Shown: positions 1-64,000 of the stretch, in pieces
How the letters are laid out: each line of letters starts with the position of its first letter
Position numbering within the stretch: the stretch's first letter is position 1
From: Geminicoccaceae bacterium
GTDB lineage: Bacteria > Pseudomonadota > Alphaproteobacteria > Geminicoccales > Geminicoccaceae
Length of the DNA stretch: 64,000 bases
Assembly: GCA_028279345.1 (NCBI GenBank)
Contig: JANQNY010000045.1
Location: 3,569-67,568, forward strand
Reading direction: 5' to 3'
Notes under the pieces: model-generated
Seen by the model: the letters and a program-made list of their open reading frames with translations, nothing else
Told to the model about the DNA's origin: nothing
The model's database searches: none
Program-made: the position numbers and the translations under genes

Positions 1-1238
<1,238 letters not shown>

Positions 1239-1239
1239 C

Positions 1240-3699
<2,460 letters not shown>

Positions 3700-3803
3700 C
3701 GTTCAAGCCCCGCGCGGAGCCGTCGCAAGGCGGTGGTTGTGCATCGCACTAGGTTCTAGGACGGAGGTCGGCACCGCTTCGTGCTGGCGAGGGGGAGACG
3801 GCG

Positions 3804-4838
3804 ATGGCGACGGAACGGACGAGCACGCGGAGCCGCCGCGGCGCCTCCGGTCGCGGGCAATCCAAGAAGACGGCGCTGCCGGACGCGGACACGCTGCTCG
3901 CCTACTACCGTGAGATGCTGCTCTTGCGTCGCTTCGAGGAGAAGGCCGGCCAGCTCTACGGCATGGGTCTCATCGGCGGCTTCTGCCACCTTTATATCGG
4001 TCAGGAGGCGGTCGCGACCGGCATCCAGCATGCGCTGGAACCGGGCGATACGGTGATCACGGGCTATCGCGACCATGGCCACATGCTGGCGACCGGCATG
4101 GACCCCAAGCGGGTCATGGCCGAGCTCACCGGCCGCATCGACGGCTACTCCAAGGGCAAGGGTGGCTCGATGCACATGTTCGCCCGCGACAAGGGCTTCT
4201 TCGGCGGTCATGGCATCGTTGCGGGCCAGGTGCCACTCGGCGCCGGACTGGCCTTCGCCCACAAGTACCGCGAGGATGGCGGGATCACGGTCTGCTATTT
4301 CGGCGATGGCGCCACCAATCAGGGCCAAGTCTACGAGACGTTCAACATGGCGGCCTTATGGAGCCTGCCGATCGTCTTCGTCATCGAGAACAACCGCTAC
4401 GGCATGGGCACGTCGCAAAAGCGTGCGGCGGCCGGCCAGCACCTCTACGAGCGCGGCGTGGCCTACGGCATTCCCGGCGAGGAGGTCGACGGCATGGACG
4501 TGCTGGCGGTGCGCGATGCCGCCGACAAGGCTACGGCCCACGCGCGCAAGGACGGGCCGATCATCCTCGAGGCGCTCACCTACCGCTATCGCGGTCACTC
4601 GATGTCCGATCCGGCCAAGTACCGGACCAAGGACGAGGTCCAGGAAATGCGCGAGCAGCGCGATCCGATCGAACAGCTCAAGAAGAAGATGGTCGACGCG
4701 GAGGTCACGGACGAAGACCAGCTGAAGGCCATGGACCGCGACATTCGCGAGATCGTGAACGAGTCGGCGCGCTTCGCCCAGGATAGTCCCGAGCCCGACC
4801 CTGCGGAGCTTTGGACCGACGTTTTGGTCGAGGCCTAG
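3804..4838 (+). CDS. pdhA: pyruvate dehydrogenase E1 component, alpha subunit
   Basis: YREMLLLRRFEEKAGQLYGMGLIGGFCHLYIGQEA and a ThDP-binding GDGATNQG motif. Confidence 0.95.
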   Translation: MATERTSTRSRRGASGRGQSKKTALPDADTLLAYYREMLLLRRFEEKAGQLYGMGLIGGFCHLYIGQEAVATGIQHALEPGDTVITGYRDHGHMLATGMDPKRVMAELTGRIDGYSKGKGGSMHMFARDKGFFGGHGIVAGQVPLGAGLAFAHKYREDGGITVCYFGDGATNQGQVYETFNMAALWSLPIVFVIENNRYGMGTSQKRAAAGQHLYERGVAYGIPGEEVDGMDVLAVRDAADKATAHARKDGPIILEALTYRYRGHSMSDPAKYRTKDEVQEMREQRDPIEQLKKKMVDAEVTDEDQLKAMDRDIREIVNESARFAQDSPEPDPAELWTDVLVEA

Positions 4839-4874
4839 GCGGCTTGCCGGCGGGGCGCCGGCCCGGGAGGAACC

Positions 4875-5124
4875 ATGCCGATCGAAATCCTGATGCCGGC
4901 GCTGTCGCCGACGATGACCGAGGGCACGCTGGCGCGGTGGCTGAAGAGCGAGGGTGACGAGGTGACGGCCGGCGATGTCATCGCCGAGATCGAAACCGAC
5001 AAGGCGACGATGGAGGTCGAGGCCGTCGACGAGGGAAAGCTCGGCCGCATTCTCGTGCCTGACGGCTCCGAACACGTCGCCGTCAACACGCCGATCGCGC
5101 TGATCCTTGCTGAGGGCGAGGACG
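4875..5124 (+). repeat. lipoyl-domain DNA repeat, copy 1 (pdhB 5' end)
   Basis: About 250 nt aligns without gaps to 6303-6552, roughly four-fifths identical by eye, with identical runs of up to 38 nt (atgccggcgctgtcgccgacgatgaccgagggcacgct). Confidence 0.85.
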
Positions 5125-6287
5125 CGACAGCGCTGGAGACGGACGGAAAGAATGCGCCGGCGCCGAAGTCAGCGGCCGAGCCGCAGGCGGCCGCGGCGCC
5201 GGACACGAAGGACGATCCGGCGCGTTCTTCCGAAGGGCCTAGCCTGCCCGCGGAGCCGCGCGCCGAGGCCGACGACGTGCCCGAGGTGCCGGACGGGACC
5301 GAGATGACGCGGCTTACCGTGCGCGAGGCGCTACGTGACGCGATGGCGGAGGAGATGCGCGCCGACGACCGCGTCTTCGTCATGGGCGAGGAGGTGGCTG
5401 AGTACCAGGGCGCCTACAAGGTCACCCAGGGTCTGCTCGAAGAGTTCAGCGCGCGGCGCGTCATCGACACGCCGATCACCGAATATGGCTTCGCCGGCCT
5501 GGGCGTTGGCGCGGCGATGGCGGGGCTCCGGCCGATCGTCGAGTTCATGACCTGGAACTTCGCCATGCAGGCGATCGACCACATCATCAATTCCGCGGCC
5601 AAGACGCTCTATATGGCCGGCGGCGAGCTGGGCTCGCCGATAGTCTTCCGTGGACCCAACGGTGCCGCGGCACGGGTGGCGGCCCAGCACAGCCAGGAAT
5701 ACTCCACCTGGTACGGCCACTGCCCCGGGCTCAAGGTCGTCGCACCCTATTCGGCGGCGGACGCGAAGGGCCTGTTGAAGGCGGCCATTCGGGATCCGAA
5801 CCCGGTCGTCTTTCTCGAGAACGAGATCCTCTACGGGCAGAGCTTCGACGTCCCGGTGCTTGATGACTTCACCCTGCCGATCGGCAAGGCCAAGGTGCTG
5901 CGGCCAGGCAAGGACGTGACCATCACCGCCTTCTCGCTGATGTGCGCGCGTGCGCTCGAAGCGGCCGAAGCGCTCGCCGGTGAGGGCATCGAGGCCGAAG
6001 TCATCGATCTCAGGACGATCCGGCCGCTCGATTCGGCGACCGTCGTCCGGTCGGTCATGAAGACCAACCGTCTCGTCTCGGTGGAGGAGGGCTGGCCGCG
6101 CTTCGGCATGGGCGCCGAGCTCGCCATGGTGATGATGGAGGACGCCTTCGACCATCTCGACGCGCCGGTGGCGCGCGTGACCGGCAAGGACGTGCCGATG
6201 CCTTACGCCGCCAACCTCGAGCAGCTGGCGCTGCCGCAGGTGCCGGATGTCGTCGAGGCGGCCAAGGCCGTCTGCTACCGGTCCTGA
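4875..6287 (+). CDS. pdhB: pyruvate dehydrogenase E1 component, beta subunit, with N-terminal lipoyl domain
   Basis: N-terminal lipoyl domain ([13 protein letters not shown]), an Ala/Pro linker, then a transketolase-like E1-beta core ([18 protein letters not shown]...). This is the typical alphaproteobacterial architecture. Confidence 0.95.
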
Positions 6288-6302
6288 GGCGGGGAGGACA
6301 CG

Positions 6303-6552
6303 ATGCCGATCGAGATCCTCATGCCGGCGCTGTCGCCGACGATGACCGAGGGCACGCTCGCGAGCTGGCAGAAGAACGAAGGCGACAAGGTCGAGCCAGG
6401 CGACGTCATCGCCGAGATCGAGACCGACAAGGCGACGATGGAGGTAGAGGCCGTCGACGAGGGCGTCTTGGGCAAGATCCTCGTGCCCGCCGGTTCCGAG
6501 CATGTGGCGGTCAACACCCGCATCGCCCTCTTGCTTGCCGAGGGCGAGGATG
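6303..6552 (+). repeat. lipoyl-domain DNA repeat, copy 2 (pdhC 5' end)
   Basis: See copy 1. Confidence 0.85.
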
Positions 6553-7592
6553 CCTCGGCGCTCGACGAGGCTGCGGCGCAGCCATCGACGCCGCTGGCGG
6601 AGCGACAGGGTAACGGTGCGGCCCAGCCGACGCAGGCTCGCCAGACTGAGGCGGAGCCAGCAGAGGCCAAATCGGAGGCGCCCCAGGACGGCGGCGACCG
6701 CATCATTGCCAGCCCGCTCGCCAGGCGCATGGCGAAGCAGGCGGGGCTCGATTTGAAGGCGCTACGCGGCAGTGGCCCGCACGGTCGCATCATCAAAGTC
6801 GACATCGAGGCGGCGCTCGCCGCAGGCAAGGGGCGCGCGGCTGCCGGCGAGACGCCCGCTGCAGCGGAGCCGCCAGCTCCGTCGCCGGCCACCGCGCCGC
6901 CGGCCGGCGGCTTCGAGGAGATTCCCCTCAACAACATGCGCAAGACGATCGCGCGGCGCCTCACCGAGGCCAAGCGCGACATCCCGCACTTCTATCTCGA
7001 GGTCGACGTCGAGATCGACGCGCTCTTGCGGATTCGTGCCGACCTCAACGCGCGCGTCGGTGCCGACTACAAGCTCTCGGTCAACGACTTCGTCATCAAG
7101 GCCTGTGCCGTGGCGCTGAAGCGGGTGCCTAACGCCAATGCCAGCTTCGGTGGCGACAAGATCTACAAGTATCAGGACGTCGACATCTCGGTGGCGGTGG
7201 CGATCGACGGTGGGCTCATCACCCCGGTCCTGCGCCATGCCGACCAGAAGGGCCTCGCCACCATTTCCAACGAGATGAAGGCGCTCGCCGCCCGGGCGCG
7301 GGACGGCAAGCTGCAGCCCGAGGAGTACCAGGGTGGCGGCTTCACCATCTCCAATCTCGGCATGTACGGGATCAAGGCGTTCCAAGCGGTCATCAACCCG
7401 CCGCAGGCCTGCATCCTCGCCGTTGGCGCCGGCGAGGAGCGGCCGGTGGTCAAAGACGGCGCGCTCGCGGTGGCGAACGTCGTCACCTTGAACCTCTCGG
7501 TCGACCACCGGGTCGTCGACGGCGCCCTGGGCGCCGAGGTGCTGGGCCAGATCAAGTCGGTGCTCGAAGACCCGATGGCGCTCTTGCTCTGA
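6303..7592 (+). CDS. pdhC: dihydrolipoamide acetyltransferase (E2)
   Basis: Lipoyl domain, E3-binding domain (ASPLARRMAKQAGLDL) and catalytic DHRVVDGA motif. Confidence 0.95.
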   Translation: MPIEILMPALSPTMTEGTLASWQKNEGDKVEPGDVIAEIETDKATMEVEAVDEGVLGKILVPAGSEHVAVNTRIALLLAEGEDASALDEAAAQPSTPLAERQGNGAAQPTQARQTEAEPAEAKSEAPQDGGDRIIASPLARRMAKQAGLDLKALRGSGPHGRIIKVDIEAALAAGKGRAAAGETPAAAEPPAPSPATAPPAGGFEEIPLNNMRKTIARRLTEAKRDIPHFYLEVDVEIDALLRIRADLNARVGADYKLSVNDFVIKACAVALKRVPNANASFGGDKIYKYQDVDISVAVAIDGGLITPVLRHADQKGLATISNEMKALAARARDGKLQPEEYQGGGFTISNLGMYGIKAFQAVINPPQACILAVGAGEERPVVKDGALAVANVVTLNLSVDHRVVDGALGAEVLGQIKSVLEDPMALLL

Positions 7593-7629
7593 TCGCCGCG
7601 CGCGACCGACCAACGACAAGGAGAGCTTC

Positions 7630-9030
7630 ATGGCAGAAACGGCCGACGTCGCGGTCGTCGGTGGCGGCCCCGGTGGCTATGTCGCGGCGATCCGGGCGGC
7701 GCAGCTGGGGTTGAAGACCGTGCTCGTCGAGCGCGAGCATCTGGGCGGCATCTGCCTCAACTGGGGGTGCATCCCCACGAAGGCACTACTGCGCTCCGGC
7801 GAGGTGTTCGACCTGATGCACCATCTGGGCGAGTTCGGCTTCGCGGCCGACAACCTGCGCTACGACTTCAAGGCTGTGATCAAGCGCTCGCGGCGTGTGG
7901 CCGATCAGCTCTCGCGCGGCGTCGCGCACCTTCTGAAGAAGAACAAGGTGCAGGTGATCGATGGCGAGGCGCGGCTCGCCGGCAAGCACCGCTTGGCGGT
8001 CAAGACCAAGAAGAGCGACGGGGAGACGGTCGAGGCCAAGCACATCATCCTCGCCACCGGCGCGCGCGCCCGCCAGCTACCGGGACTGGAGGCGGATGGG
8101 AAACTGGTGTGGACCTACAAGGAGGCGATGGTCCCGCAAGCGATTCCCAAATCCCTGCTGGTCGTGGGGTCCGGCGCCATCGGCATCGAGTTCGCGAGCT
8201 TCTACCGCTCGATGGGTGCCGAGGTGACCGTCATCGAGGTCGTGGACCGCATTCTGCCGGTCGAGGACGCCGAGATCTCGGCCTTTGCGCAGAAGCAGCT
8301 CGAGAAGCGTGGCATGCGGCTGGAGACGGGCGCAACCGTCAAGAAGCTCGAGCCAGGCCGCGACGCGGTGAAGGTCAGCGTCGAGCTGCAGGGCGGCAAG
8401 GCGGAGACGATCACGGTCGACCGGGTGATTCTCGCCGTCGGCATCGTCGGAAATACCGAACATCTCGGGCTCGAAGGCACCGGTGTTGAGGTCGAGCGGG
8501 GCCACATCAAGGTTGACCCCTATCTCCGCACCGGCGAGCCGGGCGTCTACGCCATCGGCGACGTGGTGGGTGCGCCCTGGCTCGCCCACAAGGCGAGCCA
8601 CGAGGGTGTGCTCTGCGTCGAGCAGATTGCGGGCGTCGAAGGGCTGCACCCGATGGACATCACGAAGATCCCCGGCTGCACCTACTGCACGCCTCAGGTC
8701 GCCTCGGTGGGCTTGACCGAGGCGGCGGCCAAGGAGGCGGGTTACGACATCAAGGTCGGGCGGTTTCCCTTCATCGGCAATGGCAAGGCGATCGCGCTCG
8801 GTGAGCCCGACGGCATGGTGAAGACGGTGTTCGATGCCGCCACGGGCGAACTGTTGGGTGCCCACATGGTTGGCGCTGAGGTGACGGAGCTGATCCAGGG
8901 GTACGTCTTGGCGCGGCAATTGGAAGCGACCGAGCTCGATTTGATGCACACGATCTTCCCGCACCCCACCTTGTCCGAGATGATGCACGAATCCGTGCTG
9001 GACGCGTATGGTCGCGCGATCCACTTTTAG
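7630..9030 (+). CDS. lpdA: dihydrolipoyl dehydrogenase (E3)
   Basis: GGGPGGYVAAIRAAQLG FAD motif, redox-active CLNWGCIPTK, and C-terminal HPTLSE. Confidence 0.95.
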   Translation: MAETADVAVVGGGPGGYVAAIRAAQLGLKTVLVEREHLGGICLNWGCIPTKALLRSGEVFDLMHHLGEFGFAADNLRYDFKAVIKRSRRVADQLSRGVAHLLKKNKVQVIDGEARLAGKHRLAVKTKKSDGETVEAKHIILATGARARQLPGLEADGKLVWTYKEAMVPQAIPKSLLVVGSGAIGIEFASFYRSMGAEVTVIEVVDRILPVEDAEISAFAQKQLEKRGMRLETGATVKKLEPGRDAVKVSVELQGGKAETITVDRVILAVGIVGNTEHLGLEGTGVEVERGHIKVDPYLRTGEPGVYAIGDVVGAPWLAHKASHEGVLCVEQIAGVEGLHPMDITKIPGCTYCTPQVASVGLTEAAAKEAGYDIKVGRFPFIGNGKAIALGEPDGMVKTVFDAATGELLGAHMVGAEVTELIQGYVLARQLEATELDLMHTIFPHPTLSEMMHESVLDAYGRAIHF

Positions 9031-9051
9031 GAAGCAACCAACGAGGAGCCG

Positions 9052-10008
9052 ATGGCCACCGTCACGGTCAAGGCCGGGCCCGAGCAGCGCCCCGAACGCG
9101 CGCCTCTAGATGGTGCCCCGCAGCGGAAACCCAACTGGATCCGGGTGAAGGCCCCGACCCACCCGGTCTACTTCGAGACCAAGAAGCTCTTGCGCAAGAA
9201 GAGCCTGCACACGGTCTGCGAGGAAGCGGCCTGCCCGAATATCGGCGAATGCTGGTCCAAGCGGCACGCCACGGTGATGATCCTCGGCGACACGTGCACC
9301 CGCGCCTGCGCCTTTTGCAACGTCAAGACCGGCGCACCCCGGGCCGTCGACGCGGGTGAGCCCGAGCATCTGGCCGACGTGGTCGAGACGATGCAGCTGG
9401 AGCATGTGGTTATCACCTCAGTCGATCGCGACGACCTCGAGGATGGTGGTTCGAGGCAGTTCGTGCGCTGCATCGAGGCCATTCGCCGCCGGCGACCGGC
9501 GACGACGATCGAGATCCTGACGCCCGATTTTCTGAGGAAGCCGCGCTCCGTCGTCGACGCGATCGTGGATGCGCGGCCGGACGTCTACAACCACAATCTC
9601 GAGACGGTACCGCGGCTCTACCGGACGGTACGGCCCGGTGCCCGCTACTACCACTCGCTCCGGCTCTTGGACCACGTGAAGCAGCGCGACCCGCTTCTCT
9701 TCACCAAGTCCGGGCTGATGGTCGGGCTCGGCGAGGAGAAGCGGGAACTTCTGCAGGTGATGGACGACCTACGCATGGCCGACGTCGATTTCTTGACGAT
9801 CGGCCAGTACCTCCGGCCGACGCCGCGCCACCACGCCGTCGAGCGCTTCGTCGAGCCCGCAGAGTTCGACGGTTTCGCGCGGGCGGCACGGGCCAAGGGC
9901 TTCCTCCTGGTGTCGTCGACGCCGCTCACGCGCAGCTCCTATCACGCAGGCGACGATTTCCAGCGCTTGCGCGCGGCGCGTACGGCCCAGCTCGAAGCGG
10001 CGGGCTGA
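9052..10008 (+). CDS. lipA: lipoyl synthase
   Basis: [12 protein letters not shown] and radical-SAM CTRACAFC cysteine clusters. Confidence 0.95.
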
Positions 10009-10012
10009 GCGG

Positions 10013-10504
10013 ATGCCGACCCACGCCGAGAAGCGCCATCTTCCCTACACGCCGGATGAGCTCTACGAACTCGTCGCCGGGGTCGACAAATATCCGGACT
10101 TTCTGCCCTGGTGTAAGGCTGCGCGGATCACCCGTCGGGACGGCGACAGCTTTGAGGCCGACCTGGTGATCGCCTTCAAGATCTACCGCGAGCGGTTTCG
10201 CTCGCGCGTCGATCTCCATCCCGACACCCACCGGATCGACGTCGCTTATGTCGATGGACCGTTCCGCTACCTCAACAACCACTGGCACTTCGCGCCGGCC
10301 GACGACGGCGGCTGCATTCTCGACTTCTATGTCGACTTCGAGTTCAAGTCGCGCGTGCTGCAGAAACTGATCGGCCTCTTGTTCAACGAGGCGGTGCGCC
10401 GGATGGTGGCGGCGTTCGAGGCGCGGGCGCGCGACCTCTATGGCACGCGCCCGCCGTCACGTCGGCTCGGTGTCACCAGCGACCTCGCCGCCTCCAGCCG
10501 CTAG
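10013..10504 (+). CDS. SRPBCC-fold RatA/Coq10-like protein
   Basis: The sequence has the character of the polyketide cyclase/START-like family (YPDFLPWC..., FEFKSRVL). The position after lipA is conserved in alphaproteobacteria. Confidence 0.75.
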   Translation: MPTHAEKRHLPYTPDELYELVAGVDKYPDFLPWCKAARITRRDGDSFEADLVIAFKIYRERFRSRVDLHPDTHRIDVAYVDGPFRYLNNHWHFAPADDGGCILDFYVDFEFKSRVLQKLIGLLFNEAVRRMVAAFEARARDLYGTRPPSRRLGVTSDLAASSR

Positions 10505-10957
10505 CGCCAAGAGTTCCAGCGCGGCTTCGACCGTTGCCGCACGGACCTGGGCCCGCGTGCCGGGGAAGACGCTCGCCCGATGAAGGGTTGCTGTGGGGCT
10601 GGCGGCCGCGAGATGAACCAGCCCCACGGGCTTCCCCGGCGTCGCGCCGCCGGGCCCGGCAATGCCCGTGACGGCGATCGCGAGGTCGACGGCGAGCCGT
10701 CGCCGGCAGCCTTCGGCCATCTCGCGGGCCGCAGCCTCGCTCACGGCGCCGTCGCTGGCGAGCGTGGCCGCGGAGACGCCGAGCTCGCGCTCCTTGACCG
10801 CGTTGGCGTAGGCGACGATGCCGCCCTCGACCACGTCTGAGGAGCCGGCGATGTCGGTGAGGCGCCCGGCAACGAGCCCGCCGGTGCAGCTCTCCGCCGT
10901 GGCCAGGCGCCAGCCGCGCTGCCGGCAGAGGTCCAGAACCTGCTGAGCTGTCGTCAT
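10457..10957 (-). CDS. CinA C-terminal domain protein / nicotinamide-nucleotide amidohydrolase PncC-like
   Basis: LATAESCTGGLVAGRLTDIAGSSDVVEGGIVAYANAVK is the canonical CinA_C motif. I used the internal ATG at 10957; the ORF-track upstream extension is Arg/Ser-rich junk overlapping ispDF. Confidence 0.85.
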   Translation of the reverse strand: MTTAQQVLDLCRQRGWRLATAESCTGGLVAGRLTDIAGSSDVVEGGIVAYANAVKERELGVSAATLASDGAVSEAAAREMAEGCRRRLAVDLAIAVTGIAGPGGATPGKPVGLVHLAAASPTATLHRASVFPGTRAQVRAATVEAALELLALAAGGGEVAGDTEPT

Positions 10958-10967
10958 CGCGCCGCGC

Positions 10968-12113
10968 TCATGCCGGGAAGAGGACGGTGGCGGCCGCCTG
11001 AGCCGCGATACCCTCGCCGCGCCCGGTGAAGCCGAGCCGTTCGGTGGTCGTCGCCTTGATGCTGCAGCGCTCCGGCGCGAGACCGGTGATGGCGGCGATG
11101 CGGGCGCGCATGGCTTCGCGATGCGGCCCGATGCGCGGCTGCTCGCAGAGGATCGTGAGGTCGAGATGCCCGATATGGCCGCCCTCCGCCGCGACGCGCC
11201 GGCGGGCCTCGTCGAGGAAGAGCGCGCTGTCGGCGCCCCGCCACCGCTCCTCGGTCGGTGGGAAGAGCGTGCCGATGTCGCCGATACCGACCGTGCCCAA
11301 AAGCGCGTCGGTGAGCGCATGGAGTGCGACGTCGGCGTCCGAGTGGCCGATCAGGCGCAGCGCGCACGGGATGGTTATGCCGCCCAGAACGACGCCGTCG
11401 CCGGGCTCGAGGCGATGGACGTCGAAGCCCGTGCCGACGCGCGGCACGGTCGCTGCACCGAGCAAGCGTTCCGCCAAGTGGAGATCCTCCGGTTCGGTGA
11501 CCTTGAGATTGAGCGGGTCACCCTCGACCACGTGCACGGGCACGCCCAGCCGTTCGACGAGACCGGCGTCGTCGGTCGCTTCATCACCCGCCGCATGGGC
11601 CCGAGCCAGCACGTCCATGGCGAAACCCTGTGGCGTCTGCACCGCGACGAGGCCGGTCCGGTCGACTGTGCCGGCGACCCTGGTGTCGGCCGTTCGCTTC
11701 AGCGTGTCGCGGACCGCAAGCGCGGGAACGACGGCTTCCCCGTCGACGAGGGCCGCAATGATCCGATCGACCAGCGGCGCGCGTAGCAGCGGACGCGCCG
11801 CGTCGTGGATGAGCACGTGGGTGGCACCCAGCGGCGCCAGGGCCGCGAGCGCGCGGCGGACCGACGCACTGCGCGATGCGCCACCGGTCACCGGCGGTAG
11901 GCTGGGCAGATCGCCACAGCTTTGCGCGAAGCGGTGCGCGTCGTCGGCGCCGATCACCGGCAGGACCGCGGCGATACCGTCGTGGGCCAGCAGGGTCTCC
12001 AGTGCGCGGCGGAAGATGGTGCGGCCGGCCAGATGCCGATACTGTTTGGGGGCGTCGCCGCCGAAGCGGCTCCCGGTTCCCGCGCCGACCACGACGGCGT
12101 GGATCTTCTGCAT
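10968..12113 (-). CDS. ispDF: bifunctional MEP cytidylyltransferase / MEcPP synthase
   Basis: IspD N-terminus (VVVGAGTGSRFG) fused to IspF (GTGFDVHRL...GHSDADVALHAL). Confidence 0.93.
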   Translation of the reverse strand: MQKIHAVVVGAGTGSRFGGDAPKQYRHLAGRTIFRRALETLLAHDGIAAVLPVIGADDAHRFAQSCGDLPSLPPVTGGASRSASVRRALAALAPLGATHVLIHDAARPLLRAPLVDRIIAALVDGEAVVPALAVRDTLKRTADTRVAGTVDRTGLVAVQTPQGFAMDVLARAHAAGDEATDDAGLVERLGVPVHVVEGDPLNLKVTEPEDLHLAERLLGAATVPRVGTGFDVHRLEPGDGVVLGGITIPCALRLIGHSDADVALHALTDALLGTVGIGDIGTLFPPTEERWRGADSALFLDEARRRVAAEGGHIGHLDLTILCEQPRIGPHREAMRARIAAITGLAPERCSIKATTTERLGFTGRGEGIAAQAAATVLFPA

Positions 12114-12226
12114 CTCGTCTTCCGTCGAAGCTCGCCGGTGCGGCACGGTAGTCGTGCCCGGCTCGGAGGCAAGTGTAGTTGTGCTGGGGTGGGCGGCGCT
12201 CTAGGATGCCAAAAAACTAGGCATAT

Positions 12227-13359
12227 ATGCGTGGAGCGACGTCGTTGCCGGATGTTTTAGCAGTGGTGCCGCGCGACTCGGCGGCAGCGCCGATGCCGCT
12301 TGACCGCGCCGTTCTGGGAGCGATCCCGAGCGCGCTGCTCGTGGTCACAACGCAGCTCCGTTTCGCCTATGTCAACCCGGCGGGCGAGCAGATGCTGGGC
12401 GCCAGCGACACCTTTTTGCGCGGCCGCGCCGTCGAGGACCTGTTGGCTTCGGACGCGCAAGCGCTGTCACTGATCGGTGAGGTGCTCGCCGGGGGACACT
12501 CGGTGTCGCACTACGGCGTCACCTTCTCGACCCGCCGCGCCCATTCGCACCTCGTCGACATCCACGTGAGCCCGCTCGGCGATCCACCGAGCGAGGTGCT
12601 GATCGTCCTGCAGAAGTGCTCGGTCGCACGCCAGCTCGGCCAGCAGCTCACCAACCGCTCGGCCGCGCGCTCGGTGGCGCAGTTGGCGGCCATGCTGGCG
12701 CATGAGGTCAAGAACCCGCTCTCTGGCATCCGCGGTGCGGCACAGCTCCTCGAGGGCGGCCTCGACACCGACGATCGCCAGCTCGTGCAGCTCATCTGCG
12801 ACGAGACCGATCGCATCGTCGCTCTGGTCGATCGCATGGAGCAGTTCACCGAGAACCGTCCGCTGGTGCGCCAGCCCGTGAACGTGCATCGGGTGCTCGA
12901 ACACGTGCGGCGGCTGGCGGAGACCGGCTTCGGCCGCAATCTGCGTCTGGTCGAGCGCTACGATCCGTCGCTGCCGGCGGTCGGCGGCGATCGCGACAAG
13001 CTCGTCCAGGTCTTCTTGAACCTCGTCAAGAACGCCTGCGAGGCGGCGACGGTATCCGGCTCGGAGGTGCGGCTCGTGACCCACTATCGCCACGGGCTCC
13101 GCATCGGTCAGCGCAACAGCCGTGAGCGCCTCGAACTGCCGATTACCATCGAGATCTGGGACGACGGCCCCGGGGTGCCCGACGAATTGCAGGCGCACCT
13201 CTTCGAGCCCTTCGTGACGGGCCGCGCCACCGGCACCGGTCTCGGGCTGTCGCTGGTCGCCAAGATCGTCGACGACCATGGCGGCGTGGTGGACTTCCAA
13301 AACCTTCCGAACGGCACGGTGTTTCGCGTGAGCCTTCCGGCGCACGCGGGCGACGAGGG

Positions 13360-13363
<4 letters not shown>
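12227..13363 (+). CDS. ntrB: nitrogen regulation sensor histidine kinase
   Basis: PAS-like N-terminus, H-box [19 protein letters not shown], and G-boxes (DDGPGVP, GTGLGLS). It lies directly upstream of ntrC. Confidence 0.88.
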
Positions 13364-14814
<1,451 letters not shown>

Positions 14815-14846
14815 TCTTGGAACGTGTGTCGACATGGCGGATTGCG

Positions 14847-17045
14847 ATGAGCGAAGGCGCGACGGTGCGCACGGGCTTGCACCGCGTGGCTCACTGGCTG
14901 GAGCAGCGCAGCGTTGCCGGCCGCATGGCCATCTTGCTCGCGGCGCTCGTGGCCCTCGGCGGCGCGATCTCGTGGATCGCCATCACCGCCGGGCCGGCCG
15001 ACGGCAGCGACGTGGGCACGTTGCTGTGGCTCTTGAACCTGAACCTCGCGATTTTGGTGTTGCTCGCCGTCGTGGTCGGGCGCCAGGCGCTGACTCTCTA
15101 CAGGGCGCGGCGGCGGGGCAAGGCCGGCACGCTGCAGACGCGCATGGTGACCATGTTCGGCGTCGTCGCGGTCACGCCGGCGGTATTGGTCTCCATCTTC
15201 TCGCTGGTCTTCTTCAACTACGGCCTCGACACGTGGTTCGGCGAGCGCGTGCAGCGCGCGCTGACGACGTCGCTGAACGTGAGCCGGGCCTACCTGGAAG
15301 AGCACAAGGCCAACATCCGCGCCGATGCGTTCGCCATGGCGGCCGATCTCGGCGCCCAAGCGCCGCTCCTGGTGGCGGCGGACAGCCGGCTCAGTCGGCT
15401 GCTCGACGCGCAAGCCGCGTTGCGTGCGCTGACCGAGGCCGTCGTCTTCACCGCCGATGGTCGCGAGCTGGGGCGTAGTGGGCTCACTTTCGGCATCGAG
15501 GTGAGCGAGATCGACCCGGGCTCGATCGAGCAGGCCGACGCGGGCGACGTGGTCATCCTCACCAGCGACACCGAGGATCGCGTGCGGGCGCTCGTGGCGC
15601 TGCCGGGCCTGCTCGACGCGTTTCTGGTGGTCGGCCGCTTTGTCGACGCCGAGGTGCTGGGCTATGTCGCACAGACCGAGCGCGTGGTCGGCGACTATCA
15701 GGAGATCGCCGCCGAGCGGGCCGACATCCGCTTCACCTTCACGCTGATCTTCACCACTGTCGCCCTCTTGCTCCTGCTGGCCGCGGTTTGGGCCGGTGCT
15801 GCCTTCGCCGACCGCATCGCCACGCCGATCGCGCGGCTCGCCGGCGCCGCCGATCGTGTCCGCGCAGGCGATCTGGGGGCTAGGGTGGGCGAGGAACCGG
15901 CGACCGAGGAGGTGACCACGCTCACCCGCGCGTTCAACCGGATGACCGAGCAGCTCGCCGCCCAGCACTACGCGCTCGTCGCTGCCAACCAGGAGGTCGA
16001 CGAGCGCAGGCGCTTCACCGAAGCCGTGCTGAGCGGCGTCAATGCGGGGGTCATCGGCGTCGATCACGACGGCGCCATCGTCTTGCCGAACAGAACCGCC
16101 GCGGCCTTCCTCGGCCGTCAGCTCGACGAGCTGACCGGCCGGCGTTTGGTGGACGTTTTCCCGGAGGCGGTCGGCATCCTCGCGCATGCGGCGCAGCGCC
16201 CTGAAATGCCGGCACGCGAGCAGGTCGATGTACTGCGTGAAGGTCGCGTTCACACGCTCCTGGTGCGGGTCGAGGCACAGCTCGCGGAGGAGGGCGTCCG
16301 AGGCTACGTGCTGACCTTCGACGACATCTCGGCGCTCCTGCAGGCGCAGCGGCAGGCGGCCTGGGCCGACGTCGCCCGACGCGTCGCGCACGAGATCAAG
16401 AACCCGCTGACGCCCATCCAACTTTCGGCAGAGCGGCTCGCCCGCAAATACGCACCCCTCGCCGGCGACCAGCGCGCGCACTTCGAGCGGTCCGTCGCAA
16501 CGATCGCCGAGCAGGTGGAGATCATCCGGCGTCTCATCAACGAGTTCTCGACCTTTGCCCGGATGCCGCCGCCGCAGGTGAAGCCCGAGCCGGTTGTCGA
16601 CATCGTCAAGCGGACCGTCGAGCTGCAGCGCGCGGGCTTCCCCTCGATCGACTTCGAGGTCGAAGCGCCTGAGCCGGATCTGGTCCTCTCCTGCGACAGC
16701 GGCAAGCTCGCTCAGGCGCTGACCAATCTCCTGCAGAACGCCGCGCAAGCGATCCTCGAGGCCGATATCGCTGACGGTCGGGTCGTCGCATCGGTCGAGC
16801 CGCGGGGGCCTGAGATCCTGATCAGCGTGACCGACAACGGCCCCGGCTGGCCCACGGGCGATCTCCAGCGGCTCACCGAGCCCTATGTCACGTCGCGGCA
16901 GGGCGGGACGGGTTTGGGGCTCGCCATCGTCAAGCGGATCATGGACGAGCACGGCGGACGCCTGTTGCTGGAGGCGCGAGATGGCCGCGGGGCCATCGTG
17001 ACGCTTGCCTTTGCGGCCGGCGCGCTCGATAGCGTGGCGGCATGA
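14847..17045 (+). CDS. ntrY: sensor histidine kinase NtrY
   Basis: N-terminal TM segments, HAMP, PAS, H-box VAHEIKNPLTPIQLSAERL, and G-boxes. It lies upstream of ntrX. I chose the ATG at 14847; the ORF track starts at TTG 14817. Confidence 0.9.
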   Translation: MSEGATVRTGLHRVAHWLEQRSVAGRMAILLAALVALGGAISWIAITAGPADGSDVGTLLWLLNLNLAILVLLAVVVGRQALTLYRARRRGKAGTLQTRMVTMFGVVAVTPAVLVSIFSLVFFNYGLDTWFGERVQRALTTSLNVSRAYLEEHKANIRADAFAMAADLGAQAPLLVAADSRLSRLLDAQAALRALTEAVVFTADGRELGRSGLTFGIEVSEIDPGSIEQADAGDVVILTSDTEDRVRALVALPGLLDAFLVVGRFVDAEVLGYVAQTERVVGDYQEIAAERADIRFTFTLIFTTVALLLLLAAVWAGAAFADRIATPIARLAGAADRVRAGDLGARVGEEPATEEVTTLTRAFNRMTEQLAAQHYALVAANQEVDERRRFTEAVLSGVNAGVIGVDHDGAIVLPNRTAAAFLGRQLDELTGRRLVDVFPEAVGILAHAAQRPEMPAREQVDVLREGRVHTLLVRVEAQLAEEGVRGYVLTFDDISALLQAQRQAAWADVARRVAHEIKNPLTPIQLSAERLARKYAPLAGDQRAHFERSVATIAEQVEIIRRLINEFSTFARMPPPQVKPEPVVDIVKRTVELQRAGFPSIDFEVEAPEPDLVLSCDSGKLAQALTNLLQNAAQAILEADIADGRVVASVEPRGPEILISVTDNGPGWPTGDLQRLTEPYVTSRQGGTGLGLAIVKRIMDEHGGRLLLEARDGRGAIVTLAFAAGALDSVAA

Positions 17046-18424
17046 CTGCAGATATTCTCATCGTTGACGACGAAGCAGCCATCCGCCTGACGATGGCAGA
17101 CATTCTGGAAGACGAGGGCTACGCCGTTCGTCAGGCCGCGGACAGCCGCGAGGCGTTGGGCGCGATCCAAGGGCAGCCGCCCGATCTCGTGCTCTTGGAC
17201 ATCTGGCTCGAGGGCAGCGAGCTGGACGGCATCGAAGTGCTGGACGAGGTGAAGCGCTTCGACCCGGAACTTCCAGTGATCATGATCAGCGGCCACGGCA
17301 CCATCGAAACGGCCGTCAGCGCGATCCGCAAGGGCGCCTATGATTTTCTGGAGAAGCCCTTCAAGGCGGACCAGCTGATCGTCGGCGCGGAACGCGCGCT
17401 GGAAGCGGCCCGTTTGCGGCGAGAAGTCGCCGAGCTGCGGCTTCGGGCGGGCGCGGACGATGCGCTGATCGGGCGCTCCACACCGATCACCCAGATCCGG
17501 CAAGCGATCGACCGGGCGGCGCCGACCAACAGCCGCATTCTCATCACCGGTCCCGCCGGCAGCGGCAAGGAGGTGGTCGCCAGACTCGTGCACGCGCGCT
17601 CGCGGCGTAGCCAGGCACCCTTTCTCGTCATCAACGCCGCCAATCTCGAGCCCGAGCGGGTCGCCGTCGAGCTCTTCGGCACCGAGGAGCGGGGGCAGCA
17701 GGGTGGCACGGTGCGACCGGGCATGCTCGAGCGCGCGCATCGCGGTACGCTCCTGATCGATCAGGTGGCCGACATGCCGCTGGAGACGCAGGGCCGCCTG
17801 TTGCGCGTGCTGCAAGATCAGCGCTTTCGTCGGGTCGGCGGCCAGCAGGAACTCACCGTCGATGTCCGGATCCTCGCCGCGACCCACACCAGCCTCGAGG
17901 ACGAGATCCGCGACGGGCGCTTTCGCGAAGATCTCTACTACCGGCTCAACGTCGTGCCGCTGCACCTGCCGCCGCTCAGCCAGCGGCGCGAGGACATCCC
18001 GCTGTTCGTCGAGCATTTCACCGACCTCTTGACCCGCGCCGCGGGCCTGCCGGCACGCTCGTTCTCGTCGAAGGCGATGGCGATCCTGCAGGCGGCGGAT
18101 TGGCAGGGGAACGTGCGTGAGCTCAGGAACACCATCGAGCGCATCCTCATCCTCGCCGCCGGCGATGCGCGCGAGCCCGTGGGCATCGAGGACTTGCCGG
18201 CGGAGCTCGTCCAGGGTGCCAACGCGGCCTTGGACATCCACGCGGCGGACTATGTGACGCTGCCGCTCCGCGACGCCCGCGAGCGGTTCGAGCGCGCTTA
18301 TCTGAAAGCGCAGCTCGAGCGGTTCGGCGGGAATGTCTCGCGGACCGCGCTATTCGTCGGGATGGAGCGGTCAGCGCTGCATCGCAAGCTGCGCTCGCTC
18401 GACCTGCAGAGTGGCGACGGGTGA
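17042..18424 (+). CDS. ntrX: sigma-54-type response regulator NtrX
   Basis: Receiver domain plus an AAA+ domain (GPAGSGKE) that lacks a canonical GAFTGA loop, then a C-terminal HTH. This is typical of NtrX. Confidence 0.9.
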   Translation: MTADILIVDDEAAIRLTMADILEDEGYAVRQAADSREALGAIQGQPPDLVLLDIWLEGSELDGIEVLDEVKRFDPELPVIMISGHGTIETAVSAIRKGAYDFLEKPFKADQLIVGAERALEAARLRREVAELRLRAGADDALIGRSTPITQIRQAIDRAAPTNSRILITGPAGSGKEVVARLVHARSRRSQAPFLVINAANLEPERVAVELFGTEERGQQGGTVRPGMLERAHRGTLLIDQVADMPLETQGRLLRVLQDQRFRRVGGQQELTVDVRILAATHTSLEDEIRDGRFREDLYYRLNVVPLHLPPLSQRREDIPLFVEHFTDLLTRAAGLPARSFSSKAMAILQAADWQGNVRELRNTIERILILAAGDAREPVGIEDLPAELVQGANAALDIHAADYVTLPLRDARERFERAYLKAQLERFGGNVSRTALFVGMERSALHRKLRSLDLQSGDG

Positions 18425-18425
18425 G

Positions 18426-19802
18426 ATGAAGGTGGTCGTCTGCGGTGCCGGACAGGTCGGCATGAACATCGCAAGCTACCTCGTTCGCGCCGGCCACGAC
18501 GTCACGATCATCGACCAGATGCAGGACCTCGCGCGGAAGCTCGGCGAGAGCCTCGACATCAAGGCGATCGCCGGGCACGCCTCGCATCCGGACGTTTTGG
18601 AAGAGGCGGGCGTGCCGGACGCCGATATGTTGATCGCGGTGACCTACGCCGACGAGGTCAACATGACGGCCTGCCAGGTGGCGCATACGCTGTTCGACGT
18701 GCCCACCAAGATCGCACGGATCCGCCAGCAGGCGTACTTGCAACCGCGCTGGAACGACCTCTTCCGGGCCGACCATCTGCCGATCGACGTGGTCATCTCG
18801 CCAGAGTTCGAGGTCGCGCGCACCATCGCACGGCGGCTGGAGATTCCGGGCGCCGTCGAGGTCATTCCATTCGCCGACGATCTGGTCCGCCTCATCGCCG
18901 TCCGCTGCAACGCGAACTGCCCGATGCGGGACACGCCGCTCAAGCAGCTCGCCTTCCTGTTTCCCGATCTACACCTGACGACCATCGGCATGGTTCGGGA
19001 CGGCCATTTCTTCGTGCCGAGCGGCGACGATCAGATGCTGGAGGGTGACGACGTCTACTTCGTCGTCGAGACCGCGCGCATGGAACGGGCCATGAGCGCC
19101 TTCGGCTACGAGCAGCCGCGTGCGGAGCGCCTGGTCATCGTCGGCGGCGGCAATGTCGGCAGCTACCTCGCGGACGTGCAGCACAAGAGCCACCCCGAAG
19201 CGTCGATCAAGGTCGTGGAGGCGCGGCGCGATACGGCGGAAGCGCTCGCCGCCACGCGACCGTGGCTCAACGTCCTCCTGGGCGACGCGCGTGAGGACGA
19301 TCTCCTGGCGGAGGCCAATGTCGGCAGCGTTGATGCGCTCGTCTGCGTCACCAACGACGACGAGGTCAACATCATGGCGGCGCTCTTGGCCAAGCGCAAA
19401 GGCTGCCCGCTCGCCTTCTCGTTGGTCAATCACGGCAACTATGCGCCGCTCCTGGGGCCGCTCGGCATCGACGTCACGGTCAACCCGCGGGAGACCACAG
19501 TGTCGAGCGTGCTGCGGCATATTCGCCGCGGCCGCATTCGAGCGGTCCAATCGATCGTCGACGGTGCTGCGGAGCTTTTCGAGGCGGAGGCTTTGGAGAC
19601 CTCACCACTCGTCGGCTTGCCGCTGCGCGACGTGAATCTGCCCGCCGGTGTCATCGTCGCTGCCGTGGTACACGGCGACACCGTGATCACGCCGCGCGGC
19701 GACACCGTCATCCGCACCGGCGATCGTGTCATCGTGGCGGCCCGTGCCGCCATGGTGAAGCGGGTGGAGAAATTGTTCGCCGTTCGCCTAGATTACTTCT
19801 GA
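18426..19802 (+). CDS. trkA: Trk potassium uptake system NAD-binding protein
   Basis: MKVVVCGAGQVGMNIASYL Rossmann motif and duplicated RCK/TrkA-N plus TrkA-C domains; 458 aa. Confidence 0.92.
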   Translation: MKVVVCGAGQVGMNIASYLVRAGHDVTIIDQMQDLARKLGESLDIKAIAGHASHPDVLEEAGVPDADMLIAVTYADEVNMTACQVAHTLFDVPTKIARIRQQAYLQPRWNDLFRADHLPIDVVISPEFEVARTIARRLEIPGAVEVIPFADDLVRLIAVRCNANCPMRDTPLKQLAFLFPDLHLTTIGMVRDGHFFVPSGDDQMLEGDDVYFVVETARMERAMSAFGYEQPRAERLVIVGGGNVGSYLADVQHKSHPEASIKVVEARRDTAEALAATRPWLNVLLGDAREDDLLAEANVGSVDALVCVTNDDEVNIMAALLAKRKGCPLAFSLVNHGNYAPLLGPLGIDVTVNPRETTVSSVLRHIRRGRIRAVQSIVDGAAELFEAEALETSPLVGLPLRDVNLPAGVIVAAVVHGDTVITPRGDTVIRTGDRVIVAARAAMVKRVEKLFAVRLDYF

Positions 19803-19825
19803 GCGGGGGACGGGAGAGGGACACA

Positions 19826-20722
19826 ATGGCCGGGATCGCCTACGTCAACGGCCGCTACCTGCCCAAAGCGCAGGCGACGGTGAACATCGAGGATCGTGGC
19901 AATCAGTTTGCCGACGGCGTCTATGAGGTGCTCAAGGTCATCGACGGTCGCCTTTCCGACGGCGACCGGCATTTCGCCAGGCTGCATCGCTCCCTTGCCG
20001 CGATCGAGGTCGACCCGCCGATGACCGATCGGGCGTTGGAGCAGGTCATCCTGGAGACGGTTCGACGCAACCGGCTCGAAGACGCGACGGTCTACGTGCA
20101 GATCAGCCGCGGTGCCGCGCCGCGCGATCACCTCTTCCCGCGCGATACGTTGCCGTCAATCATGATGACGGCCCGGCGTTTGAAGCGCCCCGACCCGAAG
20201 GCCTACGCGGACGGCGTCGGCGTGGTGACGGCCCCCGACCTCCGGTGGCTGCGATGCGAGATCAAGTCGGTCAGCCTCTTGGCGAACGTGCTCGCCAAGC
20301 AAGCGGCTGCCGAGGACGGCTGCTACGAGACGTGGCTGACCCGCGACGACGGCGTGGTTACCGAGTGCAGCGCCTCCAACGCCTACATCGTGGACGCCAG
20401 CGGTGTTCTGCGGACGCACCCGCTGTCGTCGCTGATCCTCGGCGGCGTCACGCGCTCGGTGGTGCTGGAACTCGCCCGGGCCGAGGGACTGCCGGTCGAA
20501 GAGCGGGCGTTCACCACGGCGGAGGTCGACACGGCCCATGAGGCCTTTTTGACGAGCACCAGCTCGTGGGTGATGCCGGTGGTTCGCGTCGACGGCCGTG
20601 CGGTCGCCGACGGTACGCCCGGCCCTGTTACCCGCCGACTGCAGCAGGCTTACCAGGCTCACGTGTTCGGCAATCGCGCACCGACCGGGTTGTCGGTTGC
20701 GGCGAGCGCTGCTGCTGGTTAG
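19826..20722 (+). CDS. class IV aminotransferase (D-amino-acid / branched-chain aminotransferase family)
   Basis: EDRGNQFADGVYEVLKV and EIKSVSLL motifs of fold-type IV PLP enzymes. Confidence 0.85.
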   Translation: MAGIAYVNGRYLPKAQATVNIEDRGNQFADGVYEVLKVIDGRLSDGDRHFARLHRSLAAIEVDPPMTDRALEQVILETVRRNRLEDATVYVQISRGAAPRDHLFPRDTLPSIMMTARRLKRPDPKAYADGVGVVTAPDLRWLRCEIKSVSLLANVLAKQAAAEDGCYETWLTRDDGVVTECSASNAYIVDASGVLRTHPLSSLILGGVTRSVVLELARAEGLPVEERAFTTAEVDTAHEAFLTSTSSWVMPVVRVDGRAVADGTPGPVTRRLQQAYQAHVFGNRAPTGLSVAASAAAG

Positions 20723-20793
20723 GGTCGGCTAGCCTATGCTGCACTGCGGCGTCGCCCACCTGCGGCGATTGATGCTACTCGAAGGGTTCGACC

Positions 20794-21081
20794 ATGCCGG
20801 CTGAAAAAACGGCCAACCTGCAGGACGTGTTCTTGAACCACGTCCGCAAAAACAAGATTGCCGTCACCATCTTTCTCATCAACGGTGTCAAGTTGCAGGG
20901 CGTGATCAGCTCGTTCGACAACTTCTGCCTGTTGCTGCGGCGAGATGGACATGTCCAGCTGGTCTACAAACACGCGGTATCGACGGTGATGCCAGCGGCG
21001 CCGATCCGGCTCTACGAGCCGGGCCAGGATGCGCAGCCCGCCGCCGCGCCGGCCCAGCCTGCCGCAACGGCGTCGGAGTAG
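20794..21081 (+). CDS. hfq: RNA chaperone Hfq
   Basis: [40 protein letters not shown]... matches Hfq Sm1/Sm2 almost canonically. Confidence 0.98.
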
Positions 21082-21128
21082 CCGCAACGGGCACGCCTGC
21101 GCCTGGCGCCGACAGCAATCGGGCAGTC

Positions 21129-22430
21129 GTGGTCCGCCCCGAGGTGGACCTCCGCCTTGCCGAGCAGCTCAGCGCCGAGCGGCTCGAAGAGGCGCGTCGG
21201 CTGACCCGCGGACTTGGCGTCGACATCGTCCTCGCCGATCGCTTTCCGTTGCGCGAGCCGCGACCGGCAACCCTGATCGCTGGCGGGCGGCTGGCCTGGC
21301 TGAAGGAGGTGGTGGCCGACGAGGCGATCGAGCTGGTCGTCGTCGATGCGTCGCTCAGCCCGATCCAGCAGCGCAACCTGGAGCGGTCGCTCGAAGCCAA
21401 GGTGATCGACCGGACCGGCCTGATCCTCGAGATCTTCGGCGAGCGCGCGCAGACCGCGGAGGGCCGGCTGCAGGTCGAACTGGCGGCGCTTACCTATCAG
21501 CGCTCGCGTCTTGTTCGCTCCTGGACCCATCTTGAGCGGCAGCGTGGCGGTGCCGGCTTCATGGGCGGCCCTGGCGAACGCCAGATCGAGCTCGACCGCC
21601 GGCGTATCGACGACCGCATCACGCAGATCCGTCGCCAGCTCGAGGATGTGAAGCGCACGCGTGGCATTCAGCGCGAGGCGCGCGGGCGCGTGCCGCTGCC
21701 GGCTGTGGCGCTGGTCGGCTACACCAACGCCGGCAAGTCGACCTGGTTCAACCGGCTCACGCGCGCCCATGTGCACGCCGCCGATCAGCTCTTCGCGACG
21801 CTCGACCCCACCATTCGCGCGGTGCGTCTGCCGACCGGGGAGCGCATCGCGCTGAGCGATACGGTGGGCTTCATCTCGGACCTGCCCACACAGCTCGTGG
21901 CAGCCTTCCGCGCGACGCTCGAAGAGGTGCTGTCGGCCACCGTCGTCATCCATGTCCGTGACATGGCGAGCCCGGCAAGCGAGGCGCAGATGGCCGACGT
22001 GGAGAGCGTGCTCGCCGAGCTCGGGCTCGACCGTGCGGCGCAGGAACGTCGGGTGATCGAGCTCTGGAACAAGGTGGATCGCCTCGACCCGGCGGCGCGG
22101 GCGACGCTCGAAGCCCGGATCCCCGGGGGCCGCGCAGTGCTCGGCTCGGCCACCACGGGCGAGGGCGAGGCCGCGCTCTTGGCCCTCGTCGCCGAACGCC
22201 TCGGGCGGTTCCGCACGCGCATGGTGCTGCGGGTGCCGGTGAGCGATGGTGCCTCCGTCGCCAAGGCCTATCGCTTGGCGGCCGTGGTCGATCGGCGCGA
22301 AACCGAGCGCCAGGTGGAACTCGATCTCGATGTGCCGCCGGAAAACGTCGACCGCCTGCGCCGCTTTGCCGAAGCCGGTGCCTTCGATCTGGAGCTGACG
22401 GCGACGCACGAGCGCAGCGCCGCGTCCTGA
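21129..22430 (+). CDS. hflX: GTPase HflX
   Basis: HflX N-domain (IDRTGLILEIFGERAQTAEGRLQVELA) and G-domain (GYTNAGKSTWFN, DTVGF, NKVD). It lies downstream of hfq. Confidence 0.95.
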   Translation: MVRPEVDLRLAEQLSAERLEEARRLTRGLGVDIVLADRFPLREPRPATLIAGGRLAWLKEVVADEAIELVVVDASLSPIQQRNLERSLEAKVIDRTGLILEIFGERAQTAEGRLQVELAALTYQRSRLVRSWTHLERQRGGAGFMGGPGERQIELDRRRIDDRITQIRRQLEDVKRTRGIQREARGRVPLPAVALVGYTNAGKSTWFNRLTRAHVHAADQLFATLDPTIRAVRLPTGERIALSDTVGFISDLPTQLVAAFRATLEEVLSATVVIHVRDMASPASEAQMADVESVLAELGLDRAAQERRVIELWNKVDRLDPAARATLEARIPGGRAVLGSATTGEGEAALLALVAERLGRFRTRMVLRVPVSDGASVAKAYRLAAVVDRRETERQVELDLDVPPENVDRLRRFAEAGAFDLELTATHERSAAS

Positions 22431-22526
22431 GAACCGCTCGACCGTCACACATTTGCGCTAAAGATCGCGGTGCGCACCGTCGGGCCGCTCTGCCGATGGC
22501 GTACGCGATTGCCAGGGAGCACGTCG

Positions 22527-23555
22527 ATGGCGCGTCGCCTCAACCGTTTCCACGTCGTCGTCATTGGCGACTACAACGACGACGACGCCCACGGGATCGT
22601 TCGCGACAACCTCTATTACTGGCTGGACGCCAACGATATCTCGATCCTCGGTTTCGACCGGGTCGATGTGCGGCCCTTCAACACGGTCCAGACCGGCTAC
22701 ATGCTGGCGCGCCGCGCGCTGAACCCGCTCTCGCAGTCCGAACGCGAGGTGTTCTTCGTCAACACCGCACCGCGCATGGACGACGCGCGCGCTCGCGCCA
22801 AGAACCAGGGCGAGGGCTTCGTCGCGGCACGGCTGGCGAACGGCAAGCAGATCTTCGCGGTCAACAGCGGCTTCTCCCTCGCCTTCGTCAAACGCGCCGT
22901 GGTCTCGCTCAAGGCGATGAACGTGCCGGACGACGCTGGTGACATCCCGATACTGGTGGACGCGCTCAGGGCTGGGGGCGTGGGTCTCGATGCGACCGGT
23001 GCCGGCCAATTTCGCTCGGGCTACATCTATCCGGTAGCCACCGCGCGGGCGCTCGCCGCCGTCGATGAGCCCCTTAGCCCCAGTTTCAAGGGCCTCTTCG
23101 GGCCGGACGTCGATCCGAGCCTGCTGCCGGACATTCCGGACGACGCACTTGTCTTCCGCGACGGTTACGGCAACCTCAAGACGTCGGTGCAGCCGGCAGC
23201 GCTGGAGCCGCACTATGGCGCCTTGGCGGTCGTCGCGTGCAACGGCCAGGAGGTGATCGCGCGGATCAGCCCGGCGATCTTCGATGTCGCCAACGAGCAG
23301 TTCTCCTTCGCGCCGGGCAGCACGATCCTCGCCTACGGCCCCGACGAACGGCGCCAGTTCACCGAGATCGTGCTGCGCGGCGGCAACGCGGCCCGCGCCT
23401 TCGCCCGTGCGGTCGGCGAGGTCGAATTGCGCCTACCGAACGAGGGTGCCGCGATAACGTGGCGCCTCGCCGAACCCGCCGACCTCGCCCGGCTGGGTTA
23501 CAGCGACGACGGCACGCCGCCCGAGGCGTTGCTCGAGGTTTGTCGGGTCGGCTAG
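22527..23555 (+). CDS. divergent DUF62 / SAM hydroxide adenosyltransferase (SAM hydrolase/halogenase) family-like protein
   Basis: By-eye colinearity with DUF62 landmarks. VVVIGDYNDDD compares with TDFG; VFFVNTAPR with V.VIDPGVG; FAVNSGFSL with VGPDNGL. FRDGYGNLKT and the C-terminal barrel (FAPGSTILAY...EIVLRGGNAARAF) also align. Several catalytic-site motifs are substituted. This is unverified without an HMM. Confidence 0.5.
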   Translation: MARRLNRFHVVVIGDYNDDDAHGIVRDNLYYWLDANDISILGFDRVDVRPFNTVQTGYMLARRALNPLSQSEREVFFVNTAPRMDDARARAKNQGEGFVAARLANGKQIFAVNSGFSLAFVKRAVVSLKAMNVPDDAGDIPILVDALRAGGVGLDATGAGQFRSGYIYPVATARALAAVDEPLSPSFKGLFGPDVDPSLLPDIPDDALVFRDGYGNLKTSVQPAALEPHYGALAVVACNGQEVIARISPAIFDVANEQFSFAPGSTILAYGPDERRQFTEIVLRGGNAARAFARAVGEVELRLPNEGAAITWRLAEPADLARLGYSDDGTPPEALLEVCRVG

Positions 23556-23767
23556 GACGCCAGCCGGTCGGCATGTGATCCGAGGCGAACGCCCCGAACA
23601 TGCCCGGCCAGATCGAGTGCCAAAAAGGGTCGTTATCTACGGTGACACAAACGTGTGGGTTTTGGCGCATTCTGCGGTGCGGAGAAGGTCCGGTTCGAGC
23701 CAAAAATGCTTGATGCGGCGTCGCGGCAAAAGTCGACTGGAGAAAGAATGGGTGCTAATGTTCCTTA

Positions 23768-24142
23768 ATGGCAAATGAATTTGATCAATTCTTAGTTGAT
23801 CGTGTGCAGCCCCAGCACAGGGCGATCATAGAGCGATTTTGTGAGCAGATGGCCGACGTCGGGCCGGAGGCATCGCGACGTATGCGTGGTGGAACCGAGA
23901 AATACTATTCCGTTCCCGTTTACACTGTAAAACGAGATATCGTTGCGATCAGCCCAACAAAGACAGGCGTGACTTTTTCGTTCACCTATGGTGCGAGTTT
24001 CGAGGATCGGCATGACAAACTGACCGGCTCCGGGAAGCGGTCAAGAACCGTTAGAGTGTCCAAGATTGAGAAATATCCCGAAGAGGCGATGGCCGACTTC
24101 ATACAGCAGGCGGTTACACTTGATCTCGCAGAAGGCCGCTAG
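23768..24142 (+). CDS. DUF1801 (YdhG-like) domain protein
   Basis: Size and sequence pattern (..YYSVPVYTVKRDIVAISPTKTGVTFSFTYG..) are typical of DUF1801. G+C is about 50%, well below the surroundings. Confidence 0.7.
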   Translation: MANEFDQFLVDRVQPQHRAIIERFCEQMADVGPEASRRMRGGTEKYYSVPVYTVKRDIVAISPTKTGVTFSFTYGASFEDRHDKLTGSGKRSRTVRVSKIEKYPEEAMADFIQQAVTLDLAEGR

Positions 24143-24196
24143 TTGAACGGCAGCTTCGTCCCGCAGACCGGACATTAACCCCTTGCCAGAACCTAT

Positions 24197-24222
24197 GCGC
24201 CAAAAACGGTCGTTTTTGGCGC
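24197..24222. repeat. near-perfect 26-nt palindrome GCGCCAAAAACG-GT-CGTTTTTGGCGC
   Basis: Read directly: 12 complementary positions on each arm. It lies 55 nt downstream of the DUF1801 stop. Degenerate copies of the half-site occur at 23619, 23660, 23699, 24258 and 24287. Confidence 0.8.
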
Positions 24223-24367
24223 CCCCGCAACGGTCGCGGAGAGACGCGCGCCCGGACGCGCCAAAACCCCCGGTCAAAACCAATGCGGTTTTGGAGGGGT
24301 TCCGGCACGTTGCGGGCGACCAGACGGCGCGTCCAGATGGTCGTCCCCATCGGAATGCGCCGGCGCC

Positions 24368-24604
24368 CTAGATCAACAGCTTCATGCCCTCGTGCGTGGC
24401 CTTGAAACCCAGTCCCTCGTAGAAGCGCAGCGCGTCGGTGCGCGACTTGGTGCTGGTGAGCTGGACCATGCGGCAACCGCGCTCTCGGCAGCACTCGATC
24501 TCCCAGGCGATGAAGCGGCGCCACCCGCTCGAACTGCGCTGGGCGGGCGAGGGCCCAACGATGACCCGGCGCTTGGCAGAATCTGCCGACTTGGCGCAGC
24601 TCGG
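24368..24604 (-). pseudogene. GNAT acetyltransferase 3' remnant (no start codon; paralogous to 25148-25606)
   Basis: 24368-24522 aligns to 25148-25302 with only a few mismatches over the first ~110 nt. It reads ...GWRRFIAWEIECCRERGCRMVQLTSTKSRTDALRFYEGLGFKATHEGMKLLI*. An in-frame TAG lies at 24605-24607 and there is no start codon. Confidence 0.8.
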
Positions 24605-24838
24605 CTAAAGAGAGGATGGCACGCCACACGAAGCGCTGCTGGAGGTCTGTCGGGTTGCATGAGCCGGAGGCAGTGCCAAAGGTGTGCCGCACGAGCGCAG
24701 TGCCTTCTGGCGGCCACAACATGGACGCTCGCTGTTGTCCGTGTTAGGAAACTCAGGATGTGTATGTGGCCTCAGAGTGAGGCCCGTCATCTAGCGTTCG
24801 GTTCAACGAGGTGACGCGCTGAGGGAGGGCCGACCAGG

Positions 24839-25105
24839 ATGGACGTGTCCAGTCTCCGTAAGACCTTCGAGGATGCTCACGCCGCCGATTCCGCGCAGCA
24901 CCAAGATGAGATCACCAAAGTTCTCGGTAGCGCGACATCGTTGGGCAAGGACTTCGACGACATCTGGCCGAAGGCCGTCCCGGTGCTCACCGCGGTCGCC
25001 AACCTCGTGCGCTTCATTCCGGGCATCGGCAACGCCGCGCCGGTCATCAACGGCCTGATCGCGGTTGGCAACGCGATCTACAAGGAGACATCGGCAAAGA
25101 GCTGA
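24839..25105 (+). CDS. hypothetical 88-aa protein with a Gly/Ala/Ile/Val-rich hydrophobic C-terminal half
   Basis: An ATG preceded by GAGGGAGG about 10 nt upstream. The N-terminal half is charged and the C-terminal half reads VPVLTAVANLVRFIPGIGNAAPVINGLIAVGNAIY. I recognise no family. Confidence 0.55.
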   Translation: MDVSSLRKTFEDAHAADSAQHQDEITKVLGSATSLGKDFDDIWPKAVPVLTAVANLVRFIPGIGNAAPVINGLIAVGNAIYKETSAKS

Positions 25106-25147
25106 CGCGAGCAGGCGACTCTGCGTCGGTTTCGTTTGTGGCCCCGC

Positions 25148-25606
25148 CTAGAGCGCGAGCTTCATGCCCTCGTGCGTGCCCGTGAAACCCAGTCCCTCGT
25201 AGAAGCGCAGCGCGTCGGTGCGCGACTTGGTGCTGGTGAGCTGGACCATGCGGCAGCCGCGCGCGCGGCATTGCTCGACTGCCCAGGCGATGAAGCGGCG
25301 GCCGAGGCCCGTGCCGCGGGTGGCGGCGGCGACGCGCACGCTTTCGAGCTGGCCGCGCCAGGCGCCCTGGTGCGAAAGACCGGGGAGGAAGGTGATCTGC
25401 AGGCAGCCGACGATGCGGCCCGCGTCGTCGGCAACCGCGAGGAGGTGGTTGGGGTCCGCGTCGATCGCCTGAAACGCGGCGAGGTAGGCGGGCGCCGGCG
25501 GGTCGGTCACCAGCTCGCGCTTGGCGCCCAGCGCGTCGTCGGCGAGCAGGCGGACGATGGCGTCCAGATCGGCCATCTGCGCGCGCCGGAAGACAACGTC
25601 GCTCAT
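25148..25606 (-). CDS. GNAT family N-acetyltransferase
   Basis: Motif A region VRVAAATRGTGLGRRFIAWAVEQC. The ATG at 25606 overlaps the mazG stop (ATGA). Confidence 0.85.
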   Translation of the reverse strand: MSDVVFRRAQMADLDAIVRLLADDALGAKRELVTDPPAPAYLAAFQAIDADPNHLLAVADDAGRIVGCLQITFLPGLSHQGAWRGQLESVRVAAATRGTGLGRRFIAWAVEQCRARGCRMVQLTSTKSRTDALRFYEGLGFTGTHEGMKLAL

Positions 25607-26421
25607 GGGTCCTCCGCCGCCTTGGCCTCCTGCCACAGCCCCTCCATGACGCCGAGCTCTACCTCCTCGGGCTTGAGGCCCCCCTCGCGCAGGCGATCCT
25701 CGATGTGCCCGAAGCGGCGCTCGAACTTGTTGGACGCCGCTTGCAGGGCCTCCTCGGCGCTGACGTCCAGATGCCTCGCGAGGTTGACGCAGGCAAAGAG
25801 GAGGTCGCCCAGCTCCGCCGCCACCCGGCCGCGGTCGCCGCGCTCCATCTCGAGCTCATGCAATTCCTCGCGCACCTTGGCGGTGGCGCCGGCAGCATCG
25901 GGCCAGTCGAAGCCAACCCGCGCGGCGCGCGCCTGGAGCTTTTGCGCGCGCTTCAGCGCCGGCAACGCCTTGGGCACGTCGGCGAGCGCGTGATTGGCAG
26001 TGCCGGTCGCGGCCGCCCTGGCCGCGCGTTCGGCGCGCTTGGTGTCCTCCCAGGCAACGCGCTGCGCGTCTGCACCGTCGACCGCAGCGCTACCGAACAC
26101 ATGCGGGTGCCGGTCGAGCATCTTCTCGGTGATCGCCTGGGCGACGTCGTCGAAGCCGAAGGCGCCCTCCTCCTCGGCCATGCGCGCGTGGTAGACGACC
26201 TGGAGGAGGAGATCGCCCAGCTCGGAGCGCAGGTCACCGAGGTCGCCGCGTTCGATCGCATCGGCGACCTCGTAGGCTTCCTCGATGGTGTAGGGGGCGA
26301 TCGTCTGGAAGGTCTGTTCGACATCCCAGGGACAGCCCGTGTCGGGGTCACGCAATCGGGCCATGACCTCGACCAGCCGGGCGATCGGCGGGGTGTCGGG
26401 GTCGGGGGACGGTACGGGCAA
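25603..26421 (-). CDS. mazG: nucleoside triphosphate pyrophosphohydrolase MazG
   Basis: CPWDVEQTFQTIAPYTIEEAYEVADAIE and a second MazG repeat (EELHELE...ELGDLLFACVNLARH). Confidence 0.93.
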   Translation of the reverse strand: MPVPSPDPDTPPIARLVEVMARLRDPDTGCPWDVEQTFQTIAPYTIEEAYEVADAIERGDLGDLRSELGDLLLQVVYHARMAEEEGAFGFDDVAQAITEKMLDRHPHVFGSAAVDGADAQRVAWEDTKRAERAARAAATGTANHALADVPKALPALKRAQKLQARAARVGFDWPDAAGATAKVREELHELEMERGDRGRVAAELGDLLFACVNLARHLDVSAEEALQAASNKFERRFGHIEDRLREGGLKPEEVELGVMEGLWQEAKAAEDP

Positions 26422-26451
26422 GGCGCCACTCCTCCTAGAGCAGAGAGCCCA

Positions 26452-27963
26452 CTAAAGCAGGGAACCTTGGGCCGGTGCCTTGGGCCGCGGCTTGCTCGGG
26501 CGTTTCTTCGGGGTGGACTCGCCCGTGCGGACGGGCACCCGGCCATCGGTGAACTGGAGCGCCAGCGTCGCTTCTCCCGCGGCCGCCTCGGCGCTGCCGA
26601 CAAGCCGGTCCTGGGCGTCGCGCACGAGCGCGTAGCCGCGCGCCAGCGTCCGCTGGTAGCTCAGCGCGTCGAGCCGCGCCTTGAGGCCCGCAACCCTGGT
26701 CTCCGCGCGTTCCTTGAGCCGCTCGGCGGCCGGCACCAGACGCGCGCCGGCGCGTTCCAGGCGGAGTTGCGAGCGGTCTACCATCTGCGCACCGGCGCGG
26801 CCGAGATCACGCCGCGCCGTCTGCAGGCGCGCCTGCCGCTCACGCAACTGATCGGCCGGCGTCCGCAGCCTGGAGATCGCGGTGGCAAGCCTGCGGTCGG
26901 CATCGTCGATGCGGCGTCGGGCGACGCGCGGGCCGCGTTCGCTCAGCGTGTCGAGCGTCTGCGTGGCGGTGGCGAGCCGGTGCTCGACCGCGTTCTGCAG
27001 CCGCTCGCCATCGCGGCGGATGCGGGCGCCAAGCTCGGCCGCGACCGGCACCGCGTGCTCGGCGGCGGCGGTGGGGGTGGGCGCGCGGAGGTCGGCGACG
27101 TGGTCGATGAGTGTCGTGTCGGTCTCATGCCCGACGGCCGAGATCACCGGGATGGCGCTACGCGCGACTGCGCGCACCACCGCCTCGTCGTTGAAGCCCC
27201 AGAGGTCTTCGATGGAGCCGCCACCGCGAGCGACGATCAGCACGTCCGGCCGCCGCGGCCAGCCGTTGAGAGGGAGCGCGTTGAAGCCGTCGATGGCGGC
27301 CGTCACCTCGGGCGGGCAGCGCTCGCCCTGGACGGTGACGGGCCACACCAGCACCGGCCGCGGGAAGCGGTCGCGGAGGCGGTGCAGGATGTCGCGAATG
27401 ACGGCACCGGTGGGCGAGGTGATGACGCCCACGACATCGGGGAGGAACGGCACGGGCCGCTTGCGCTCGGCGGCGAACAGGCCCTCGGCCGCGAGCCGCT
27501 GGCGGCGCTCCTCGAGCTGGGCCAGGAGCGCGCCGGCGCCGTGCGGTCGGACGTCCTCGACGACAAGCTGATACTGCGAGCGGCCGGCATAGGTGGTGAG
27601 CTTGCCCGAGGCCACCACCTCGAGCCCCTCCTCGGGCTTGAGCGCCAGCTTCTCGAAGCGGTTCTTGAAGCAGACGGCCTCCAGGACGGCGCTCTCGTCC
27701 TTGAGGGTGAGATAGGCGTGGCCCTGGCGCGAGACGAACAGCTTCGAGACTTCGCCGCGGACGCGGACGAAACCGTAGGCGTCCTCGATCGTGCGCTTGA
27801 GCGCGCCCGCAAGCTCGCTGATCGCATATTCCGGGACGTTCGAAGGAGGGCTGGTCTCGGACAAGGGCGGTGGCTTGATGCTCGTTGCGTGCACATGCCG
27901 AGCTTGCCGGTCGGCGGTGTCTTCACGCGCGACGATGCCCGGTTCCTCATCAAGCTCTAGCAT
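26452..27963 (-). CDS. xseA: exodeoxyribonuclease VII large subunit
   Basis: OB-fold N-terminus (VRVRGEVSKL...GHAYLTLKD), catalytic core (VITSPTGAVIRDI, ARGGGSIEDLWGFNDE) and a long coiled-coil tail. The true start may be downstream of 27963. Confidence 0.9.
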   Translation of the reverse strand: MLELDEEPGIVAREDTADRQARHVHATSIKPPPLSETSPPSNVPEYAISELAGALKRTIEDAYGFVRVRGEVSKLFVSRQGHAYLTLKDESAVLEAVCFKNRFEKLALKPEEGLEVVASGKLTTYAGRSQYQLVVEDVRPHGAGALLAQLEERRQRLAAEGLFAAERKRPVPFLPDVVGVITSPTGAVIRDILHRLRDRFPRPVLVWPVTVQGERCPPEVTAAIDGFNALPLNGWPRRPDVLIVARGGGSIEDLWGFNDEAVVRAVARSAIPVISAVGHETDTTLIDHVADLRAPTPTAAAEHAVPVAAELGARIRRDGERLQNAVEHRLATATQTLDTLSERGPRVARRRIDDADRRLATAISRLRTPADQLRERQARLQTARRDLGRAGAQMVDRSQLRLERAGARLVPAAERLKERAETRVAGLKARLDALSYQRTLARGYALVRDAQDRLVGSAEAAAGEATLALQFTDGRVPVRTGESTPKKRPSKPRPKAPAQGSLL

Positions 27964-28028
27964 GGCCCCGCCGCGCTGTCGCCTTCGGCGCCGGCGGGCT
28001 ATGCTCGCTCACGAAGGAGAATTGCCGC

Positions 28029-29096
28029 GTGCCCGCCGATCCCGATCAAGAGCAGCTTTCCGGTCGTGTCATCGACCTGACCATTCGCCTCCTGGTGCTG
28101 GGTGTGCTGGCGGCTTGGTGCTTCGCGCTGCTGCGGCCGTTTCTCGCGATCATCGTCTGGGGGGCGATCCTGGCGATCGCGCTCTACCCGGTGTTCAACT
28201 GGCTGCGGCCCAGGGTGCGGGACAGCGACGTGGCCGCGGCCACGATCCTGACGCTCGTGGGGCTCCTCGTCATCCTCGGGCCGGTGACGCTCTTGGCGAC
28301 GGGGCTCGCCGGGAACGTGGAGACGCTCCTTGCGAGTGGTCTTGAGATTCCGCCGCCACCGTCGAGCGTCGCCGAGTGGCCGGTCGTGGGTGCGCGTCTC
28401 ACCGAGCTCTGGACGGAGGCCTCGAGCAATCTCGAGGCGTTCCTCGAGCGCTTCGAGCCGCAGCTCCAGGCGGTGTTGACGGCGGTTCTCGGTGTCGCAG
28501 CGGGCGCCGGTCTGACGCTGCTCGAGTTCATGGCGTCGATGGTGATCGCGGGCGCAGCGCTGGTGCAGCGCGACGCGCTCGGCAAGTCGCTCGAGCGGTT
28601 CGTCAAGCGGCTCTCGCCCACCCGCGGCGTCGGCTTCACGCGACTGGCGGCGGCGACGGTGCGCAATGTGGCCCGCGGGGTCATCGGCGTCGCCGTGCTG
28701 CAGGGGCTCCTGCTGGGGCTCGGCTTCCTTGCCGCCGGCATCCCGCTGGCTGGGCTCTGGACGCTTCTCTGCATCTTCCTCACCATCATCCAGATCGGGC
28801 CGACCCTCGTCGTGGTCGGCACGCTGATCTACGCTTGGCTGTTGCTCAACACGGGGACGGCGGTGCTGTTCACCCTTTGGATCGTCCCGATCTCTCTGCT
28901 CGACAACTTCCTGCGGCCGATCGTGATGAGCATGGGCCTGCCGGTGCCGATGCTGGTCATCATCATCGGCGTGATCGGCGGGACGCTGCTGCACGGCCTC
29001 ATCGGCCTCTTTATCGGCCCCGTCATCCTGGCGCTCGGCTATGAGCTCCTGCGCGCGTGGACGGCTGAGGGCGCGCCTCCGTCCGCCAAGGTCTAG
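28029..29096 (+). CDS. AI-2E family transporter (PerM/UPF0118)
   Basis: Multi-TM profile and a conserved C-terminal region (LRPIVMSMGLPVPMLVIIIGVIGG). The GTG at 28029 is preceded by GAAGGAGA. Confidence 0.85.
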   Translation: MPADPDQEQLSGRVIDLTIRLLVLGVLAAWCFALLRPFLAIIVWGAILAIALYPVFNWLRPRVRDSDVAAATILTLVGLLVILGPVTLLATGLAGNVETLLASGLEIPPPPSSVAEWPVVGARLTELWTEASSNLEAFLERFEPQLQAVLTAVLGVAAGAGLTLLEFMASMVIAGAALVQRDALGKSLERFVKRLSPTRGVGFTRLAAATVRNVARGVIGVAVLQGLLLGLGFLAAGIPLAGLWTLLCIFLTIIQIGPTLVVVGTLIYAWLLLNTGTAVLFTLWIVPISLLDNFLRPIVMSMGLPVPMLVIIIGVIGGTLLHGLIGLFIGPVILALGYELLRAWTAEGAPPSAKV

Positions 29097-31579
29097 TTCG
29101 GCAGCCCTGCGCGCTCGAGGTCGCCGAGCAGCTTGTCACGGTAGCGCGGTGACATGGTGCGCCAAGCGCTCTTCAGTCGCGATATTGCTAGCTGCGGGCG
29201 CAAGGCGCGGGCCTCTGCCAGCTCCCGGTGGGAGTCGTCTGTTCGCTCTTGGCGTAGGAACACGGCCGAAAGAACCAGATGCGTCAATGGCGCAAGCGTT
29301 GGCCACGTTGCCGCCTGGCTCACCAGCGGTTCCGACTTGCTGTAGTCATCGAGGAAGTAATAAAGCAAACCCTTCACGAACAGCTTGAGTCGCAGAAGAG
29401 GTCCCTTGGGGCTGAGACGGATCGACTGGTCGATCGCCGGCATGGCTTCTTCAGCTCTTGCGCCCCAGAGCAACGTGCCCGCGAGGTTCATGTACGCCGC
29501 TGACGAGCTGGGATTGAGCGACACCGCCATGTGCGCCTCATCGATCGCTTGGTCGTACTTGCCTTGGAACATGCAGACGCGGCTCAGCGCAATGCGCGCG
29601 ATGCTGCTCTTCTCGTCGGATTCGACAGCCTTCGATGCGTGTCGTTGCGCCTCCTGCAAAATGTCGTCGAGACCTTCCGTATCGCCGAAAAGCAGCTTAC
29701 GCAGTTGCAGTAGTGCGAGTGTAGCTTGGACGCCGGCAAAGCCGGGCACTCGGCCGCTGAGTTCGGCCAATTGGGCCTTGGCGATCTCGGCATCCTCTTC
29801 TGTGAACTTGTAGAAGTGCCACATTGCCCGCTGGAAGGCGTCCCAAGTCGTCATGCGGCCTTGCTTTTGAGTCGCCTGATCGCGCTCGGCTTCCTTCAGC
29901 CTGTCGTCGATCCGGGCGACGATCGTACCAGCGACGTCCTCTTGCAGATCGATGACGTCGTCGAGACTCCGGTCAAATCGGTCGGCCCAAAGCTGTTCGC
30001 CGGCTTGCGCATCGACAAGTTCGGCCGTCACCCGCACGCGATCCCCAGACTTGCGCACGGCGCCCTCGACGACGTAGTGCACGCCCAATTCCTTGCCGAC
30101 GCGTCTCACGTCAACGCGCTGGGCCTTGTATGCGAAGGTGGAACCGCGTGAGATCACCATCAGCCAGTCGATGCGTGATAGCGCCAGAATGATCTCGTCG
30201 GTGACGCCGTCAGCGAAATACTCCTGCTCGGGGTCGCCGCTCTGATTTTCAAAAGCCAGGACCGCGATGGCCGGCTTTTCCGGCAAGGCCGGATGTTCGC
30301 TGATCGCTTCGTCCGACAGCGCGCTTGAGGGTACGGATGCGTCCGTTACCGGCGTTGACCGCGCGCGACCTTCGAGCATCAAAGGCGGTCCGTGTTTTGG
30401 CCAGTCGACGTTGTGGAGTCTTAGGTAGTTGCGGAGGAACGCGGCGGCGTAGAGGATTGCCCGACGCCGTAGATCGTCGTCGATTTGCTTGTTGGCGAAG
30501 TTCAGCCCAGCAGCGACCTGGGCGAGTTGGAACTGGCTCTGCATGTACGACAGTCGGTGGGTCTGATTTCGATCAACCCAATCGAATACTTCTTGTCGCA
30601 GACTTCCCAGTAGTTGCACGAGCCCAATGTCGTCGCCGCGCAATCCGCTATTGGGCTGAAAGCGATCGAACGGGCAAAGTACGTCCAAGATTGATGCCCA
30701 GTGCGACGCATCGGCTTGGCCACGGGTATCCAAAAGAAAGGCAAGCGCGAAATACGCGTGATCGTAGAATAAGAACTGCCTATCTTCGTAAAAGGCAAGG
30801 TCAAGCAGGTAAAACTCGTCCAGCTCGGTGCCAGCCTTGCTTACAAGAACGTTGAACCCGTGCAGATCACCATGAATGTGCCCGGTGAGCGCGCGAAATC
30901 TCAGGCTGCTTGTGGGCTCGGACGCCGAGACGGCGAAGGTGAGAGGATTCGGATACCAAGTCCCTTCGCAGGTGAAGCTCGGCGTCTCGGGCGGCAAGCC
31001 GCAGACTTCCTTTAGGACCGCGTACAGCCGGCCGTGCTCTGGATCGAGCCGGTAACCGAGCCAGCTGCGCAACAGCGTTTGCGGCGATTGGAGCCCCGGC
31101 GCGAGCTCCGTGGCCCGGTTCCAGTCGTCCAGCAATGCGCGGGCGAGCCGCCTGGCAGTGCTGAGTTGGCGGTCGTGGTCGCAGGCAAACCACGGCATGG
31201 CGAACTCGAGGCCGCGACCGGCAACGGTGGAGAGTATCGCAAGAGCCTCGCCTTGATGCGCCGTCCGCACAACGGTGGGCAGGTGCCTTGTCGCGAAGTC
31301 GGGGGCAGCTTCGAAGGCCTGCAGATGGCGCTCCGCTTCCGACTTCTCCTGGCCGGCCGGATCGGGCACTTGATCGAGCTTGAGGATGGCCTGTCCCGTA
31401 AAATCCCTGCTGGTGACATCCGTGACGAAGACCAACGCGCCGGAACTACCACCGCTCAACTGGCGAGTGAGGTAGATCTGGTCCCCGACACCCCACTGCT
31501 CACCAATTACGGGGCGGAGCGCCGCATAGGCCTCCGGCCAGGGCAATCCGAAACTGACGTCCTCCGGACGCTCGTCCAT
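29093..31579 (-). CDS. 828-aa fusion: N-terminal protein-kinase-like/APH-like domain, then a TolB_N-like module and TPR repeats
   Basis: Gly-rich loop GGSSGALVF with ILKLD, catalytic-loop-like HGDLHGFNVLV, and LLDLAFY. The middle reads PAIAVLAFENQSGDPEQEYFADGVTDEIILALSRI...VVEGAVRKSGDRVRVTAELVD, a module seen in CadC-like and adenylate-cyclase proteins. C-terminal TPR-like repeats follow. G+C is visibly lower (~55%). Confidence 0.7.
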   Translation of the reverse strand: MDERPEDVSFGLPWPEAYAALRPVIGEQWGVGDQIYLTRQLSGGSSGALVFVTDVTSRDFTGQAILKLDQVPDPAGQEKSEAERHLQAFEAAPDFATRHLPTVVRTAHQGEALAILSTVAGRGLEFAMPWFACDHDRQLSTARRLARALLDDWNRATELAPGLQSPQTLLRSWLGYRLDPEHGRLYAVLKEVCGLPPETPSFTCEGTWYPNPLTFAVSASEPTSSLRFRALTGHIHGDLHGFNVLVSKAGTELDEFYLLDLAFYEDRQFLFYDHAYFALAFLLDTRGQADASHWASILDVLCPFDRFQPNSGLRGDDIGLVQLLGSLRQEVFDWVDRNQTHRLSYMQSQFQLAQVAAGLNFANKQIDDDLRRRAILYAAAFLRNYLRLHNVDWPKHGPPLMLEGRARSTPVTDASVPSSALSDEAISEHPALPEKPAIAVLAFENQSGDPEQEYFADGVTDEIILALSRIDWLMVISRGSTFAYKAQRVDVRRVGKELGVHYVVEGAVRKSGDRVRVTAELVDAQAGEQLWADRFDRSLDDVIDLQEDVAGTIVARIDDRLKEAERDQATQKQGRMTTWDAFQRAMWHFYKFTEEDAEIAKAQLAELSGRVPGFAGVQATLALLQLRKLLFGDTEGLDDILQEAQRHASKAVESDEKSSIARIALSRVCMFQGKYDQAIDEAHMAVSLNPSSSAAYMNLAGTLLWGARAEEAMPAIDQSIRLSPKGPLLRLKLFVKGLLYYFLDDYSKSEPLVSQAATWPTLAPLTHLVLSAVFLRQERTDDSHRELAEARALRPQLAISRLKSAWRTMSPRYRDKLLGDLERAGLPN

Positions 31580-31846
31580 CCCGTCACACCGTTCACGTCA
31601 AGGCGTCGTGAATCGCCTCTTGAATGCTTGAGAAGCGAGCAAGACCTTCGGACTTAAACTGTGCCGGGCCGCAAGACGGCGGTCAACACGATCGCGCTTC
31701 CGCCTCACCGGAGATCGATCGCAGCACGCCGAACAGGTCGTGAAATAGCCGCACGGATTCAGTGCTGGGTCAGTCGTAGCACCGTCGGCTCGTTCCCGCG
31801 GTCGCTGTCGAACTGGTCCAGCGACATCGCCTGGAAGCCAAAGAAG

Positions 31847-31872
31847 GGGGCGCCGACGCGGGCCGGCGCCCC
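31847..31872 (-). terminator. putative Rho-independent terminator of the histidine phosphatase gene
   Basis: 9-bp GC stem (GGGGCGCCG / CGGCGCCCC) with an 8-nt loop, starting 4 nt after the stop codon. On the minus strand it is followed by CUUCUUUGG. Confidence 0.5.
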
Positions 31873-31876
31873 TGCC

Positions 31877-32494
31877 CTAGAACCAGGCGCGGGGCTCGAT
31901 GCTGCCGAGCACGTCGAAGCCGCCGTTGCCGTCGGGGCGGAGGACGAAGGCGACGCCCATGGGCTCCGGGTAGATGCCGGTTGCGGCATCGAACGGGTCG
32001 TCATGGCCGACGAGCACGATGTTGAAACCCTCCGGGGGCTCGGCGGCGAGGTGGGGGGTCACCCGCTCGCGCATCGCCGCCATCTGCTCATCCGTGTACT
32101 CCTCGGCCGGCTCGAAATTGAGATCCGAGGTCTTGATGTAGCGGCCGAAGGCTAGGTCGGCGGTCTGCCAGGAGCGGCAGTACTCGCTGGAAATCACCTC
32201 TGCGACGGGGATCCGGTAGTAGGTGAACGCGGCACCGATGTTGCGCGCGTCCTGCCAGCCCGCTTCGCTCAGGCTGCGCTGGGTCGAGCAGTCGCCCATT
32301 ACCGCGTCCACCTGGTCAGCATAGTCGATCTCGGTCGCGGCGTGGCGGATGAAGATGACGTGTCCGCCACCCTGCAGGGCCTCAATGAGCGCCTCGGGTG
32401 CCTGGCCCTCGTTCGCGGCAGCCGTGCCGCCCGTCGTGGCCAACGCCAGAGCGCCGAAGATCGCAAGAGCGCTCAGCCGGCTCTTCTGCATCAT
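31877..32494 (-). CDS. secreted histidine phosphatase superfamily protein
   Basis: Signal peptide (LSALAIFGALALATTGGTAAA), RHA catalytic motif (VIFIRHAAT) and a distal VGHDD histidine. Confidence 0.75.
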   Translation of the reverse strand: MMQKSRLSALAIFGALALATTGGTAAANEGQAPEALIEALQGGGHVIFIRHAATEIDYADQVDAVMGDCSTQRSLSEAGWQDARNIGAAFTYYRIPVAEVISSEYCRSWQTADLAFGRYIKTSDLNFEPAEEYTDEQMAAMRERVTPHLAAEPPEGFNIVLVGHDDPFDAATGIYPEPMGVAFVLRPDGNGGFDVLGSIEPRAWF

Positions 32495-32803
32495 GTCCTC
32501 ATCCCTTTCCTCGATGGGTTGTCAGCCGGGGGCGACGCATTCGAGCGCCGCAAACCGTGCCGACTTGGTCCTGTAAACAGAGGCAAGAATGAGATCAATC
32601 ACCTTCGGAGATGTCAGGCTTCATTTTATTTGTAATTATTGCAATTCATAATATGGATTGATAACAAGAAATAGTATTAGAATAATCAAAGAGTCTTGGT
32701 AATTGCTGGCTGGGCGGGCCGACAGGCACCCGCACGACGGCGTTGTCCGCGTGTGGTGTGGTCGTTAGAGCAGGAGCGTTCGTTGATGCGGGAGGTGTGA
32801 TCC

Positions 32804-33499
32804 GTGCTTGAGGCTCGTCTGGCGGTCGGCGTCCTTGTCCTGGTCCCCGCCGTGGCGGTGGCACAGCCCTTCAGTGTGGCACCCAGTTACAGTTGTGGCG
32901 GAGAACTCAGCCCCATCGAGCAGACCATCTGCACGACGCCCTTCCTCGCCAACCTGGATGTCCATCTCAGCCGCCAGTACCGCTATGCGCACAAGCGGCT
33001 GGGCGCATCGGTGCGGGACGACCAGCGGGCCTGGCTGAACGCGCGCAACGCTGCCTGCGGTGACTTGGGCGTCGATGCCCGCATCGGTTGTCTGGCGGAC
33101 CAGTACAACACACGGCTCGAGGCGCTGAGCGCGGCCGTCGACGATCCGGCGCCGGCCGCCGCGGATTGGAACGGCGCTTGGTCCAACGCCTTCGCCGACC
33201 TCACCATCGCACCCAGCGACAACGGCGCCACGATCTCGGGCTCGGCCGTCTACATCACACCCAATGTGTGCGGGGCGGGGCCCAACCTCGGCACGTTTGA
33301 CGCCGACCTGGCGGCGACGGCACTGACCGGCGCGCAGCTCGCGGCAGACGGCGGCGAAGGCTGTGCGTTGAAGCTCCGGCTACGCGGGGCGCTCATCGAG
33401 GTCGAGCAGGTCGAACCCTTCGCCTGCGCGGGCCACCGGGTCAGCTTCGGCGGTATCTACAGCCAGGGTGGGGTCCAGACGACGCTCGATTGCGGCTGA
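32804..33499 (+). CDS. secreted LprI-like (DUF1311) domain protein
   Basis: Signal peptide, then C..ELSPIEQTIC...LDVHLSRQY...QRAWLNARNAAC...CLADQYNTRLEAL, the DUF1311 pattern. The C-terminal half is unassigned. Confidence 0.7.
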   Translation: MLEARLAVGVLVLVPAVAVAQPFSVAPSYSCGGELSPIEQTICTTPFLANLDVHLSRQYRYAHKRLGASVRDDQRAWLNARNAACGDLGVDARIGCLADQYNTRLEALSAAVDDPAPAAADWNGAWSNAFADLTIAPSDNGATISGSAVYITPNVCGAGPNLGTFDADLAATALTGAQLAADGGEGCALKLRLRGALIEVEQVEPFACAGHRVSFGGIYSQGGVQTTLDCG

Positions 33500-33576
33500 G
33501 CTTCGGGCTGGAGAGCGGCGCCGCGGCGACGCGACCGCTTGAGCCGCTGGCGCGCCTGCCGCAGGATGGCGCGGTC

Positions 33577-34188
33577 ATGTCGTCGCTCGTGCGCTCCTTC
33601 GCGTTGCTAGGTCTCTTTGTGCTCGCCGCCTGTGCCGCGGAGCCGCGCGTCCGGGCCAATATCGAGAGCTTCAGCACGCTGGGCGAGGGGCCCGTCAGTG
33701 GCACCGTCGTGGTGGTCCCCGCCGCGGACAAGGACGCAGGCTCGCTCGAGTTTCAGACCTATGCGGAGCGCGTCGATGCGGCTCTCGAGCGGCGCGGCTT
33801 TACGCCTGCCGTCGAGGGGGCGGCGTGGCGCATGACGCTCGATTACGGCATCGGTGATGGGCGCGAAGTCGTCGACAGCTACTCCGTCCCCGCCTTCGGC
33901 TATGGCTACCGCGACTACAGCTGGGGCACGCGCGCGAGGCGTGGCTATTACGGCGCCTATTCAGGCTACCGAACCGAGGTCTACTCGCGAACCGTCTACC
34001 GGCGCTATCTGGACCTGGCGCTCGCCGACGCCGCGACCGGCGTCGAGGTCTGGCAGGTGAAGGTCGTCAGCGACGGGCGGTGCCCACAGCTCGAGCCCGT
34101 GTTCGACGCGCTGCTCGCCGCTGCCTTCGACGGCTTTCCCGCGGCCCAATCCCGGGCGGTCGACGTGAAGTTCGAGGCGATCTGCTGA
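33577..34188 (+). CDS. DUF4136-like lipoprotein
   Basis: Lipobox LAAC after a hydrophobic leader, with Tyr/Gly/Arg-rich middle and end resembling DUF4136. I used the internal ATG at 33577. Confidence 0.6.
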   Translation: MSSLVRSFALLGLFVLAACAAEPRVRANIESFSTLGEGPVSGTVVVVPAADKDAGSLEFQTYAERVDAALERRGFTPAVEGAAWRMTLDYGIGDGREVVDSYSVPAFGYGYRDYSWGTRARRGYYGAYSGYRTEVYSRTVYRRYLDLALADAATGVEVWQVKVVSDGRCPQLEPVFDALLAAAFDGFPAAQSRAVDVKFEAIC

Positions 34189-34194
34189 GAGCCG

Positions 34195-34662
34195 TTAAGG
34201 GCTCTGCCGCAGGAACGCGCCCACAACCGCGAGCGCCTCGTCCCGCAAGAGCTGTGAGGTAGGCATGCGGCGCGCATCGATCGGCGTAGCGATCTCGTCG
34301 CGGACGAGCGCGGCTGGCACTGGCCCGAGCTGCTTCTTGGCCTCTGCTGCGAGGGCCGCATTGTCTTCAGCGGACGCGGCGTAGACGACCCGATCTAGCC
34401 GCGCGGCGTACACCGCTGCGGTACACATCGGGCATGGCTCCGAGGACGTGTAGAGCGTGCAGCCGGCAAGGTCCGGCTTGCCGAGGCGAAGGCACGCATC
34501 GCGGATTGCCTCGATCTCGCCGTGCGAGGTCGGATCGGGTTTGGCGTTGGCCTGGTTGACGCCTTCACCGACGATGACGCCGTCCTTGACGATCACCGCG
34601 CCGAACGGACGCAGGCCCGGCTCGCTTAGCGCGCGGCGGCTGAGCTCGATCGCGCGCGCCAT
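34195..34662 (-). CDS. CMP/dCMP-type zinc deaminase (guanine/nucleoside deaminase-like)
   Basis: HGEIEAI and PCPMCTAA zinc-binding motifs. I used the ATG at 34662; the ORF-track upstream extension overlaps asd. Confidence 0.85.
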   Translation of the reverse strand: MARAIELSRRALSEPGLRPFGAVIVKDGVIVGEGVNQANAKPDPTSHGEIEAIRDACLRLGKPDLAGCTLYTSSEPCPMCTAAVYAARLDRVVYAASAEDNAALAAEAKKQLGPVPAALVRDEIATPIDARRMPTSQLLRDEALAVVGAFLRQSP

Positions 34663-34682
34663 GAAGGCGGCTTCGTCCGCGC

Positions 34683-35699
34683 TCAGAGATAGCCCTCCTG
34701 GACGAGTGCCTCGGCGATCTGGACGGCGTTGAGAGCGGCACCCTTCCGCAGGTTGTCGGAGACGCACCAGAAGCTGAGCCCGTGCTCGACCGTCGGGTCG
34801 CTCCTGAGGCGCGAGACGAAGACGGCGAACTCGCCGACGCACTCGATCGGCGTGACGAACTCGTAGCTCTCGTGGTCGTCGAGCACGACGATGCCCTCGA
34901 ACTCCATCAAGGCGTCGCGCGCCTCGGCGAGGCTTATCGGGTCGTGGAACTCGACGTTGACGGCCTCCGCATGGCCGACGAACACCGGCACGCGCACGCA
35001 GGTCGGCGCCACCTGGATCGACGGATCGAGGATCTTCTGCGTCTCGACGACCATCTTCCACTCTTCTTTGTAGAAGCCGTCGGCGACAGGCACGTCGATC
35101 TGCGGGATGACGTTGAAGGGAATGGGCTTTTTGAAGATCTGCGGCTCCTGGCGATCGTTCATGTAGATCGCCTTGGTGTGCTCGAAGAGCTCATCCATCG
35201 CCTCGGTACCACCGCCCGACACCGACTGGTAGGTGGCGACAACCACCCGCTTGATGCGGGCCACGTCGTGCAAGGGCTTGAGCGCCATCACCATCTGGAT
35301 GGTCGAGCAGTTGGGGTTCGCGATGATCCCCCGCTCGCGATAGTGCCCAAGCGCCTCCGGGTTCACCTCCGGCACGACCAGCGGGACGTCCGGGTCCATG
35401 CGAAACTGCGAGGTGTTGTCGATGACGATACAGCCGTCGCGGGCGGCGATCGGCGCGTACTCCGCGGAGACGGAGGCGCCCGGCGAAAAGAGGCCGATGT
35501 CGACGCCGTCGAAGTCGAAACCTTCGAGCGACTGCACCTTAAGCGTGCCGCGCTCGCCATAGGATACCTCCTTGCCGGCCGAGCGGGCCGACGCGACGGC
35601 GATGACGTCGCTCGCGGGGAAGTCGCGCTCGTCGAGGATGTTGAGGATCTCGGCGCCGACAGCGCCGGTAGCGCCGACCACGGCGACACGGTAGGTCAT
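34683..35699 (-). CDS. asd: aspartate-semialdehyde dehydrogenase
   Basis: VAVVGATGAVG N-terminus and active-site NPNCSTI. Confidence 0.95.
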   Translation of the reverse strand: MTYRVAVVGATGAVGAEILNILDERDFPASDVIAVASARSAGKEVSYGERGTLKVQSLEGFDFDGVDIGLFSPGASVSAEYAPIAARDGCIVIDNTSQFRMDPDVPLVVPEVNPEALGHYRERGIIANPNCSTIQMVMALKPLHDVARIKRVVVATYQSVSGGGTEAMDELFEHTKAIYMNDRQEPQIFKKPIPFNVIPQIDVPVADGFYKEEWKMVVETQKILDPSIQVAPTCVRVPVFVGHAEAVNVEFHDPISLAEARDALMEFEGIVVLDDHESYEFVTPIECVGEFAVFVSRLRSDPTVEHGLSFWCVSDNLRKGAALNAVQIAEALVQEGYL

Positions 35700-35731
35700 G
35701 ACGGTTGCCTCGCAACAGGTGCAGGGGCGCC

Positions 35732-36832
35732 CTACTGGGCGGCGGCAAGCTCCACGGTAATGGCCTCACCCATCTCGCTCGTCGACACTTCCGTGCAGTC
35801 CGGGGCCATCAGGTCGCGCGTTCGCTTACCGGCACTCAGCACACGCTCGATGGCGCCTTCCAACAGCGCCGCCTCCGCCGGTTCGTCGAACGAGTAGCGA
35901 AGCATCATGGCGAGCGACAGCAGCATCGCCAACGGATTGGCGTGACCACGGCCGGCGATGTCGGGCGCCGAGCCGTGCACCGGCTCATAGAGTGCCTTGC
36001 GCCCGCCATAGGCATCGGATTCCCCCAGCGAAGCCGACGGGAGCATGCCGAGCGAGCCCGTGAGCATCGCCGCGCAGTCCGACAGCAGGTCGCCGAAGAG
36101 ATTGTCGGTGACGATCACGTCGAACTGCTTGGGCTGGCGGACGAGCTGCATGGCGCAGTTGTCCGCGTACATGTGGCTCAGCTCGACGTCGGGATAATCC
36201 TCAGCGAGTAGGTTCATCTCCTCGCGCCAGAGGACGCCCGATTCCATGACGTTGGCCTTCTCGACCGAGCACAGCTTCTTGCCGCGCTTCTGCGCGAGCT
36301 CGAAGGCCACCCGGCCGATCCGCACGATCTCGTGGGTGTCGTAGACCTGCGTGTTGATGCCACGGCGTTGACCGTTGCCGAGCTCGCTGATGCCTCGCGG
36401 CTCGCCGAAATAGACCCCGCCCGTGAGCTCCCGCACGATCATGATGTCGAGGCCCGTGACCAGGTTCGGCTTCAAGGAAGATGCATCGACGAGCGCATCG
36501 AACACCAGGGCAGGGCGCAGATTGGCGAACAGCCCCAGCTCCTTGCGCAAGCGCAAGAGGCCGCGCTCCGGCTTCTGCTCGAACGGCAGGTCATCCCATC
36601 TGGGGCCGCCGCACGCGCCGAGGAGCACGGCATCGGCAGCCTTCGCCTTCGTAACGACTGCGTCGGTCACCGGCACGCCGTGGACGTCGATCGAAGCGCC
36701 GCCGACGAAGTCCTCGTCGATGTCGAACTCGAGGCCGCGCGTCCGCGCGTACCAGTCGAGCACGCGGCGGACTTCGTTCATGACCTCGGGGCCGATGCCG
36801 TCGCCCGGCAAGAGGAGGATCGAGGGCGCCAT
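35732..36832 (-). CDS. leuB: 3-isopropylmalate dehydrogenase
   Basis: [14 protein letters not shown]-terminus and NLFGDLLSD motif; 366 aa from the ATG at 36832. Confidence 0.95.
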
Positions 36833-36994
36833 CAGGCAACTCCACCAAACCGTTGTGGTTGCCCGGATAGCGCGCCGTGCTGCCGTGGTCCAGCGCGTCA
36901 CGGCCGGGCCGGCCTTACCAAGACGGCTTGTCAGCTCGGTCGTCGGCTGGCACCCACGGCGCCGTTCGTTGCCCGCTTTCGGAGGACCCGATCG

Positions 36995-37306
36995 ATGCGC
37001 GACTTCTCTAGGCTCCTGTGCTTGGCCGTGCCGCTCTTGGCCCTGAGCTTGCTGCTCGCCGCTCCGACGCCGGGGCGTGCCCAAGACGGGCTCGCGCTGC
37101 AGACCGCGACGGCGGAGGAAGGCTTCGCGCTTGCCGTCGAGCTTGCGCGGCGGAGCGTGACCACGACCCAGCCGGACAGGGACGTGCTGTTCGAGCTGCG
37201 CGAAGCGTATGCGCGCGATCCCGCCCTACTGATCCAGGCGTCGAGCGTCATTGCCGACTATTTCGCCATCGTCGCCGCCGCCAACGATCACTGGCGCGGC
37301 GACTAG
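36995..37306 (+). CDS. hypothetical small secreted protein
   Basis: An ATG preceded by GGAGGA, with a signal peptide ([24 protein letters not shown]). I recognise no family. Confidence 0.5.
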
Positions 37307-37908
37307 CGCCGTCCGGTCAGTAGGTCGACGAGCAGCGGCAGGCGATCCTGGCCCCAGAACAGCTCGTCCGCGACGAGGAAGGTTGGGACGCCGAACACGC
37401 CTAAGGCGACGGCCTCGGCGATCCGCTGTTCATGTGCGGCTTCGCAGCGGCCGGAGGCCAGGGTGTGGCTGAATGCGACCTCATCGAACCCAACGTGCGC
37501 CGCTTGGGCGACCACGTCCTCGACGGACGCGAGCGGCTGGCCCTCGCCGAAGCAGAGCTGCCAGAGGCGGCGCGCCAAGGGCTCGACATCGCCGAGCAGC
37601 TCCGCCGCGATGCACGCCATCGCGAGCCGCTTCCAGGCGTCGTCGGCCAAGCCGGGGTCGTTGAACGGGATGCCATAGTGGCGCGCCCATAGGCCGACAT
37701 CGCGCGCCCGGTATGCCGGATCATATTGGCCACGAAGAGCGGTGTCCGTGAAGGGATTGGGCCCGGCGCGCGCGATCAGCTCGGGGCTGTAGACCGGTTT
37801 CCAGATGAACTGCGCGCCGGTGATTTCGGTGACGCGGTCGAGCTGGCTGGAGGCGAGGTAGGAGTAGCGGCTGCCGATACCGAAGTAGAAGTCTACGGCC
37901 GTCGCCAT
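37303..37908 (-). CDS. 2-hydroxychromene-2-carboxylate isomerase / DsbA-like thioredoxin-fold protein
   Basis: VDFYFGIGSRYSYLA N-terminus and a GVFGVPTF...LFWGQDRL C-terminus, typical of the HCCA isomerase family. Confidence 0.8.
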   Translation of the reverse strand: MATAVDFYFGIGSRYSYLASSQLDRVTEITGAQFIWKPVYSPELIARAGPNPFTDTALRGQYDPAYRARDVGLWARHYGIPFNDPGLADDAWKRLAMACIAAELLGDVEPLARRLWQLCFGEGQPLASVEDVVAQAAHVGFDEVAFSHTLASGRCEAAHEQRIAEAVALGVFGVPTFLVADELFWGQDRLPLLVDLLTGRR

Positions 37909-37932
37909 GCCGGTTAACGCCTCTGTCGACCC

Positions 37933-37980
37933 GCTACCCCGCCGGGCGCAGCCAGCGCTGACTGATGTGGTGCGGGCTCT
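37933..37980 (-). pseudogene. ~48-nt remnant copy of the leuD 3' end, including the stop codon
   Basis: It aligns to 39243-39290 at roughly 85% identity by eye. It reads ESPHHISQRWLRPAG* versus the leuD end [15 protein letters not shown]. Confidence 0.7.
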
Positions 37981-38130
37981 CGGAGGTTGTGCAAGGTCAC
38001 CCGCTGCCTCCCGCCATGTCGGGTGCGCTCTTGTCCAGACTACCAACGCTCGCGAGGAGACAGCTCACCATAACCACGACCGATGCACGACGGACGACAA
38101 TCGGTCCGGCGGTACGGGCTCGACAGCACT

Positions 38131-39159
38131 TCACTGCGGCGGCTTTGCGAAGATCGTCTTCCAGTCGTTCTTCATGCTGATCACGACCCAGCCCTTTTGC
38201 TTCGCCTCGTCCACGAGCGCTTGCGAGAACGCGCCGACCTTCGTGTCTGGCAGGCCGTCGGCGGGGCCGTAGGCGTACGCGCGCTCTGCGTCGTCGTGGA
38301 GCACCAGCATCTTTAGCCGCACACCGTCGCCGGCCCCGGTCCACTCCAGCATCTCCCGATCACCGTCCGAATTGCCGAACGCGGCGTAGGGCCGCTTGCC
38401 GATGAACAGGTTGATGCCGATCGCCTTGCCGTCGTGATTGACGGTGAAGAACTCCTCGGGTTCGCGCATCAGCACGGGTTCGCCGTGTCGGTACTCGTAT
38501 TCGGTGACCATGCTCGAGCCCACGACCTGTTCGACCGGGACGCCATAGATGCGCTCGCTGAAGGCGCGCACGAACGCCTGGCCGCCGCCGGTGACGATGT
38601 AGGTCCGAAAACCGCTTGCGCGTAGGTACGCCATGACCTCGCGCATCGGCTGGTAGGCGAGCTCGGTGTAAAGCCGGTCGAAGCGCGGGTGCTTGGCCGT
38701 CGCGAGCCACGCTCGAGCGATCTCCAAGAACGCTTCGGTGCTCATCCCGCCGTGGGTGGCGGCGATGATCTGTGCCCAGTCCCCCTTCGTGAAGTCGGCC
38801 ATGTCCTTATGGTCGGCGGCCAGCACCGTCTTGAACGGCTCTTGGTCCCGCCATTCCGGATGCTGAGGCGCCAGCGTCGCTACGCGGTCGAGCGCGAACA
38901 CCAACTCCACGTACAGCGGATGGGACACCCAAAGCGTGCCGTCGTTGTCGAAGGTGGCGATGCGGTCGGCGGGTGCCACATAATCGGCGCCGCCTTCGTT
39001 GGTCACCGTTTCGACGAACTGCAAGATCGCTTGCCTCGCGGCCCCCTCGTTCCATGAAGGCAGCGGGTCGCCGGACTGTGCAGCGGCCCCAATCGCCCAG
39101 CCTAGGACCGCGGTGGCGAAAACGACTGCGCCGGCTCGCTGCACTAGTTGCGACATCAA
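38131..39159 (-). CDS. secreted HAD-superfamily hydrolase
   Basis: Signal peptide, HAD motif I FDNDGTLW and motif IV FGNSDGD. Confidence 0.8.
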   Translation of the reverse strand: MMSQLVQRAGAVVFATAVLGWAIGAAAQSGDPLPSWNEGAARQAILQFVETVTNEGGADYVAPADRIATFDNDGTLWVSHPLYVELVFALDRVATLAPQHPEWRDQEPFKTVLAADHKDMADFTKGDWAQIIAATHGGMSTEAFLEIARAWLATAKHPRFDRLYTELAYQPMREVMAYLRASGFRTYIVTGGGQAFVRAFSERIYGVPVEQVVGSSMVTEYEYRHGEPVLMREPEEFFTVNHDGKAIGINLFIGKRPYAAFGNSDGDREMLEWTGAGDGVRLKMLVLHDDAERAYAYGPADGLPDTKVGAFSQALVDEAKQKGWVVISMKNDWKTIFAKPPQ

Positions 39160-39243
39160 GGCGGCATTCTTCCCCGAAGCGGTGCTCCTGGTAACAGTGG
39201 GCGCCTCATCACAGACGCCCGCCTGTCCTCTGGTCGTTTCCAG

Positions 39244-39864
39244 CTACCCCGCCGGGTGCAGCCAGGGCTGGCTCAGGCGGTGCTTGCTCTCGAAGCTGTC
39301 GATCTGCTGTGCCTTGACCATGGTGAGGCCGACATGGTCGAGTCCTTCGAGGAGCCGGCCGCGGCCATGATCGTCGATCTCGAACGCGAGCTCGCGGTTG
39401 CCCATCGGCCGGACGATCACTTTGCGGTGCAGATCGACCGTGAAGGTGGGGTCGGGCGCCTCGTGCGCCTCCCGCTTGAGCGCGTCGACCTCCTCCTGCG
39501 GCAGGATCACGGGCAGGATGCCGTTGTTGAAGCAGTTGTTGTGGAAGATGTCCGCGAAGGACGGCGCGATCACGCAGCGGATACCGTAGTCGAGAAGCGC
39601 CCAGGGCGCATGCTCGCGTGAGCTGCCGCAGCCGAAATTGGCGCCGGTGATGAGGATGGACGCCTCGCGGAAGCGCGGATGATTGAGGACGAAGTCGGGG
39701 TTCTCGCCGCCGTGGTGATGATAGCGCCACTCCTCGAACAGCGCCTTGCCGAGGCCGGTGCGCTTGATGGTCTTCAAGTGCTGCTTGGGGATGATGGCGT
39801 CCGTGTCGACATTCACCGCGTCGAGCGGAGCGGCGATGCCGGTGTGGATCGTGAAGGGTTGCAT
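39244..39864 (-). CDS. leuD: 3-isopropylmalate dehydratase small subunit
   Basis: [17 protein letters not shown] motif; 206 aa. Confidence 0.95.
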
Positions 39865-40010
39865 GGTTCCGTCCAGGCTGGCGGCTTCGAGGCGTGGTTC
39901 TGACGCCTAGGCGCCGCCTAGGCAAGCGGCTCGCGCGCGACACGGCACATCAGCCGTAGGCACGCAGCCGGCGCGTTGGGCATTCGGCGCCCTAGGCCCG
40001 AGAAAGAGGC

Positions 40011-40214
40011 TTAGGCCGGAAGCGGAAGTGCGTGGGCGGGCGCTGATCGCGCCTCGGTGTCGATTTCTCGGTCTCCGGGGCCGGCGGCATGCGTGCTCGC
40101 GTTCCGACGCTCCAGCTCTTGCAGCAGGGCGAGGAGGGCCTCCATGGCGGCGGCGTCCGTGACGCAAAGCAGCCGCACCGCGCCGGGCTCGTAGACGGCA
40201 ATCCGCGCGTGCAT
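40011..40214 (-). CDS. hypothetical 67-aa protein in the leuC-leuD spacer
   Basis: An ATG preceded by GGAGAGG (3-6 nt spacer). The product is MHARIAVYEPGAVRLLCVTDAAAMEALLALLQELERRN... I recognise no family. Confidence 0.4.
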   Translation of the reverse strand: MHARIAVYEPGAVRLLCVTDAAAMEALLALLQELERRNASTHAAGPGDREIDTEARSAPAHALPLPA

Positions 40215-40416
40215 GCACCTCTCCTCGCTGTTGGCGGTCCTGCACCGTGTGCAGAAACCCTATCAAGCGTGAGTGCCGGCGCGCGCCCATTTCCGTTCAT
40301 GGCATTTCGTCGCGACGTCGATCGCGATCGGGCGGTGCGTGGAGCAATCGCGACGGCGCGCCAGGTGCGGCACAACAGCGTCGCTGGCGACCGCACGTTG
40401 GGCGGCGACGCACGCC

Positions 40417-41826
40417 CTAGACGAGCGTCCGGACGTCCGTCAGCTTGCCGGTGACGGCTGCCGCGGCGGCCATGGCGGGGCTCAGGAGGTGGGTGCGGCC
40501 GCCCCGGCCCTGGCGGCCCTCGAAGTTTCGGTTCGAGGTCGAGGCACAGCGCTCGCCCGGCTGCAGAATGTCCGGGTTCATGCCGAGGCACATGGAGCAC
40601 CCGGCCTCACGCCATTCGAAACCAGCGTTCAAGAAGACCTGGTCGAGGCCTTCCTCCTCGGCCTGGTGCTTCACGAGGCCCGAGCCCGGCACGACCATCG
40701 CGCGGACGTTGCTCGCGACCTTGTTCCCGGCGATGACCTTGGCGGCCGCCCTAAGGTCCTCGATGCGGCCGTTGGTGCACGAGCCCAAGAACACCCGGTC
40801 GACCTGAATGTCGCGCATCGGCGTGTTGGGCTCGAGCGCCATGTACGCCAGGGCCTTCTCCATCGCCCGGCGCTGCTCCTCGCTCTCCGCGGCCTTGGGG
40901 TCGGGCACGCGACCCGAGATCGGCACCACGTCCTGGGGGCTCGTGCCCCACGTCACCTGCGGCTCGATGTCCGCGGCCTTGAGGGTCACCTCGATGTCGT
41001 AGCGCGCACCCGGGTCTGACGGCAGCGTTCGCCAGTGGGCAACCGCCTGCTCGTAGGCGCCGGCCTTCGGCGCCTTCGGGCGGCCTTGGATATAGCGGAA
41101 GGTGGTCTCGTCCGGCGCGATCAGCCCGGCCCGGGCTCCCGCCTCGATCGACATGTTGCAGATCGTCATGCGCCCCTCCATCGAGAGGGCACGGATCACG
41201 TCGCCGGCATATTCGATGACATGGCCGGTGCCGCCAGCCGTGCCGATCTCGCCGATGATGGCGAGGATCACGTCCTTGGCGGTGACACCGAAGCCGAGCT
41301 CGCCGTCGACCGCGATGCGCATGTTCTTCGGTCGCCGCTGTACCAGCGTCTGGGTCGCCAGAACGTGCTCGACCTCCGAGGTGCCGATACCGAAAGCCAG
41401 CGCGCCGAACGCACCGTGGGTCGAGGTGTGGCTGTCGCCGCAGACGATCGTCGTCCCCGGCAGCGTGAAGCCCTGCTCGGGGCCGACGATGTGCACGATG
41501 CCCTGGCGGACGTCGTTGACATGGTAGAGCTCGATGCCGAACTCCTCCGCGTTCTGCAGCATCGCCTCGATCTGCACGCGCGAGGTCTCGTCCTTGATGC
41601 CGTGGACCCGGTCCGGGTCGGTGGGCACGTTGTGGTCGACAACGGCGAGGGTGGCGTCGGGCCGGCGCACCGCGCGGCCGGCGGTCCTGAGGCCTTCGAA
41701 CGCCTGGGGGCTCGTCACCTCGTGGACGAGATGCCGATCGACATAGAGGAGGCACGTGCCGTCGTCGTGCTCCTCGACGAGGTGGCTCTCCCAAATCTTG
41801 TCGAAGAGGGTCTTAGGCGCCGCCAT
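40417..41826 (-). CDS. leuC: 3-isopropylmalate dehydratase large subunit
   Basis: [13 protein letters not shown]...[18 protein letters not shown] and aconitase-family Cys motifs ([22 protein letters not shown]). I used the ATG at 41826. Confidence 0.96.
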
Positions 41827-41873
41827 CCTGTCCTTCCCGCTCTTTGGGCCCGCCCGCGGCTGCCCCGTTTGGC

Positions 41874-42278
41874 CTACTCGGCCGCCGGCTGCGGCGCCGC
41901 TGTGGCCTTGGGCGCGCGCTGCTCGACGCGTTCGGCGATGCGCGCCGACTTGCCGCGGCGGCCGCGCAGATAATAAAGCTTTGCCCGCCGCACCCGGCCG
42001 CGACGCACCACCTGAATGGAATCGATGCGTGGGCTGTACAGCGGGAAGACGCGTTCGACGCCCTCGCCATAGCTGATCTTGCGGACGGTAAAGGCCGAGT
42101 TGATGCCGCGATTGCGCCGCGCGATGCACACGCCCTCGAAGGCCTGCACGCGCTCGCGCGTGCCTTCGATGACCTTCACATTGACCCGCAGGGTGTCCCC
42201 GGGCGCGAAGGTCGGAACCGCGCGCTCGGCGGCGAGCCGGTCGATCTGCTCGCGCTCGAGCTGCTCAATAACATTCAT
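41874..42278 (-). CDS. rplS: 50S ribosomal protein L19
   Basis: [37 protein letters not shown]... Confidence 0.96.
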
Positions 42279-42333
42279 CGTACCGCATCCTTCCGCCGGG
42301 GCGCATCGCTGTTGCGCGCCGATGATCCAAAGC

Positions 42334-43035
42334 TCACTGCGCCTCGCTCGACGCCTCGAGCTTGGCCCAGAGGTCCGGGCGTCGCTCGCGGGTCAACCGC
42401 TGCGCTTCCGCCAGCCGCCACGCGCGAATGCGTTCGTGGTGGCCGGACAACAACACGTCGGGAACCGTCAGACCCTCGAACACCCGCGGTCGTGTGTAGT
42501 GCGGATATTCGAGCAGCCCCGCCGCAAAGCTCTCCTCGGCGAGACTAGCCTCCGATCCGACGACACCGGGCAACAGGCGAACGCACGCGTCCAGGAGGCA
42601 AAACACCGCGGGCTCGCCGCCTGAGAGGACGAAATCACCGATGCTCACCTCCTCGAGGTCTCGAGCGTCGATGAGCCGCTGATCGATGCCCTCGAAGCGG
42701 CCGCACACCATAACGATTCCGGACCCCGCGGCAAGCGCCTGCACGCGCCTCTGATCGAGCGGCCGACCGCGTGGGCTCAAGACGATTCGCGGCCGATCGT
42801 CGGGCGCCACGGCATCGAGTGCAGCGGCCAGCACATCGGCGCGCATCACCATGCCGGCACCGCCGCCGAACGGCGTATCGTCGACGCTTTCGTGCCGATC
42901 CGAGGTGAAGCGGCGCAGGCCCAAGGTCTCGAGGGACCATACGCCCGTTTCGCGCCCGCGGCCGACGAGCGAGTGGCCGAGCGGGCCCGGAAACATCTCG
43001 GGAAACAGGGTCAGCACGGAGGCTCGCCACGTCAT
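42334..43035 (-). CDS. trmD: tRNA (guanine37-N1)-methyltransferase
   Basis: [37 protein letters not shown] and EYPHYTRP motifs. Confidence 0.95.
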
Positions 43036-43556
43036 GCCGGCGTGCCCCCTTCGAGAAAGGCCGGTTCCGCCATCACCAGGTGCCCCGCGCGGGGATCGAC
43101 CTCGGGGAACTGGTCGCGGGAGAAGGGTAGGACGAGATCCTTGCCGTCCTCGGTGATGATCTCGACGACGTCGCCGGCGCCATGGTCGGTCACGGCGCGC
43201 ACCTGGCCCACGACATTGCCGGCCTGATCGACGACGGCGAGCCCCTTCAGATCCTCGACATACCACTCGTCGTCGTCGGGATCGGGCAGTCGGTCGCGGT
43301 CGACCCAGAGCTCGGTCCCGCGGAGCGCTTCGGCCTGGGTGCGATCGTCGACACCCTTGATGCGCGCCACCGAGCTGCCGCGCGCCGAACGCACGCGAAC
43401 GATCTCGAAGCGGCGGTCGCCGCGCGCGTTCTCGAGCGGACCGTAGGCTGCAATCGCTTCGGGGTCGGTCGTGAAGGTGCGCAGGCGAACCTCACCGCCC
43501 ACGCCGTGGGCAGCGGTCACCACGCCGAGACAGACCCGACGGACCCGCTTCATCAC
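43032..43556 (-). CDS. rimM: 16S rRNA processing protein RimM
   Basis: GVGGEVRL..., PRC-barrel C-terminus, and its position between rpsP and trmD. Confidence 0.9.
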
Positions 43557-43562
43557 ATCAGG

Positions 43563-44204
43563 TCAGGCCGACTTCTCGGCCTTGTCGTCCGCTGGCGCAT
43601 CCGCAGACGCCTTCTCCTCTGCCGGAGCGTCCTCGGCTGGAGCCTCGTCCGCTGCGGTCTCGTCGGCAGGCGTCTCTGCCGCAGGTGTCTCTGCGGCAGA
43701 CGGCTCCTCGGCGGGCGCTTCTGCGGCGGCGTCCTCGGCAGGGGCCTCTGAAGCCGCCTCCTCAACGGGCGCCTCCGGCGCATCGGCGGTGGCGGGCGGG
43801 GCTTCCGCGGGTGCTTCGGCAGGCGTTGCCGCCGCTTCGGCCGCCGCCGGCGTTGCCGCAGCCGCCGCCTCGGCCTTCTTCACCGCCTGCTCTTCGGCGC
43901 GCTTGCCGGTGCCGCGATGATAGGTCGGCACGCCCTTGGCGTTCTTGGGCGCGTTCTTGAGCCCCTTCGCGTCGAGGAAGCGCGCCACGCGATCGGAGCA
44001 CTGCGCGCCGTGGGAGAGCCAGTGCTGCACGCGCGCCTCGTCGAGCACTAGGCGCTCGTCGTTGTCCTTGGCGAGCAGCGGGTTGTAGGTGCCGATCTTC
44101 TCGATGAACCGTCCGTCACGGCGGGCCCGGCTGTCGGCGACGACGACCCGGTAGAACGGGCGCTTCTTGGTTCCGCCGCGAGCGAGGCGGATGGTCACGG
44201 CCAT
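43563..44204 (-). CDS. rpsP: 30S ribosomal protein S16 with a ~100-aa Ala/Glu/Pro-rich acidic C-terminal extension
   Basis: [42 protein letters not shown] core, followed by a low-complexity AEAPAE-type tail. Confidence 0.93.
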
Positions 44205-44232
44205 GGGCTTGGCTTTCTATGGGTAGGTTGGG

Positions 44233-45603
44233 TCAACGGTGGGGTGGCAAGAGGCCAGGCGGCAACTGGCCACCCGGCAGGGCCGGCATGGCGCCGCGTC
44301 GGCCCATCTTCTTCATGCGCTTCATCATCGTCTGCATCTCCTGATACTGTTTCAGGAGCCGGTTCACGTCCTGGACGCTGGTGCCGGAGCCGGTGGCGAT
44401 GCGTCGCTTGCGCGAGGCGCCGAGCAGGCGCGTGTCGCGGCGCTCGGCCGGGGTCATGGAATCGATAATGGCGGTCTGGCGAACGAGGATGCGCTCATCG
44501 ACATTGGCCTCGGCGAGCTGCTTCTTCACCTTCCCCACGCCGGGCAGCATCCCCATCAGGCCGCCCATGCCGCCCATCTTCTTGATCTGCAGGATCTGCT
44601 TTCGATAGTCGTCGAGGGTGAACACCCCCTTCTGCATGCGTCGGGCGAGCTTCTCGGCCTCCGCCTCGTCGACCTCCTCCCGCGCCTTCTCGACCAGCGA
44701 GACGATGTCGCCCATGCCGAGGATGCGCGAAGCGACGCGTTCCGGATGAAAAGGCTCGAGCGCGTCGAGCTTCTCGCCCTGGCCCACCAGCTTGATCGGC
44801 TTGCCCGTGACATGGCGCATCGAGAGGGCGGCGCCACCTCGCGCATCGCCGTCCATGCGCGTCAGCACGATGCCGGTGATGTCGAGGCGCTCGTCGAATG
44901 CGTGCGCCGTCTTGACCGCATCCTGACCGGTCATAGCGTCCGCGACGAGCAGGGTCTCCTGCGGGGCAGCGGCCGCTTTCACCGCCGCCACCTCGGCCAT
45001 CAGCTCTTCGTCGATTGCGACCCGGCCGGCAGTATCCAGGATGACGACATCATAGCCCTCGTTGCGGGCGGCCTGGAGCGCGCGCTCGGTGATCGCCAGC
45101 GGTGCCTGGCCCGGGACGATCGGCAGGCCATCCGCGCCCACCTGACCGGCGAGCACGGCGAGCTGCTCCTGTGCCGCCGGGCGACGCGTGTCCAACGACG
45201 TAAGGAGGACGCGGCGGCGGTCCTGCTTGACGAAGCGCCGCGCCAACTTGCCGGCGGTGGTGGTCTTGCCCGAGCCCTGCAGGCCCGCGAGTAGCACCAC
45301 CAGTGGTGGGTTCGTCGGCTTGACGAGCTCGACGCCCTCACCACCGAGCAGCTCGACTAGGCCGTCATGGACGATCTTGACCACCATCTGGCCTGGCGTG
45401 ACCGACTTGATCACCTCCTGGCCGACGGCGCGTTCCTTCACCGACGCGACGAACTCCTTCACTACCGGCAGCGCGACGTCGGCTTCCAGCAACGCGATGC
45501 GCACGTCGCGCATGGCGGCCTCGACGTCGGCCTCCGCGAGCGCACCGCGTCGCTTCAGGCGGTCGAAGACATCGGCGAGCCGGTTCGAGAGGTTGTCGAA
45601 CAT
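44233..45603 (-). CDS. ffh: signal recognition particle protein Ffh
   Basis: N and G domains (GLQGSGKTTT, DTAGR) and a Met-rich M domain (KKMGGMGGLMGMLPG). Confidence 0.97.
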   Translation of the reverse strand: MFDNLSNRLADVFDRLKRRGALAEADVEAAMRDVRIALLEADVALPVVKEFVASVKERAVGQEVIKSVTPGQMVVKIVHDGLVELLGGEGVELVKPTNPPLVVLLAGLQGSGKTTTAGKLARRFVKQDRRRVLLTSLDTRRPAAQEQLAVLAGQVGADGLPIVPGQAPLAITERALQAARNEGYDVVILDTAGRVAIDEELMAEVAAVKAAAAPQETLLVADAMTGQDAVKTAHAFDERLDITGIVLTRMDGDARGGAALSMRHVTGKPIKLVGQGEKLDALEPFHPERVASRILGMGDIVSLVEKAREEVDEAEAEKLARRMQKGVFTLDDYRKQILQIKKMGGMGGLMGMLPGVGKVKKQLAEANVDERILVRQTAIIDSMTPAERRDTRLLGASRKRRIATGSGTSVQDVNRLLKQYQEMQTMMKRMKKMGRRGAMPALPGGQLPPGLLPPHR

Positions 45604-45734
45604 GGTACGTGGCCCCGGCGGGACCCATCGCTCCGGAAGACATGGTTGTCGGCAGAAAAACGGACGCGTTTTCTAGGCGCGGGCGGTCCTTTGCGTCAAG
45701 CGCGCGTGGCCCCATGTAACGGTGCGGAGAGCAG

Positions 45735-47198
45735 GTGAGCGCGATGACCTTCGCCTTCGACAATACCTATGCCCGGCTGCCCGAGCGCTTCTTCGCGCGG
45801 TTGCCGCCAACGCCGGTGGCCCAGCCGGCGCTCGTCAAGCTGAACGAGCCGCTGGCCCGAGCGCTCGGGCTCGACCCGGCACTTCTGGCGTCCCCCGATG
45901 GCGTCGGCATGCTCGCCGGCAACGCGGTGCCGGACGGTGCCGAGCCGATCGCCATGGCCTATGCCGGCCACCAGTTCGGCTCGTTCGTGCCGCAGCTCGG
46001 CGACGGCCGGGCGCTCCTCCTGGGCGAGATCGTCGGTGTCGACGGCGAGCGTTTCGATTTGCAGCTGAAGGGCTCGGGCCGGACGCCTTTCTCGCGCATG
46101 GGCGACGGCCGGGCTTGGCTGGGCCCGGTGCTGCGCGAGTATCTTATCAGCGAGGCGATGCACGCGCTGGGCGTTCCGACGACCCGAGCGCTGGCCGCCG
46201 TCACGACGGGCGAGCCGGTTCATCGCGAGATCGTCCTGCCCGGCGCGGTTCTCACACGCGTTGCCCGTAGCCATGTGCGTGTCGGCACGTTCCAGTACTT
46301 CGCCGTCCGCGAGGATGTCGACGCGCTCCGCCGGCTGGCGGACTACGTCATCGCCCGATCCTACCCGGAGGTGGCCGAAGCCGACCGGCCGTACCGAGCG
46401 CTGCTCGACGAGGTGATCGCCCGGCAGGCGGCGCTCGTGGCGCAGTGGCTCTGCGTGGGCTTCATCCACGGCGTCATGAACACCGACAACACCTCGGTGG
46501 TCGGCGAGACCATCGACTACGGCCCCTGTGCCTTCATGGACGCCTATGATCCTTCCACCGTCTTCAGCTCCATCGACCAGACCGGCCGCTATGCGTACGC
46601 GAACCAGCCGCGGATCGCGCAGTGGAACCTCGCGCGCCTCGCACAGGCGCTGTTGCCGTTGTTGGACGAGGACGAGACCCGCGCTGTCGAGCAGGGGCAG
46701 GCGGCGATCGACGCCTTTCCGGCACTGTTCGACCGCGCCTATCTCGACGGGTTGCGCAAGAAGCTGGGCCTCCTCGAGCCGCAGGACGACGATGCCGAGT
46801 GCCTTACCGAACTCCTCAAATCGATGGCCGAGGCTGAAGCCGACTTCACCAACACCTTCCGCGCCCTCGTCGCCGTCGCCGAGGGAGACGAGGGGCCCGC
46901 GCAAGCGGCGTTCGCGGGTTTCGACGCGTGGGCACCCCGATGGCGTGAACGGATGGCGCGGGAACCGGCTGCTCGAGACGCGCGGCTCCGCGCGATGCGC
47001 GCCGCGAATCCCGTGATCATCCCGCGCAACCATCAGGTGGAAGCCGCATTGACCGCTGCGGTGGCAGGCGATCTGGGGCCGTTCGAGCGGTTGCTTGCCG
47101 TGTTGGCGCGACCCTACGACGACGATCCCGCCAACACTGCCTACCGGCGGCCCCCAGCCGCACATGAGGAGGTGCGCCACACCTTCTGCGGCACGTGA
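45735..47198 (+). CDS. selO: protein adenylyltransferase SelO (YdiU/UPF0061)
   Basis: [28 protein letters not shown] and HGVMNTDN motifs. Confidence 0.92.
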
Positions 47199-47368
47199 GG
47201 CTTTGGTTGCGTTGTTGCGCCGCAGCCTTTTGTAGGTGATAACACCCGCGTCAGTCTCGCTCCGATCCGTTTCCGTCCGTCTGCCAAGACCTCGGGGGCA
47301 CGCGACGAGGGTTGGCGCGGCCGCGCGGCAGAAGGGCCGCCGGCGACGGTTAAGAAAGGACGACGGTC

Positions 47369-47578
47369 ATGCCGACCGGGACGGTAAAGTGGTTCAACGC
47401 CACGAAGGGTTATGGGTTTATTCAGCCCGACGAGGGTGGCAACGACGTGTTCGTGCACATCTCGGCGGTGGAGCGCGCCGGCCTTGGGACGCTCCGCGAC
47501 GGCCAGAAGGTCGAGTTCGAGGTGCGCCGCGATCCGAAGCGCGGCAAGTCTTCGGCGGAAGAACTCAAGGCGGTCTGA
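47369..47578 (+). CDS. cspA: cold-shock protein (CspA family)
   Basis: [30 protein letters not shown] with RNP1/RNP2 motifs. A long 5' UTR-like gap lies upstream. Confidence 0.96.
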
Positions 47579-47670
47579 TCGGCGCGAGCGCCGGCCAGCC
47601 TTTTCCCAAGTATTCGGTCGGTTGCCGGCGGTTGCCGGCCGGATACGCTGTCGAAGCTGGCAGCTAGCTG

Positions 47671-48102
47671 CTAGGCAGCCTCGGCTCGCTCGCTTTCCTC
47701 AACCAGGCGACTGCCATGGGCAGCGGCGATGGCATCGGCGATCGCCGCGCGCCCGTGCGGGGTAAACCAGCCCCGCCGCTTGAAGACATCCGCCACGCGA
47801 TCGACGAGCGTTTCTGCGCAGAGCGCTTCGCCCATGGCGAGCACTGCGCCGCTCGTCTCGTCGGTGACCTGCCAAGGGCCGAGCCCAGCCGGAGGCGTTT
47901 CGAGTGCCACGCTGAGATAGGGGCAGGCGAAGCGTAAGGCCAAGCCGCCGTGCTCGCGTTCGGCCGCGCGCCAGTTGTCACGCAAGCAGATGCCGGCATC
48001 GTAGGGACATCGCCCACAAACGCGCGCGGGTGCGGTGGCCTGTTGCATCATGCAAGACGTCTCCGGGACGAACGACATGGATTCTGCGGCAGAATGTCGC
48101 AC
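47671..48102 (-). CDS. Cys-rich hypothetical protein, paralog B
   Basis: It shares C-x-RCP-[FY]-D-x3-C-x2-DNWR ... F-x-CP ... AGLGPW-x-[IV]-TD ... RRG-[YW]-F with the neighbour at 48161-48568. The start is uncertain (Met codons 1, 9 and 18). Confidence 0.6.
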   Translation of the reverse strand: MRHSAAESMSFVPETSCMMQQATAPARVCGRCPYDAGICLRDNWRAAEREHGGLALRFACPYLSVALETPPAGLGPWQVTDETSGAVLAMGEALCAETLVDRVADVFKRRGWFTPHGRAAIADAIAAAHGSRLVEESERAEAA

Positions 48103-48160
48103 ATCATAACGGCGCGTCGATGCGGACCAAGGTCGGACCTCCGATCCACATCTGGGTCGT

Positions 48161-48568
48161 TCACGCGTTGGCTAGCGCGCGGCGAACGCGCGGCAAGACC
48201 GGGTCCACCGGGACGCCGGAACGGTAGGCCGCCGCCATGGCGTCGACGATCTCGGCTTCACGCACGCCATGGAAGTAGCCGCGCCGCCGGAAGGTCTCGG
48301 CGGCGCTCCGGAAGGCGTCCAGCGGCGGGGCCAGATGCCCGTCGGCGATCGCCACGTTGCCGCGCCCCGCGCCGAGGTCGGTGATCGTCCAGGGTCCCAG
48401 GCCGGCATAGGTCGCCTCGAAGCGCAGCTCGATGAGCGGGCAGCGGAAGTTGAGCTCCACGCGGCCGCTTCCGGCCGGCGTACCCCGCCAGTTGTCGGCG
48501 ACACACAAACGCAGGTCGAAGGGGCAGCGCTCGCAGATGGAACAGGACGACCGGCTGCGGTCGGCCAT
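48161..48568 (-). CDS. Cys-rich hypothetical protein, paralog A
   Basis: See paralog B. SSCSICERCPFDLRLCVADNWRG..., with GAGG about 9 nt upstream of the ATG. Confidence 0.65.
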   Translation of the reverse strand: MADRSRSSCSICERCPFDLRLCVADNWRGTPAGSGRVELNFRCPLIELRFEATYAGLGPWTITDLGAGRGNVAIADGHLAPPLDAFRSAAETFRRRGYFHGVREAEIVDAMAAAYRSGVPVDPVLPRVRRALANA

Positions 48569-49162
48569 GGCAAAGCCTCAGGCTTGCCGCACGGCGCACG
48601 GCTTCATGCTGCGGCACCCTGTCGCATTTGAGCTATTCCGTCGAGAGCCACCAAGGAACTACACGAAAGGTGTTGTCGGTGTATTCAGGGTAGCGCGTCG
48701 GCCGACGGAGGACTGCGGCACGGCACGCTTTCTGCCGATCGCGATGTGGACTCGATCGGTGCTGTCTTCACCGACGCCGACGAGGCAAGCAAGCACGACC
48801 ACCAGGGAAGGGTTGCGCCGCGCCGGAAGGAAAGATCAGCCTGGAGTTCATCGCCGCGGAACTCGACCGCATCATGGGCAAGCAAGGGGCTTCGCTGAAC
48901 GACGTGGCGGTGTTGTTGGCGATGACGGAGCCGCTGGAAGGGACCGTGCAGGGCATAGTCGACAAGGTTTGCGCCAGAGAGAAGGGCCGCGCTTGTTGGA
49001 TAAGTCTTGAAGAATATTCAGTATTAATTGATTTCTCCTGAAAATTTTTTGAATAATGCAACATTAAAATTAAACAAAATGTCTACCTATCTGTTTGAGA
49101 ATGGGCAAAATACCTTTTATTATGTTTTGCGAAGCTGCATTTATCTTGAATGCTTATCCTTC

Positions 49163-49855
49163 TTAATCAAATATTTCATCCATTATTTCGAACATGTCAA
49201 GCTGGTCAGCATCTTCATCCTCACGCTTTAACCAGCGAAGGACGTCAAAAGCCCGTGTTTTATCAGAAGAGGGGTGAAATTTCATTGCTTTCATTTTCAT
49301 GTCCTTCATATGAATCATTTCATGCAGTATAAAGAAGTTTCGGGAAAAAAGCTTTGCTTCGTCAGGATCTTTTATCCTGCTGGTAATTGCTTCTCGCTCA
49401 CGCATTCGTAGAAAAAAGAGAAATGCAGGCTCAATGATAAATAACTCGTTCTTTTGCGGCAGCCATTCAAGTATTTGAATTTTTCGCCTCTTTTGAAAGT
49501 CTTTCAGCGCACCAAGCATAGCATTAATGGAAGGCTTGGGAGGAACGCGCGCGGGATGAAGGTTCAGCTTCTCAATTCGTGCATCTATTTCAGCGCGGCT
49601 TAGAGAGAATTTTAGAGGATCAACTTGAAAGCATGATAAGACAACATCATACGTGGGATATCTGCGAGCCGTTTTTCGCGCGCCCTCGGTCAATATTTGA
49701 TGAATGTCGCGCATCTGCGAGTAATGCGCAGATGCCACATTGAAAAGTGCATTTATGCAATCATCCCGACCAAACGTAATGTTTTTCTGCTTAGCCTGTC
49801 GTATCGTCAGCGAATTCTTGTCAATCAGGAGCTGCTGACCAAATTTGCTGCGCAA
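49163..49855 (-). CDS. hypothetical protein with a C-terminal HExxH motif; possibly the C-terminal half of a frameshifted ATPase gene
   Basis: It starts at a TTG preceded by an in-frame TAA. The helical middle is wHTH-like (PSINAMLGALKDFQKRRKIQILEWL). LHEMIH lies at 49310-49324 and the tail is acidic. Confidence 0.55.
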   Translation of the reverse strand: MRSKFGQQLLIDKNSLTIRQAKQKNITFGRDDCINALFNVASAHYSQMRDIHQILTEGARKTARRYPTYDVVLSCFQVDPLKFSLSRAEIDARIEKLNLHPARVPPKPSINAMLGALKDFQKRRKIQILEWLPQKNELFIIEPAFLFFLRMREREAITSRIKDPDEAKLFSRNFFILHEMIHMKDMKMKAMKFHPSSDKTRAFDVLRWLKREDEDADQLDMFEIMDEIFD

Positions 49856-50750
49856 TTATTGGCAAGCCTACGCACTCACGGGCTAGCGTTTGAATAAGCT
49901 CGGTGCTTAAATGGGCGTTTATGAATTGGAAACCTCGGAAAAAAATCTGCGAAACGTCTTCATTTGACCAGTTGCCAGCTTCAAGGTGAGTCGTGCGGCC
50001 AACGAGATCTTTATTTGAATTTGCGATGTCTATGATATGGTGGGTAGTACCGATCACAATGACAGAAATTCCCTCATCGCAGAAGATTTTCCACTGCTGA
50101 AATATGGTTTTTTGTGTTTCTTCATTTAGATAATGAAAATCCTCCAAAACGAGTATTCGCTGACTCTGCTTAAGCAGGGGCACCAAGTGTGATGGGGAAG
50201 GGTCGGCCAATACGGTTTCTCGTATCTGTGTCGCTGCATGTTGGAGGCCGCCTTCGAGTCGCCCCCGGCCCAAAACACGCGCTAAGAGGTTCCATCCAAT
50301 CTCGTACTCGCCCTCCACGGCCAAACGCGCGTCACTTGTGTCTGTACTGCTATCGTTCGTGATCCGCACGGCGCCAGCCTCTTCGAGGGCGCTGCGCCAA
50401 ATTGCATCAGACGATCTTGTATGATCTGAACGAACAATTATTGGTGCCAATTTGGCTTCGTTGAGAACGTTTCTAAAAAGAGAACTCTTTCCGGTCTTGG
50501 ATGGCCCAGTAATAAGAACAATTTGTCCTTTATTGTCTAAACTTGTGCGCAGTCGTTTTTCGAAAAGGCCATTGTTTCGTCGGACGTACGTGATAGTGGG
50601 GGTTCCGTTTGTTTTGAAGAGTTGCGTTATTTCTTTTGGTGCAATATTTTTCATAGATTGTATCCGATAGATCTTCTGCGTGAAGGAATGGAAGCAAGGC
50701 GCTTGAAACGGATCCGCGAGTTTTTGGCACCTTGCACGTAAGTTTGGCAT
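49821..50750 (-). CDS. P-loop AAA+/STAND-like ATPase (ORC/Cdc6- or Arch_ATPase-like)
   Basis: Walker A GPSKTGKS (50484-50507), Walker B ILVLEDFH, and VIVIGTTHH sensor-like and GLPIIAQQ lid-like segments. An alternative start is the ATG at 50654 (MKNIAPKE...). Confidence 0.7.
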   Translation of the reverse strand: MPNLRARCQKLADPFQAPCFHSFTQKIYRIQSMKNIAPKEITQLFKTNGTPTITYVRRNNGLFEKRLRTSLDNKGQIVLITGPSKTGKSSLFRNVLNEAKLAPIIVRSDHTRSSDAIWRSALEEAGAVRITNDSSTDTSDARLAVEGEYEIGWNLLARVLGRGRLEGGLQHAATQIRETVLADPSPSHLVPLLKQSQRILVLEDFHYLNEETQKTIFQQWKIFCDEGISVIVIGTTHHIIDIANSNKDLVGRTTHLEAGNWSNEDVSQIFFRGFQFINAHLSTELIQTLARECVGLPIIAQQIWSAAPD

Positions 50751-50755
50751 GCATG

Positions 50756-53700
50756 TTATCGGAAATTCCGCCCCTTGGGCATCGCTTCTTGGGCGCGCTG
50801 GGGTTTCTCGGCGAGGCGTCGGTCGCTGCGTGCGTCTGGCGAGGGCTTCTTGACGGCATCGGCCCGTGCTGCGGCTCGTTCGAAGGTGCGGACGAGCCGT
50901 GGATCGGCGGCGGTCTTGCCGCGGTGGCCCTTGCCCGCGCGCTGGTCGGTAGCGGGGCGTTTGACTTCATCCGATGGAGGTATCGCCTTGTCGACGGCCT
51001 CGTAGGCGGCGTCGGGGTCGTCCGTGAGGAGCGCGAGCTTGTCGGTGAGGTCGATGAGCCGGCGCGCGACCAGGTGGATGACCTGGCCCGTGCGCTGCAC
51101 CTGGCCCTCACAGGCGAGCAGGCGGGCGGCCATGACGATGGGGCGGTAGCGATCGAGGAGCTTGGGCCAGACGACGAGGTTCACGATCCCGGTCTCGTCC
51201 TCGAGGGTCGAGAAGACGACGCCCTTGGCAGAGCCCGGTCGCTGGCGGATGAGCACGAGCCCTGCCGTACGGAAAGGCGCGCAGTCTTCCGCCTCTTGGA
51301 TGGCGCCGCAGGTCCGCCAGCCCTCTTGGGCAAGGAGCGGGCGCAGCACCTCGCACGGGTGCGCCTTCAAGGAGAGCCTGAGCCAGGTGTAGTCCTCGAC
51401 CACCGCCTCGCCCAAGGGCATCGGCGGCAGCTCGACATGCGGCTCGGGGTGCAATGGCGGCCGATTGGAGCCTGCGGGTGCCGCGAGTTCCGCTTGGTCG
51501 AAGAGCGGCAGCGGCTGGTCCTTTAAAGCCCTAACCGCCCATAGAGCCTGCCTGCGGACGAGATTGAGCGAGCCCATGGCGTCGGCTTCGGCGAGGCGTT
51601 CGAGCGTCGCTAGATCGAGTGTCGCACGCCGCTGTAGATCCTGGACATCGGCGAAGTCGCCGGTCGTCTCGCGCGCCTTGATGAGGCGCTCAATGGCGTC
51701 CTGGCGCAGGCCCTTGACCTGACGAAAGCCCAAGCGGAGCGCGTGGCGAGGGCCGGCGACGTGCACCGGACGCGGCTCGAGGCTGTTGTCCCAGAAGGAC
51801 CAGTTGACGTCGACCGGGCGCACCTCGACGGCGTGGTTCCGGGCGTCCCTGACGATCTGCGCGGGGCCGTAGAAGCCCATCGGCTGGGCGTTCAGGAGCG
51901 CTGCCGCGAAGACGTCCGGGTGGTGGCATTTGAGCCAGGCCGACACGTAGACGAGGTGCGCGAAGCTCGCCGCGTGGCTCTCCGGGAAGCCGTAATAGCC
52001 GAAGCCTTTGATCTGCTGAAAGCAGCGCTCTGCGAAGGCGGCGTCGTAGCCGCGCTCGACCATGCCGTCGACGAGCTTCTTGTGAAACTGCTCGAGCTTG
52101 CCGTTCTTGCGGAAGGACGCCATCGAGCGGCGTAGCTCGTCGGCTTCGGCGGGTGTGAAACCGGCAGCGACAATGGCGATCTTCATCGCCTGTTCTTGGA
52201 AGATCGGCACGCCCATGGTCTTGCCGAGCACCTGCTTCAGCGCGTCCGAGGGAAAGGTGACGGGCTCCTCGCCGTTGCGACGCCGGAGATAGGGGTGGAC
52301 CATGTCGCCCTGGATCGGGCCGGGCCGGACGATCGCTACCTCGATGACGAGGTCATAGAAGGTTTGTGGCCGGAGCCGCGGCAGCATCTGCATCTGCGCC
52401 CGGCTCTCGATCTGAAAGACGCCGATGGTGTCGGCATTGGAGATCATCGCATAGGTAAGCGGGTCGTCATCTGGAATCCAAAAAAGTGAAGGTGTTATAC
52501 GCTTATGCTCATGTAAAAGATCAAATGCGCGACGGATGCAGGTGAGCATGCCGAGCGCCAGCACGTCGATCTTGAGCATCTTGAGCGCGTCGAGGTCGTC
52601 CTTGTCCCATTCGACGACGGTGCGCTTGTCCATCGCCGCGTTCTCGATTGGCACCAGCTCGTCGAGGCGCGACTTGGCGATGACGAAACCGCCGACATGC
52701 TGCGAGAGGTGGCGCGGAAAGCCGATGAGCTGCTTGGCGAGCTCGATCGCCATGCGGATCGTCTCGTCCTGCATGTCGAGACCCGAGTCCCTCAGCTTCG
52801 CGGGATCGAGGCCTTCGGTGGACCAGCCCCAGACGGTCCGGGCGAGCGCGTCGACGGCATCGAGCGACAGCCCCAGCGTCTTACCTACCTCGCGGATCGC
52901 CGAGCGCGCGCGATAGCGGATGACGGTGGCGGCGAGCCCCGCATGCTCGCGGCCATAGGTCTCGTAGATGTGCTGGATCACCTCCTCGCGACGCTCGTGC
53001 TCGAAGTCGACGTCGATGTCGGGCGGCTCGTTCCTGGCGGTTGAGACGAAGCGCTCGAACAGAAGATCGAGGTGCGCCGGGTCGACGGCGGTGACGCCGA
53101 GGCAGTAGCAGACCGCCGAGTTCGCGGCTGAGCCGCGGCCCTGACAGAGGATCTCCTCGGAGCGGGCGAAGCGGACGACATCGTCGACGGTGAGGAAATA
53201 GGGTGCGTAGTCGAGCGAGCCGATGAGCTCGAGCTCGTGGCGAAGCTGTGCCTCGACCTGCTCGGAGAGCCCCTCGGGATAGCGCTCCGCAGCGCCCGCC
53301 CAGGTGCGGCGCTCGAGCTCCTGTTGCGGCGTCAGGCCGGCGTAACTCTCAGGCACCGGATAGTCGTAGGCGAGCTCGTCGAGGGAGAAGGTGCAGCGGG
53401 CAACGATATCGAGGCCGGCCTGGAGCGCGTCGGGATGGTCCTGGAACAGCCGAGCCATGTCCAAGGCACTCTTGAGATGGCGTTCGGCGTTGGGTTGGAG
53501 CCGGGAGCCGGCCTGATCGAGGGTGACGTGCTCGCGGATACAGGTGAGCACGTCCTGCAGCGGCCGGCGAAGGGCTGTGTGATAGAGAACGTCGCCCGTC
53601 GCCAGGAGCCGGCACTCGGTCTTGTTGGCGAGATCCTGGAGCCTCGCGAAGCGCGCGCGATCGCGCCCGTCGAAGCGGGGCGAGGCGGCCACATGCGCGC

Positions 53701-54142
53701 GGTCGGAGAAGACGCAGCGGAGCTCGGTGAGCCAATCCTTGAAGGTGCCGTCGGGCAGCTTGGGGAGGAGGGCGGCGATGGCCAGACCGTCGGCAGCGTC
53801 GGCATAGAGATCGTCGACGCCGAGCTGGCACTGGCCCTTGGGGGCGCGGCGGCGACCCTTGGAGATGAGCTTGGCGAGGCGGGCATAGGCCGGGCGGTCG
53901 ATCGGCCAGGCGAGCAGCGAGCGGCCGCAGGTGAAGTCGAGCCGCACGCCGGGAAGAAAGCGCAAGCCCGTATCCTTGGCGGTGACGTGCGCACGGACGA
54001 GGCCGGCAAAGCTGTTCCGGTCGGTGACGGCGAGCGCTTCGAGGCCCAGCTCGGCCGCGCGCAGCACCAGCTCCTCAGGGTGCGACCCGCCCTCGAGGAA
54101 GGTGAAGTTGGTGGTGACCTGAAGCTCGGCGTAGGCGGACAT
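50756..54142 (-). CDS. dnaE2: error-prone DNA polymerase (DnaE2 / ImuC)
   Basis: PHP domain (YAELQVTTNFTFLEGGSHPEEL) and Pol III alpha core (GSAANSAVCYCLGVT, PDIDVDFEH, GVFQIESRAQM). It lies downstream of imuA-imuB. Confidence 0.95.
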   Translation of the reverse strand: MSAYAELQVTTNFTFLEGGSHPEELVLRAAELGLEALAVTDRNSFAGLVRAHVTAKDTGLRFLPGVRLDFTCGRSLLAWPIDRPAYARLAKLISKGRRRAPKGQCQLGVDDLYADAADGLAIAALLPKLPDGTFKDWLTELRCVFSDRAHVAASPRFDGRDRARFARLQDLANKTECRLLATGDVLYHTALRRPLQDVLTCIREHVTLDQAGSRLQPNAERHLKSALDMARLFQDHPDALQAGLDIVARCTFSLDELAYDYPVPESYAGLTPQQELERRTWAGAAERYPEGLSEQVEAQLRHELELIGSLDYAPYFLTVDDVVRFARSEEILCQGRGSAANSAVCYCLGVTAVDPAHLDLLFERFVSTARNEPPDIDVDFEHERREEVIQHIYETYGREHAGLAATVIRYRARSAIREVGKTLGLSLDAVDALARTVWGWSTEGLDPAKLRDSGLDMQDETIRMAIELAKQLIGFPRHLSQHVGGFVIAKSRLDELVPIENAAMDKRTVVEWDKDDLDALKMLKIDVLALGMLTCIRRAFDLLHEHKRITPSLFWIPDDDPLTYAMISNADTIGVFQIESRAQMQMLPRLRPQTFYDLVIEVAIVRPGPIQGDMVHPYLRRRNGEEPVTFPSDALKQVLGKTMGVPIFQEQAMKIAIVAAGFTPAEADELRRSMASFRKNGKLEQFHKKLVDGMVERGYDAAFAERCFQQIKGFGYYGFPESHAASFAHLVYVSAWLKCHHPDVFAAALLNAQPMGFYGPAQIVRDARNHAVEVRPVDVNWSFWDNSLEPRPVHVAGPRHALRLGFRQVKGLRQDAIERLIKARETTGDFADVQDLQRRATLDLATLERLAEADAMGSLNLVRRQALWAVRALKDQPLPLFDQAELAAPAGSNRPPLHPEPHVELPPMPLGEAVVEDYTWLRLSLKAHPCEVLRPLLAQEGWRTCGAIQEAEDCAPFRTAGLVLIRQRPGSAKGVVFSTLEDETGIVNLVVWPKLLDRYRPIVMAARLLACEGQVQRTGQVIHLVARRLIDLTDKLALLTDDPDAAYEAVDKAIPPSDEVKRPATDQRAGKGHRGKTAADPRLVRTFERAAARADAVKKPSPDARSDRRLAEKPQRAQEAMPKGRNFR

Positions 54143-54154
54143 GGGAGCGGACGA

Positions 54155-54568
54155 TCAACCGCCGAGCGAGACGACGCGGGCGTCGAAGCGCGTACCTGCG
54201 ACGGACGCCCGCAAGCGCCTGTCGTCGGTGACGAGCGAGGCATCGGCTGCCTCGGCAAGCGCCAGATAAACGCAGTCGTAAATCGGATGATCGAGCTCAA
54301 GCATGATGGGCACGGCCTCGTCGATGAGGTCGTGCGTCCGCACGAGTACCGGCACGCCATGTTTGAGACAACGCATCGTGTCGTCGAGATCGATCCGGTC
54401 GATCTCGCCGCGACGCAGCTTCTTCCAGAGCGCGTTCGTGACTTCGAGGATGAGGAGATCAGGCGCCAGCAAGTCGGAAGCATGATCGATGAGCCATAAC
54501 GCATCGTCCGTCCGCTCCTCTTGAACGAACCACTTCAAGACGACGCTTGCGTCGAGAACGATGGTCAA
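54155..54568 (-). CDS. vapC: PIN-domain toxin (VapC family)
   Basis: IVLDASVVLKW (Asp), EVTNAL (Glu), IYDCVYLALAE and LVTDD acidic residues. The TTG start overlaps the vapB stop (TTGA). Confidence 0.85.
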   Translation of the reverse strand: MTIVLDASVVLKWFVQEERTDDALWLIDHASDLLAPDLLILEVTNALWKKLRRGEIDRIDLDDTMRCLKHGVPVLVRTHDLIDEAVPIMLELDHPIYDCVYLALAEAADASLVTDDRRLRASVAGTRFDARVVSLGG

Positions 54569-54798
54569 CGATCGCGATCCTCGCGGATCAAGAGTGTGCT
54601 GTTCGTCTGTGTACGGCGGGCAGTACGGGTACGGATATCGGCTGCTGCTGCTTTGAACGCCCCGATGTCCACGGGACGAACTGCGTTGGTCACAATGTCT
54701 CTCAGCTCCGCCTCGAGGGAACGATGATGGTGCCGTGCTCGGTTCCGAAGGCGCTCGATGACATCATCGTCGAGATTGCGGATGGTGACGTTACCCAT
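54565..54798 (-). CDS. vapB: antitoxin, FitA/Arc-like ribbon-helix-helix (VapB family)
   Basis: MGNVTIRNLDDDVIERLRNRARHHHRSLEAELRDIV is the classic plasmid-stability antitoxin N-terminus. GGAG lies upstream. An alternative start is at 54825. Confidence 0.8.
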   Translation of the reverse strand: MGNVTIRNLDDDVIERLRNRARHHHRSLEAELRDIVTNAVRPVDIGAFKAAAADIRTRTARRTQTNSTLLIREDRDR

Positions 54799-54848
54799 GG
54801 CCGAGGCTCCGAACGGAACAGTCATGATGATAGCATAATGCAAGCATG

Positions 54849-56369
54849 TCAGGCGAACAGACCGTCCAGGGTCCAGCGTGGCGGGGCGCCGGTGCCGAAG
54901 GCGCCTTCTCGGCGGACCCAGAGGCGGCGACCGTCTGCCAGGTCGAGGCGGTAGTAGTCGCGCGGCTGGCCTTCGGGGTCGCGCCACCATTCGGGCTCGA
55001 TCCGTTCGGGGCCTTCGGCAGCGACGACATCGGCGAGCCCGCCGCCGAAACGTAGCCGTCGCGGCGCGCCGTCGGGGACCGCGGCGACGACGCCGATCGG
55101 TCGTGGCTCTTCCAGGAGACGCAGCGGGCGTGGCCCCCGCGTCGGCCAGGGCGCCGGCGAGGGGGCGTCGAGCGCCGGGACGAGCCGAATGGTGCGCTCG
55201 GGCCAATGGCTGTCGTTGGCGCGCAAGCGGCGGACACGGTCGATGCCCAGCCGCTGGGTGAGGCGTTCGGTGAGCCGCGCCTCGGCTTCGCTTCTGGCTT
55301 CGCCACCGCTGCCACCATCGGAATGGAGCTGGCGGGCGCCGAGCTGCTCGGTTCGGGTCGCCGCGAGCCGCAAACATTCGATGCCGAAGCCGAGGTCGAG
55401 CCCGTCTAGATCGTCGCGAAAGAGGCGAAAGAGCGCCTTGGGTTCGCGGTTTGCACAGGCTGTTCGGACCTGAAGGCGATGCAGCGCGCCGTCGAGGCGT
55501 GCCAAGTCGAGCTGCAGCACACGGGCGCCGAGCTGGGCGTGCTCGAGCACGCGGCAGAGGCTTGCGAGTGCTTCGCCGAGTGCTGCTTCGATACCCTCGG
55601 TCGTACCCAGAGGCTCGGCCCAGGCAAGGCGCACGGCGTGGCACGAAGGTGCCGCGAGCGCGGTGAACGGCACCTCCATGCGACCCATGAGCTGATGTAG
55701 CCGTTGGACGGGAACGGCGCCGAACCGGGTCGTCAGGGTACTGTGCGGGACAGCTTCGAGATCGCGCACACGCTTGAAGCCCAGTCGCACGAGCCCTTGC
55801 GCGGTAGCGGGCTCGAGCCTCAGGGCGGTGATGGGCAGGTTCAGCATGGCGGTCTCGGTGCGCGTGCCGGCGAGCACGCCACCCGTACCGAAGCGTGCCC
55901 AGGCCCAGGCGGCGGCAGGATTGGCAGCGCTCGCCGCACGCATCGCGAAGCCCAAGGGCGCGAGGCGTGTTTCGAGATCGGCCATGAGATTCGCCTCGCC
56001 GCCCGCGAGATGTGCGCAGCCGGTGATATCGAGCAGCACGCCGTCGTCGCCGTCGGTGGCAGTCCAAGGGGTATAGCGACCGCACCAGAGTGCTAGTGCC
56101 TCGAGGGCTTGGGCATCACGCTTGGGATCGGCGTCGGCCACGGCGAGCCCGGGGCAGATGGCGCGGGCATCGGCGAGGCCCAGACCGCAGTGCAGCTTGG
56201 TCGCCGCGGCCTCTCGGGTGAGCGCGTAGAGCCGGGGGCCGCTCGCCTCCATACGCAGCAGCGCGAAGGGCTTTCCCGCGTGATCGGGTTCACCCGTGCG
56301 CCGCAGCTGCAGCCGAAAACGATCCGTGGGCCAGGTCGGCAACCAGATCGAAACGTAGCGTCGGCTCAT
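54849..56369 (-). CDS. imuB: Y-family polymerase-like protein ImuB
   Basis: MSRRYVSIWLPTWPTDRF N-terminus is typical of ImuB, and the gene lies between imuA and dnaE2. I used the ATG at 56369. Confidence 0.9.
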   Translation of the reverse strand: MSRRYVSIWLPTWPTDRFRLQLRRTGEPDHAGKPFALLRMEASGPRLYALTREAAATKLHCGLGLADARAICPGLAVADADPKRDAQALEALALWCGRYTPWTATDGDDGVLLDITGCAHLAGGEANLMADLETRLAPLGFAMRAASAANPAAAWAWARFGTGGVLAGTRTETAMLNLPITALRLEPATAQGLVRLGFKRVRDLEAVPHSTLTTRFGAVPVQRLHQLMGRMEVPFTALAAPSCHAVRLAWAEPLGTTEGIEAALGEALASLCRVLEHAQLGARVLQLDLARLDGALHRLQVRTACANREPKALFRLFRDDLDGLDLGFGIECLRLAATRTEQLGARQLHSDGGSGGEARSEAEARLTERLTQRLGIDRVRRLRANDSHWPERTIRLVPALDAPSPAPWPTRGPRPLRLLEEPRPIGVVAAVPDGAPRRLRFGGGLADVVAAEGPERIEPEWWRDPEGQPRDYYRLDLADGRRLWVRREGAFGTGAPPRWTLDGLFA

Positions 56370-57054
56370 CGAAGACCACCTCGAAACGGCGCGGAACAGC
56401 GCCCTTGGCGCGCCAGAGTTCGGCACTCCAGGTGAGCGGACCAAGCTCGCCGGGCCAGCGGGAGAGGGACGGTGCGGGTCGGACCCGCCAGCGGGTGACG
56501 GCAGCGCTGGGCTCGAGCAACGTGGCTGCCGGCCTGAGCAGCAGCCCGACGCCACCACCGGTTTCGGCGGCGAGGTGCAGCCGGCGGCTCCTGAAGAGGT
56601 CGAGCCGCTCCACCTCGCCGACGACGGCGGTGACCGCGGTCGAACGCAGCGCCTCTTCCATGGCCCAGAGGACCTGCGCGTCGTTCGCGCCGTCGACGAG
56701 GAGAATGCGGTCGGGATCGAGACCGAACGCCATGAGCCCCGGGCCGTGGAGCATGCCCTCGTCACGGCGCCGCCGGCGGTGCTGGCACCAGACAACGAGA
56801 CCAGGCCGGACCCGGGCAACGCGCCCGGCGAGTGCTGCCGTAAAGCCCGCAGCACCGCGCCCACCAACCTCGTGTATGGCTTGGAGCCGCAGACCGCCGC
56901 CGGGAAGTGCGCGATCGAGGGCCACGGCGCCCAGCTCTGCTACGGTGGCGCATGTTCTGCTGCAGCGTCCGCCAAGCCGGGCCATGGCGGCCCGCAAGGC
57001 CAGAAGATCGGCGGTAGGATCGGACGCAGCCGACAGCAGGCATACGTCGTTCAT
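56290..57054 (-). CDS. imuA: RecA/SulA-like SOS mutagenesis protein ImuA
   Basis: LPGGGLRLQAIHEV...VVWC...LHGPGLMAFGLDPDRILLV is typical of ImuA. It is the first gene after the LexA boxes. Its 3' end overlaps imuB by 80 nt. Confidence 0.85.
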   Translation of the reverse strand: MNDVCLLSAASDPTADLLALRAAMARLGGRCSRTCATVAELGAVALDRALPGGGLRLQAIHEVGGRGAAGFTAALAGRVARVRPGLVVWCQHRRRRRDEGMLHGPGLMAFGLDPDRILLVDGANDAQVLWAMEEALRSTAVTAVVGEVERLDLFRSRRLHLAAETGGGVGLLLRPAATLLEPSAAVTRWRVRPAPSLSRWPGELGPLTWSAELWRAKGAVPRRFEVVFDEPTLRFDLVADLAHGSFSAAAAAHG

Positions 57055-57096
57055 GGCACGCACCACCGCTCCTCAAGCTTGAGACGGATCATCTTT

Positions 57097-57111
57097 GTTC
57101 TTGAAATGTTC
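57097..57111. promoter_or_regulatory. alphaproteobacterial LexA (SOS) box GTTC-N7-GTTC
   Basis: Read directly as GTTCttgaaatGTTC, 43 nt upstream of the imuA ATG, within an AT-rich promoter-like stretch. Confidence 0.8.
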
Positions 57112-57142
57112 TATAACCGTTTTGATGTCTGTCAAGCAGATA

Positions 57143-57157
57143 GAACAAAAATAGAAC
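57143..57157. promoter_or_regulatory. second LexA (SOS) box, GAAC-N7-GAAC (opposite orientation)
   Basis: Read directly as GAACaaaaataGAAC, 89 nt upstream of the imuA ATG. Confidence 0.75.
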
Positions 57158-57468
57158 ATGCCCGGCAGCCAGGGGGCCACGCGCCCTGGCGCGGTGCGCA
57201 TACCAGGATGAGCGCTGGGCCTCGTAACGCTTGCAAATCCTATCAAAACCTTTGATTTAGAAACCCGCGGTATACGCCGTAAACGCAACTGCGTCCGACC
57301 CGTCGTTGGCCCACGGACTGTTCGCTCTCTCGGGAGCGCTGTCCATGTAGCGTCATCTCGGTGGACGCTCGATCAGGTTACCGATGGCCGTGTCGTCGCA
57401 CGTCGGCGGGCCGCAGTGACGCATGGTCGTTGATCGCAATCGCGCGGCTCTCGCGCCTGGCCTGGAGT

Positions 57469-58302
57469 GTGGCCTTGGAAAAGATCCAGCAAGCGATAGA
57501 GCGCGCACGCCAGCAGCGGGCGACTGTGATGGCCGGCCCCGGCCGCGCTGCCGCATCGACGATGAAGCCCAGCGCTCCCCCTGCCTCATTGGAGGCCGTA
57601 CGGCACCGTTTCCAGAGCGTGACGCTCGATCCGACGCATCTCCGCCAAACCCGCGTGGTCGCTGCCGATCTGGAGGACGCGCGGGCCGACATCTTCCGCA
57701 GCCTGCGCACGCAGATCGTTCTGCGACTGGAGACCCTCGGCGGCCGCAGCGTGGCGATCCTCAGTGCCCGTGACGGGGAAGGCAAGACCCTCGTCGCGAC
57801 CAATCTCGCCTTCAGCCTCGCTCGGCGGGCCGAAGGCCCAGTCTTCTTGGTCGACATGGATTTCCGGCGGCCATCCGTGTGCAAGACCCTCGGCATCGAG
57901 GCCGCCCATAGCGTGTCCGACTATGTGGAGGGAAGCGCCGACCTCGAGGAGGTCGTCGTCAACGTCGAGAACAGCAACTTGTATGTCCTTCCGCAGATGC
58001 GGCCGATGGTGCGCGCTTCGGAGCTCATCGCCTCCACGCGTGCCCGCGATCTCGTGCGCGAGCTCGTCGGCCAGACTACCGGCGGCTATGTCGTGGTCGA
58101 CTGTCCGCCCTTGCTGCTGACCGACGAGCCGCTCGCCGTCCAGACCTTTGTCGACAGCTGCATGCTGGTGGTGGAGCAGCGTCGCACCCGCCGCGAGGAC
58201 GTGCAGCGGGCGGCAGAGCTGCTCGATGAGACCAAGTACATTGGTTGTGTTATGAACCACGCCGACAGCGTTTCCGATTACATGACCTATGGCTATCGCT
58301 GA
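57469..58302 (+). CDS. MinD/ParA-type ATPase resembling exopolysaccharide/PEP-CTERM-locus tyrosine autokinase (CpsD/CapB-like, no Tyr-rich tail)
   Basis: Walker A ARDGEGKTLVATNLA, A' FLVDMDFRRP and Walker B VVVDCPPLL. The N-terminal LEKIQQAIERAR is like that family. The start is uncertain (GTG 57469 or TTG 57475). Confidence 0.7.
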   Translation: MALEKIQQAIERARQQRATVMAGPGRAAASTMKPSAPPASLEAVRHRFQSVTLDPTHLRQTRVVAADLEDARADIFRSLRTQIVLRLETLGGRSVAILSARDGEGKTLVATNLAFSLARRAEGPVFLVDMDFRRPSVCKTLGIEAAHSVSDYVEGSADLEEVVVNVENSNLYVLPQMRPMVRASELIASTRARDLVRELVGQTTGGYVVVDCPPLLLTDEPLAVQTFVDSCMLVVEQRRTRREDVQRAAELLDETKYIGCVMNHADSVSDYMTYGYR

Positions 58303-58332
58303 GCACAGGGTCGCCGAAGCGAGGTAACGAGC

Positions 58333-59241
58333 GTGTACGAGGCTCATTTCGGACTACAAGAGAAGCCCTTCTCGCTCCTGCCAGATCCGCGCTTCCTGTA
58401 TGCTGGCCGCACCCACGCGATGGCCATGCACATGCTCGAATACGGCCTCGCCGAGCAGACGGGCTATGTCGTCCTCACGGGTGAGGTCGGCACCGGCAAG
58501 ACGACGCTGCTTCGGCATCTGCTGCACTCCGTCGACGCCAACGTGCTGGTCGGTCTCGTGACCAACACCCACGAATCTTTCGGCGAGCTGATGAAGTGGA
58601 TCATGCTCGCCTTCGATCTCGACTTCGTCGGCGGTGATGCGGTTCAGCAGCATCAGGTCTTCACGGATTTCCTCATCGAACGCTATGCGCGCGGTCAACG
58701 TGTCGTGCTCATCGTCGACGAGGCGCAGAATTTAGGTCGCGACGCTCTCGAGCAGTTGCGGATGCTCTCCAATATCAACGCTGAGGCAGACCATCTGCTG
58801 CAATTGATCCTAGTAGGCCAACCCGAGCTGCGTAGAACGCTGCAGCAGAGTGATTTGCGCCAATTCGTTCAGCGTATTTCCATCGACTATCATCTGAAGT
58901 CACTCGATCTCGAAGATACCCGTGCCTACATCGAACATCGCCTGGCTACTGCTGGTGCTGGCCCGGCCCTGTTCGATGATGCGGCGATCGGTGCTGTCCA
59001 CTATTTCTCGCGTGGCCTGCCGCGGCTGATCAACTCGCTGTGCGACTTGGCATTGGTTTATGCCTTCGCAGAAGACCGGCAGGATGTTGATTTCGACATC
59101 GTGTTCAACGTGATCGAAACGAGGGTGCAGGACGGTCTCTCCACCTTCCGCCCGTTGCCCGAAGCGTCGTCGCGAGCGATCTCCCGCGAGCTCATCCTCC
59201 AAGGCGTCGACGAGGACCCAGCGAACGTGACCGCCAACTGA
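58333..59241 (+). CDS. ExeA/GspA-like AAA ATPase (PEP-CTERM-locus secretion ATPase-like)
   Basis: FGLQEKPFSLLPDPRFLY..., Walker A GEVGTGKTTL, Walker B VLIVDEAQNL and LILVGQPEL. Confidence 0.8.
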   Translation: MYEAHFGLQEKPFSLLPDPRFLYAGRTHAMAMHMLEYGLAEQTGYVVLTGEVGTGKTTLLRHLLHSVDANVLVGLVTNTHESFGELMKWIMLAFDLDFVGGDAVQQHQVFTDFLIERYARGQRVVLIVDEAQNLGRDALEQLRMLSNINAEADHLLQLILVGQPELRRTLQQSDLRQFVQRISIDYHLKSLDLEDTRAYIEHRLATAGAGPALFDDAAIGAVHYFSRGLPRLINSLCDLALVYAFAEDRQDVDFDIVFNVIETRVQDGLSTFRPLPEASSRAISRELILQGVDEDPANVTAN

Positions 59242-59325
59242 GCGGGCGGCGCTGCGCAGCCGGGTGGGCGGACGCGGCTCTAGCCGCTCTCCAACGCATC
59301 GCTCTGCATGGTCGCTCGGCGGCCA

Positions 59326-59817
59326 TCACACGTGAGCGCGGTCCGCCAAGCGCTCGAAAGGCGCGCCGAACAGCGCATGTGCGCAGACGGGCTCCTCGAT
59401 GGCACCGATGCTGCGGTACATGGCCCGGGCTCTCTCGTTCCAGGGTTTGGATATCCACCAGAGAAAGATGGCACCCCGTTCGCGGGCATTGACGGCGACG
59501 GCAGCGAGCAAGGCGCGCGCGATCCCGCGGCCGCGCGCTGCCTTGGTGACGAAGAGATCCGGCACGTAGAAGCCACGGGCGGCGAACGTCGATTCGTACG
59601 CGGGGTGAAAGGTGGCATAGCCGACCGCAGCGCCACCCTCCTCGGCGAGCAGCGTCTCCAACCAAGCATTGTCGCCAACGAGATCCGCTCTTGCACTGGC
59701 GGCCGTCATCTCCTGCACCGGCTCGCGTAGCTCGCTGTTCAGCGCGTTGACCAACGCCGCCAGGCTCTCTGCATCGCGCGCTTCCGGCCGGCGGATGCGT
59801 AGCGCCTCGTTGCTCAC
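59326..59817 (-). CDS. GNAT family N-acetyltransferase
   Basis: Motif A VTKAARGRGIARALLAAV. I chose the GTG at 59817, immediately after the upstream gene's stop. Confidence 0.8.
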   Translation of the reverse strand: MSNEALRIRRPEARDAESLAALVNALNSELREPVQEMTAASARADLVGDNAWLETLLAEEGGAAVGYATFHPAYESTFAARGFYVPDLFVTKAARGRGIARALLAAVAVNARERGAIFLWWISKPWNERARAMYRSIGAIEEPVCAHALFGAPFERLADRAHV

Positions 59818-59818
59818 G

Positions 59819-61048
59819 TCAGCCTTCGGCGGTGGCACTCGCGACGACGCCGGAATCGTGCAGTCGCGCGACATCGTGCTCAGGCAGGCCGAGCACGTCG
59901 AGGAGGATCTCTTCCGTGTTTTCGCCGAGCCTTGGGGCTCGGCGCACCGGCACGGCTTCCGCGTCGCCGAAATACAACGGCGAGCCTGGCATCAGATACC
60001 GTCCGATTTCTGGCTGTTGGACCGTCTCGAACAGCGGGTTGGCCGTCGAGCAATCGGGGTCGAGCTCGATCATCTCACGGATCGTGCGGTAGGGCGCCCA
60101 GGTGACGCCGGCCTCGTCGAGCCGGGCCCGCACCTCGGCGAGCATGCGCGTCGCGAACCACGGCTCGAAGATGCGCGAGATCTCGCGGCGCGCACGGAAG
60201 CGGTTGCCTTCGTCGGAGAAGTCGAGCTTGAGCCGCTGCTCGAGCGCCTCGATCTGGTCGGCGAGCTCGGTCGCCTTGAGGAGCGACTGCCACTGCCCTT
60301 TGCTCAGGCCCACGACCATGACCTGCTTGCCGTCGAGCGTGGCGAAGTCGCGGCCGAACGCGCCATAGAGATAGTTGCCGTCGCGTGGCCGATCGGTGTC
60401 GTTGACCATGACCTCGGCGATCATGCCCAGATGCGAGACCATCGCGAGCGCCACGTCCTTGAGCGCCAGCTTGACCAGCTGGCCCTGGCCGGTGATCCGC
60501 CGATGGCGCTCGGCGGCGAGCAGGCCGACGCAGGACATTTGTCCCGCAATGCAGTCCCAAGCTGGCAGCAGGTGATTGACGGGTCGCGGAAAGACGTTGG
60601 GGCCCGTCATGTTGGGCAGGCCGACCTGCGGGTTCACCGTGTAGTCGACCTCTGAGGTGCCATCTGCGCGGCCGGTGAGGTTGACCATGATGAGGTCGGA
60701 CCGCTGCTCTTTCAGCCGTTCGTAGCTGAGCCAGCCCTTAGCCGGGAAATTGGTCGAGAAGATGCCGGTATTCTCGCCCGGCGCGGTGATCAGGTTGGTG
60801 AGCAGCTCTTGCCCTTCTCGATTGCGAAGATCGACGGCGATCGACCGCTTGCCCTTGTTGAGGCCCGCCCAGAAGAGGCTGTGCTTGCCGTCGAGGGTGA
60901 CCGGCCAGCGCGTGTAGTCGAGCCCGCCGCCGATCTGATCGAAGCGAATCACGTCCGCACCCATTTGCGCCAGTGTCATGCCGCCGGACGGCATCGCGAC
61001 AAAGGCCGAGCCCTCAATCACGCGTAGCCCGCTGAGAATTCCTTGCAT
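59819..61048 (-). CDS. family III CoA-transferase (CaiB/BaiF)
   Basis: LSGLRVIEGSAFVAMPSGGMTLAQMGADVIRFD..., WAGLNKGKRSIAVDLR... are typical of CoA-transferase III. Confidence 0.85.
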   Translation of the reverse strand: MQGILSGLRVIEGSAFVAMPSGGMTLAQMGADVIRFDQIGGGLDYTRWPVTLDGKHSLFWAGLNKGKRSIAVDLRNREGQELLTNLITAPGENTGIFSTNFPAKGWLSYERLKEQRSDLIMVNLTGRADGTSEVDYTVNPQVGLPNMTGPNVFPRPVNHLLPAWDCIAGQMSCVGLLAAERHRRITGQGQLVKLALKDVALAMVSHLGMIAEVMVNDTDRPRDGNYLYGAFGRDFATLDGKQVMVVGLSKGQWQSLLKATELADQIEALEQRLKLDFSDEGNRFRARREISRIFEPWFATRMLAEVRARLDEAGVTWAPYRTIREMIELDPDCSTANPLFETVQQPEIGRYLMPGSPLYFGDAEAVPVRRAPRLGENTEEILLDVLGLPEHDVARLHDSGVVASATAEG

Positions 61049-61211
61049 CGCCTCTCTTTCGCCAGCGCCCGCGGGTCGCGCTTCTAAGGAATGTCCCGGG
61101 TCCGAGCACATTGCCGTGCGCCGCGTCGCGCTTCAACGTCAGTTTTTGCCGAACGGATGTGTGTGCCCGCGACCTACGGGCAGCCAGCCCGGCTGGGACC
61201 AGCGTCGTTGT

Positions 61212-61649
61212 TCACCCGGGGCGTCGCCGTGGAGGACCGGTCTCGGGCGACGGTTCCGCGTTCTCGTTGTCGGGAAGGATCTCCGCACGCTCAAGGCAGT
61301 CCAGCACCCACACGTCGAAACGCGCGTGCTCCAGCGCCGAAAGCGCCGGGCTGGACGCGAACATCCAGCCCCGGAAGGCCTCTTCCGGCGCACTCTGCGG
61401 CGGCACGTCGTCGATCTCGAGATAGACTGCGCTCTCCGGCGAATCGGTCGGCGGTGCCTCGTAGCATGCGCGCGGGGTGATCAGCAGGCTCCCGAACGTC
61501 ATCGTGTCGCCGACGACGATGTCGAACGTCGAGACCCGCGCCGTTTGCTTGTCGAGCCCCTGGAGCCGCGCGATGTCGCGTGGGAGGTCCACGTCGGCCC
61601 AAGCCGACGGCGCCAGCAAGGTGAGGAGGGCAACGAAAGATGCGCGCAC
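61212..61649 (-). CDS. DUF2155 domain periplasmic protein
   Basis: Signal peptide, then LQGLDKQTARVSTFDIVVGDTMTFGSLLITPRACYEAPPTD..AVYLEIDD, the DUF2155 pattern. Confidence 0.7.
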   Translation of the reverse strand: MRASFVALLTLLAPSAWADVDLPRDIARLQGLDKQTARVSTFDIVVGDTMTFGSLLITPRACYEAPPTDSPESAVYLEIDDVPPQSAPEEAFRGWMFASSPALSALEHARFDVWVLDCLERAEILPDNENAEPSPETGPPRRRPG

Positions 61650-61651
61650 GT

Positions 61652-62101
61652 TCAGCCTTCTTCAGAACCCGAAAAGACGAACCGGCCGATCAAGTCCTCG
61701 AGGTTGATCGCCGACTGCGTGAACGCGATCTCGTCGCCGTCCGCGAGCAGCTCCATCTCCGCACCCGGCTGCAGGTCGACATAACGGCCCCCGAGCAGGC
61801 TTTCACTCAGGATCCTGGCCGAGCTGTCGCTCGGCAGCTCGACGTCGTTCGCCACGCTCAAGGTAAGGATCGCCTGAAACGAGACCGGATCGAGCCGGCT
61901 CGCGAGCACTTGGCCGACCTTGATGCCGCTGATCCGGACATCGGAGCCGACGGTGATCCCGTCGATCCGGTCGAAGGCGGCGTCGACGCGGTAGCCGCCG
62001 GGGTCGGCGACGTCACTCGTCGTGTAGGCGTAGGCGACGAAGCCCAAGGCGACGATGAGCACGATCGCTCCGAGGATCGTCTCGACGAGGCTACGCGACA
62101 T
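61652..62101 (-). CDS. mlaD: outer-membrane lipid asymmetry protein MlaD (short alphaproteobacterial form)
   Basis: N-terminal TM segment and an MCE domain (GITVGSDVRISGIKVGQV). Confidence 0.8.
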   Translation of the reverse strand: MSRSLVETILGAIVLIVALGFVAYAYTTSDVADPGGYRVDAAFDRIDGITVGSDVRISGIKVGQVLASRLDPVSFQAILTLSVANDVELPSDSSARILSESLLGGRYVDLQPGAEMELLADGDEIAFTQSAINLEDLIGRFVFSGSEEG

Positions 62102-62124
62102 AGTGGGTCCTTGCTGAGAGCTGG

Positions 62125-63060
62125 CTAGGAACTCCTAGCCGATGCCGGCTCCACGTCCAACAGCGCACGGGCGAAGGCATCTGCCTCGAACGGGCGAAGG
62201 TCGTCGATGCCTTCGCCGACGCCGACGGCGTGCACCGGCAAGCCGAAGCTCTCGGCGAGCGCCACGACCACGCCGCCGCGCGCGCTGCCGTCGAGCTTGG
62301 TCACCACGAGCCCGGTCACGTCCACCGCGTCCCTGAAAAGCTCCACCTGGCGGTGGGCGTTCTGCCCGGTCGTCGCGTCGAGTACGAGGATGCTGGCGTG
62401 CGGTGCCGCGTCGTCCTGCTTCTTGAGCACGCGGGCGATCTTCTTGAGCTCGTCCATCAACGTCGCCTTGTTGTGCAGCCGGCCGGCCGTGTCGACCAGG
62501 AGCACGTCGAGCCCGTCGGTCTTGGCTCGCACCAGGGCGTCGAAGGCGAGGCCGGCGGCATCGGCACCGGGTTCCGCCTTGAAGAGCGCAACACCGGCGC
62601 GCTCGCTCCAGACCTCGAGCTGCTCGATTGCGGCCGCCCTGAAAGTGTCGCCGGCCACCACGCCGACCCGCCGACCGTCGCGCGCGAGCTCGGCCGCCAG
62701 CTTGCCGATCGTGGTCGTCTTGCCCGTCCCGTTCACGCCCGCCACGAGCACGACGAAAGGCCGGGCGCCTTCGACGCGGAGCGGCTTGGCGATGGGGGCG
62801 AGCGTCTCGGTGATGTAGCCGGCGAGCGCTTCCTTGACCTCGATGTCCGAGACGTCCTTGCCGAAGCGATCCTTGGCGAGGCGCTGGCAGAGCTTTCCGG
62901 CCGTCACGACCCCGAGGTCCGCCTGGATCAGAGCTTCCTCGAGCTCTTCCAATGTCTCATCGTCGAGGCGCCGCTTGGTGAAGATCGCCGTGACGTTGTC
63001 GGTCAGTGATTGCGAGGAGCGCTTGAGGCCGCCTCTCAGCCGTTCCCACCAGGACGCCAT
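62125..63060 (-). CDS. ftsY: signal recognition particle receptor FtsY
   Basis: NG domain (GVNGTGKTTTIGKLA, DTAGRLHNK, TKLDGSARGG). This is the short form lacking the acidic A domain. Confidence 0.95.
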   Translation of the reverse strand: MASWWERLRGGLKRSSQSLTDNVTAIFTKRRLDDETLEELEEALIQADLGVVTAGKLCQRLAKDRFGKDVSDIEVKEALAGYITETLAPIAKPLRVEGARPFVVLVAGVNGTGKTTTIGKLAAELARDGRRVGVVAGDTFRAAAIEQLEVWSERAGVALFKAEPGADAAGLAFDALVRAKTDGLDVLLVDTAGRLHNKATLMDELKKIARVLKKQDDAAPHASILVLDATTGQNAHRQVELFRDAVDVTGLVVTKLDGSARGGVVVALAESFGLPVHAVGVGEGIDDLRPFEADAFARALLDVEPASARSS

Positions 63061-64000
63061 CAGGCGGCGATCCGGCCGTGCAGCACGCCGCCCTCGTGGC
63101 GCGTTGCGTGCACTCTGACGATCGCGCCCGCGGCGCCGTCGCCGGCGAGGACGATGGGGGCGAAGTGCGGTGTGTGCCCCCGCCCGCCGCGTTCGAGCAG
63201 CACGTCGTGCTCCTGGCCGATGAGCCGGCCGCAGAGCTGGGCGAGTGCCGCATCGCCGGCAGCGCGCAACCGCGCCGCACGCTCCTTGATCGCGGCCTTC
63301 GGCAGTTGCGGCATGCGTGCGGCGGGCGTTTCCGGTCGTGGCGAGTAGGGGAAGACATGGAGGAAGCTCAAGCCTGCCTCCTCGACCAGCCGCAAGGTGT
63401 CTTCGAAATGCTGCTCGGTCTCGGTGGGGAAGCCCGCAATGAGGTCGGCGCCAAAGGCGAGCTCCGGGCGGCGCGCCCGCAGTCGTTCGGTCAACCGGAT
63501 GACGTCGTTGCGCGCGTGGCGCCGCCGCATGCGCTTGAGGATCAGGTCGCTCCCCGCCTGAACGCTCAGATGCACGTGCGGCATGAGCCGCGCTTCCGTC
63601 GCGATCAACCGCTCCAGTGTCGGGTCGACCTCAGCCGGATCGATCGATGAGAGGCGCAGCCGCTCGACCTCGGGCACGAGGCGCAACAGGCGCTCGATCA
63701 TCGAGCCCAAGCTCGGGCGACCCGGCAGGTCCTTGCCGTAGGAGGTGAGATCGACGCCTGTCAGCACGACCTCGAGATAGCCGGCCTCGATGAGCTTCCG
63801 CACCTGCGCGACGATCGCGCCCAGCGCTACCGAGCGGCTGGCCCCGCGGCCGTAGGGGATCACGCAGAAGGTGCAGCGGTGATCACAGCCCTGCTGCACC
63901 TGAACGAACGCGCGGCTGCGGCCGTCGAACCCGTCGACCAGATGCTCTGCCGTCTCGCGCACCGCCATGATGTTGCCGACTTGCACCGGCGGGGCCGCCT
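63060..64000 (-). CDS. mtaB: radical-SAM methylthiotransferase MtaB/MiaB-like (N-terminus outside the window)
   Basis: QQGCDHRCTFCVIPYGRG radical-SAM cluster and a TRAM-like C-terminus. The frame is open to the window end. The stop overlaps the ftsY start. Confidence 0.85.
   Translation of the reverse strand, partial: AAPPVQVGNIMAVRETAEHLVDGFDGRSRAFVQVQQGCDHRCTFCVIPYGRGASRSVALGAIVAQVRKLIEAGYLEVVLTGVDLTSYGKDLPGRPSLGSMIERLLRLVPEVERLRLSSIDPAEVDPTLERLIATEARLMPHVHLSVQAGSDLILKRMRRRHARNDVIRLTERLRARRPELAFGADLIAGFPTETEQHFEDTLRLVEEAGLSFLHVFPYSPRPETPAARMPQLPKAAIKERAARLRAAGDAALAQLCGRLIGQEHDVLLERGGRGHTPHFAPIVLAGDGAAGAIVRVHATRHEGGVLHGRIAA

Follow-up and report, generated by a model that had tools for sequence, protein, structure and literature searches.

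PADLOC lists 145 types of "phage defence candidate" that came from a guilt-by-embedding screen, and one of these, the single-gene PDC-S59 (model PDLC05049), was derived from its embedding within known defence systems (bioRxiv 10.1101/2024.01.29.577857). S59 is not among the PDC types that have been tested for defence elsewhere in the literature, and a literature search for PDC-S59 or for ORC-like single-gene defence returned no direct match and no paper mentioning PDC-S59. Among the defence systems already described, BrxC/BrxD of BREX and the DUF499 ATPases are AAA+ proteins of the ORC/Cdc6 clade, for which a helical insert after strand 2 is listed as a feature, and they have been proposed to form an oligomeric DNA-associated scaffold rather than to act as enzymes (PMC12839542). 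In this study, we found that the window, a 64,000-nt stretch of contig JANQNY010000045.1 from a Geminicoccaceae bacterium, holds a low-GC islet that is very probably a broken single-gene cassette for an ORC-like ATPase, a decayed member of the candidate family PDC-S59. What had looked in a sequence-only reading like a two-gene sensor/effector module tied to the SOS response is corrected here to a single broken copy of a family that was already flagged. In the scenario we favour, a cassette of ~1.7 kb carrying a single gene would have been acquired horizontally. The gene is predicted to encode a standalone protein in which an ORC/Cdc6-like AAA+ ATPase leads into a helical lid and then a winged-helix (wHTH) DNA-binding domain, and one inserted G would have broken it in this genome, setting the ATPase (ORF-A) apart from the DNA-binding half (ORF-B).

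Likeness to PDC-S59 and to other described systems

The sequence-only reading proposed a DefenseFinder/PADLOC search and implied an architecture outside the catalogues. PADLOC, run on the ORFs and on the fusion of ORF-A and ORF-B repaired by removal of one G (496 aa), matched the PDC-S59 candidate, so the family is already listed. The repaired fusion matched PDLC05049 with E 1.9e-37 and 127 bits over positions 18-402 of 428, and ORF-A alone with E 5.6e-33 over model positions 18-257; ORF-B alone gave no match. Like PDC-S59, the repaired protein is covered full-length by the HMM, has no partner gene, and belongs to the same length class and architecture. It differs in that the window copy is frameshifted, and in that this copy and most of its relatives are neither embedded in nor beside a defence system. 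Moreover, the window protein and the intact relatives of its clade score just 127-158 bits on the PADLOC model, which suggests that the clade is a sister group of the PDC-S59 seed set, not close to it.

Searches with the window protein yielded 238 homologs, and the repaired fusion lines up along its whole length with hundreds of standalone proteins of ~435-475 aa. The full-length homologs among the matches listed are 433-488 aa long and share 40-48% identity over 83-91% of the fusion; an intact relative, P0038, comes from Nitrospirillum amazonense. The family as a whole comprises 440 clusters at E <= 1e-30 and ~1,400 at E <= 1e-10. Most of the family matches listed are full-length at ~400-470 aa, the remainder being mostly shorter fragments with one or two clearly longer proteins, and domain fusions or extra domains are essentially absent among them. 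Plasmid and phage collections gave only relatives 22-25% identical, and hence no sign of the close family on known plasmids or phages. In exact-sequence clusters, the proteins of the window are singletons.

Archaeal Orc1/Cdc6 (PDB 1fnn, 2v1u, 2qby) and eukaryotic ORC1/Cdc6 have the same domain order as the family, running from an AAA+ base whose strand 2 is followed by a helical insert, through a helical lid, to a C-terminal winged helix, and they are the family's best Foldseek matches (E 3.7e-10 to 1e-7). However, identity to them is only 10-14%, whole-chain TM-scores are 0.37-0.47, and there is no significant match at the sequence level; a search of the PDB with the family profile gave nothing significant either (best E 0.036). 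With ~90 residues, the family's insert after strand 2 far exceeds theirs in length, and family members occur sporadically in bacteria and move horizontally, a distribution to which an origin-binding initiator role is ill-suited. The best structural superposition is with an Arch_ATPase that carries a wHTH, Pyrococcus abyssi PABY2304 (PDB 2qen; PF01637; TM 0.50/0.61), although the PF01637 matches of the window protein and some homologs are weak, that of the window protein, at 14 bits, lying far under the cut-off of 33.

Like the family, BREX BrxC/BrxD and the DUF499 ATPases combine an ORC/Cdc6-type AAA+ domain with a wHTH behind it, in an anti-invader setting. Yet there was no PADLOC BrxC/BrxD match at E <= 1, neither PglZ, PglX nor other BREX genes lie nearby, and the family protein stands alone at ~440-500 aa as against ~1,200. 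STAND/Avs proteins have a comparable P-loop, helical and winged-helix core, and CED-4 (2a5y) is among the fold matches, whereas the family has neither an N-terminal effector nor a C-terminal repeat sensor and its chain ends shortly past the wHTH. The nSTAND3 match to the window protein reached only E 0.15, and no Avs model was among the PADLOC matches of the repaired protein. Gabija, Septu, Lamassu and PARIS differ in that the family fold is AAA+, not ABC, and there is no partner gene; in PADLOC, the repaired protein did not match GajA, PtuA or AriA, and its only match to these systems was a 25-residue P-loop stretch of LmuB (E 1.8e-4). The earlier statement that the islet fits none of Gabija, Septu, Lamassu, PARIS and Avs thus agrees with our results.

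One gene read in two frames

The two overlapping minus-strand ORFs of the sequence-only reading lie where it had placed them, but they are parts of one gene rather than two. With high confidence, we assign this gene (49163..50654, minus strand) to a PDC-S59-like AAA+ ATPase of the ORC/Cdc6 type that bears a winged helix at its C-terminus; the gene has suffered a frameshift and is a probable pseudogene. The inserted base is a G at 49839..49840 (minus strand, caa att tGG tca). Deleting either G restores the family consensus GLPIIxQQxC-xQLF (…AQQICQQLLIDK…), and the family alignment runs continuously over the ORF-A/ORF-B junction. As the DNA reads now, the 5' part is ORF-A from its true start (49821..50654, minus strand, 277 aa), which contains the N-terminal strand, the AAA+ core with the helical insert and most of the lid, and whose frame stops 5 codons past the frameshift. 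The 3' part is the ORF-B frame (49163..49855, minus strand), with the rest of the helical region, the winged helix and a lineage-specific tail. All homologs begin at the position of the ATG at 50654 (M33 of ORF-A), as does the public annotation (P0001, 277 aa, 100% identical to ORF-A from this position), and this codon, not the ATG at 50750, is the true start. The gene therefore starts ~100 nt past the dnaE2 stop, so that only the upper end of the previously given distance of 5-100 nt stands.

If the ORFs were two genes, they would form a defence module with ORF-A as NTPase sensor and ORF-B as an HExxH metallopeptidase-like effector. The ORFs do overlap, as translationally coupled genes might, and an HEMIH (in LHEMIH) is indeed present at 49310..49324 on the minus strand. 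However, the homologs are single chains covering both ORFs, residues 1-155 of ORF-B correspond to the half of the family protein that carries lid and wHTH, and the sole start codon of ORF-B is a TTG lacking a Shine-Dalgarno-like sequence, the first internal Met being residue 48. The HExxH motif itself is found in 0 of 120 homologs, and the six-frame translation of the window contains seven occurrences by chance. It lies beyond R416/W417, where the conserved family region ends, in a lineage-specific tail insertion modelled as a lone helix with pLDDT of 64 falling to 39. Foldseek with ORF-B gave only weak matches, none at E <= 1e-3 and none to a protease, and ORF-B had no Pfam match. We thus regard HEMIH as a chance motif in a non-conserved tail, not a catalytic one, and have rejected a zincin-type metallopeptidase. 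The proposal of an NTPase-plus-effector module fails on the same evidence, and a two-gene module is extremely improbable.

A sequencing or assembly error in a gene that is intact in the organism would also account for the extra G, as a single-base change restores a full-length conserved ORF and conserved residues are kept throughout both halves. But the NCBI record (with P0001 as a truncated product) and the Logan assembly of run SRR20820731 both have the extra G and are identical throughout 4,873 nt, the site is a GG with no long homopolymer, and ~12% of the other family copies are likewise interrupted. The two assemblies probably share the same reads, which leaves some room for such an error; we consider it improbable.

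Still less likely, in our judgement, is that the locus is functional because the frameshift is bypassed, by programmed +1 frameshifting or transcriptional slippage, or because the halves work as a split protein. The shift comes just 5 codons ahead of the ORF-A stop, and each half roughly coincides with a separable module, the ATPase in one and the wHTH in the other. Nevertheless, att tgg tca does not match any slippery or stop-codon context known for +1 shifting, and 43 of 49 metagenomic copies read the matched region in one frame, with the aligned intact homologs continuous at the shift position. Furthermore, ORF-B has no credible initiation signal, and the lid helix bundle is itself interrupted by the break, just past GLPII. 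Since the G splits the ATPase from the DNA-binding half and ORF-B lacks a credible start, the window copy is probably non-functional and in decay.

Predicted fold and possible action of intact members

The fold was read from a model of the closest intact homolog (P0006; pLDDT 92.7, pTM 0.90) and from one of the exact ORF-B. In the homolog model, strands 44-48, 69-74, 165-170, 197-201 and 220-224 form a five-stranded AAA+ core. Helices 81-162 are inserted after strand 2 (69-74) and before strand 3 (165-170), making this insert much longer than the canonical one, and lid helices (230-277) are followed by a wHTH (331-414). The Walker A motif GPSKTGKS (50484..50507, minus strand) contains the family-invariant residues S52, K53, T54, G55 and K56, and the Walker B motif ILVLEDFH (50133..50156, minus strand) belongs to the invariant E171, D172, F173, H174 and Y175. 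These two motifs and the lid segment GLPIIAQQ, all pointed out in the sequence-only reading, are present at positions conserved across the family. R220 (DLVGR), directly before strand 5, is also invariant and is a candidate trans-acting finger.

Foldseek was suggested earlier for structure models of the ORFs and the fusion; run on the homolog and on ORF-B, it supported an ORC/Cdc6-like fold and gave no support to a protease-like one. The best PDB matches of the homolog model were Cdc6 (1fnn), PABY2304 (2qen), ORC1, RuvB, CED-4 and RFC, in keeping with the original assignment to ORC/Cdc6 or Arch_ATPase-type AAA+ proteins, and a viral structure library gave generic AAA+ and clamp-loader matches only. 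ORF-B residues 1-155 were modelled at pLDDT 90-98 as helices and a wHTH. The wHTH noted earlier in ORF-B is therefore borne out by the model, its database matches (MarR, Cdc6-WHD and ORC) being weak. Judging from these models, we are confident that the family consists of an ORC/Cdc6-like AAA+ ATPase, a lid and a winged helix, with no predicted enzymatic domain. This predicted architecture is new for the PDC-S59-like family, which had previously been represented by an HMM only.

By analogy with ORC/Cdc6-clade proteins, intact members may form oligomers by means of the conserved arginine that precedes strand 5, and may work as ATP-gated switches whose winged helix and post-strand-2 helical insert bind DNA. 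Having no enzymatic effector, they would occupy or mark invading or replicating DNA, or recruit host factors. We put this DNA-occupancy mechanism forward tentatively, as somewhat doubtful in its specifics, and give about even chances to a role of the family in defence or against mobile elements. Should an intact member prove protective against phage, this would make it an ORC-like immune protein without an effector, which would be mechanistically interesting.

The islet, its neighbours and the mobility of the family

The abrupt drop in GC content described earlier was reproduced, with 300-nt windows passing from 0.63-0.70 to 0.36-0.47 between ~48950 and ~50750. The islet (49015..50740) has 43.6% GC inside a 67% GC genome; its value of 0.436, compared with 0.673 +/- 0.028 for 1-kb windows elsewhere, makes it the sole such segment in the 64 kb, and its GC3 is 0.45 vs 0.85 in dnaE2. 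The gene has a lower GC content than its flanks at 43 of 44 metagenomic and 6 of 7 genomic family loci. The sharp contrast in GC and GC3 here, together with the same contrast at 43 of the 44 loci elsewhere, argues for the proposed horizontal acquisition of the islet as a single-gene cassette.

On the right, homology to relatives is lost ~12-15 nt past the stop codon of dnaE2 (50756..54142, minus strand), whose C-terminus ...AMPKGRNFR* is unchanged relative to relatives. The left edge is the GC step near 49015. An AT-rich 3' tail follows the stop codon of the gene (49015..49162, minus strand) and has at its edge a 16-nt imperfect inverted repeat (48998-49013 / 49144-49159, 81%), which is not significant. 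The tail folds no better than shuffled sequences (z = 0.5), with no attC-like hairpin, and an Rfam search of the islet gave no match. The islet ends showed no significant attC, hairpin, target-site duplication or terminal inverted repeats, and no further copy of the islet DNA occurs within the window. The previous statement that integrase, transposase, tRNA and clear att repeats are missing holds for our scans: there is no tRNA in 40000-60000, the islet has no flanking repeats, and the neighbouring ORFs that were scanned contain neither an integrase nor a transposase domain.

Three more specific origins were considered and set aside. An integron gene cassette was rejected since the 3' tail has no attC-like hairpin and its only inverted repeat is the 16-nt one; in most relatives, the stop codon already marks the return to host-level GC, leaving no room for an attC. 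An integrase-borne genomic island was rejected for want of a tRNA, a flanking repeat and an integrase domain. The + strand frame at 48680-49041 in the left flank, taken as a possible truncated target gene, has no homologs beyond itself.

The neighbours of the islet are dnaE2, small ORFs and cspA. As had been noted, dnaE2, imuB and imuA lie upstream of the islet gene in the same orientation; their description as an imuA-imuB-dnaE2 operon needs qualification, as imuB and dnaE2 are separated by a vapBC pair, which interrupts the SOS "operon" itself. Two GTTC-N7-GTTC matches of the alphaproteobacterial LexA-box type (57097..57157), the sole ones in the window, are located upstream of imuA, and there is no LexA-type box at the islet. 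A sigma-70-like promoter match, TTCACG-16-TACAAT (50657..50684, minus strand), directly precedes the ATG as a consensus match only. Since the genes point the same way at a spacing of ~100 nt, no terminator-like site was detected and LexA-box matches lie upstream of imuA, read-through from dnaE2 into the islet gene is possible, but it would express a broken gene. Among GTDB representatives, the nearest DnaE2 relatives reach only 73-74% identity and show no conserved synteny downstream of dnaE2. The specific SOS-operon link proposed earlier is not supported, because homologs lie beside unrelated genes in every genome examined, in mixed orientations, and the islet has no LexA-type box. SOS/DNA-repair adjacency was rejected as a family trait: repair-type immediate neighbours (dnaE2, uvrB, a UvrD-like helicase, thyA, nrdJ and nrdB) occur at ~6 of 37 independent loci, in mixed orientations and under a category set post hoc, a count near chance level by a rough estimate of how common such genes are.

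At the family level, the genes are strictly single-gene units, with no recurrent partner among 119 neighbouring ORFs at ~37 independent loci. This organisation, with essentially no fusions, is new for the family, as are its near-universal low GC and its frequent pseudogenisation (6 of 49 metagenomic copies, about one in eight, are interrupted), both of which are typical of fast-turnover accessory genes. Neighbourhoods consist mostly of housekeeping genes, and defence, toxin-antitoxin or mobile neighbours are found in roughly a quarter of the loci.

Cassette edges are also tight at other family loci, and repeats were found at 3 of 36. At two of these, L003 (hemN) and L025 (a ybeD-like gene), the direct repeats are a duplicated 3' end of the convergent gene, 53 nt long (98%) at L003, in N. 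amazonense, and 52 nt (94%) at L025, with a 1,517-nt insert in both and no recombinase or integrase near either. Given that the two proteins share just 47% identity and that no alignment was obtained between the non-coding parts, the equal insert length is possibly coincidental.

Such lone, tightly bounded, low-GC genes among mostly housekeeping neighbours might not be immune genes at all. They could be cargo or accessories of a minimal mobile cassette, encoding a TniB/TnsC/IstB-like AAA+ regulator or a DNA-binding maintenance factor mobilised in trans, in which case links to defence islands would reflect shared integration hotspots. Weak TniB and TnsC similarities in the family searches and the repeats at L003 and L025 speak for this. 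On the other hand, neighbouring-ORF scans showed no consistently linked transposase or integrase at the family loci, repeats are confined to 3 of 36 of them, the close family is absent from the plasmid and phage collections, and PADLOC derived the family from its embedding inside known defence systems. We consider the mobile-cassette explanation unlikely, though less so than a sequencing error, and retain a decayed PDC-S59-like cassette as the best account of the islet.

A bolder version, which we rate a long shot, is that PDC-S59-like genes are the sole cargo of a previously undescribed minimal mobile cassette of ~1.5 kb. It would insert at the 3' ends of convergent housekeeping genes and duplicate ~50 nt of the target 3' end. 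Lacking its own recombinase, it would either be mobilised in trans or use the ORC-like AAA+/wHTH protein for its integration, and the islet would then be an old, decayed copy whose repeats have disappeared. This idea builds on the geometry of L003 and L025, the tight edges elsewhere, the low GC of the genes and the lack of a linked integrase or transposase. The repeat-flanked cassettes at gene 3' ends offer a concrete handle on how lone accessory genes move.

The islet gene and its reading frame

The segment at 49015-50740 has a GC content of 43.6%, versus a mean of 67.3% (sd 2.8, minimum 58.4) for 1-kb windows elsewhere in the 64-kb window, and in 300-nt windows the GC fraction falls from 0.63-0.70 to 0.36-0.47 at about 48950-50750 and then returns to 0.68-0.70. 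The abrupt GC drop described in the sequence-only reading is thus borne out. This islet is the sole compositional outlier of the window, with a third-codon-position GC of 0.45 as compared to 0.85 in dnaE2. An Rfam search of the islet gave no family, and no copy of its DNA was found elsewhere in the window.

Two overlapping genes, an NTPase and an HExxH-bearing effector, had been proposed here. Both frames were found on the minus strand, ORF-A at 49821-50750 (309 aa) and ORF-B at 49163-49855 (230 aa), but they are better read as one broken gene than as two. ORF-A matches PDLC05049, the PADLOC model of the phage defence candidate PDC-S59, at E 5.6e-33 over model positions 18-257 of 428 only, and ORF-B alone matches nothing in Pfam or PADLOC. 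When the frames are joined, the match widens to positions 18-402 (E 1.9e-37) and 238 homologs are retrieved; the 119 listed, apart from P0001 (the public annotation of ORF-A itself), run from 433 to 488 aa as single chains and cover 83-91% of the fusion at 40-48% identity. The family alignment is continuous across the junction, where the consensus is GLPIIxQQxC-xQLFxDK and the minus strand of the window reads caa att tGG tca gca gct. If one G (49839 or 49840) is deleted, the sequence becomes ...AQQICQQLLIDKN... and a 496-aa ORF runs from ATG 50654 to the stop at 49163. This ATG, M33 of ORF-A, is the start of all homologs and of P0001 (277 aa), so the gene begins about 100 nt past the dnaE2 stop and not 5 nt, as had been suggested.

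Judged from its sequence, the simplest reading of the islet gene is a pseudogene, and the window copy, split within the lid just past GLPII, is probably inert. A sequencing error as the source of the extra G seems distinctly unlikely; the extra G recurs in an independent Logan assembly (run SRR20820731), which matches the window at 100% identity across 4,873 nt. It is very unlikely that the split gene is functional or recoded, the sole start of ORF-B being a TTG that no Shine-Dalgarno-like sequence precedes and the first Met inside it being residue 48. The reading frame is likewise interrupted within the matched region in 6 of 49 metagenomic copies (L036, L055, L056, L057/L058 and L071); pseudogenisation like that of the window gene seems frequent in the family, and assembly errors may contribute.

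The HEMIH motif (49310-49324, residues 444-448 of the repaired protein) lies outside the conserved region, which ends at R416/W417, within a tail insertion specific to the window sequence, and none of 120 homologs carries an HExxH. In a model of the exact ORF-B sequence built with the family alignment, residues 1-155 (pLDDT 90-98) form helices and a winged helix, in agreement with the wHTH-like middle noted earlier, and the tail forms a lone helix with pLDDT dropping from 64 to 39. Foldseek searches of this model against the PDB gave nothing at E <= 1e-3, and no protease appeared among the weak best matches (MarR, RovA, the Cdc6/ORC winged-helix domain, STIV F93 and forkhead domains). Considering also that the six-frame translation of the window contains seven HExxH motifs, we rule out HExxH as a family feature and abandon the view of ORF-B as an HExxH effector.

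Fold, family and possible function

The structure was modelled with AlphaFold2 on P0006, the closest intact homolog (48% identical), together with 119 family sequences (pLDDT 92.7, pTM 0.90). In this model a short strand and a helix precede strand 1 with Walker A (GPSKTGKT) and strand 2, and a helical insert of about 90 residues separates strand 2 from strand 3, which carries Walker B (hhhhEDFHY). Strand 4 (GTTHH) is followed by an invariant DLVGR directly before strand 5, and then by a three-helix lid with invariant GLPII and a helical linker that leads into a winged helix, in which a basic patch (GPRKxARKYxTYE) is conserved and the wing is a beta-hairpin. A sequence-level search of solved structures gave no significant match. 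The best PDB matches of the model are Cdc6 of Pyrobaculum (1fnn, E 3.7e-10) and the 'Arch_ATPase' PABY2304 (2qen, TM 0.50/0.61), and further top matches are ORC1 in ORC-DNA complexes, RuvB, CED-4 and RFC. An insert after strand 2, an arginine at the base of strand 5, a helical bundle and a wHTH are hallmarks of the ORC/Cdc6 clade (BREX literature, PMC12839542); the model has the insert, the bundle and the wHTH, and the invariant arginine of DLVGR is its candidate for the remaining one. These fold matches and hallmarks indicate that the earlier ORC/Cdc6 or Arch_ATPase-type assignment is right and that there is no enzymatic domain.

A profile search over 1.84 billion cluster representatives gave 440 family clusters at E <= 1e-30, rising to 1,416 at E <= 1e-10; among the matches listed, most are full-length (about 400-470 aa), the remainder are mostly shorter fragments, and essentially none has added domains. 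On the PDC-S59 model, the scores of intact members (127-158 bits) match that of the repaired window protein, which makes this clade a full-length relative, though not a near one, of the PADLOC seed set. The candidate PDC-S59 belongs to a set of 145 that the PADLOC authors drew from genes lying inside known defence systems and that they explicitly call untested (bioRxiv 10.1101/2024.01.29.577857); a literature search for S59 itself found no mention. The islet object is a decayed member of this catalogued but uncharacterised candidate family. The sequence-only observation is thus partly confirmed and its interpretation partly supported, and the points worth follow-up are those of the family: its effector-less ORC-like architecture and its repeat-flanked cassettes.

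Members of the family combine this domain architecture, with its conserved ATPase motifs and wHTH basic patch, with a standalone organisation and horizontal turnover. An anti-phage or anti-mobile-element role is about an even proposition. By analogy with ORC/Cdc6-clade AAA+ proteins, ATP binding would lead to assembly on DNA via the winged helix and the helical insert that follows strand 2, and the conserved arginine would complete the active site of the neighbouring subunit. Because a nuclease, protease, NADase or other effector is essentially absent from family members, the intact protein would have to work on DNA itself, by occupying, remodelling or marking it, or else through recruited host machinery, a mechanism that we put forward tentatively.

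Genomic contexts and repeat-flanked cassettes

In seven genomes of different genera the gene stands alone between housekeeping genes with no integrase: at uvrB/greA/carB in Breoghania, hemN/rdgB/rph in Nitrospirillum, rpsA/cmk/aroA in Ancylobacter, thyA in Pontibacter, a UvrD-like helicase in Mesorhizobium (higBA nearby), ubiA/DUF6101 in Devosia (identical context in 23 contigs), and past the urease operon in Marinobacter, where a Y1 transposase and a small HNH gene lie close by. Its GC is 13-30 points under the flanks in six of the seven, and among 44 metagenomic loci it is lower than that of the flanks in 43 (median difference 9.7 points). The edges are tight in four alphaproteobacterial loci, where GC is at least 0.65-0.70 again within the first 40 nt past the stop codon and the AT-rich stretch upstream of the gene is only 100-200 nt. 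When 119 neighbouring ORFs were compared all against all, none recurred as a partner; the only pairs were syntenic ones of related genomes. By Pfam and PADLOC scans the neighbours are mostly housekeeping families, with a minority of defence, toxin-antitoxin or mobile-element genes (AbiU2 HEPN twice, Pycsar-type TIR, type III methyltransferase, zeta toxin, IS3 transposase, PDC-S35/S60/S31 and mad3 matches). Some metagenomic loci thus do place the family gene among defence or mobile genes. At locus L030 an AbiU2 HEPN gene (2792-3445) lies 44 nt upstream of the family gene and a downstream ORF (5969-7126) has an integrase-like-looking N-terminus; at locus L025 a CAP12/Pycsar-type TIR effector gene (2-445) lies upstream.

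When the two flanks of each locus were compared by a sensitive search, 3 of 36 loci showed a shared repeat: 53 nt in L003 of Nitrospirillum (9763-9815 and 11333-11385, 52/53 identical), 52 nt in L025 (456-507 and 2025-2076, 94%) and 21 nt in L036 (2993-3013 and 4740-4760), all direct and target-derived. In L003 the convergent hemN has its genuine 3' end, with the stop codon, in the downstream copy, and the upstream copy is an orphaned pseudo-3' end, with weaker similarity running about 15 nt further. L025 is arranged in the same way: its repeat is the 3' end, again with the stop codon, of a convergent gene that from its sequence we take to be ybeD-like, and the two 3' ends read ...YRALSAHPDVKMVL* versus ...RALNTHPDVKMVL*. 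The repeats of L003 and L025 bear no relation to each other in sequence, which marks them as derived from their targets. In both loci 1,517 nt separate the two copies, even though protein identity is only 47% and the non-coding DNA does not align, and no recombinase was found near either cassette. The repeats resemble the att sites of elements aimed at the 3' ends of genes, except that the unit here is one gene. That the family gene serves a mobile cassette and not the host is an unlikely alternative to a defence role; among plasmids and phages, only 22-25% identical relatives were found (a single one in phages). The window flanks have no such repeat, as the sequence-only reading had noted: their best local alignment scores 22, a value reached by 3.4% of shuffles, versus 111 and 93 in L003 and L025.

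The dnaE2 flank

The neighbours named earlier hold: dnaE2 (50756-54142) encodes Pol III alpha domains and imuB a protein of the IMS fold, and imuA, which lacks a Pfam match, is syntenic with and 62% identical to its counterpart in a related MAG. The surroundings are also free of tRNA genes (none at 40000-60000), as claimed. A mild GC dip (0.56-0.58) lies within dnaE2 at 52250-52700. The only two matches in the window to GTTC-N7-GTTC, which we take as the alphaproteobacterial LexA-box consensus, lie just upstream of imuA (57097-57111 and 57143-57157), none near the islet. The islet gene is co-directional, about 100 nt past dnaE2, and no terminator-like site was found in the gap, which is predicted to allow read-through; a sigma-70-like match, a predicted promoter, lies directly at the gene start.

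Immediate DNA-metabolism neighbours are dnaE2 in the window and uvrB, the UvrD-like helicase, thyA, nrdJ and nrdB at other loci, with rmuC one gene off in one locus. Such neighbours occur, in varying orientation (uvrB and the UvrD-like helicase are convergent), in about 6 of 37 independent loci, which is about chance by a rough estimate of gene frequency for a category chosen post hoc. We therefore reject SOS or DNA-metabolism adjacency as a family trait.

The window's own proteins form singleton clusters, and the closest DnaE2 among GTDB representatives are 73-74% identical (Geminicoccaceae-like MAGs). Their dnaE2 C-terminus is identical to that of the window (...AMPKGRNFR*), homology ends about 12-15 nt past the stop, and their downstream DNA is 62-70% GC with other genes. 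This fits an insertion in the window, but these MAGs are too far removed for a clean empty site. A vapBC-type pair (FitA-like RHH antitoxin and PIN toxin, minus strand, 54155-54800) lies between imuB and dnaE2; it is also found there in the related MAG loci L008 (VapB 64% identical) and L011, not in L007. Directly 3' of dnaE2, at the place of the islet, L008 has an AbrB/VapB-like antitoxin frame (4090-4286, VKLFRNGRNQAVRIPREFELPGE...), and L007 a more degenerate-looking one (about 11270-11350). The dnaE2 flank thus seems to gather accessory genes in this lineage, its 3' side being a possible hotspot.

Beyond the islet, two tandem paralogous Cys-rich small ORFs (minus strand, 47671-48102 and 48161-48568; 143 and 135 aa, 36% identical) match no Pfam family and have a GC content like that of the host; the smaller, 135-aa one is alone in its sequence cluster. 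A protein-like, apparently frameshifted plus-strand frame (48680-49041) converges into the AT-rich tail of the islet and has no homolog but itself in a 5.8-billion-protein collection. On the plus strand, a ParA/AAA_31-type P-loop protein (57361-58302) is followed by an ExeA-like AAA_22 ATPase (58333-59241); both have host-like GC and are unrelated to the islet, and the lid motif of the latter, GLPRLINSLC, resembles GLPIIAQQIC of the islet protein.

Follow-up and report, generated by a model that had tools for sequence, protein, structure and literature searches.

The vapBC pair between imuB and dnaE2 in the window, the whole 64-kb stretch of DNA that was analysed, is best explained as a functional type II toxin-antitoxin (TA) module. 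It is likely to be a long-standing resident of alphaproteobacterial imuB-dnaE2 junctions, persisting there mainly as a lodger. The probability of this reading is estimated at about 60%. The same gene order was found again in dozens of other genomes, and thus the placement is not due to chance. Across many alphaproteobacteria the layout recurs, is swapped and decays, which points to long residence as a lodger and not to a single insertion event.

The genes imuA, imuB and dnaE2 constitute a compact LexA-regulated operon in Caulobacter, Pseudomonas and others. In many bacteria without UmuDC, damage-induced mutation stems mainly from the ImuA-ImuB-DnaE2 mutasome, whose expression is regarded as being under simple LexA control. 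In the window, the order on the minus strand is imuA-imuB-vapB-vapC-dnaE2, and the TA pair is nested co-directionally. The features are as follows:

57143..57157, minus strand: LexA box 1, GTTCTATTTTTGTTC, exact GTTC-N7-GTTC, upstream of the imuA promoter
57130..57135, minus strand: TTGACA, resembling a -35 element, in the putative SOS promoter P_imuA, read from the sequence
57097..57111, minus strand: LexA box 2, GAACATTTCAAGAAC (minus strand), exact GTTC-N7-GTTC, match found on the plus strand
56290..57054, minus strand: imuA, 254 aa, ATG at 57054, NF033429 match below the cut-off
54849..56369, minus strand: imuB, 506 aa, ATG at 56369, TGA at 54851-54849, Pfam IMS
54824..54852, minus strand: promoter-like CTGACA-17 nt-CATCAT from a consensus scan, -35 hexamer overlapping the imuB stop codon
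54827..54847, minus strand: operator-like tandem repeats ATGCTTGCAT-T-ATGCTATCAT, immediately following the imuB stop
54565..54798, minus strand: vapB, FitA-like ribbon-helix-helix (RHH) antitoxin, 77 aa, Pfam FitA-like_RHH
54155..54568, minus strand: vapC, PIN-domain toxin, 137 aa, TTG start, Pfam PIN
54143..54154, minus strand: vapC-dnaE2 spacer, 12 nt, no Shine-Dalgarno-like sequence and no hairpin
50756..54142, minus strand: dnaE2, error-prone DNA polymerase, 1128 aa, ATG at 54142

An earlier reading of these letters alone (hereafter the sequence-only reading) had placed the imuB stop at 54849 and the dnaE2 start at 54142; on re-reading, these positions, the vapB and vapC coordinates, the TTGA overlap of the vapB stop with the vapC start, and the 12-nt spacing between vapC and dnaE2 all hold. 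The same TTGA overlap is seen in genome G024. The 3' end of imuA overlaps imuB by 80 nt. DnaE2 matches the NCBIfam model "error-prone DNA polymerase" NF004225 with 1415.7 bits (cut-off 939) and contains the Pfam domains DNA_pol3_alpha, finger, HHH_6 and PHP. ImuB matches Pfam IMS PF00817 with 32 bits (cut-off 23.2), and its C-terminal W-x-L-x-G-x-F-x* is common to all relatives. The ImuA protein matches NCBIfam ImuA_translesion NF033429 with an E-value of 2.1e-18 and 66.9 bits, below the cut-off of 150, and shows SulA-like matches as well. The somewhat lower G+C noticed earlier is real: it is 0.58-0.61 at 54200-54800 versus ~0.70 in the flanks. The G+C at third codon positions (GC3) is 0.615 for vapB, 0.768 for vapC, 0.765 for imuA, 0.781 for imuB, and 0.851 for dnaE2.

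The identification of the gap-filling genes as a co-oriented RHH antitoxin and a PIN toxin was confirmed by Pfam, with matches of VapB to PF22513 (E 5.5e-17) and of VapC to PF01850 (E 1.5e-13, 51.8 bits, cut-off 23.6). The C-terminal motif DSxxLIREDRDR of VapB is also present in cassette-linked homologues. By sequence, VapC matches PAE0151 (PDB 2fe1) with an E-value of 7.6e-12. Its AlphaFold model has a pLDDT of 95 and matches 2fe1 in Foldseek (E 3.6e-09, TM 0.80/0.84); the Mycobacterium tuberculosis VapCs are matched with TM 0.64-0.74. No VapC of solved structure is more than 30% identical to it in sequence, and an exact look-up of its protein sequence among public assemblies returned no entry. 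The residues D6, E42, D98 and D116 correspond in the alignment to the acidic residues of PAE0151 and are invariant in 113 homologues. Judging from the sequence and the model, both genes look intact and VapC looks like an active toxin. An inactive VapC, which the sequence-only reading had considered as evidence against its proposal, can be set aside since all of these active-site residues are present.

LexA regulation of such cassettes, given as established knowledge in the sequence-only reading, fits the two predicted LexA boxes upstream of imuA, which are the only exact matches to the alphaproteobacterial GTTC-N7-GTTC within the 64-kb window. The TTGACA hexamer is flanked by both predicted boxes. 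Box 2 covers the presumed -10 region, and the imuA ATG follows 43 nt downstream of it. No LexA box is present in the imuB-vapB spacer, where GTTCCGTTC has the wrong spacing.

The imuB-vapB spacer is 50 nt long. A search there for a vapB-proximal promoter or operator, proposed in the sequence-only reading, found both the promoter-like site and the tandem operator-like repeats. The promoter-like site is a 9/12 consensus match only, and the scan returned two sites in 7.1 kb versus 0.6 expected. In 83 of 109 homologous loci, half-sites of the GCTAKCA type are found 20-50 nt before vapB, versus 1 of 109 coding controls, for a motif defined post hoc on data already inspected; the spacer of the window has retained a tandem pair of these subfamily-typical half-sites. 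The spacer probably holds a promoter and an operator that belong to vapBC itself.

Neither terminators nor stable RNA structures were predicted at the imuB-vapB or vapC-dnaE2 junction; the RNA fold z-scores are -1.40 at the vapC-dnaE2 junction, which has no U-tract, and +1.69 at the other. SOS-induced read-through into vapBC is plausible since no terminator or stable hairpin is predicted at either junction. The sequence-only reading had named an independent vapBC promoter together with a terminator after imuB as an argument against co-transcription. The promoter half of this argument has a candidate in the spacer, while the terminator half does not, as none is predicted. From the operator-like repeats, the promoter-like site and the lack of a terminator, we infer two promoters, one controlled by LexA and the other vapBC's own, both reading into dnaE2. 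If vapBC has its own promoter, SOS would be only one of two inputs.

In line with the survey of imuB-dnaE2 junctions proposed in the sequence-only reading, copies of the VapC subfamily were located in a 400-genome sample of the Alphaproteobacteria. Of the 66 copies, 11 are directly upstream of dnaE2, in at least nine families. These loci were verified to be imuB-vapB-vapC-dnaE2, with the exception of G249, where the contig stops short of vapB and imuB. Among the 80 best VapC loci GTDB-wide, four are cassette-linked. Within the window's own family, probably the Geminicoccaceae, an intact co-oriented vapBC occupies the junction in at least 14 genomes of five genera, and five further partly lost pairs and one partial pair were found. 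Many relatives from this family carry a compact form without TA, in which imuB and dnaE2 are 5-20 nt apart. Two congeners (G001 and G004) and a genome of the nearest genus (G103) have gaps of 85-170 nt without TA. Intact pairs, remnants and compact junctions occur side by side within a single family, and even within a single genus. Other cargo at the junction includes Uma2, a CCDC90-like protein, an Xre HTH protein, and an antisense PIN-RHH pair. At the cassette loci of the window's family and at several others, vapC ends no more than 35 nt from the dnaE2 start or runs into it; larger distances are filled by another ORF or by a DUF3775 extension. Full-text searches of the literature for a TA between imuB and dnaE2 found no report.

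The module at the junction is subject to both turnover and decay. Species in the genera g45 and g38 have DnaE2 proteins 86-90% identical to each other and VapC proteins only 36-42% identical. Close species may thus hold non-orthologous vapBC modules at the same site with sharp borders, and the replacements belong to the same vapBC subfamily. In g45 the identity of the flanks (the 3' end of imuB and the 5' end of dnaE2) is 82-92% all the way to the junction; for G045/G046, a g38 pair, it is down to 72% over the last 120 nt of imuB. The comparison of the g45 and g38 flanks showed no clear mosaic that would mark recombination tracts explaining the TA swap. An orphan vapB is located upstream of the current pair in G053, G114, G120, G278 and L023.

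The TA has decayed while the cassette is retained in G003, G005 and G119. The congeners G003 and G005 share an identical internal deletion of vapC, which leaves a 37-aa remnant, and retain vapB. This vapB is at the same position as that in the window and is 59-64% identical to it, and the flanking dnaE2 is 77% identical. The presence of vapB at the same spot along with the vapC remnant indicates that the pair predates the split of these species. Decay is mostly toxin first, leaving an orphan vapB; in the metagenome-assembled genomes G043 and G050, it is instead vapB that is missing or frameshifted. Candidate vapC vestiges in the short gaps were rejected, as 31-52 of 500 shuffles gave local alignments as good for G004 and G001, and 164-470 of 500 did so for G103. 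TA loss in these three genomes is not claimed.

In orthologous pairs, the dS of vapBC equals that of dnaE2 (e.g., 0.224 and 0.237 vs 0.222). The dN/dS is 0.16-0.34 for vapC and 0.02-0.50 for vapB, and vapBC in closely related pairs is under purifying selection. Cassette-linked VapCs cluster on the tree, with 7 label changes versus 27.2 in shuffles (0 of 500 as low). In the AU test a single cassette-linked clade was not rejected (p 0.37 and 0.66); the tree, based on 142 columns, is poorly resolved, and this non-rejection is not a demonstration of one clade. The VapC of the window is not robustly grouped with the other cassette-linked VapCs, and its most similar homologues (48-51% identity) are located outside cassettes.

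The long-term lodger would work as follows. VapB is probably a FitA-like RHH repressor and VapC a PIN-domain RNase. VapB or VapBC would bind the tandem ATGCTwkCAT repeats and thereby autoregulate a promoter directly after the imuB stop. The pair would also be read through from the LexA-controlled imuA promoter, as nothing terminator-like lies between the genes. Since dnaE2 starts 12 nt after the vapC stop without a ribosome-binding site of its own, both promoters would transcribe it, and its translation is probably coupled to that of vapC. Addiction, together with hitch-hiking on the cassette as a mobile unit in its own right, would be the main reason why the module persists; the module is unlikely to be part of translesion synthesis. 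A second, LexA-independent input into dnaE2 expression is a likely side effect. The sequence-only reading had proposed either a toxin coupled to damage-induced mutagenesis or an addiction element stabilising the cassette. Addiction or stabilisation appears to match the evolutionary pattern better than a dedicated mutagenesis role. Persistence in many families and purifying selection are also expected from a selected functional link. A chimeric VapC+DnaE2 query found no joined locus among ~890 dnaE2 records of PLSDB, and this absence from plasmids is a poor fit to simple hitch-hiking on mobile cassettes.

A selected regulatory role for vapBC is unlikely. The pair could provide dnaE2 with a LexA-independent stress input through an autoregulated promoter sensitive to antitoxin proteolysis, or SOS-driven RNase activity of VapC could slow translation and growth during mutagenic repair. 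Consistent with such a role are the concentration of 17% of the subfamily VapC copies at one junction in the 400-genome class sample, the tree clustering of cassette-linked VapCs with a single clade not rejected, and the purifying selection on the pair. The proximity or overlap of vapC and dnaE2 in the family's and several other loci, the absence of a separate ribosome-binding site for dnaE2 here, and the replacement of modules by vapBC of the same subfamily also fit. However, many relatives do without the TA at their compact junctions, G003, G005 and G119 have kept the cassette despite decay of the TA, and unrelated cargo occupies the same site. The TA of the analogous E. coli operon can be dispensed with and has been lost on at least three occasions (PMC3105422). 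It is more doubtful still that one VapBC lineage has co-evolved with alphaproteobacterial ImuA-ImuB-DnaE2 cassettes as a working part, in which case the junction would be a dedicated "TA slot" rather than just a site that tolerates such genes. If it were one, the antitoxin-controlled promoter and the vapC-dnaE2 coupling would gate DnaE2 by stress-dependent antitoxin proteolysis in addition to LexA, and growth might also be held back by the VapC RNase in the course of mutagenic repair.

It is improbable that a mobile vapBC entered this genome's cassette recently, as a private horizontal acquisition without history at the site. The G+C values of 0.585 and 0.611, below those of the flanks, and the vapB GC3 of 0.615 versus ~0.77-0.85 would fit it, as would the TA-free gaps of G001, G004 and G103 and the location of the closest VapC homologues outside cassettes. 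But the vapB and vapC remnant of G003 and G005 make the pair older than the species split, and the layout is widespread. For the same reasons the word "inserted" in the sequence-only reading is misleading: two congeners have the orthologous vapB at the same spot, and the layout extends across many alphaproteobacterial families.

It is very improbable that the pair is domesticated or inert, that is, that VapC is not a toxin and VapB is kept as a transcription factor or an anti-addiction antitoxin. Orphan vapB genes are kept at the junction in several relatives, and G043 and G050 have vapC without intact vapB, which is tolerable only if VapC is harmless, if it is neutralised in trans, or if the assembly is wrong. 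Against this, the VapC of the window has all four invariant acidic residues, a confident PIN model, a dN/dS of 0.16-0.34 in the orthologous pairs, and a retained TTGA-coupled antitoxin-toxin architecture. TA systems are capable of defence roles, but an SOS-triggered abortive-infection or defence module, in which DNA damage induced by phages or prophages raises toxin expression, is the least probable explanation, since the best match of VapB or VapC to the PADLOC defence models (VapB to a SIR2 model, E 0.0015, 15.8 bits) is unconvincing, nothing phage-related was found at the locus, and the association is with dnaE2 specifically and not with defence islands.

The locus has counterparts among known systems. 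With the imuA-imuB-dnaE2 cassette, it shares the gene order and the GTTC-N7-GTTC boxes at the promoter. It differs from the compact form in having ~700 nt with two extra genes, and probably an extra promoter, between imuB and dnaE2. Among VapBC and FitAB systems (PAE0151, 2fe1; M. tuberculosis VapBCs; Neisseria gonorrhoeae FitAB, 2bsq), the RHH antitoxin gene likewise overlaps the downstream PIN gene. The four acidic catalytic residues and the modelled PIN fold are also alike, and the operator-like repeats upstream would match the repeats or palindromes expected of antitoxin operators. Unlike the stand-alone systems, the module here is embedded inside another operon.

A TA that carries its own promoter and precedes the catalytic gene would bring a second input into the control of the mutasome, and an RNase toxin would become linked to the SOS response. 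The notable part is the comparative result: about one sixth of the subfamily VapCs at a single junction, swaps with sharp borders, and toxin-first decay. The junction is a natural system for studying how TA modules persist and replace each other. It also bears on whether dinB-yafNO reflects a general affinity of TA modules for operons of mutagenic polymerases.

The closest precedent is the E. coli dinB-yafN-yafO-yafP operon, in which a type II TA is likewise co-directional within a LexA-controlled operon of an error-prone polymerase. Experimentally, yafNO is transcribed from two promoters, an upstream SOS promoter and a proximal TA promoter (PMC2814082); the two promoters suggested here by the analysis would correspond to those measured in E. 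coli. The TA of the dinB operon is present in about 50-60% of E. coli strains (PMC3105422), and its patchy presence is paralleled here by the decay series and the compact junctions. The components differ: an RHH VapB and a PIN VapC here versus YafN and the ribosome-dependent interferase YafO, and the ImuA-ImuB-DnaE2 mutasome versus Pol IV. The TA is upstream of the catalytic polymerase gene here and downstream of dinB in E. coli, so that the TA promoter here would feed the polymerase. Unlike in dinB-yafNO, many families are involved here, and non-orthologous modules have been swapped at one site.

An intact vapB-vapC pair occupies a recurrent site within an SOS mutagenesis cassette fronted by LexA boxes. 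In the window, five genes lie on the minus strand in the order imuA, imuB, vapB, vapC and dnaE2.

56290-57054, minus strand: imuA, with an ImuA_translesion match below that model's cut-off
54849-56369, minus strand: imuB, passing the Pfam IMS threshold
54565-54798, minus strand: vapB, 77 aa, FitA-like_RHH (Pfam PF22513, E 5.5e-17)
54155-54568, minus strand: vapC, 137 aa, PIN (Pfam PF01850, E 1.5e-13)
50756-54142, minus strand: dnaE2, NCBIfam 'error-prone DNA polymerase', 1415.7 bits (cut-off 939)

The imuB stop is separated from the vapB ATG by 50 nt, vapB and vapC overlap by TTGA, and the vapC stop is 12 nt from the dnaE2 ATG. This location and spacing agree with the sequence-only reading, and the lower G+C it reported for vapBC is seen in the G+C profile of the window. 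The GC3 of vapB is 0.615 and that of vapC 0.768; the neighbouring genes have values of 0.765 (imuA), 0.781 (imuB) and 0.851 (dnaE2). The observation of vapBC between imuB and dnaE2 is confirmed, and the interpretation attached to it, co-transcription on SOS induction or addiction that stabilises the cassette, is partly supported as a whole. imuA and imuB overlap out of frame by 80 nt (56290-56369), from the imuB ATG at 56369 to the imuA stop at 56290. Inside dnaE2, G+C falls to 0.56-0.58 at 52250-52700 against ~0.67 elsewhere in the coding sequence; this dip could be a recombination patch. Immediately 3' of dnaE2, 48995-50755 is AT-rich (G+C 0.43-0.57), with minus-strand ORFs of 309 aa and 230 aa.

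Two exact LexA boxes, GTTC-N7-GTTC, are located upstream of imuA, one on each side of a TTGACA hexamer; the 64-kb window has no further exact match. By consensus scan, there is no terminator-like site on the genes' strand from imuA to the end of dnaE2; the single site found is inside dnaE2 on the opposite strand. RNA structure is unremarkable at both junctions (z-scores -1.40 and +1.69), with no U-tract. The same scan gives two promoter-like sites in 7.1 kb against 0.6 expected. CTGACA-17-CATCAT (54852-54824) has a -35 hexamer overlapping the imuB stop. The imuB-vapB spacer contains a tandem repeat, ATGCTTGCAT-T-ATGCTATCAT. The 90 nt 5' of 109 homologous vapB genes, mostly far from any mutagenesis cassette, were compared. 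GCTAKCA-type half-sites, a motif set after inspecting the data and therefore descriptive, are present in 83 of these regions (two or more in 38) and in one of 109 coding control segments, still a large contrast. The half-sites are concentrated 20-50 nt 5' of the vapB start codon and are frequently palindromic, as in TGCTATCATTTTTGATAGCA. Because of the promoter-like site, the tandem repeat and this enrichment, the module is read as probably having its own promoter and operator. The vapB-proximal promoter or operator considered in the sequence-only reading has candidates at the sequence level.

It is likely that two promoters would serve the locus. Transcription from P_imuA, under LexA repression, would continue through all five genes, and P_vapB, on whose tandem repeats VapB or VapBC would act as repressor, would drive vapB-vapC-dnaE2. 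The 12-nt dnaE2 leader has no Shine-Dalgarno-like sequence, which makes coupling of dnaE2 translation to vapC by termination-reinitiation plausible. Experimental precedent for a two-promoter toxin-antitoxin (TA) module in an SOS polymerase operon is E. coli dinB-yafN-yafO-yafP, in which yafNO is transcribed from the dinB SOS promoter and from its own promoter (PMC2814082). The arrangement here departs from that of E. coli in three respects: the TA family and the polymerase system differ, and the TA is upstream of the catalytic gene, so that its promoter would feed the polymerase. No account of a TA placed between imuB and dnaE2 emerged from full-text literature searches.

In the family of the window's genome (107 species genomes, dnaE2 in 89), 53 imuB-dnaE2 junctions were read, with gaps of 5 to 2393 nt. 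This family is probably Geminicoccaceae, since dnaE2 of one member, G023, has the same coordinates as on plasmid CP122394.1 of 'Geminicoccaceae bacterium SCSIO 64248'.

Contents of imuB-dnaE2 junctions in the family (G, genome; L, locus)
Compact gap, 5-20 nt: 8 genomes
Intact co-oriented vapB-vapC immediately 5' of dnaE2: 14 genomes in 5 genera (window, G024, G107, G053, G045, G047, G046, G116, G111, G121, G115, G114, G120, G117)
vapC with vapB missing or frameshifted: G043, G050
vapB with truncated vapC: G003, G005, G119
Partial vapBC pair: G056
Antisense Uma2 nuclease-like gene (PF05685, E 3.8e-29), 187 aa, putative endonuclease, no TA, gap ~680-1250 nt: six genomes of one genus; L006, L121, L124, L126, L127 (G016, G096, G099, G095, G102), degenerate in L119 (G097)
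Co-oriented coiled-coil protein, 94-165 aa, C-terminal membrane helix, weak CCDC90-like/DUF1640 match under the Pfam cut-off: five genomes; L007 (G010), L122 (G062), L131 (G068), L137 (G058), L123 (G013)
Antisense PIN (PF01850, E 1.7e-13) and RHH pair, with a 436-aa ORF without assigned family, gap 2393 nt: L013 (G018)
Additional Xre-type HTH gene (108-122 aa; PF01381, E 2e-11) between imuB and vapB: L098 (G116), L099 (G111), L112 (G122, where a 74-aa FitA-like remnant is all that accompanies it)

At the G018 junction, any SOS transcript would need to proceed in the direction opposite to these genes. The cassette-linked vapC looks intact in L110 (G043), where vapB is absent, and in L108 (G050), where vapB is frameshifted; possible explanations are a toxin that does no harm, neutralisation in trans or a fault in MAG assembly.

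Across genomes, the layout is more widespread than expected, and the single site shows turnover. In 400 evenly drawn alphaproteobacterial genomes, 66 copies of the VapC subfamily (E <= 1e-10) were found in 48 genomes. Eleven copies, from 11 genomes in at least nine families, are immediately 5' of dnaE2. The order imuB-vapB-vapC-dnaE2 was verified in 10 of these loci; in the exception, G249, the contig end precedes vapB and imuB. Variants include additional orphan vapB copies and DUF3775 extensions. A GTDB-wide scan with a VapC-alignment pattern gave 420 relatives; cassette linkage was seen in four of the top 80 loci (L019, L023, L024 and L030), all from alphaproteobacterial MAGs. L019 (3001-3855) and L023/L165 encode an in-frame fusion of VapC with a DUF3775 domain at the C-terminus (PF12616, E 4.6e-18), in ORFs of 284 and about 274 aa that end at the dnaE2 start. 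In none of about 890 PLSDB plasmid records with dnaE2 is this VapC joined to dnaE2. A dnaE2 homologue is present on 893 plasmid records, and 398 of these plasmids are predicted to be conjugative, which underlines the mobility of the cassette itself.

On the VapC tree (131 rows, 30 cassette-linked; 142 columns), the cassette-linked label changes 7 times against 27.2 in shuffles (0/500 as low), and well-supported branches force at least two changes. A single cassette-linked clade is not rejected (AU test, p 0.66). The constrained single-clade tree outscored a short free search, indicating that 142 columns resolve the VapC tree weakly. The VapC of the window has no firm placement, and the homologues closest to it (48-51% identity) are outside cassettes.

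In closely related pairs, vapBC diverges together with the cassette: dS is 0.224 for vapB and 0.237 for vapC versus 0.222 for dnaE2 in G121/G115, and 0.393 and 0.375 versus 0.396 in G114/G120. Over longer distances, sequence identities indicate that the module was replaced. Genus g45 has 78-93% identity between DnaE2 N-termini and 30-42% between the VapCs of G116, G111 and G114/G120; in genus g38, G045 and G046 share 86% in DnaE2 and 36% in VapC. The exchange seems to have been limited to the gap, most plainly in g45, since flank identity there remains 82-92% as far as the junction; for the g38 pair G045/G046, identity is down to 72% over the final 120 nt of imuB. In G053, G114, G120, G278 and L023, orphan vapB copies precede the present pair and look like relics of former occupants.

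Persistence of the module would mainly be explained by addiction and travel with the cassette. A selected regulatory role appears rather improbable: enrichment at one junction, the grouping of cassette-linked VapCs in the tree and the short distance from vapC to dnaE2 would agree with it, but compact relatives, TA decay with the cassette retained and other, unrelated genes in this position speak against its being necessary.

That the pair is an inert remnant is unlikely, since its active site is present and both genes are under purifying selection (dN/dS in closely related pairs 0.16-0.34 for vapC and 0.02-0.50 for vapB). Among proteins of solved structure, the closest in sequence is PAE0151, a PIN protein (2fe1, E 7.6e-12). 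D6, E42, D98 and D116 align opposite its catalytic acidic residues and do not vary in 113 homologues, 19 of them cassette-linked. An AlphaFold model from 35 sequences (mean pLDDT 95) superposes on 2fe1 (TM 0.80/0.84), as it does on several VapC toxins of M. tuberculosis. Loss of the active site, which the sequence-only reading had considered, does not apply because these four residues are invariant and the PIN model superposes on 2fe1 and VapCs. This VapC is the only member of the subfamily in its genome.

In the window's genus, the gaps of G001 and G004 are 85 and 145 nt, and TA vestiges could not be shown in them. G003 and G005 share an internal vapC deletion, so that 37 aa remain and E42, D98 and D116 are lost. 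A private recent insertion in the window's genome is unlikely given orthologous vapB in these congeners, 59-64% identical at the same position, with the adjoining dnaE2 77% identical.
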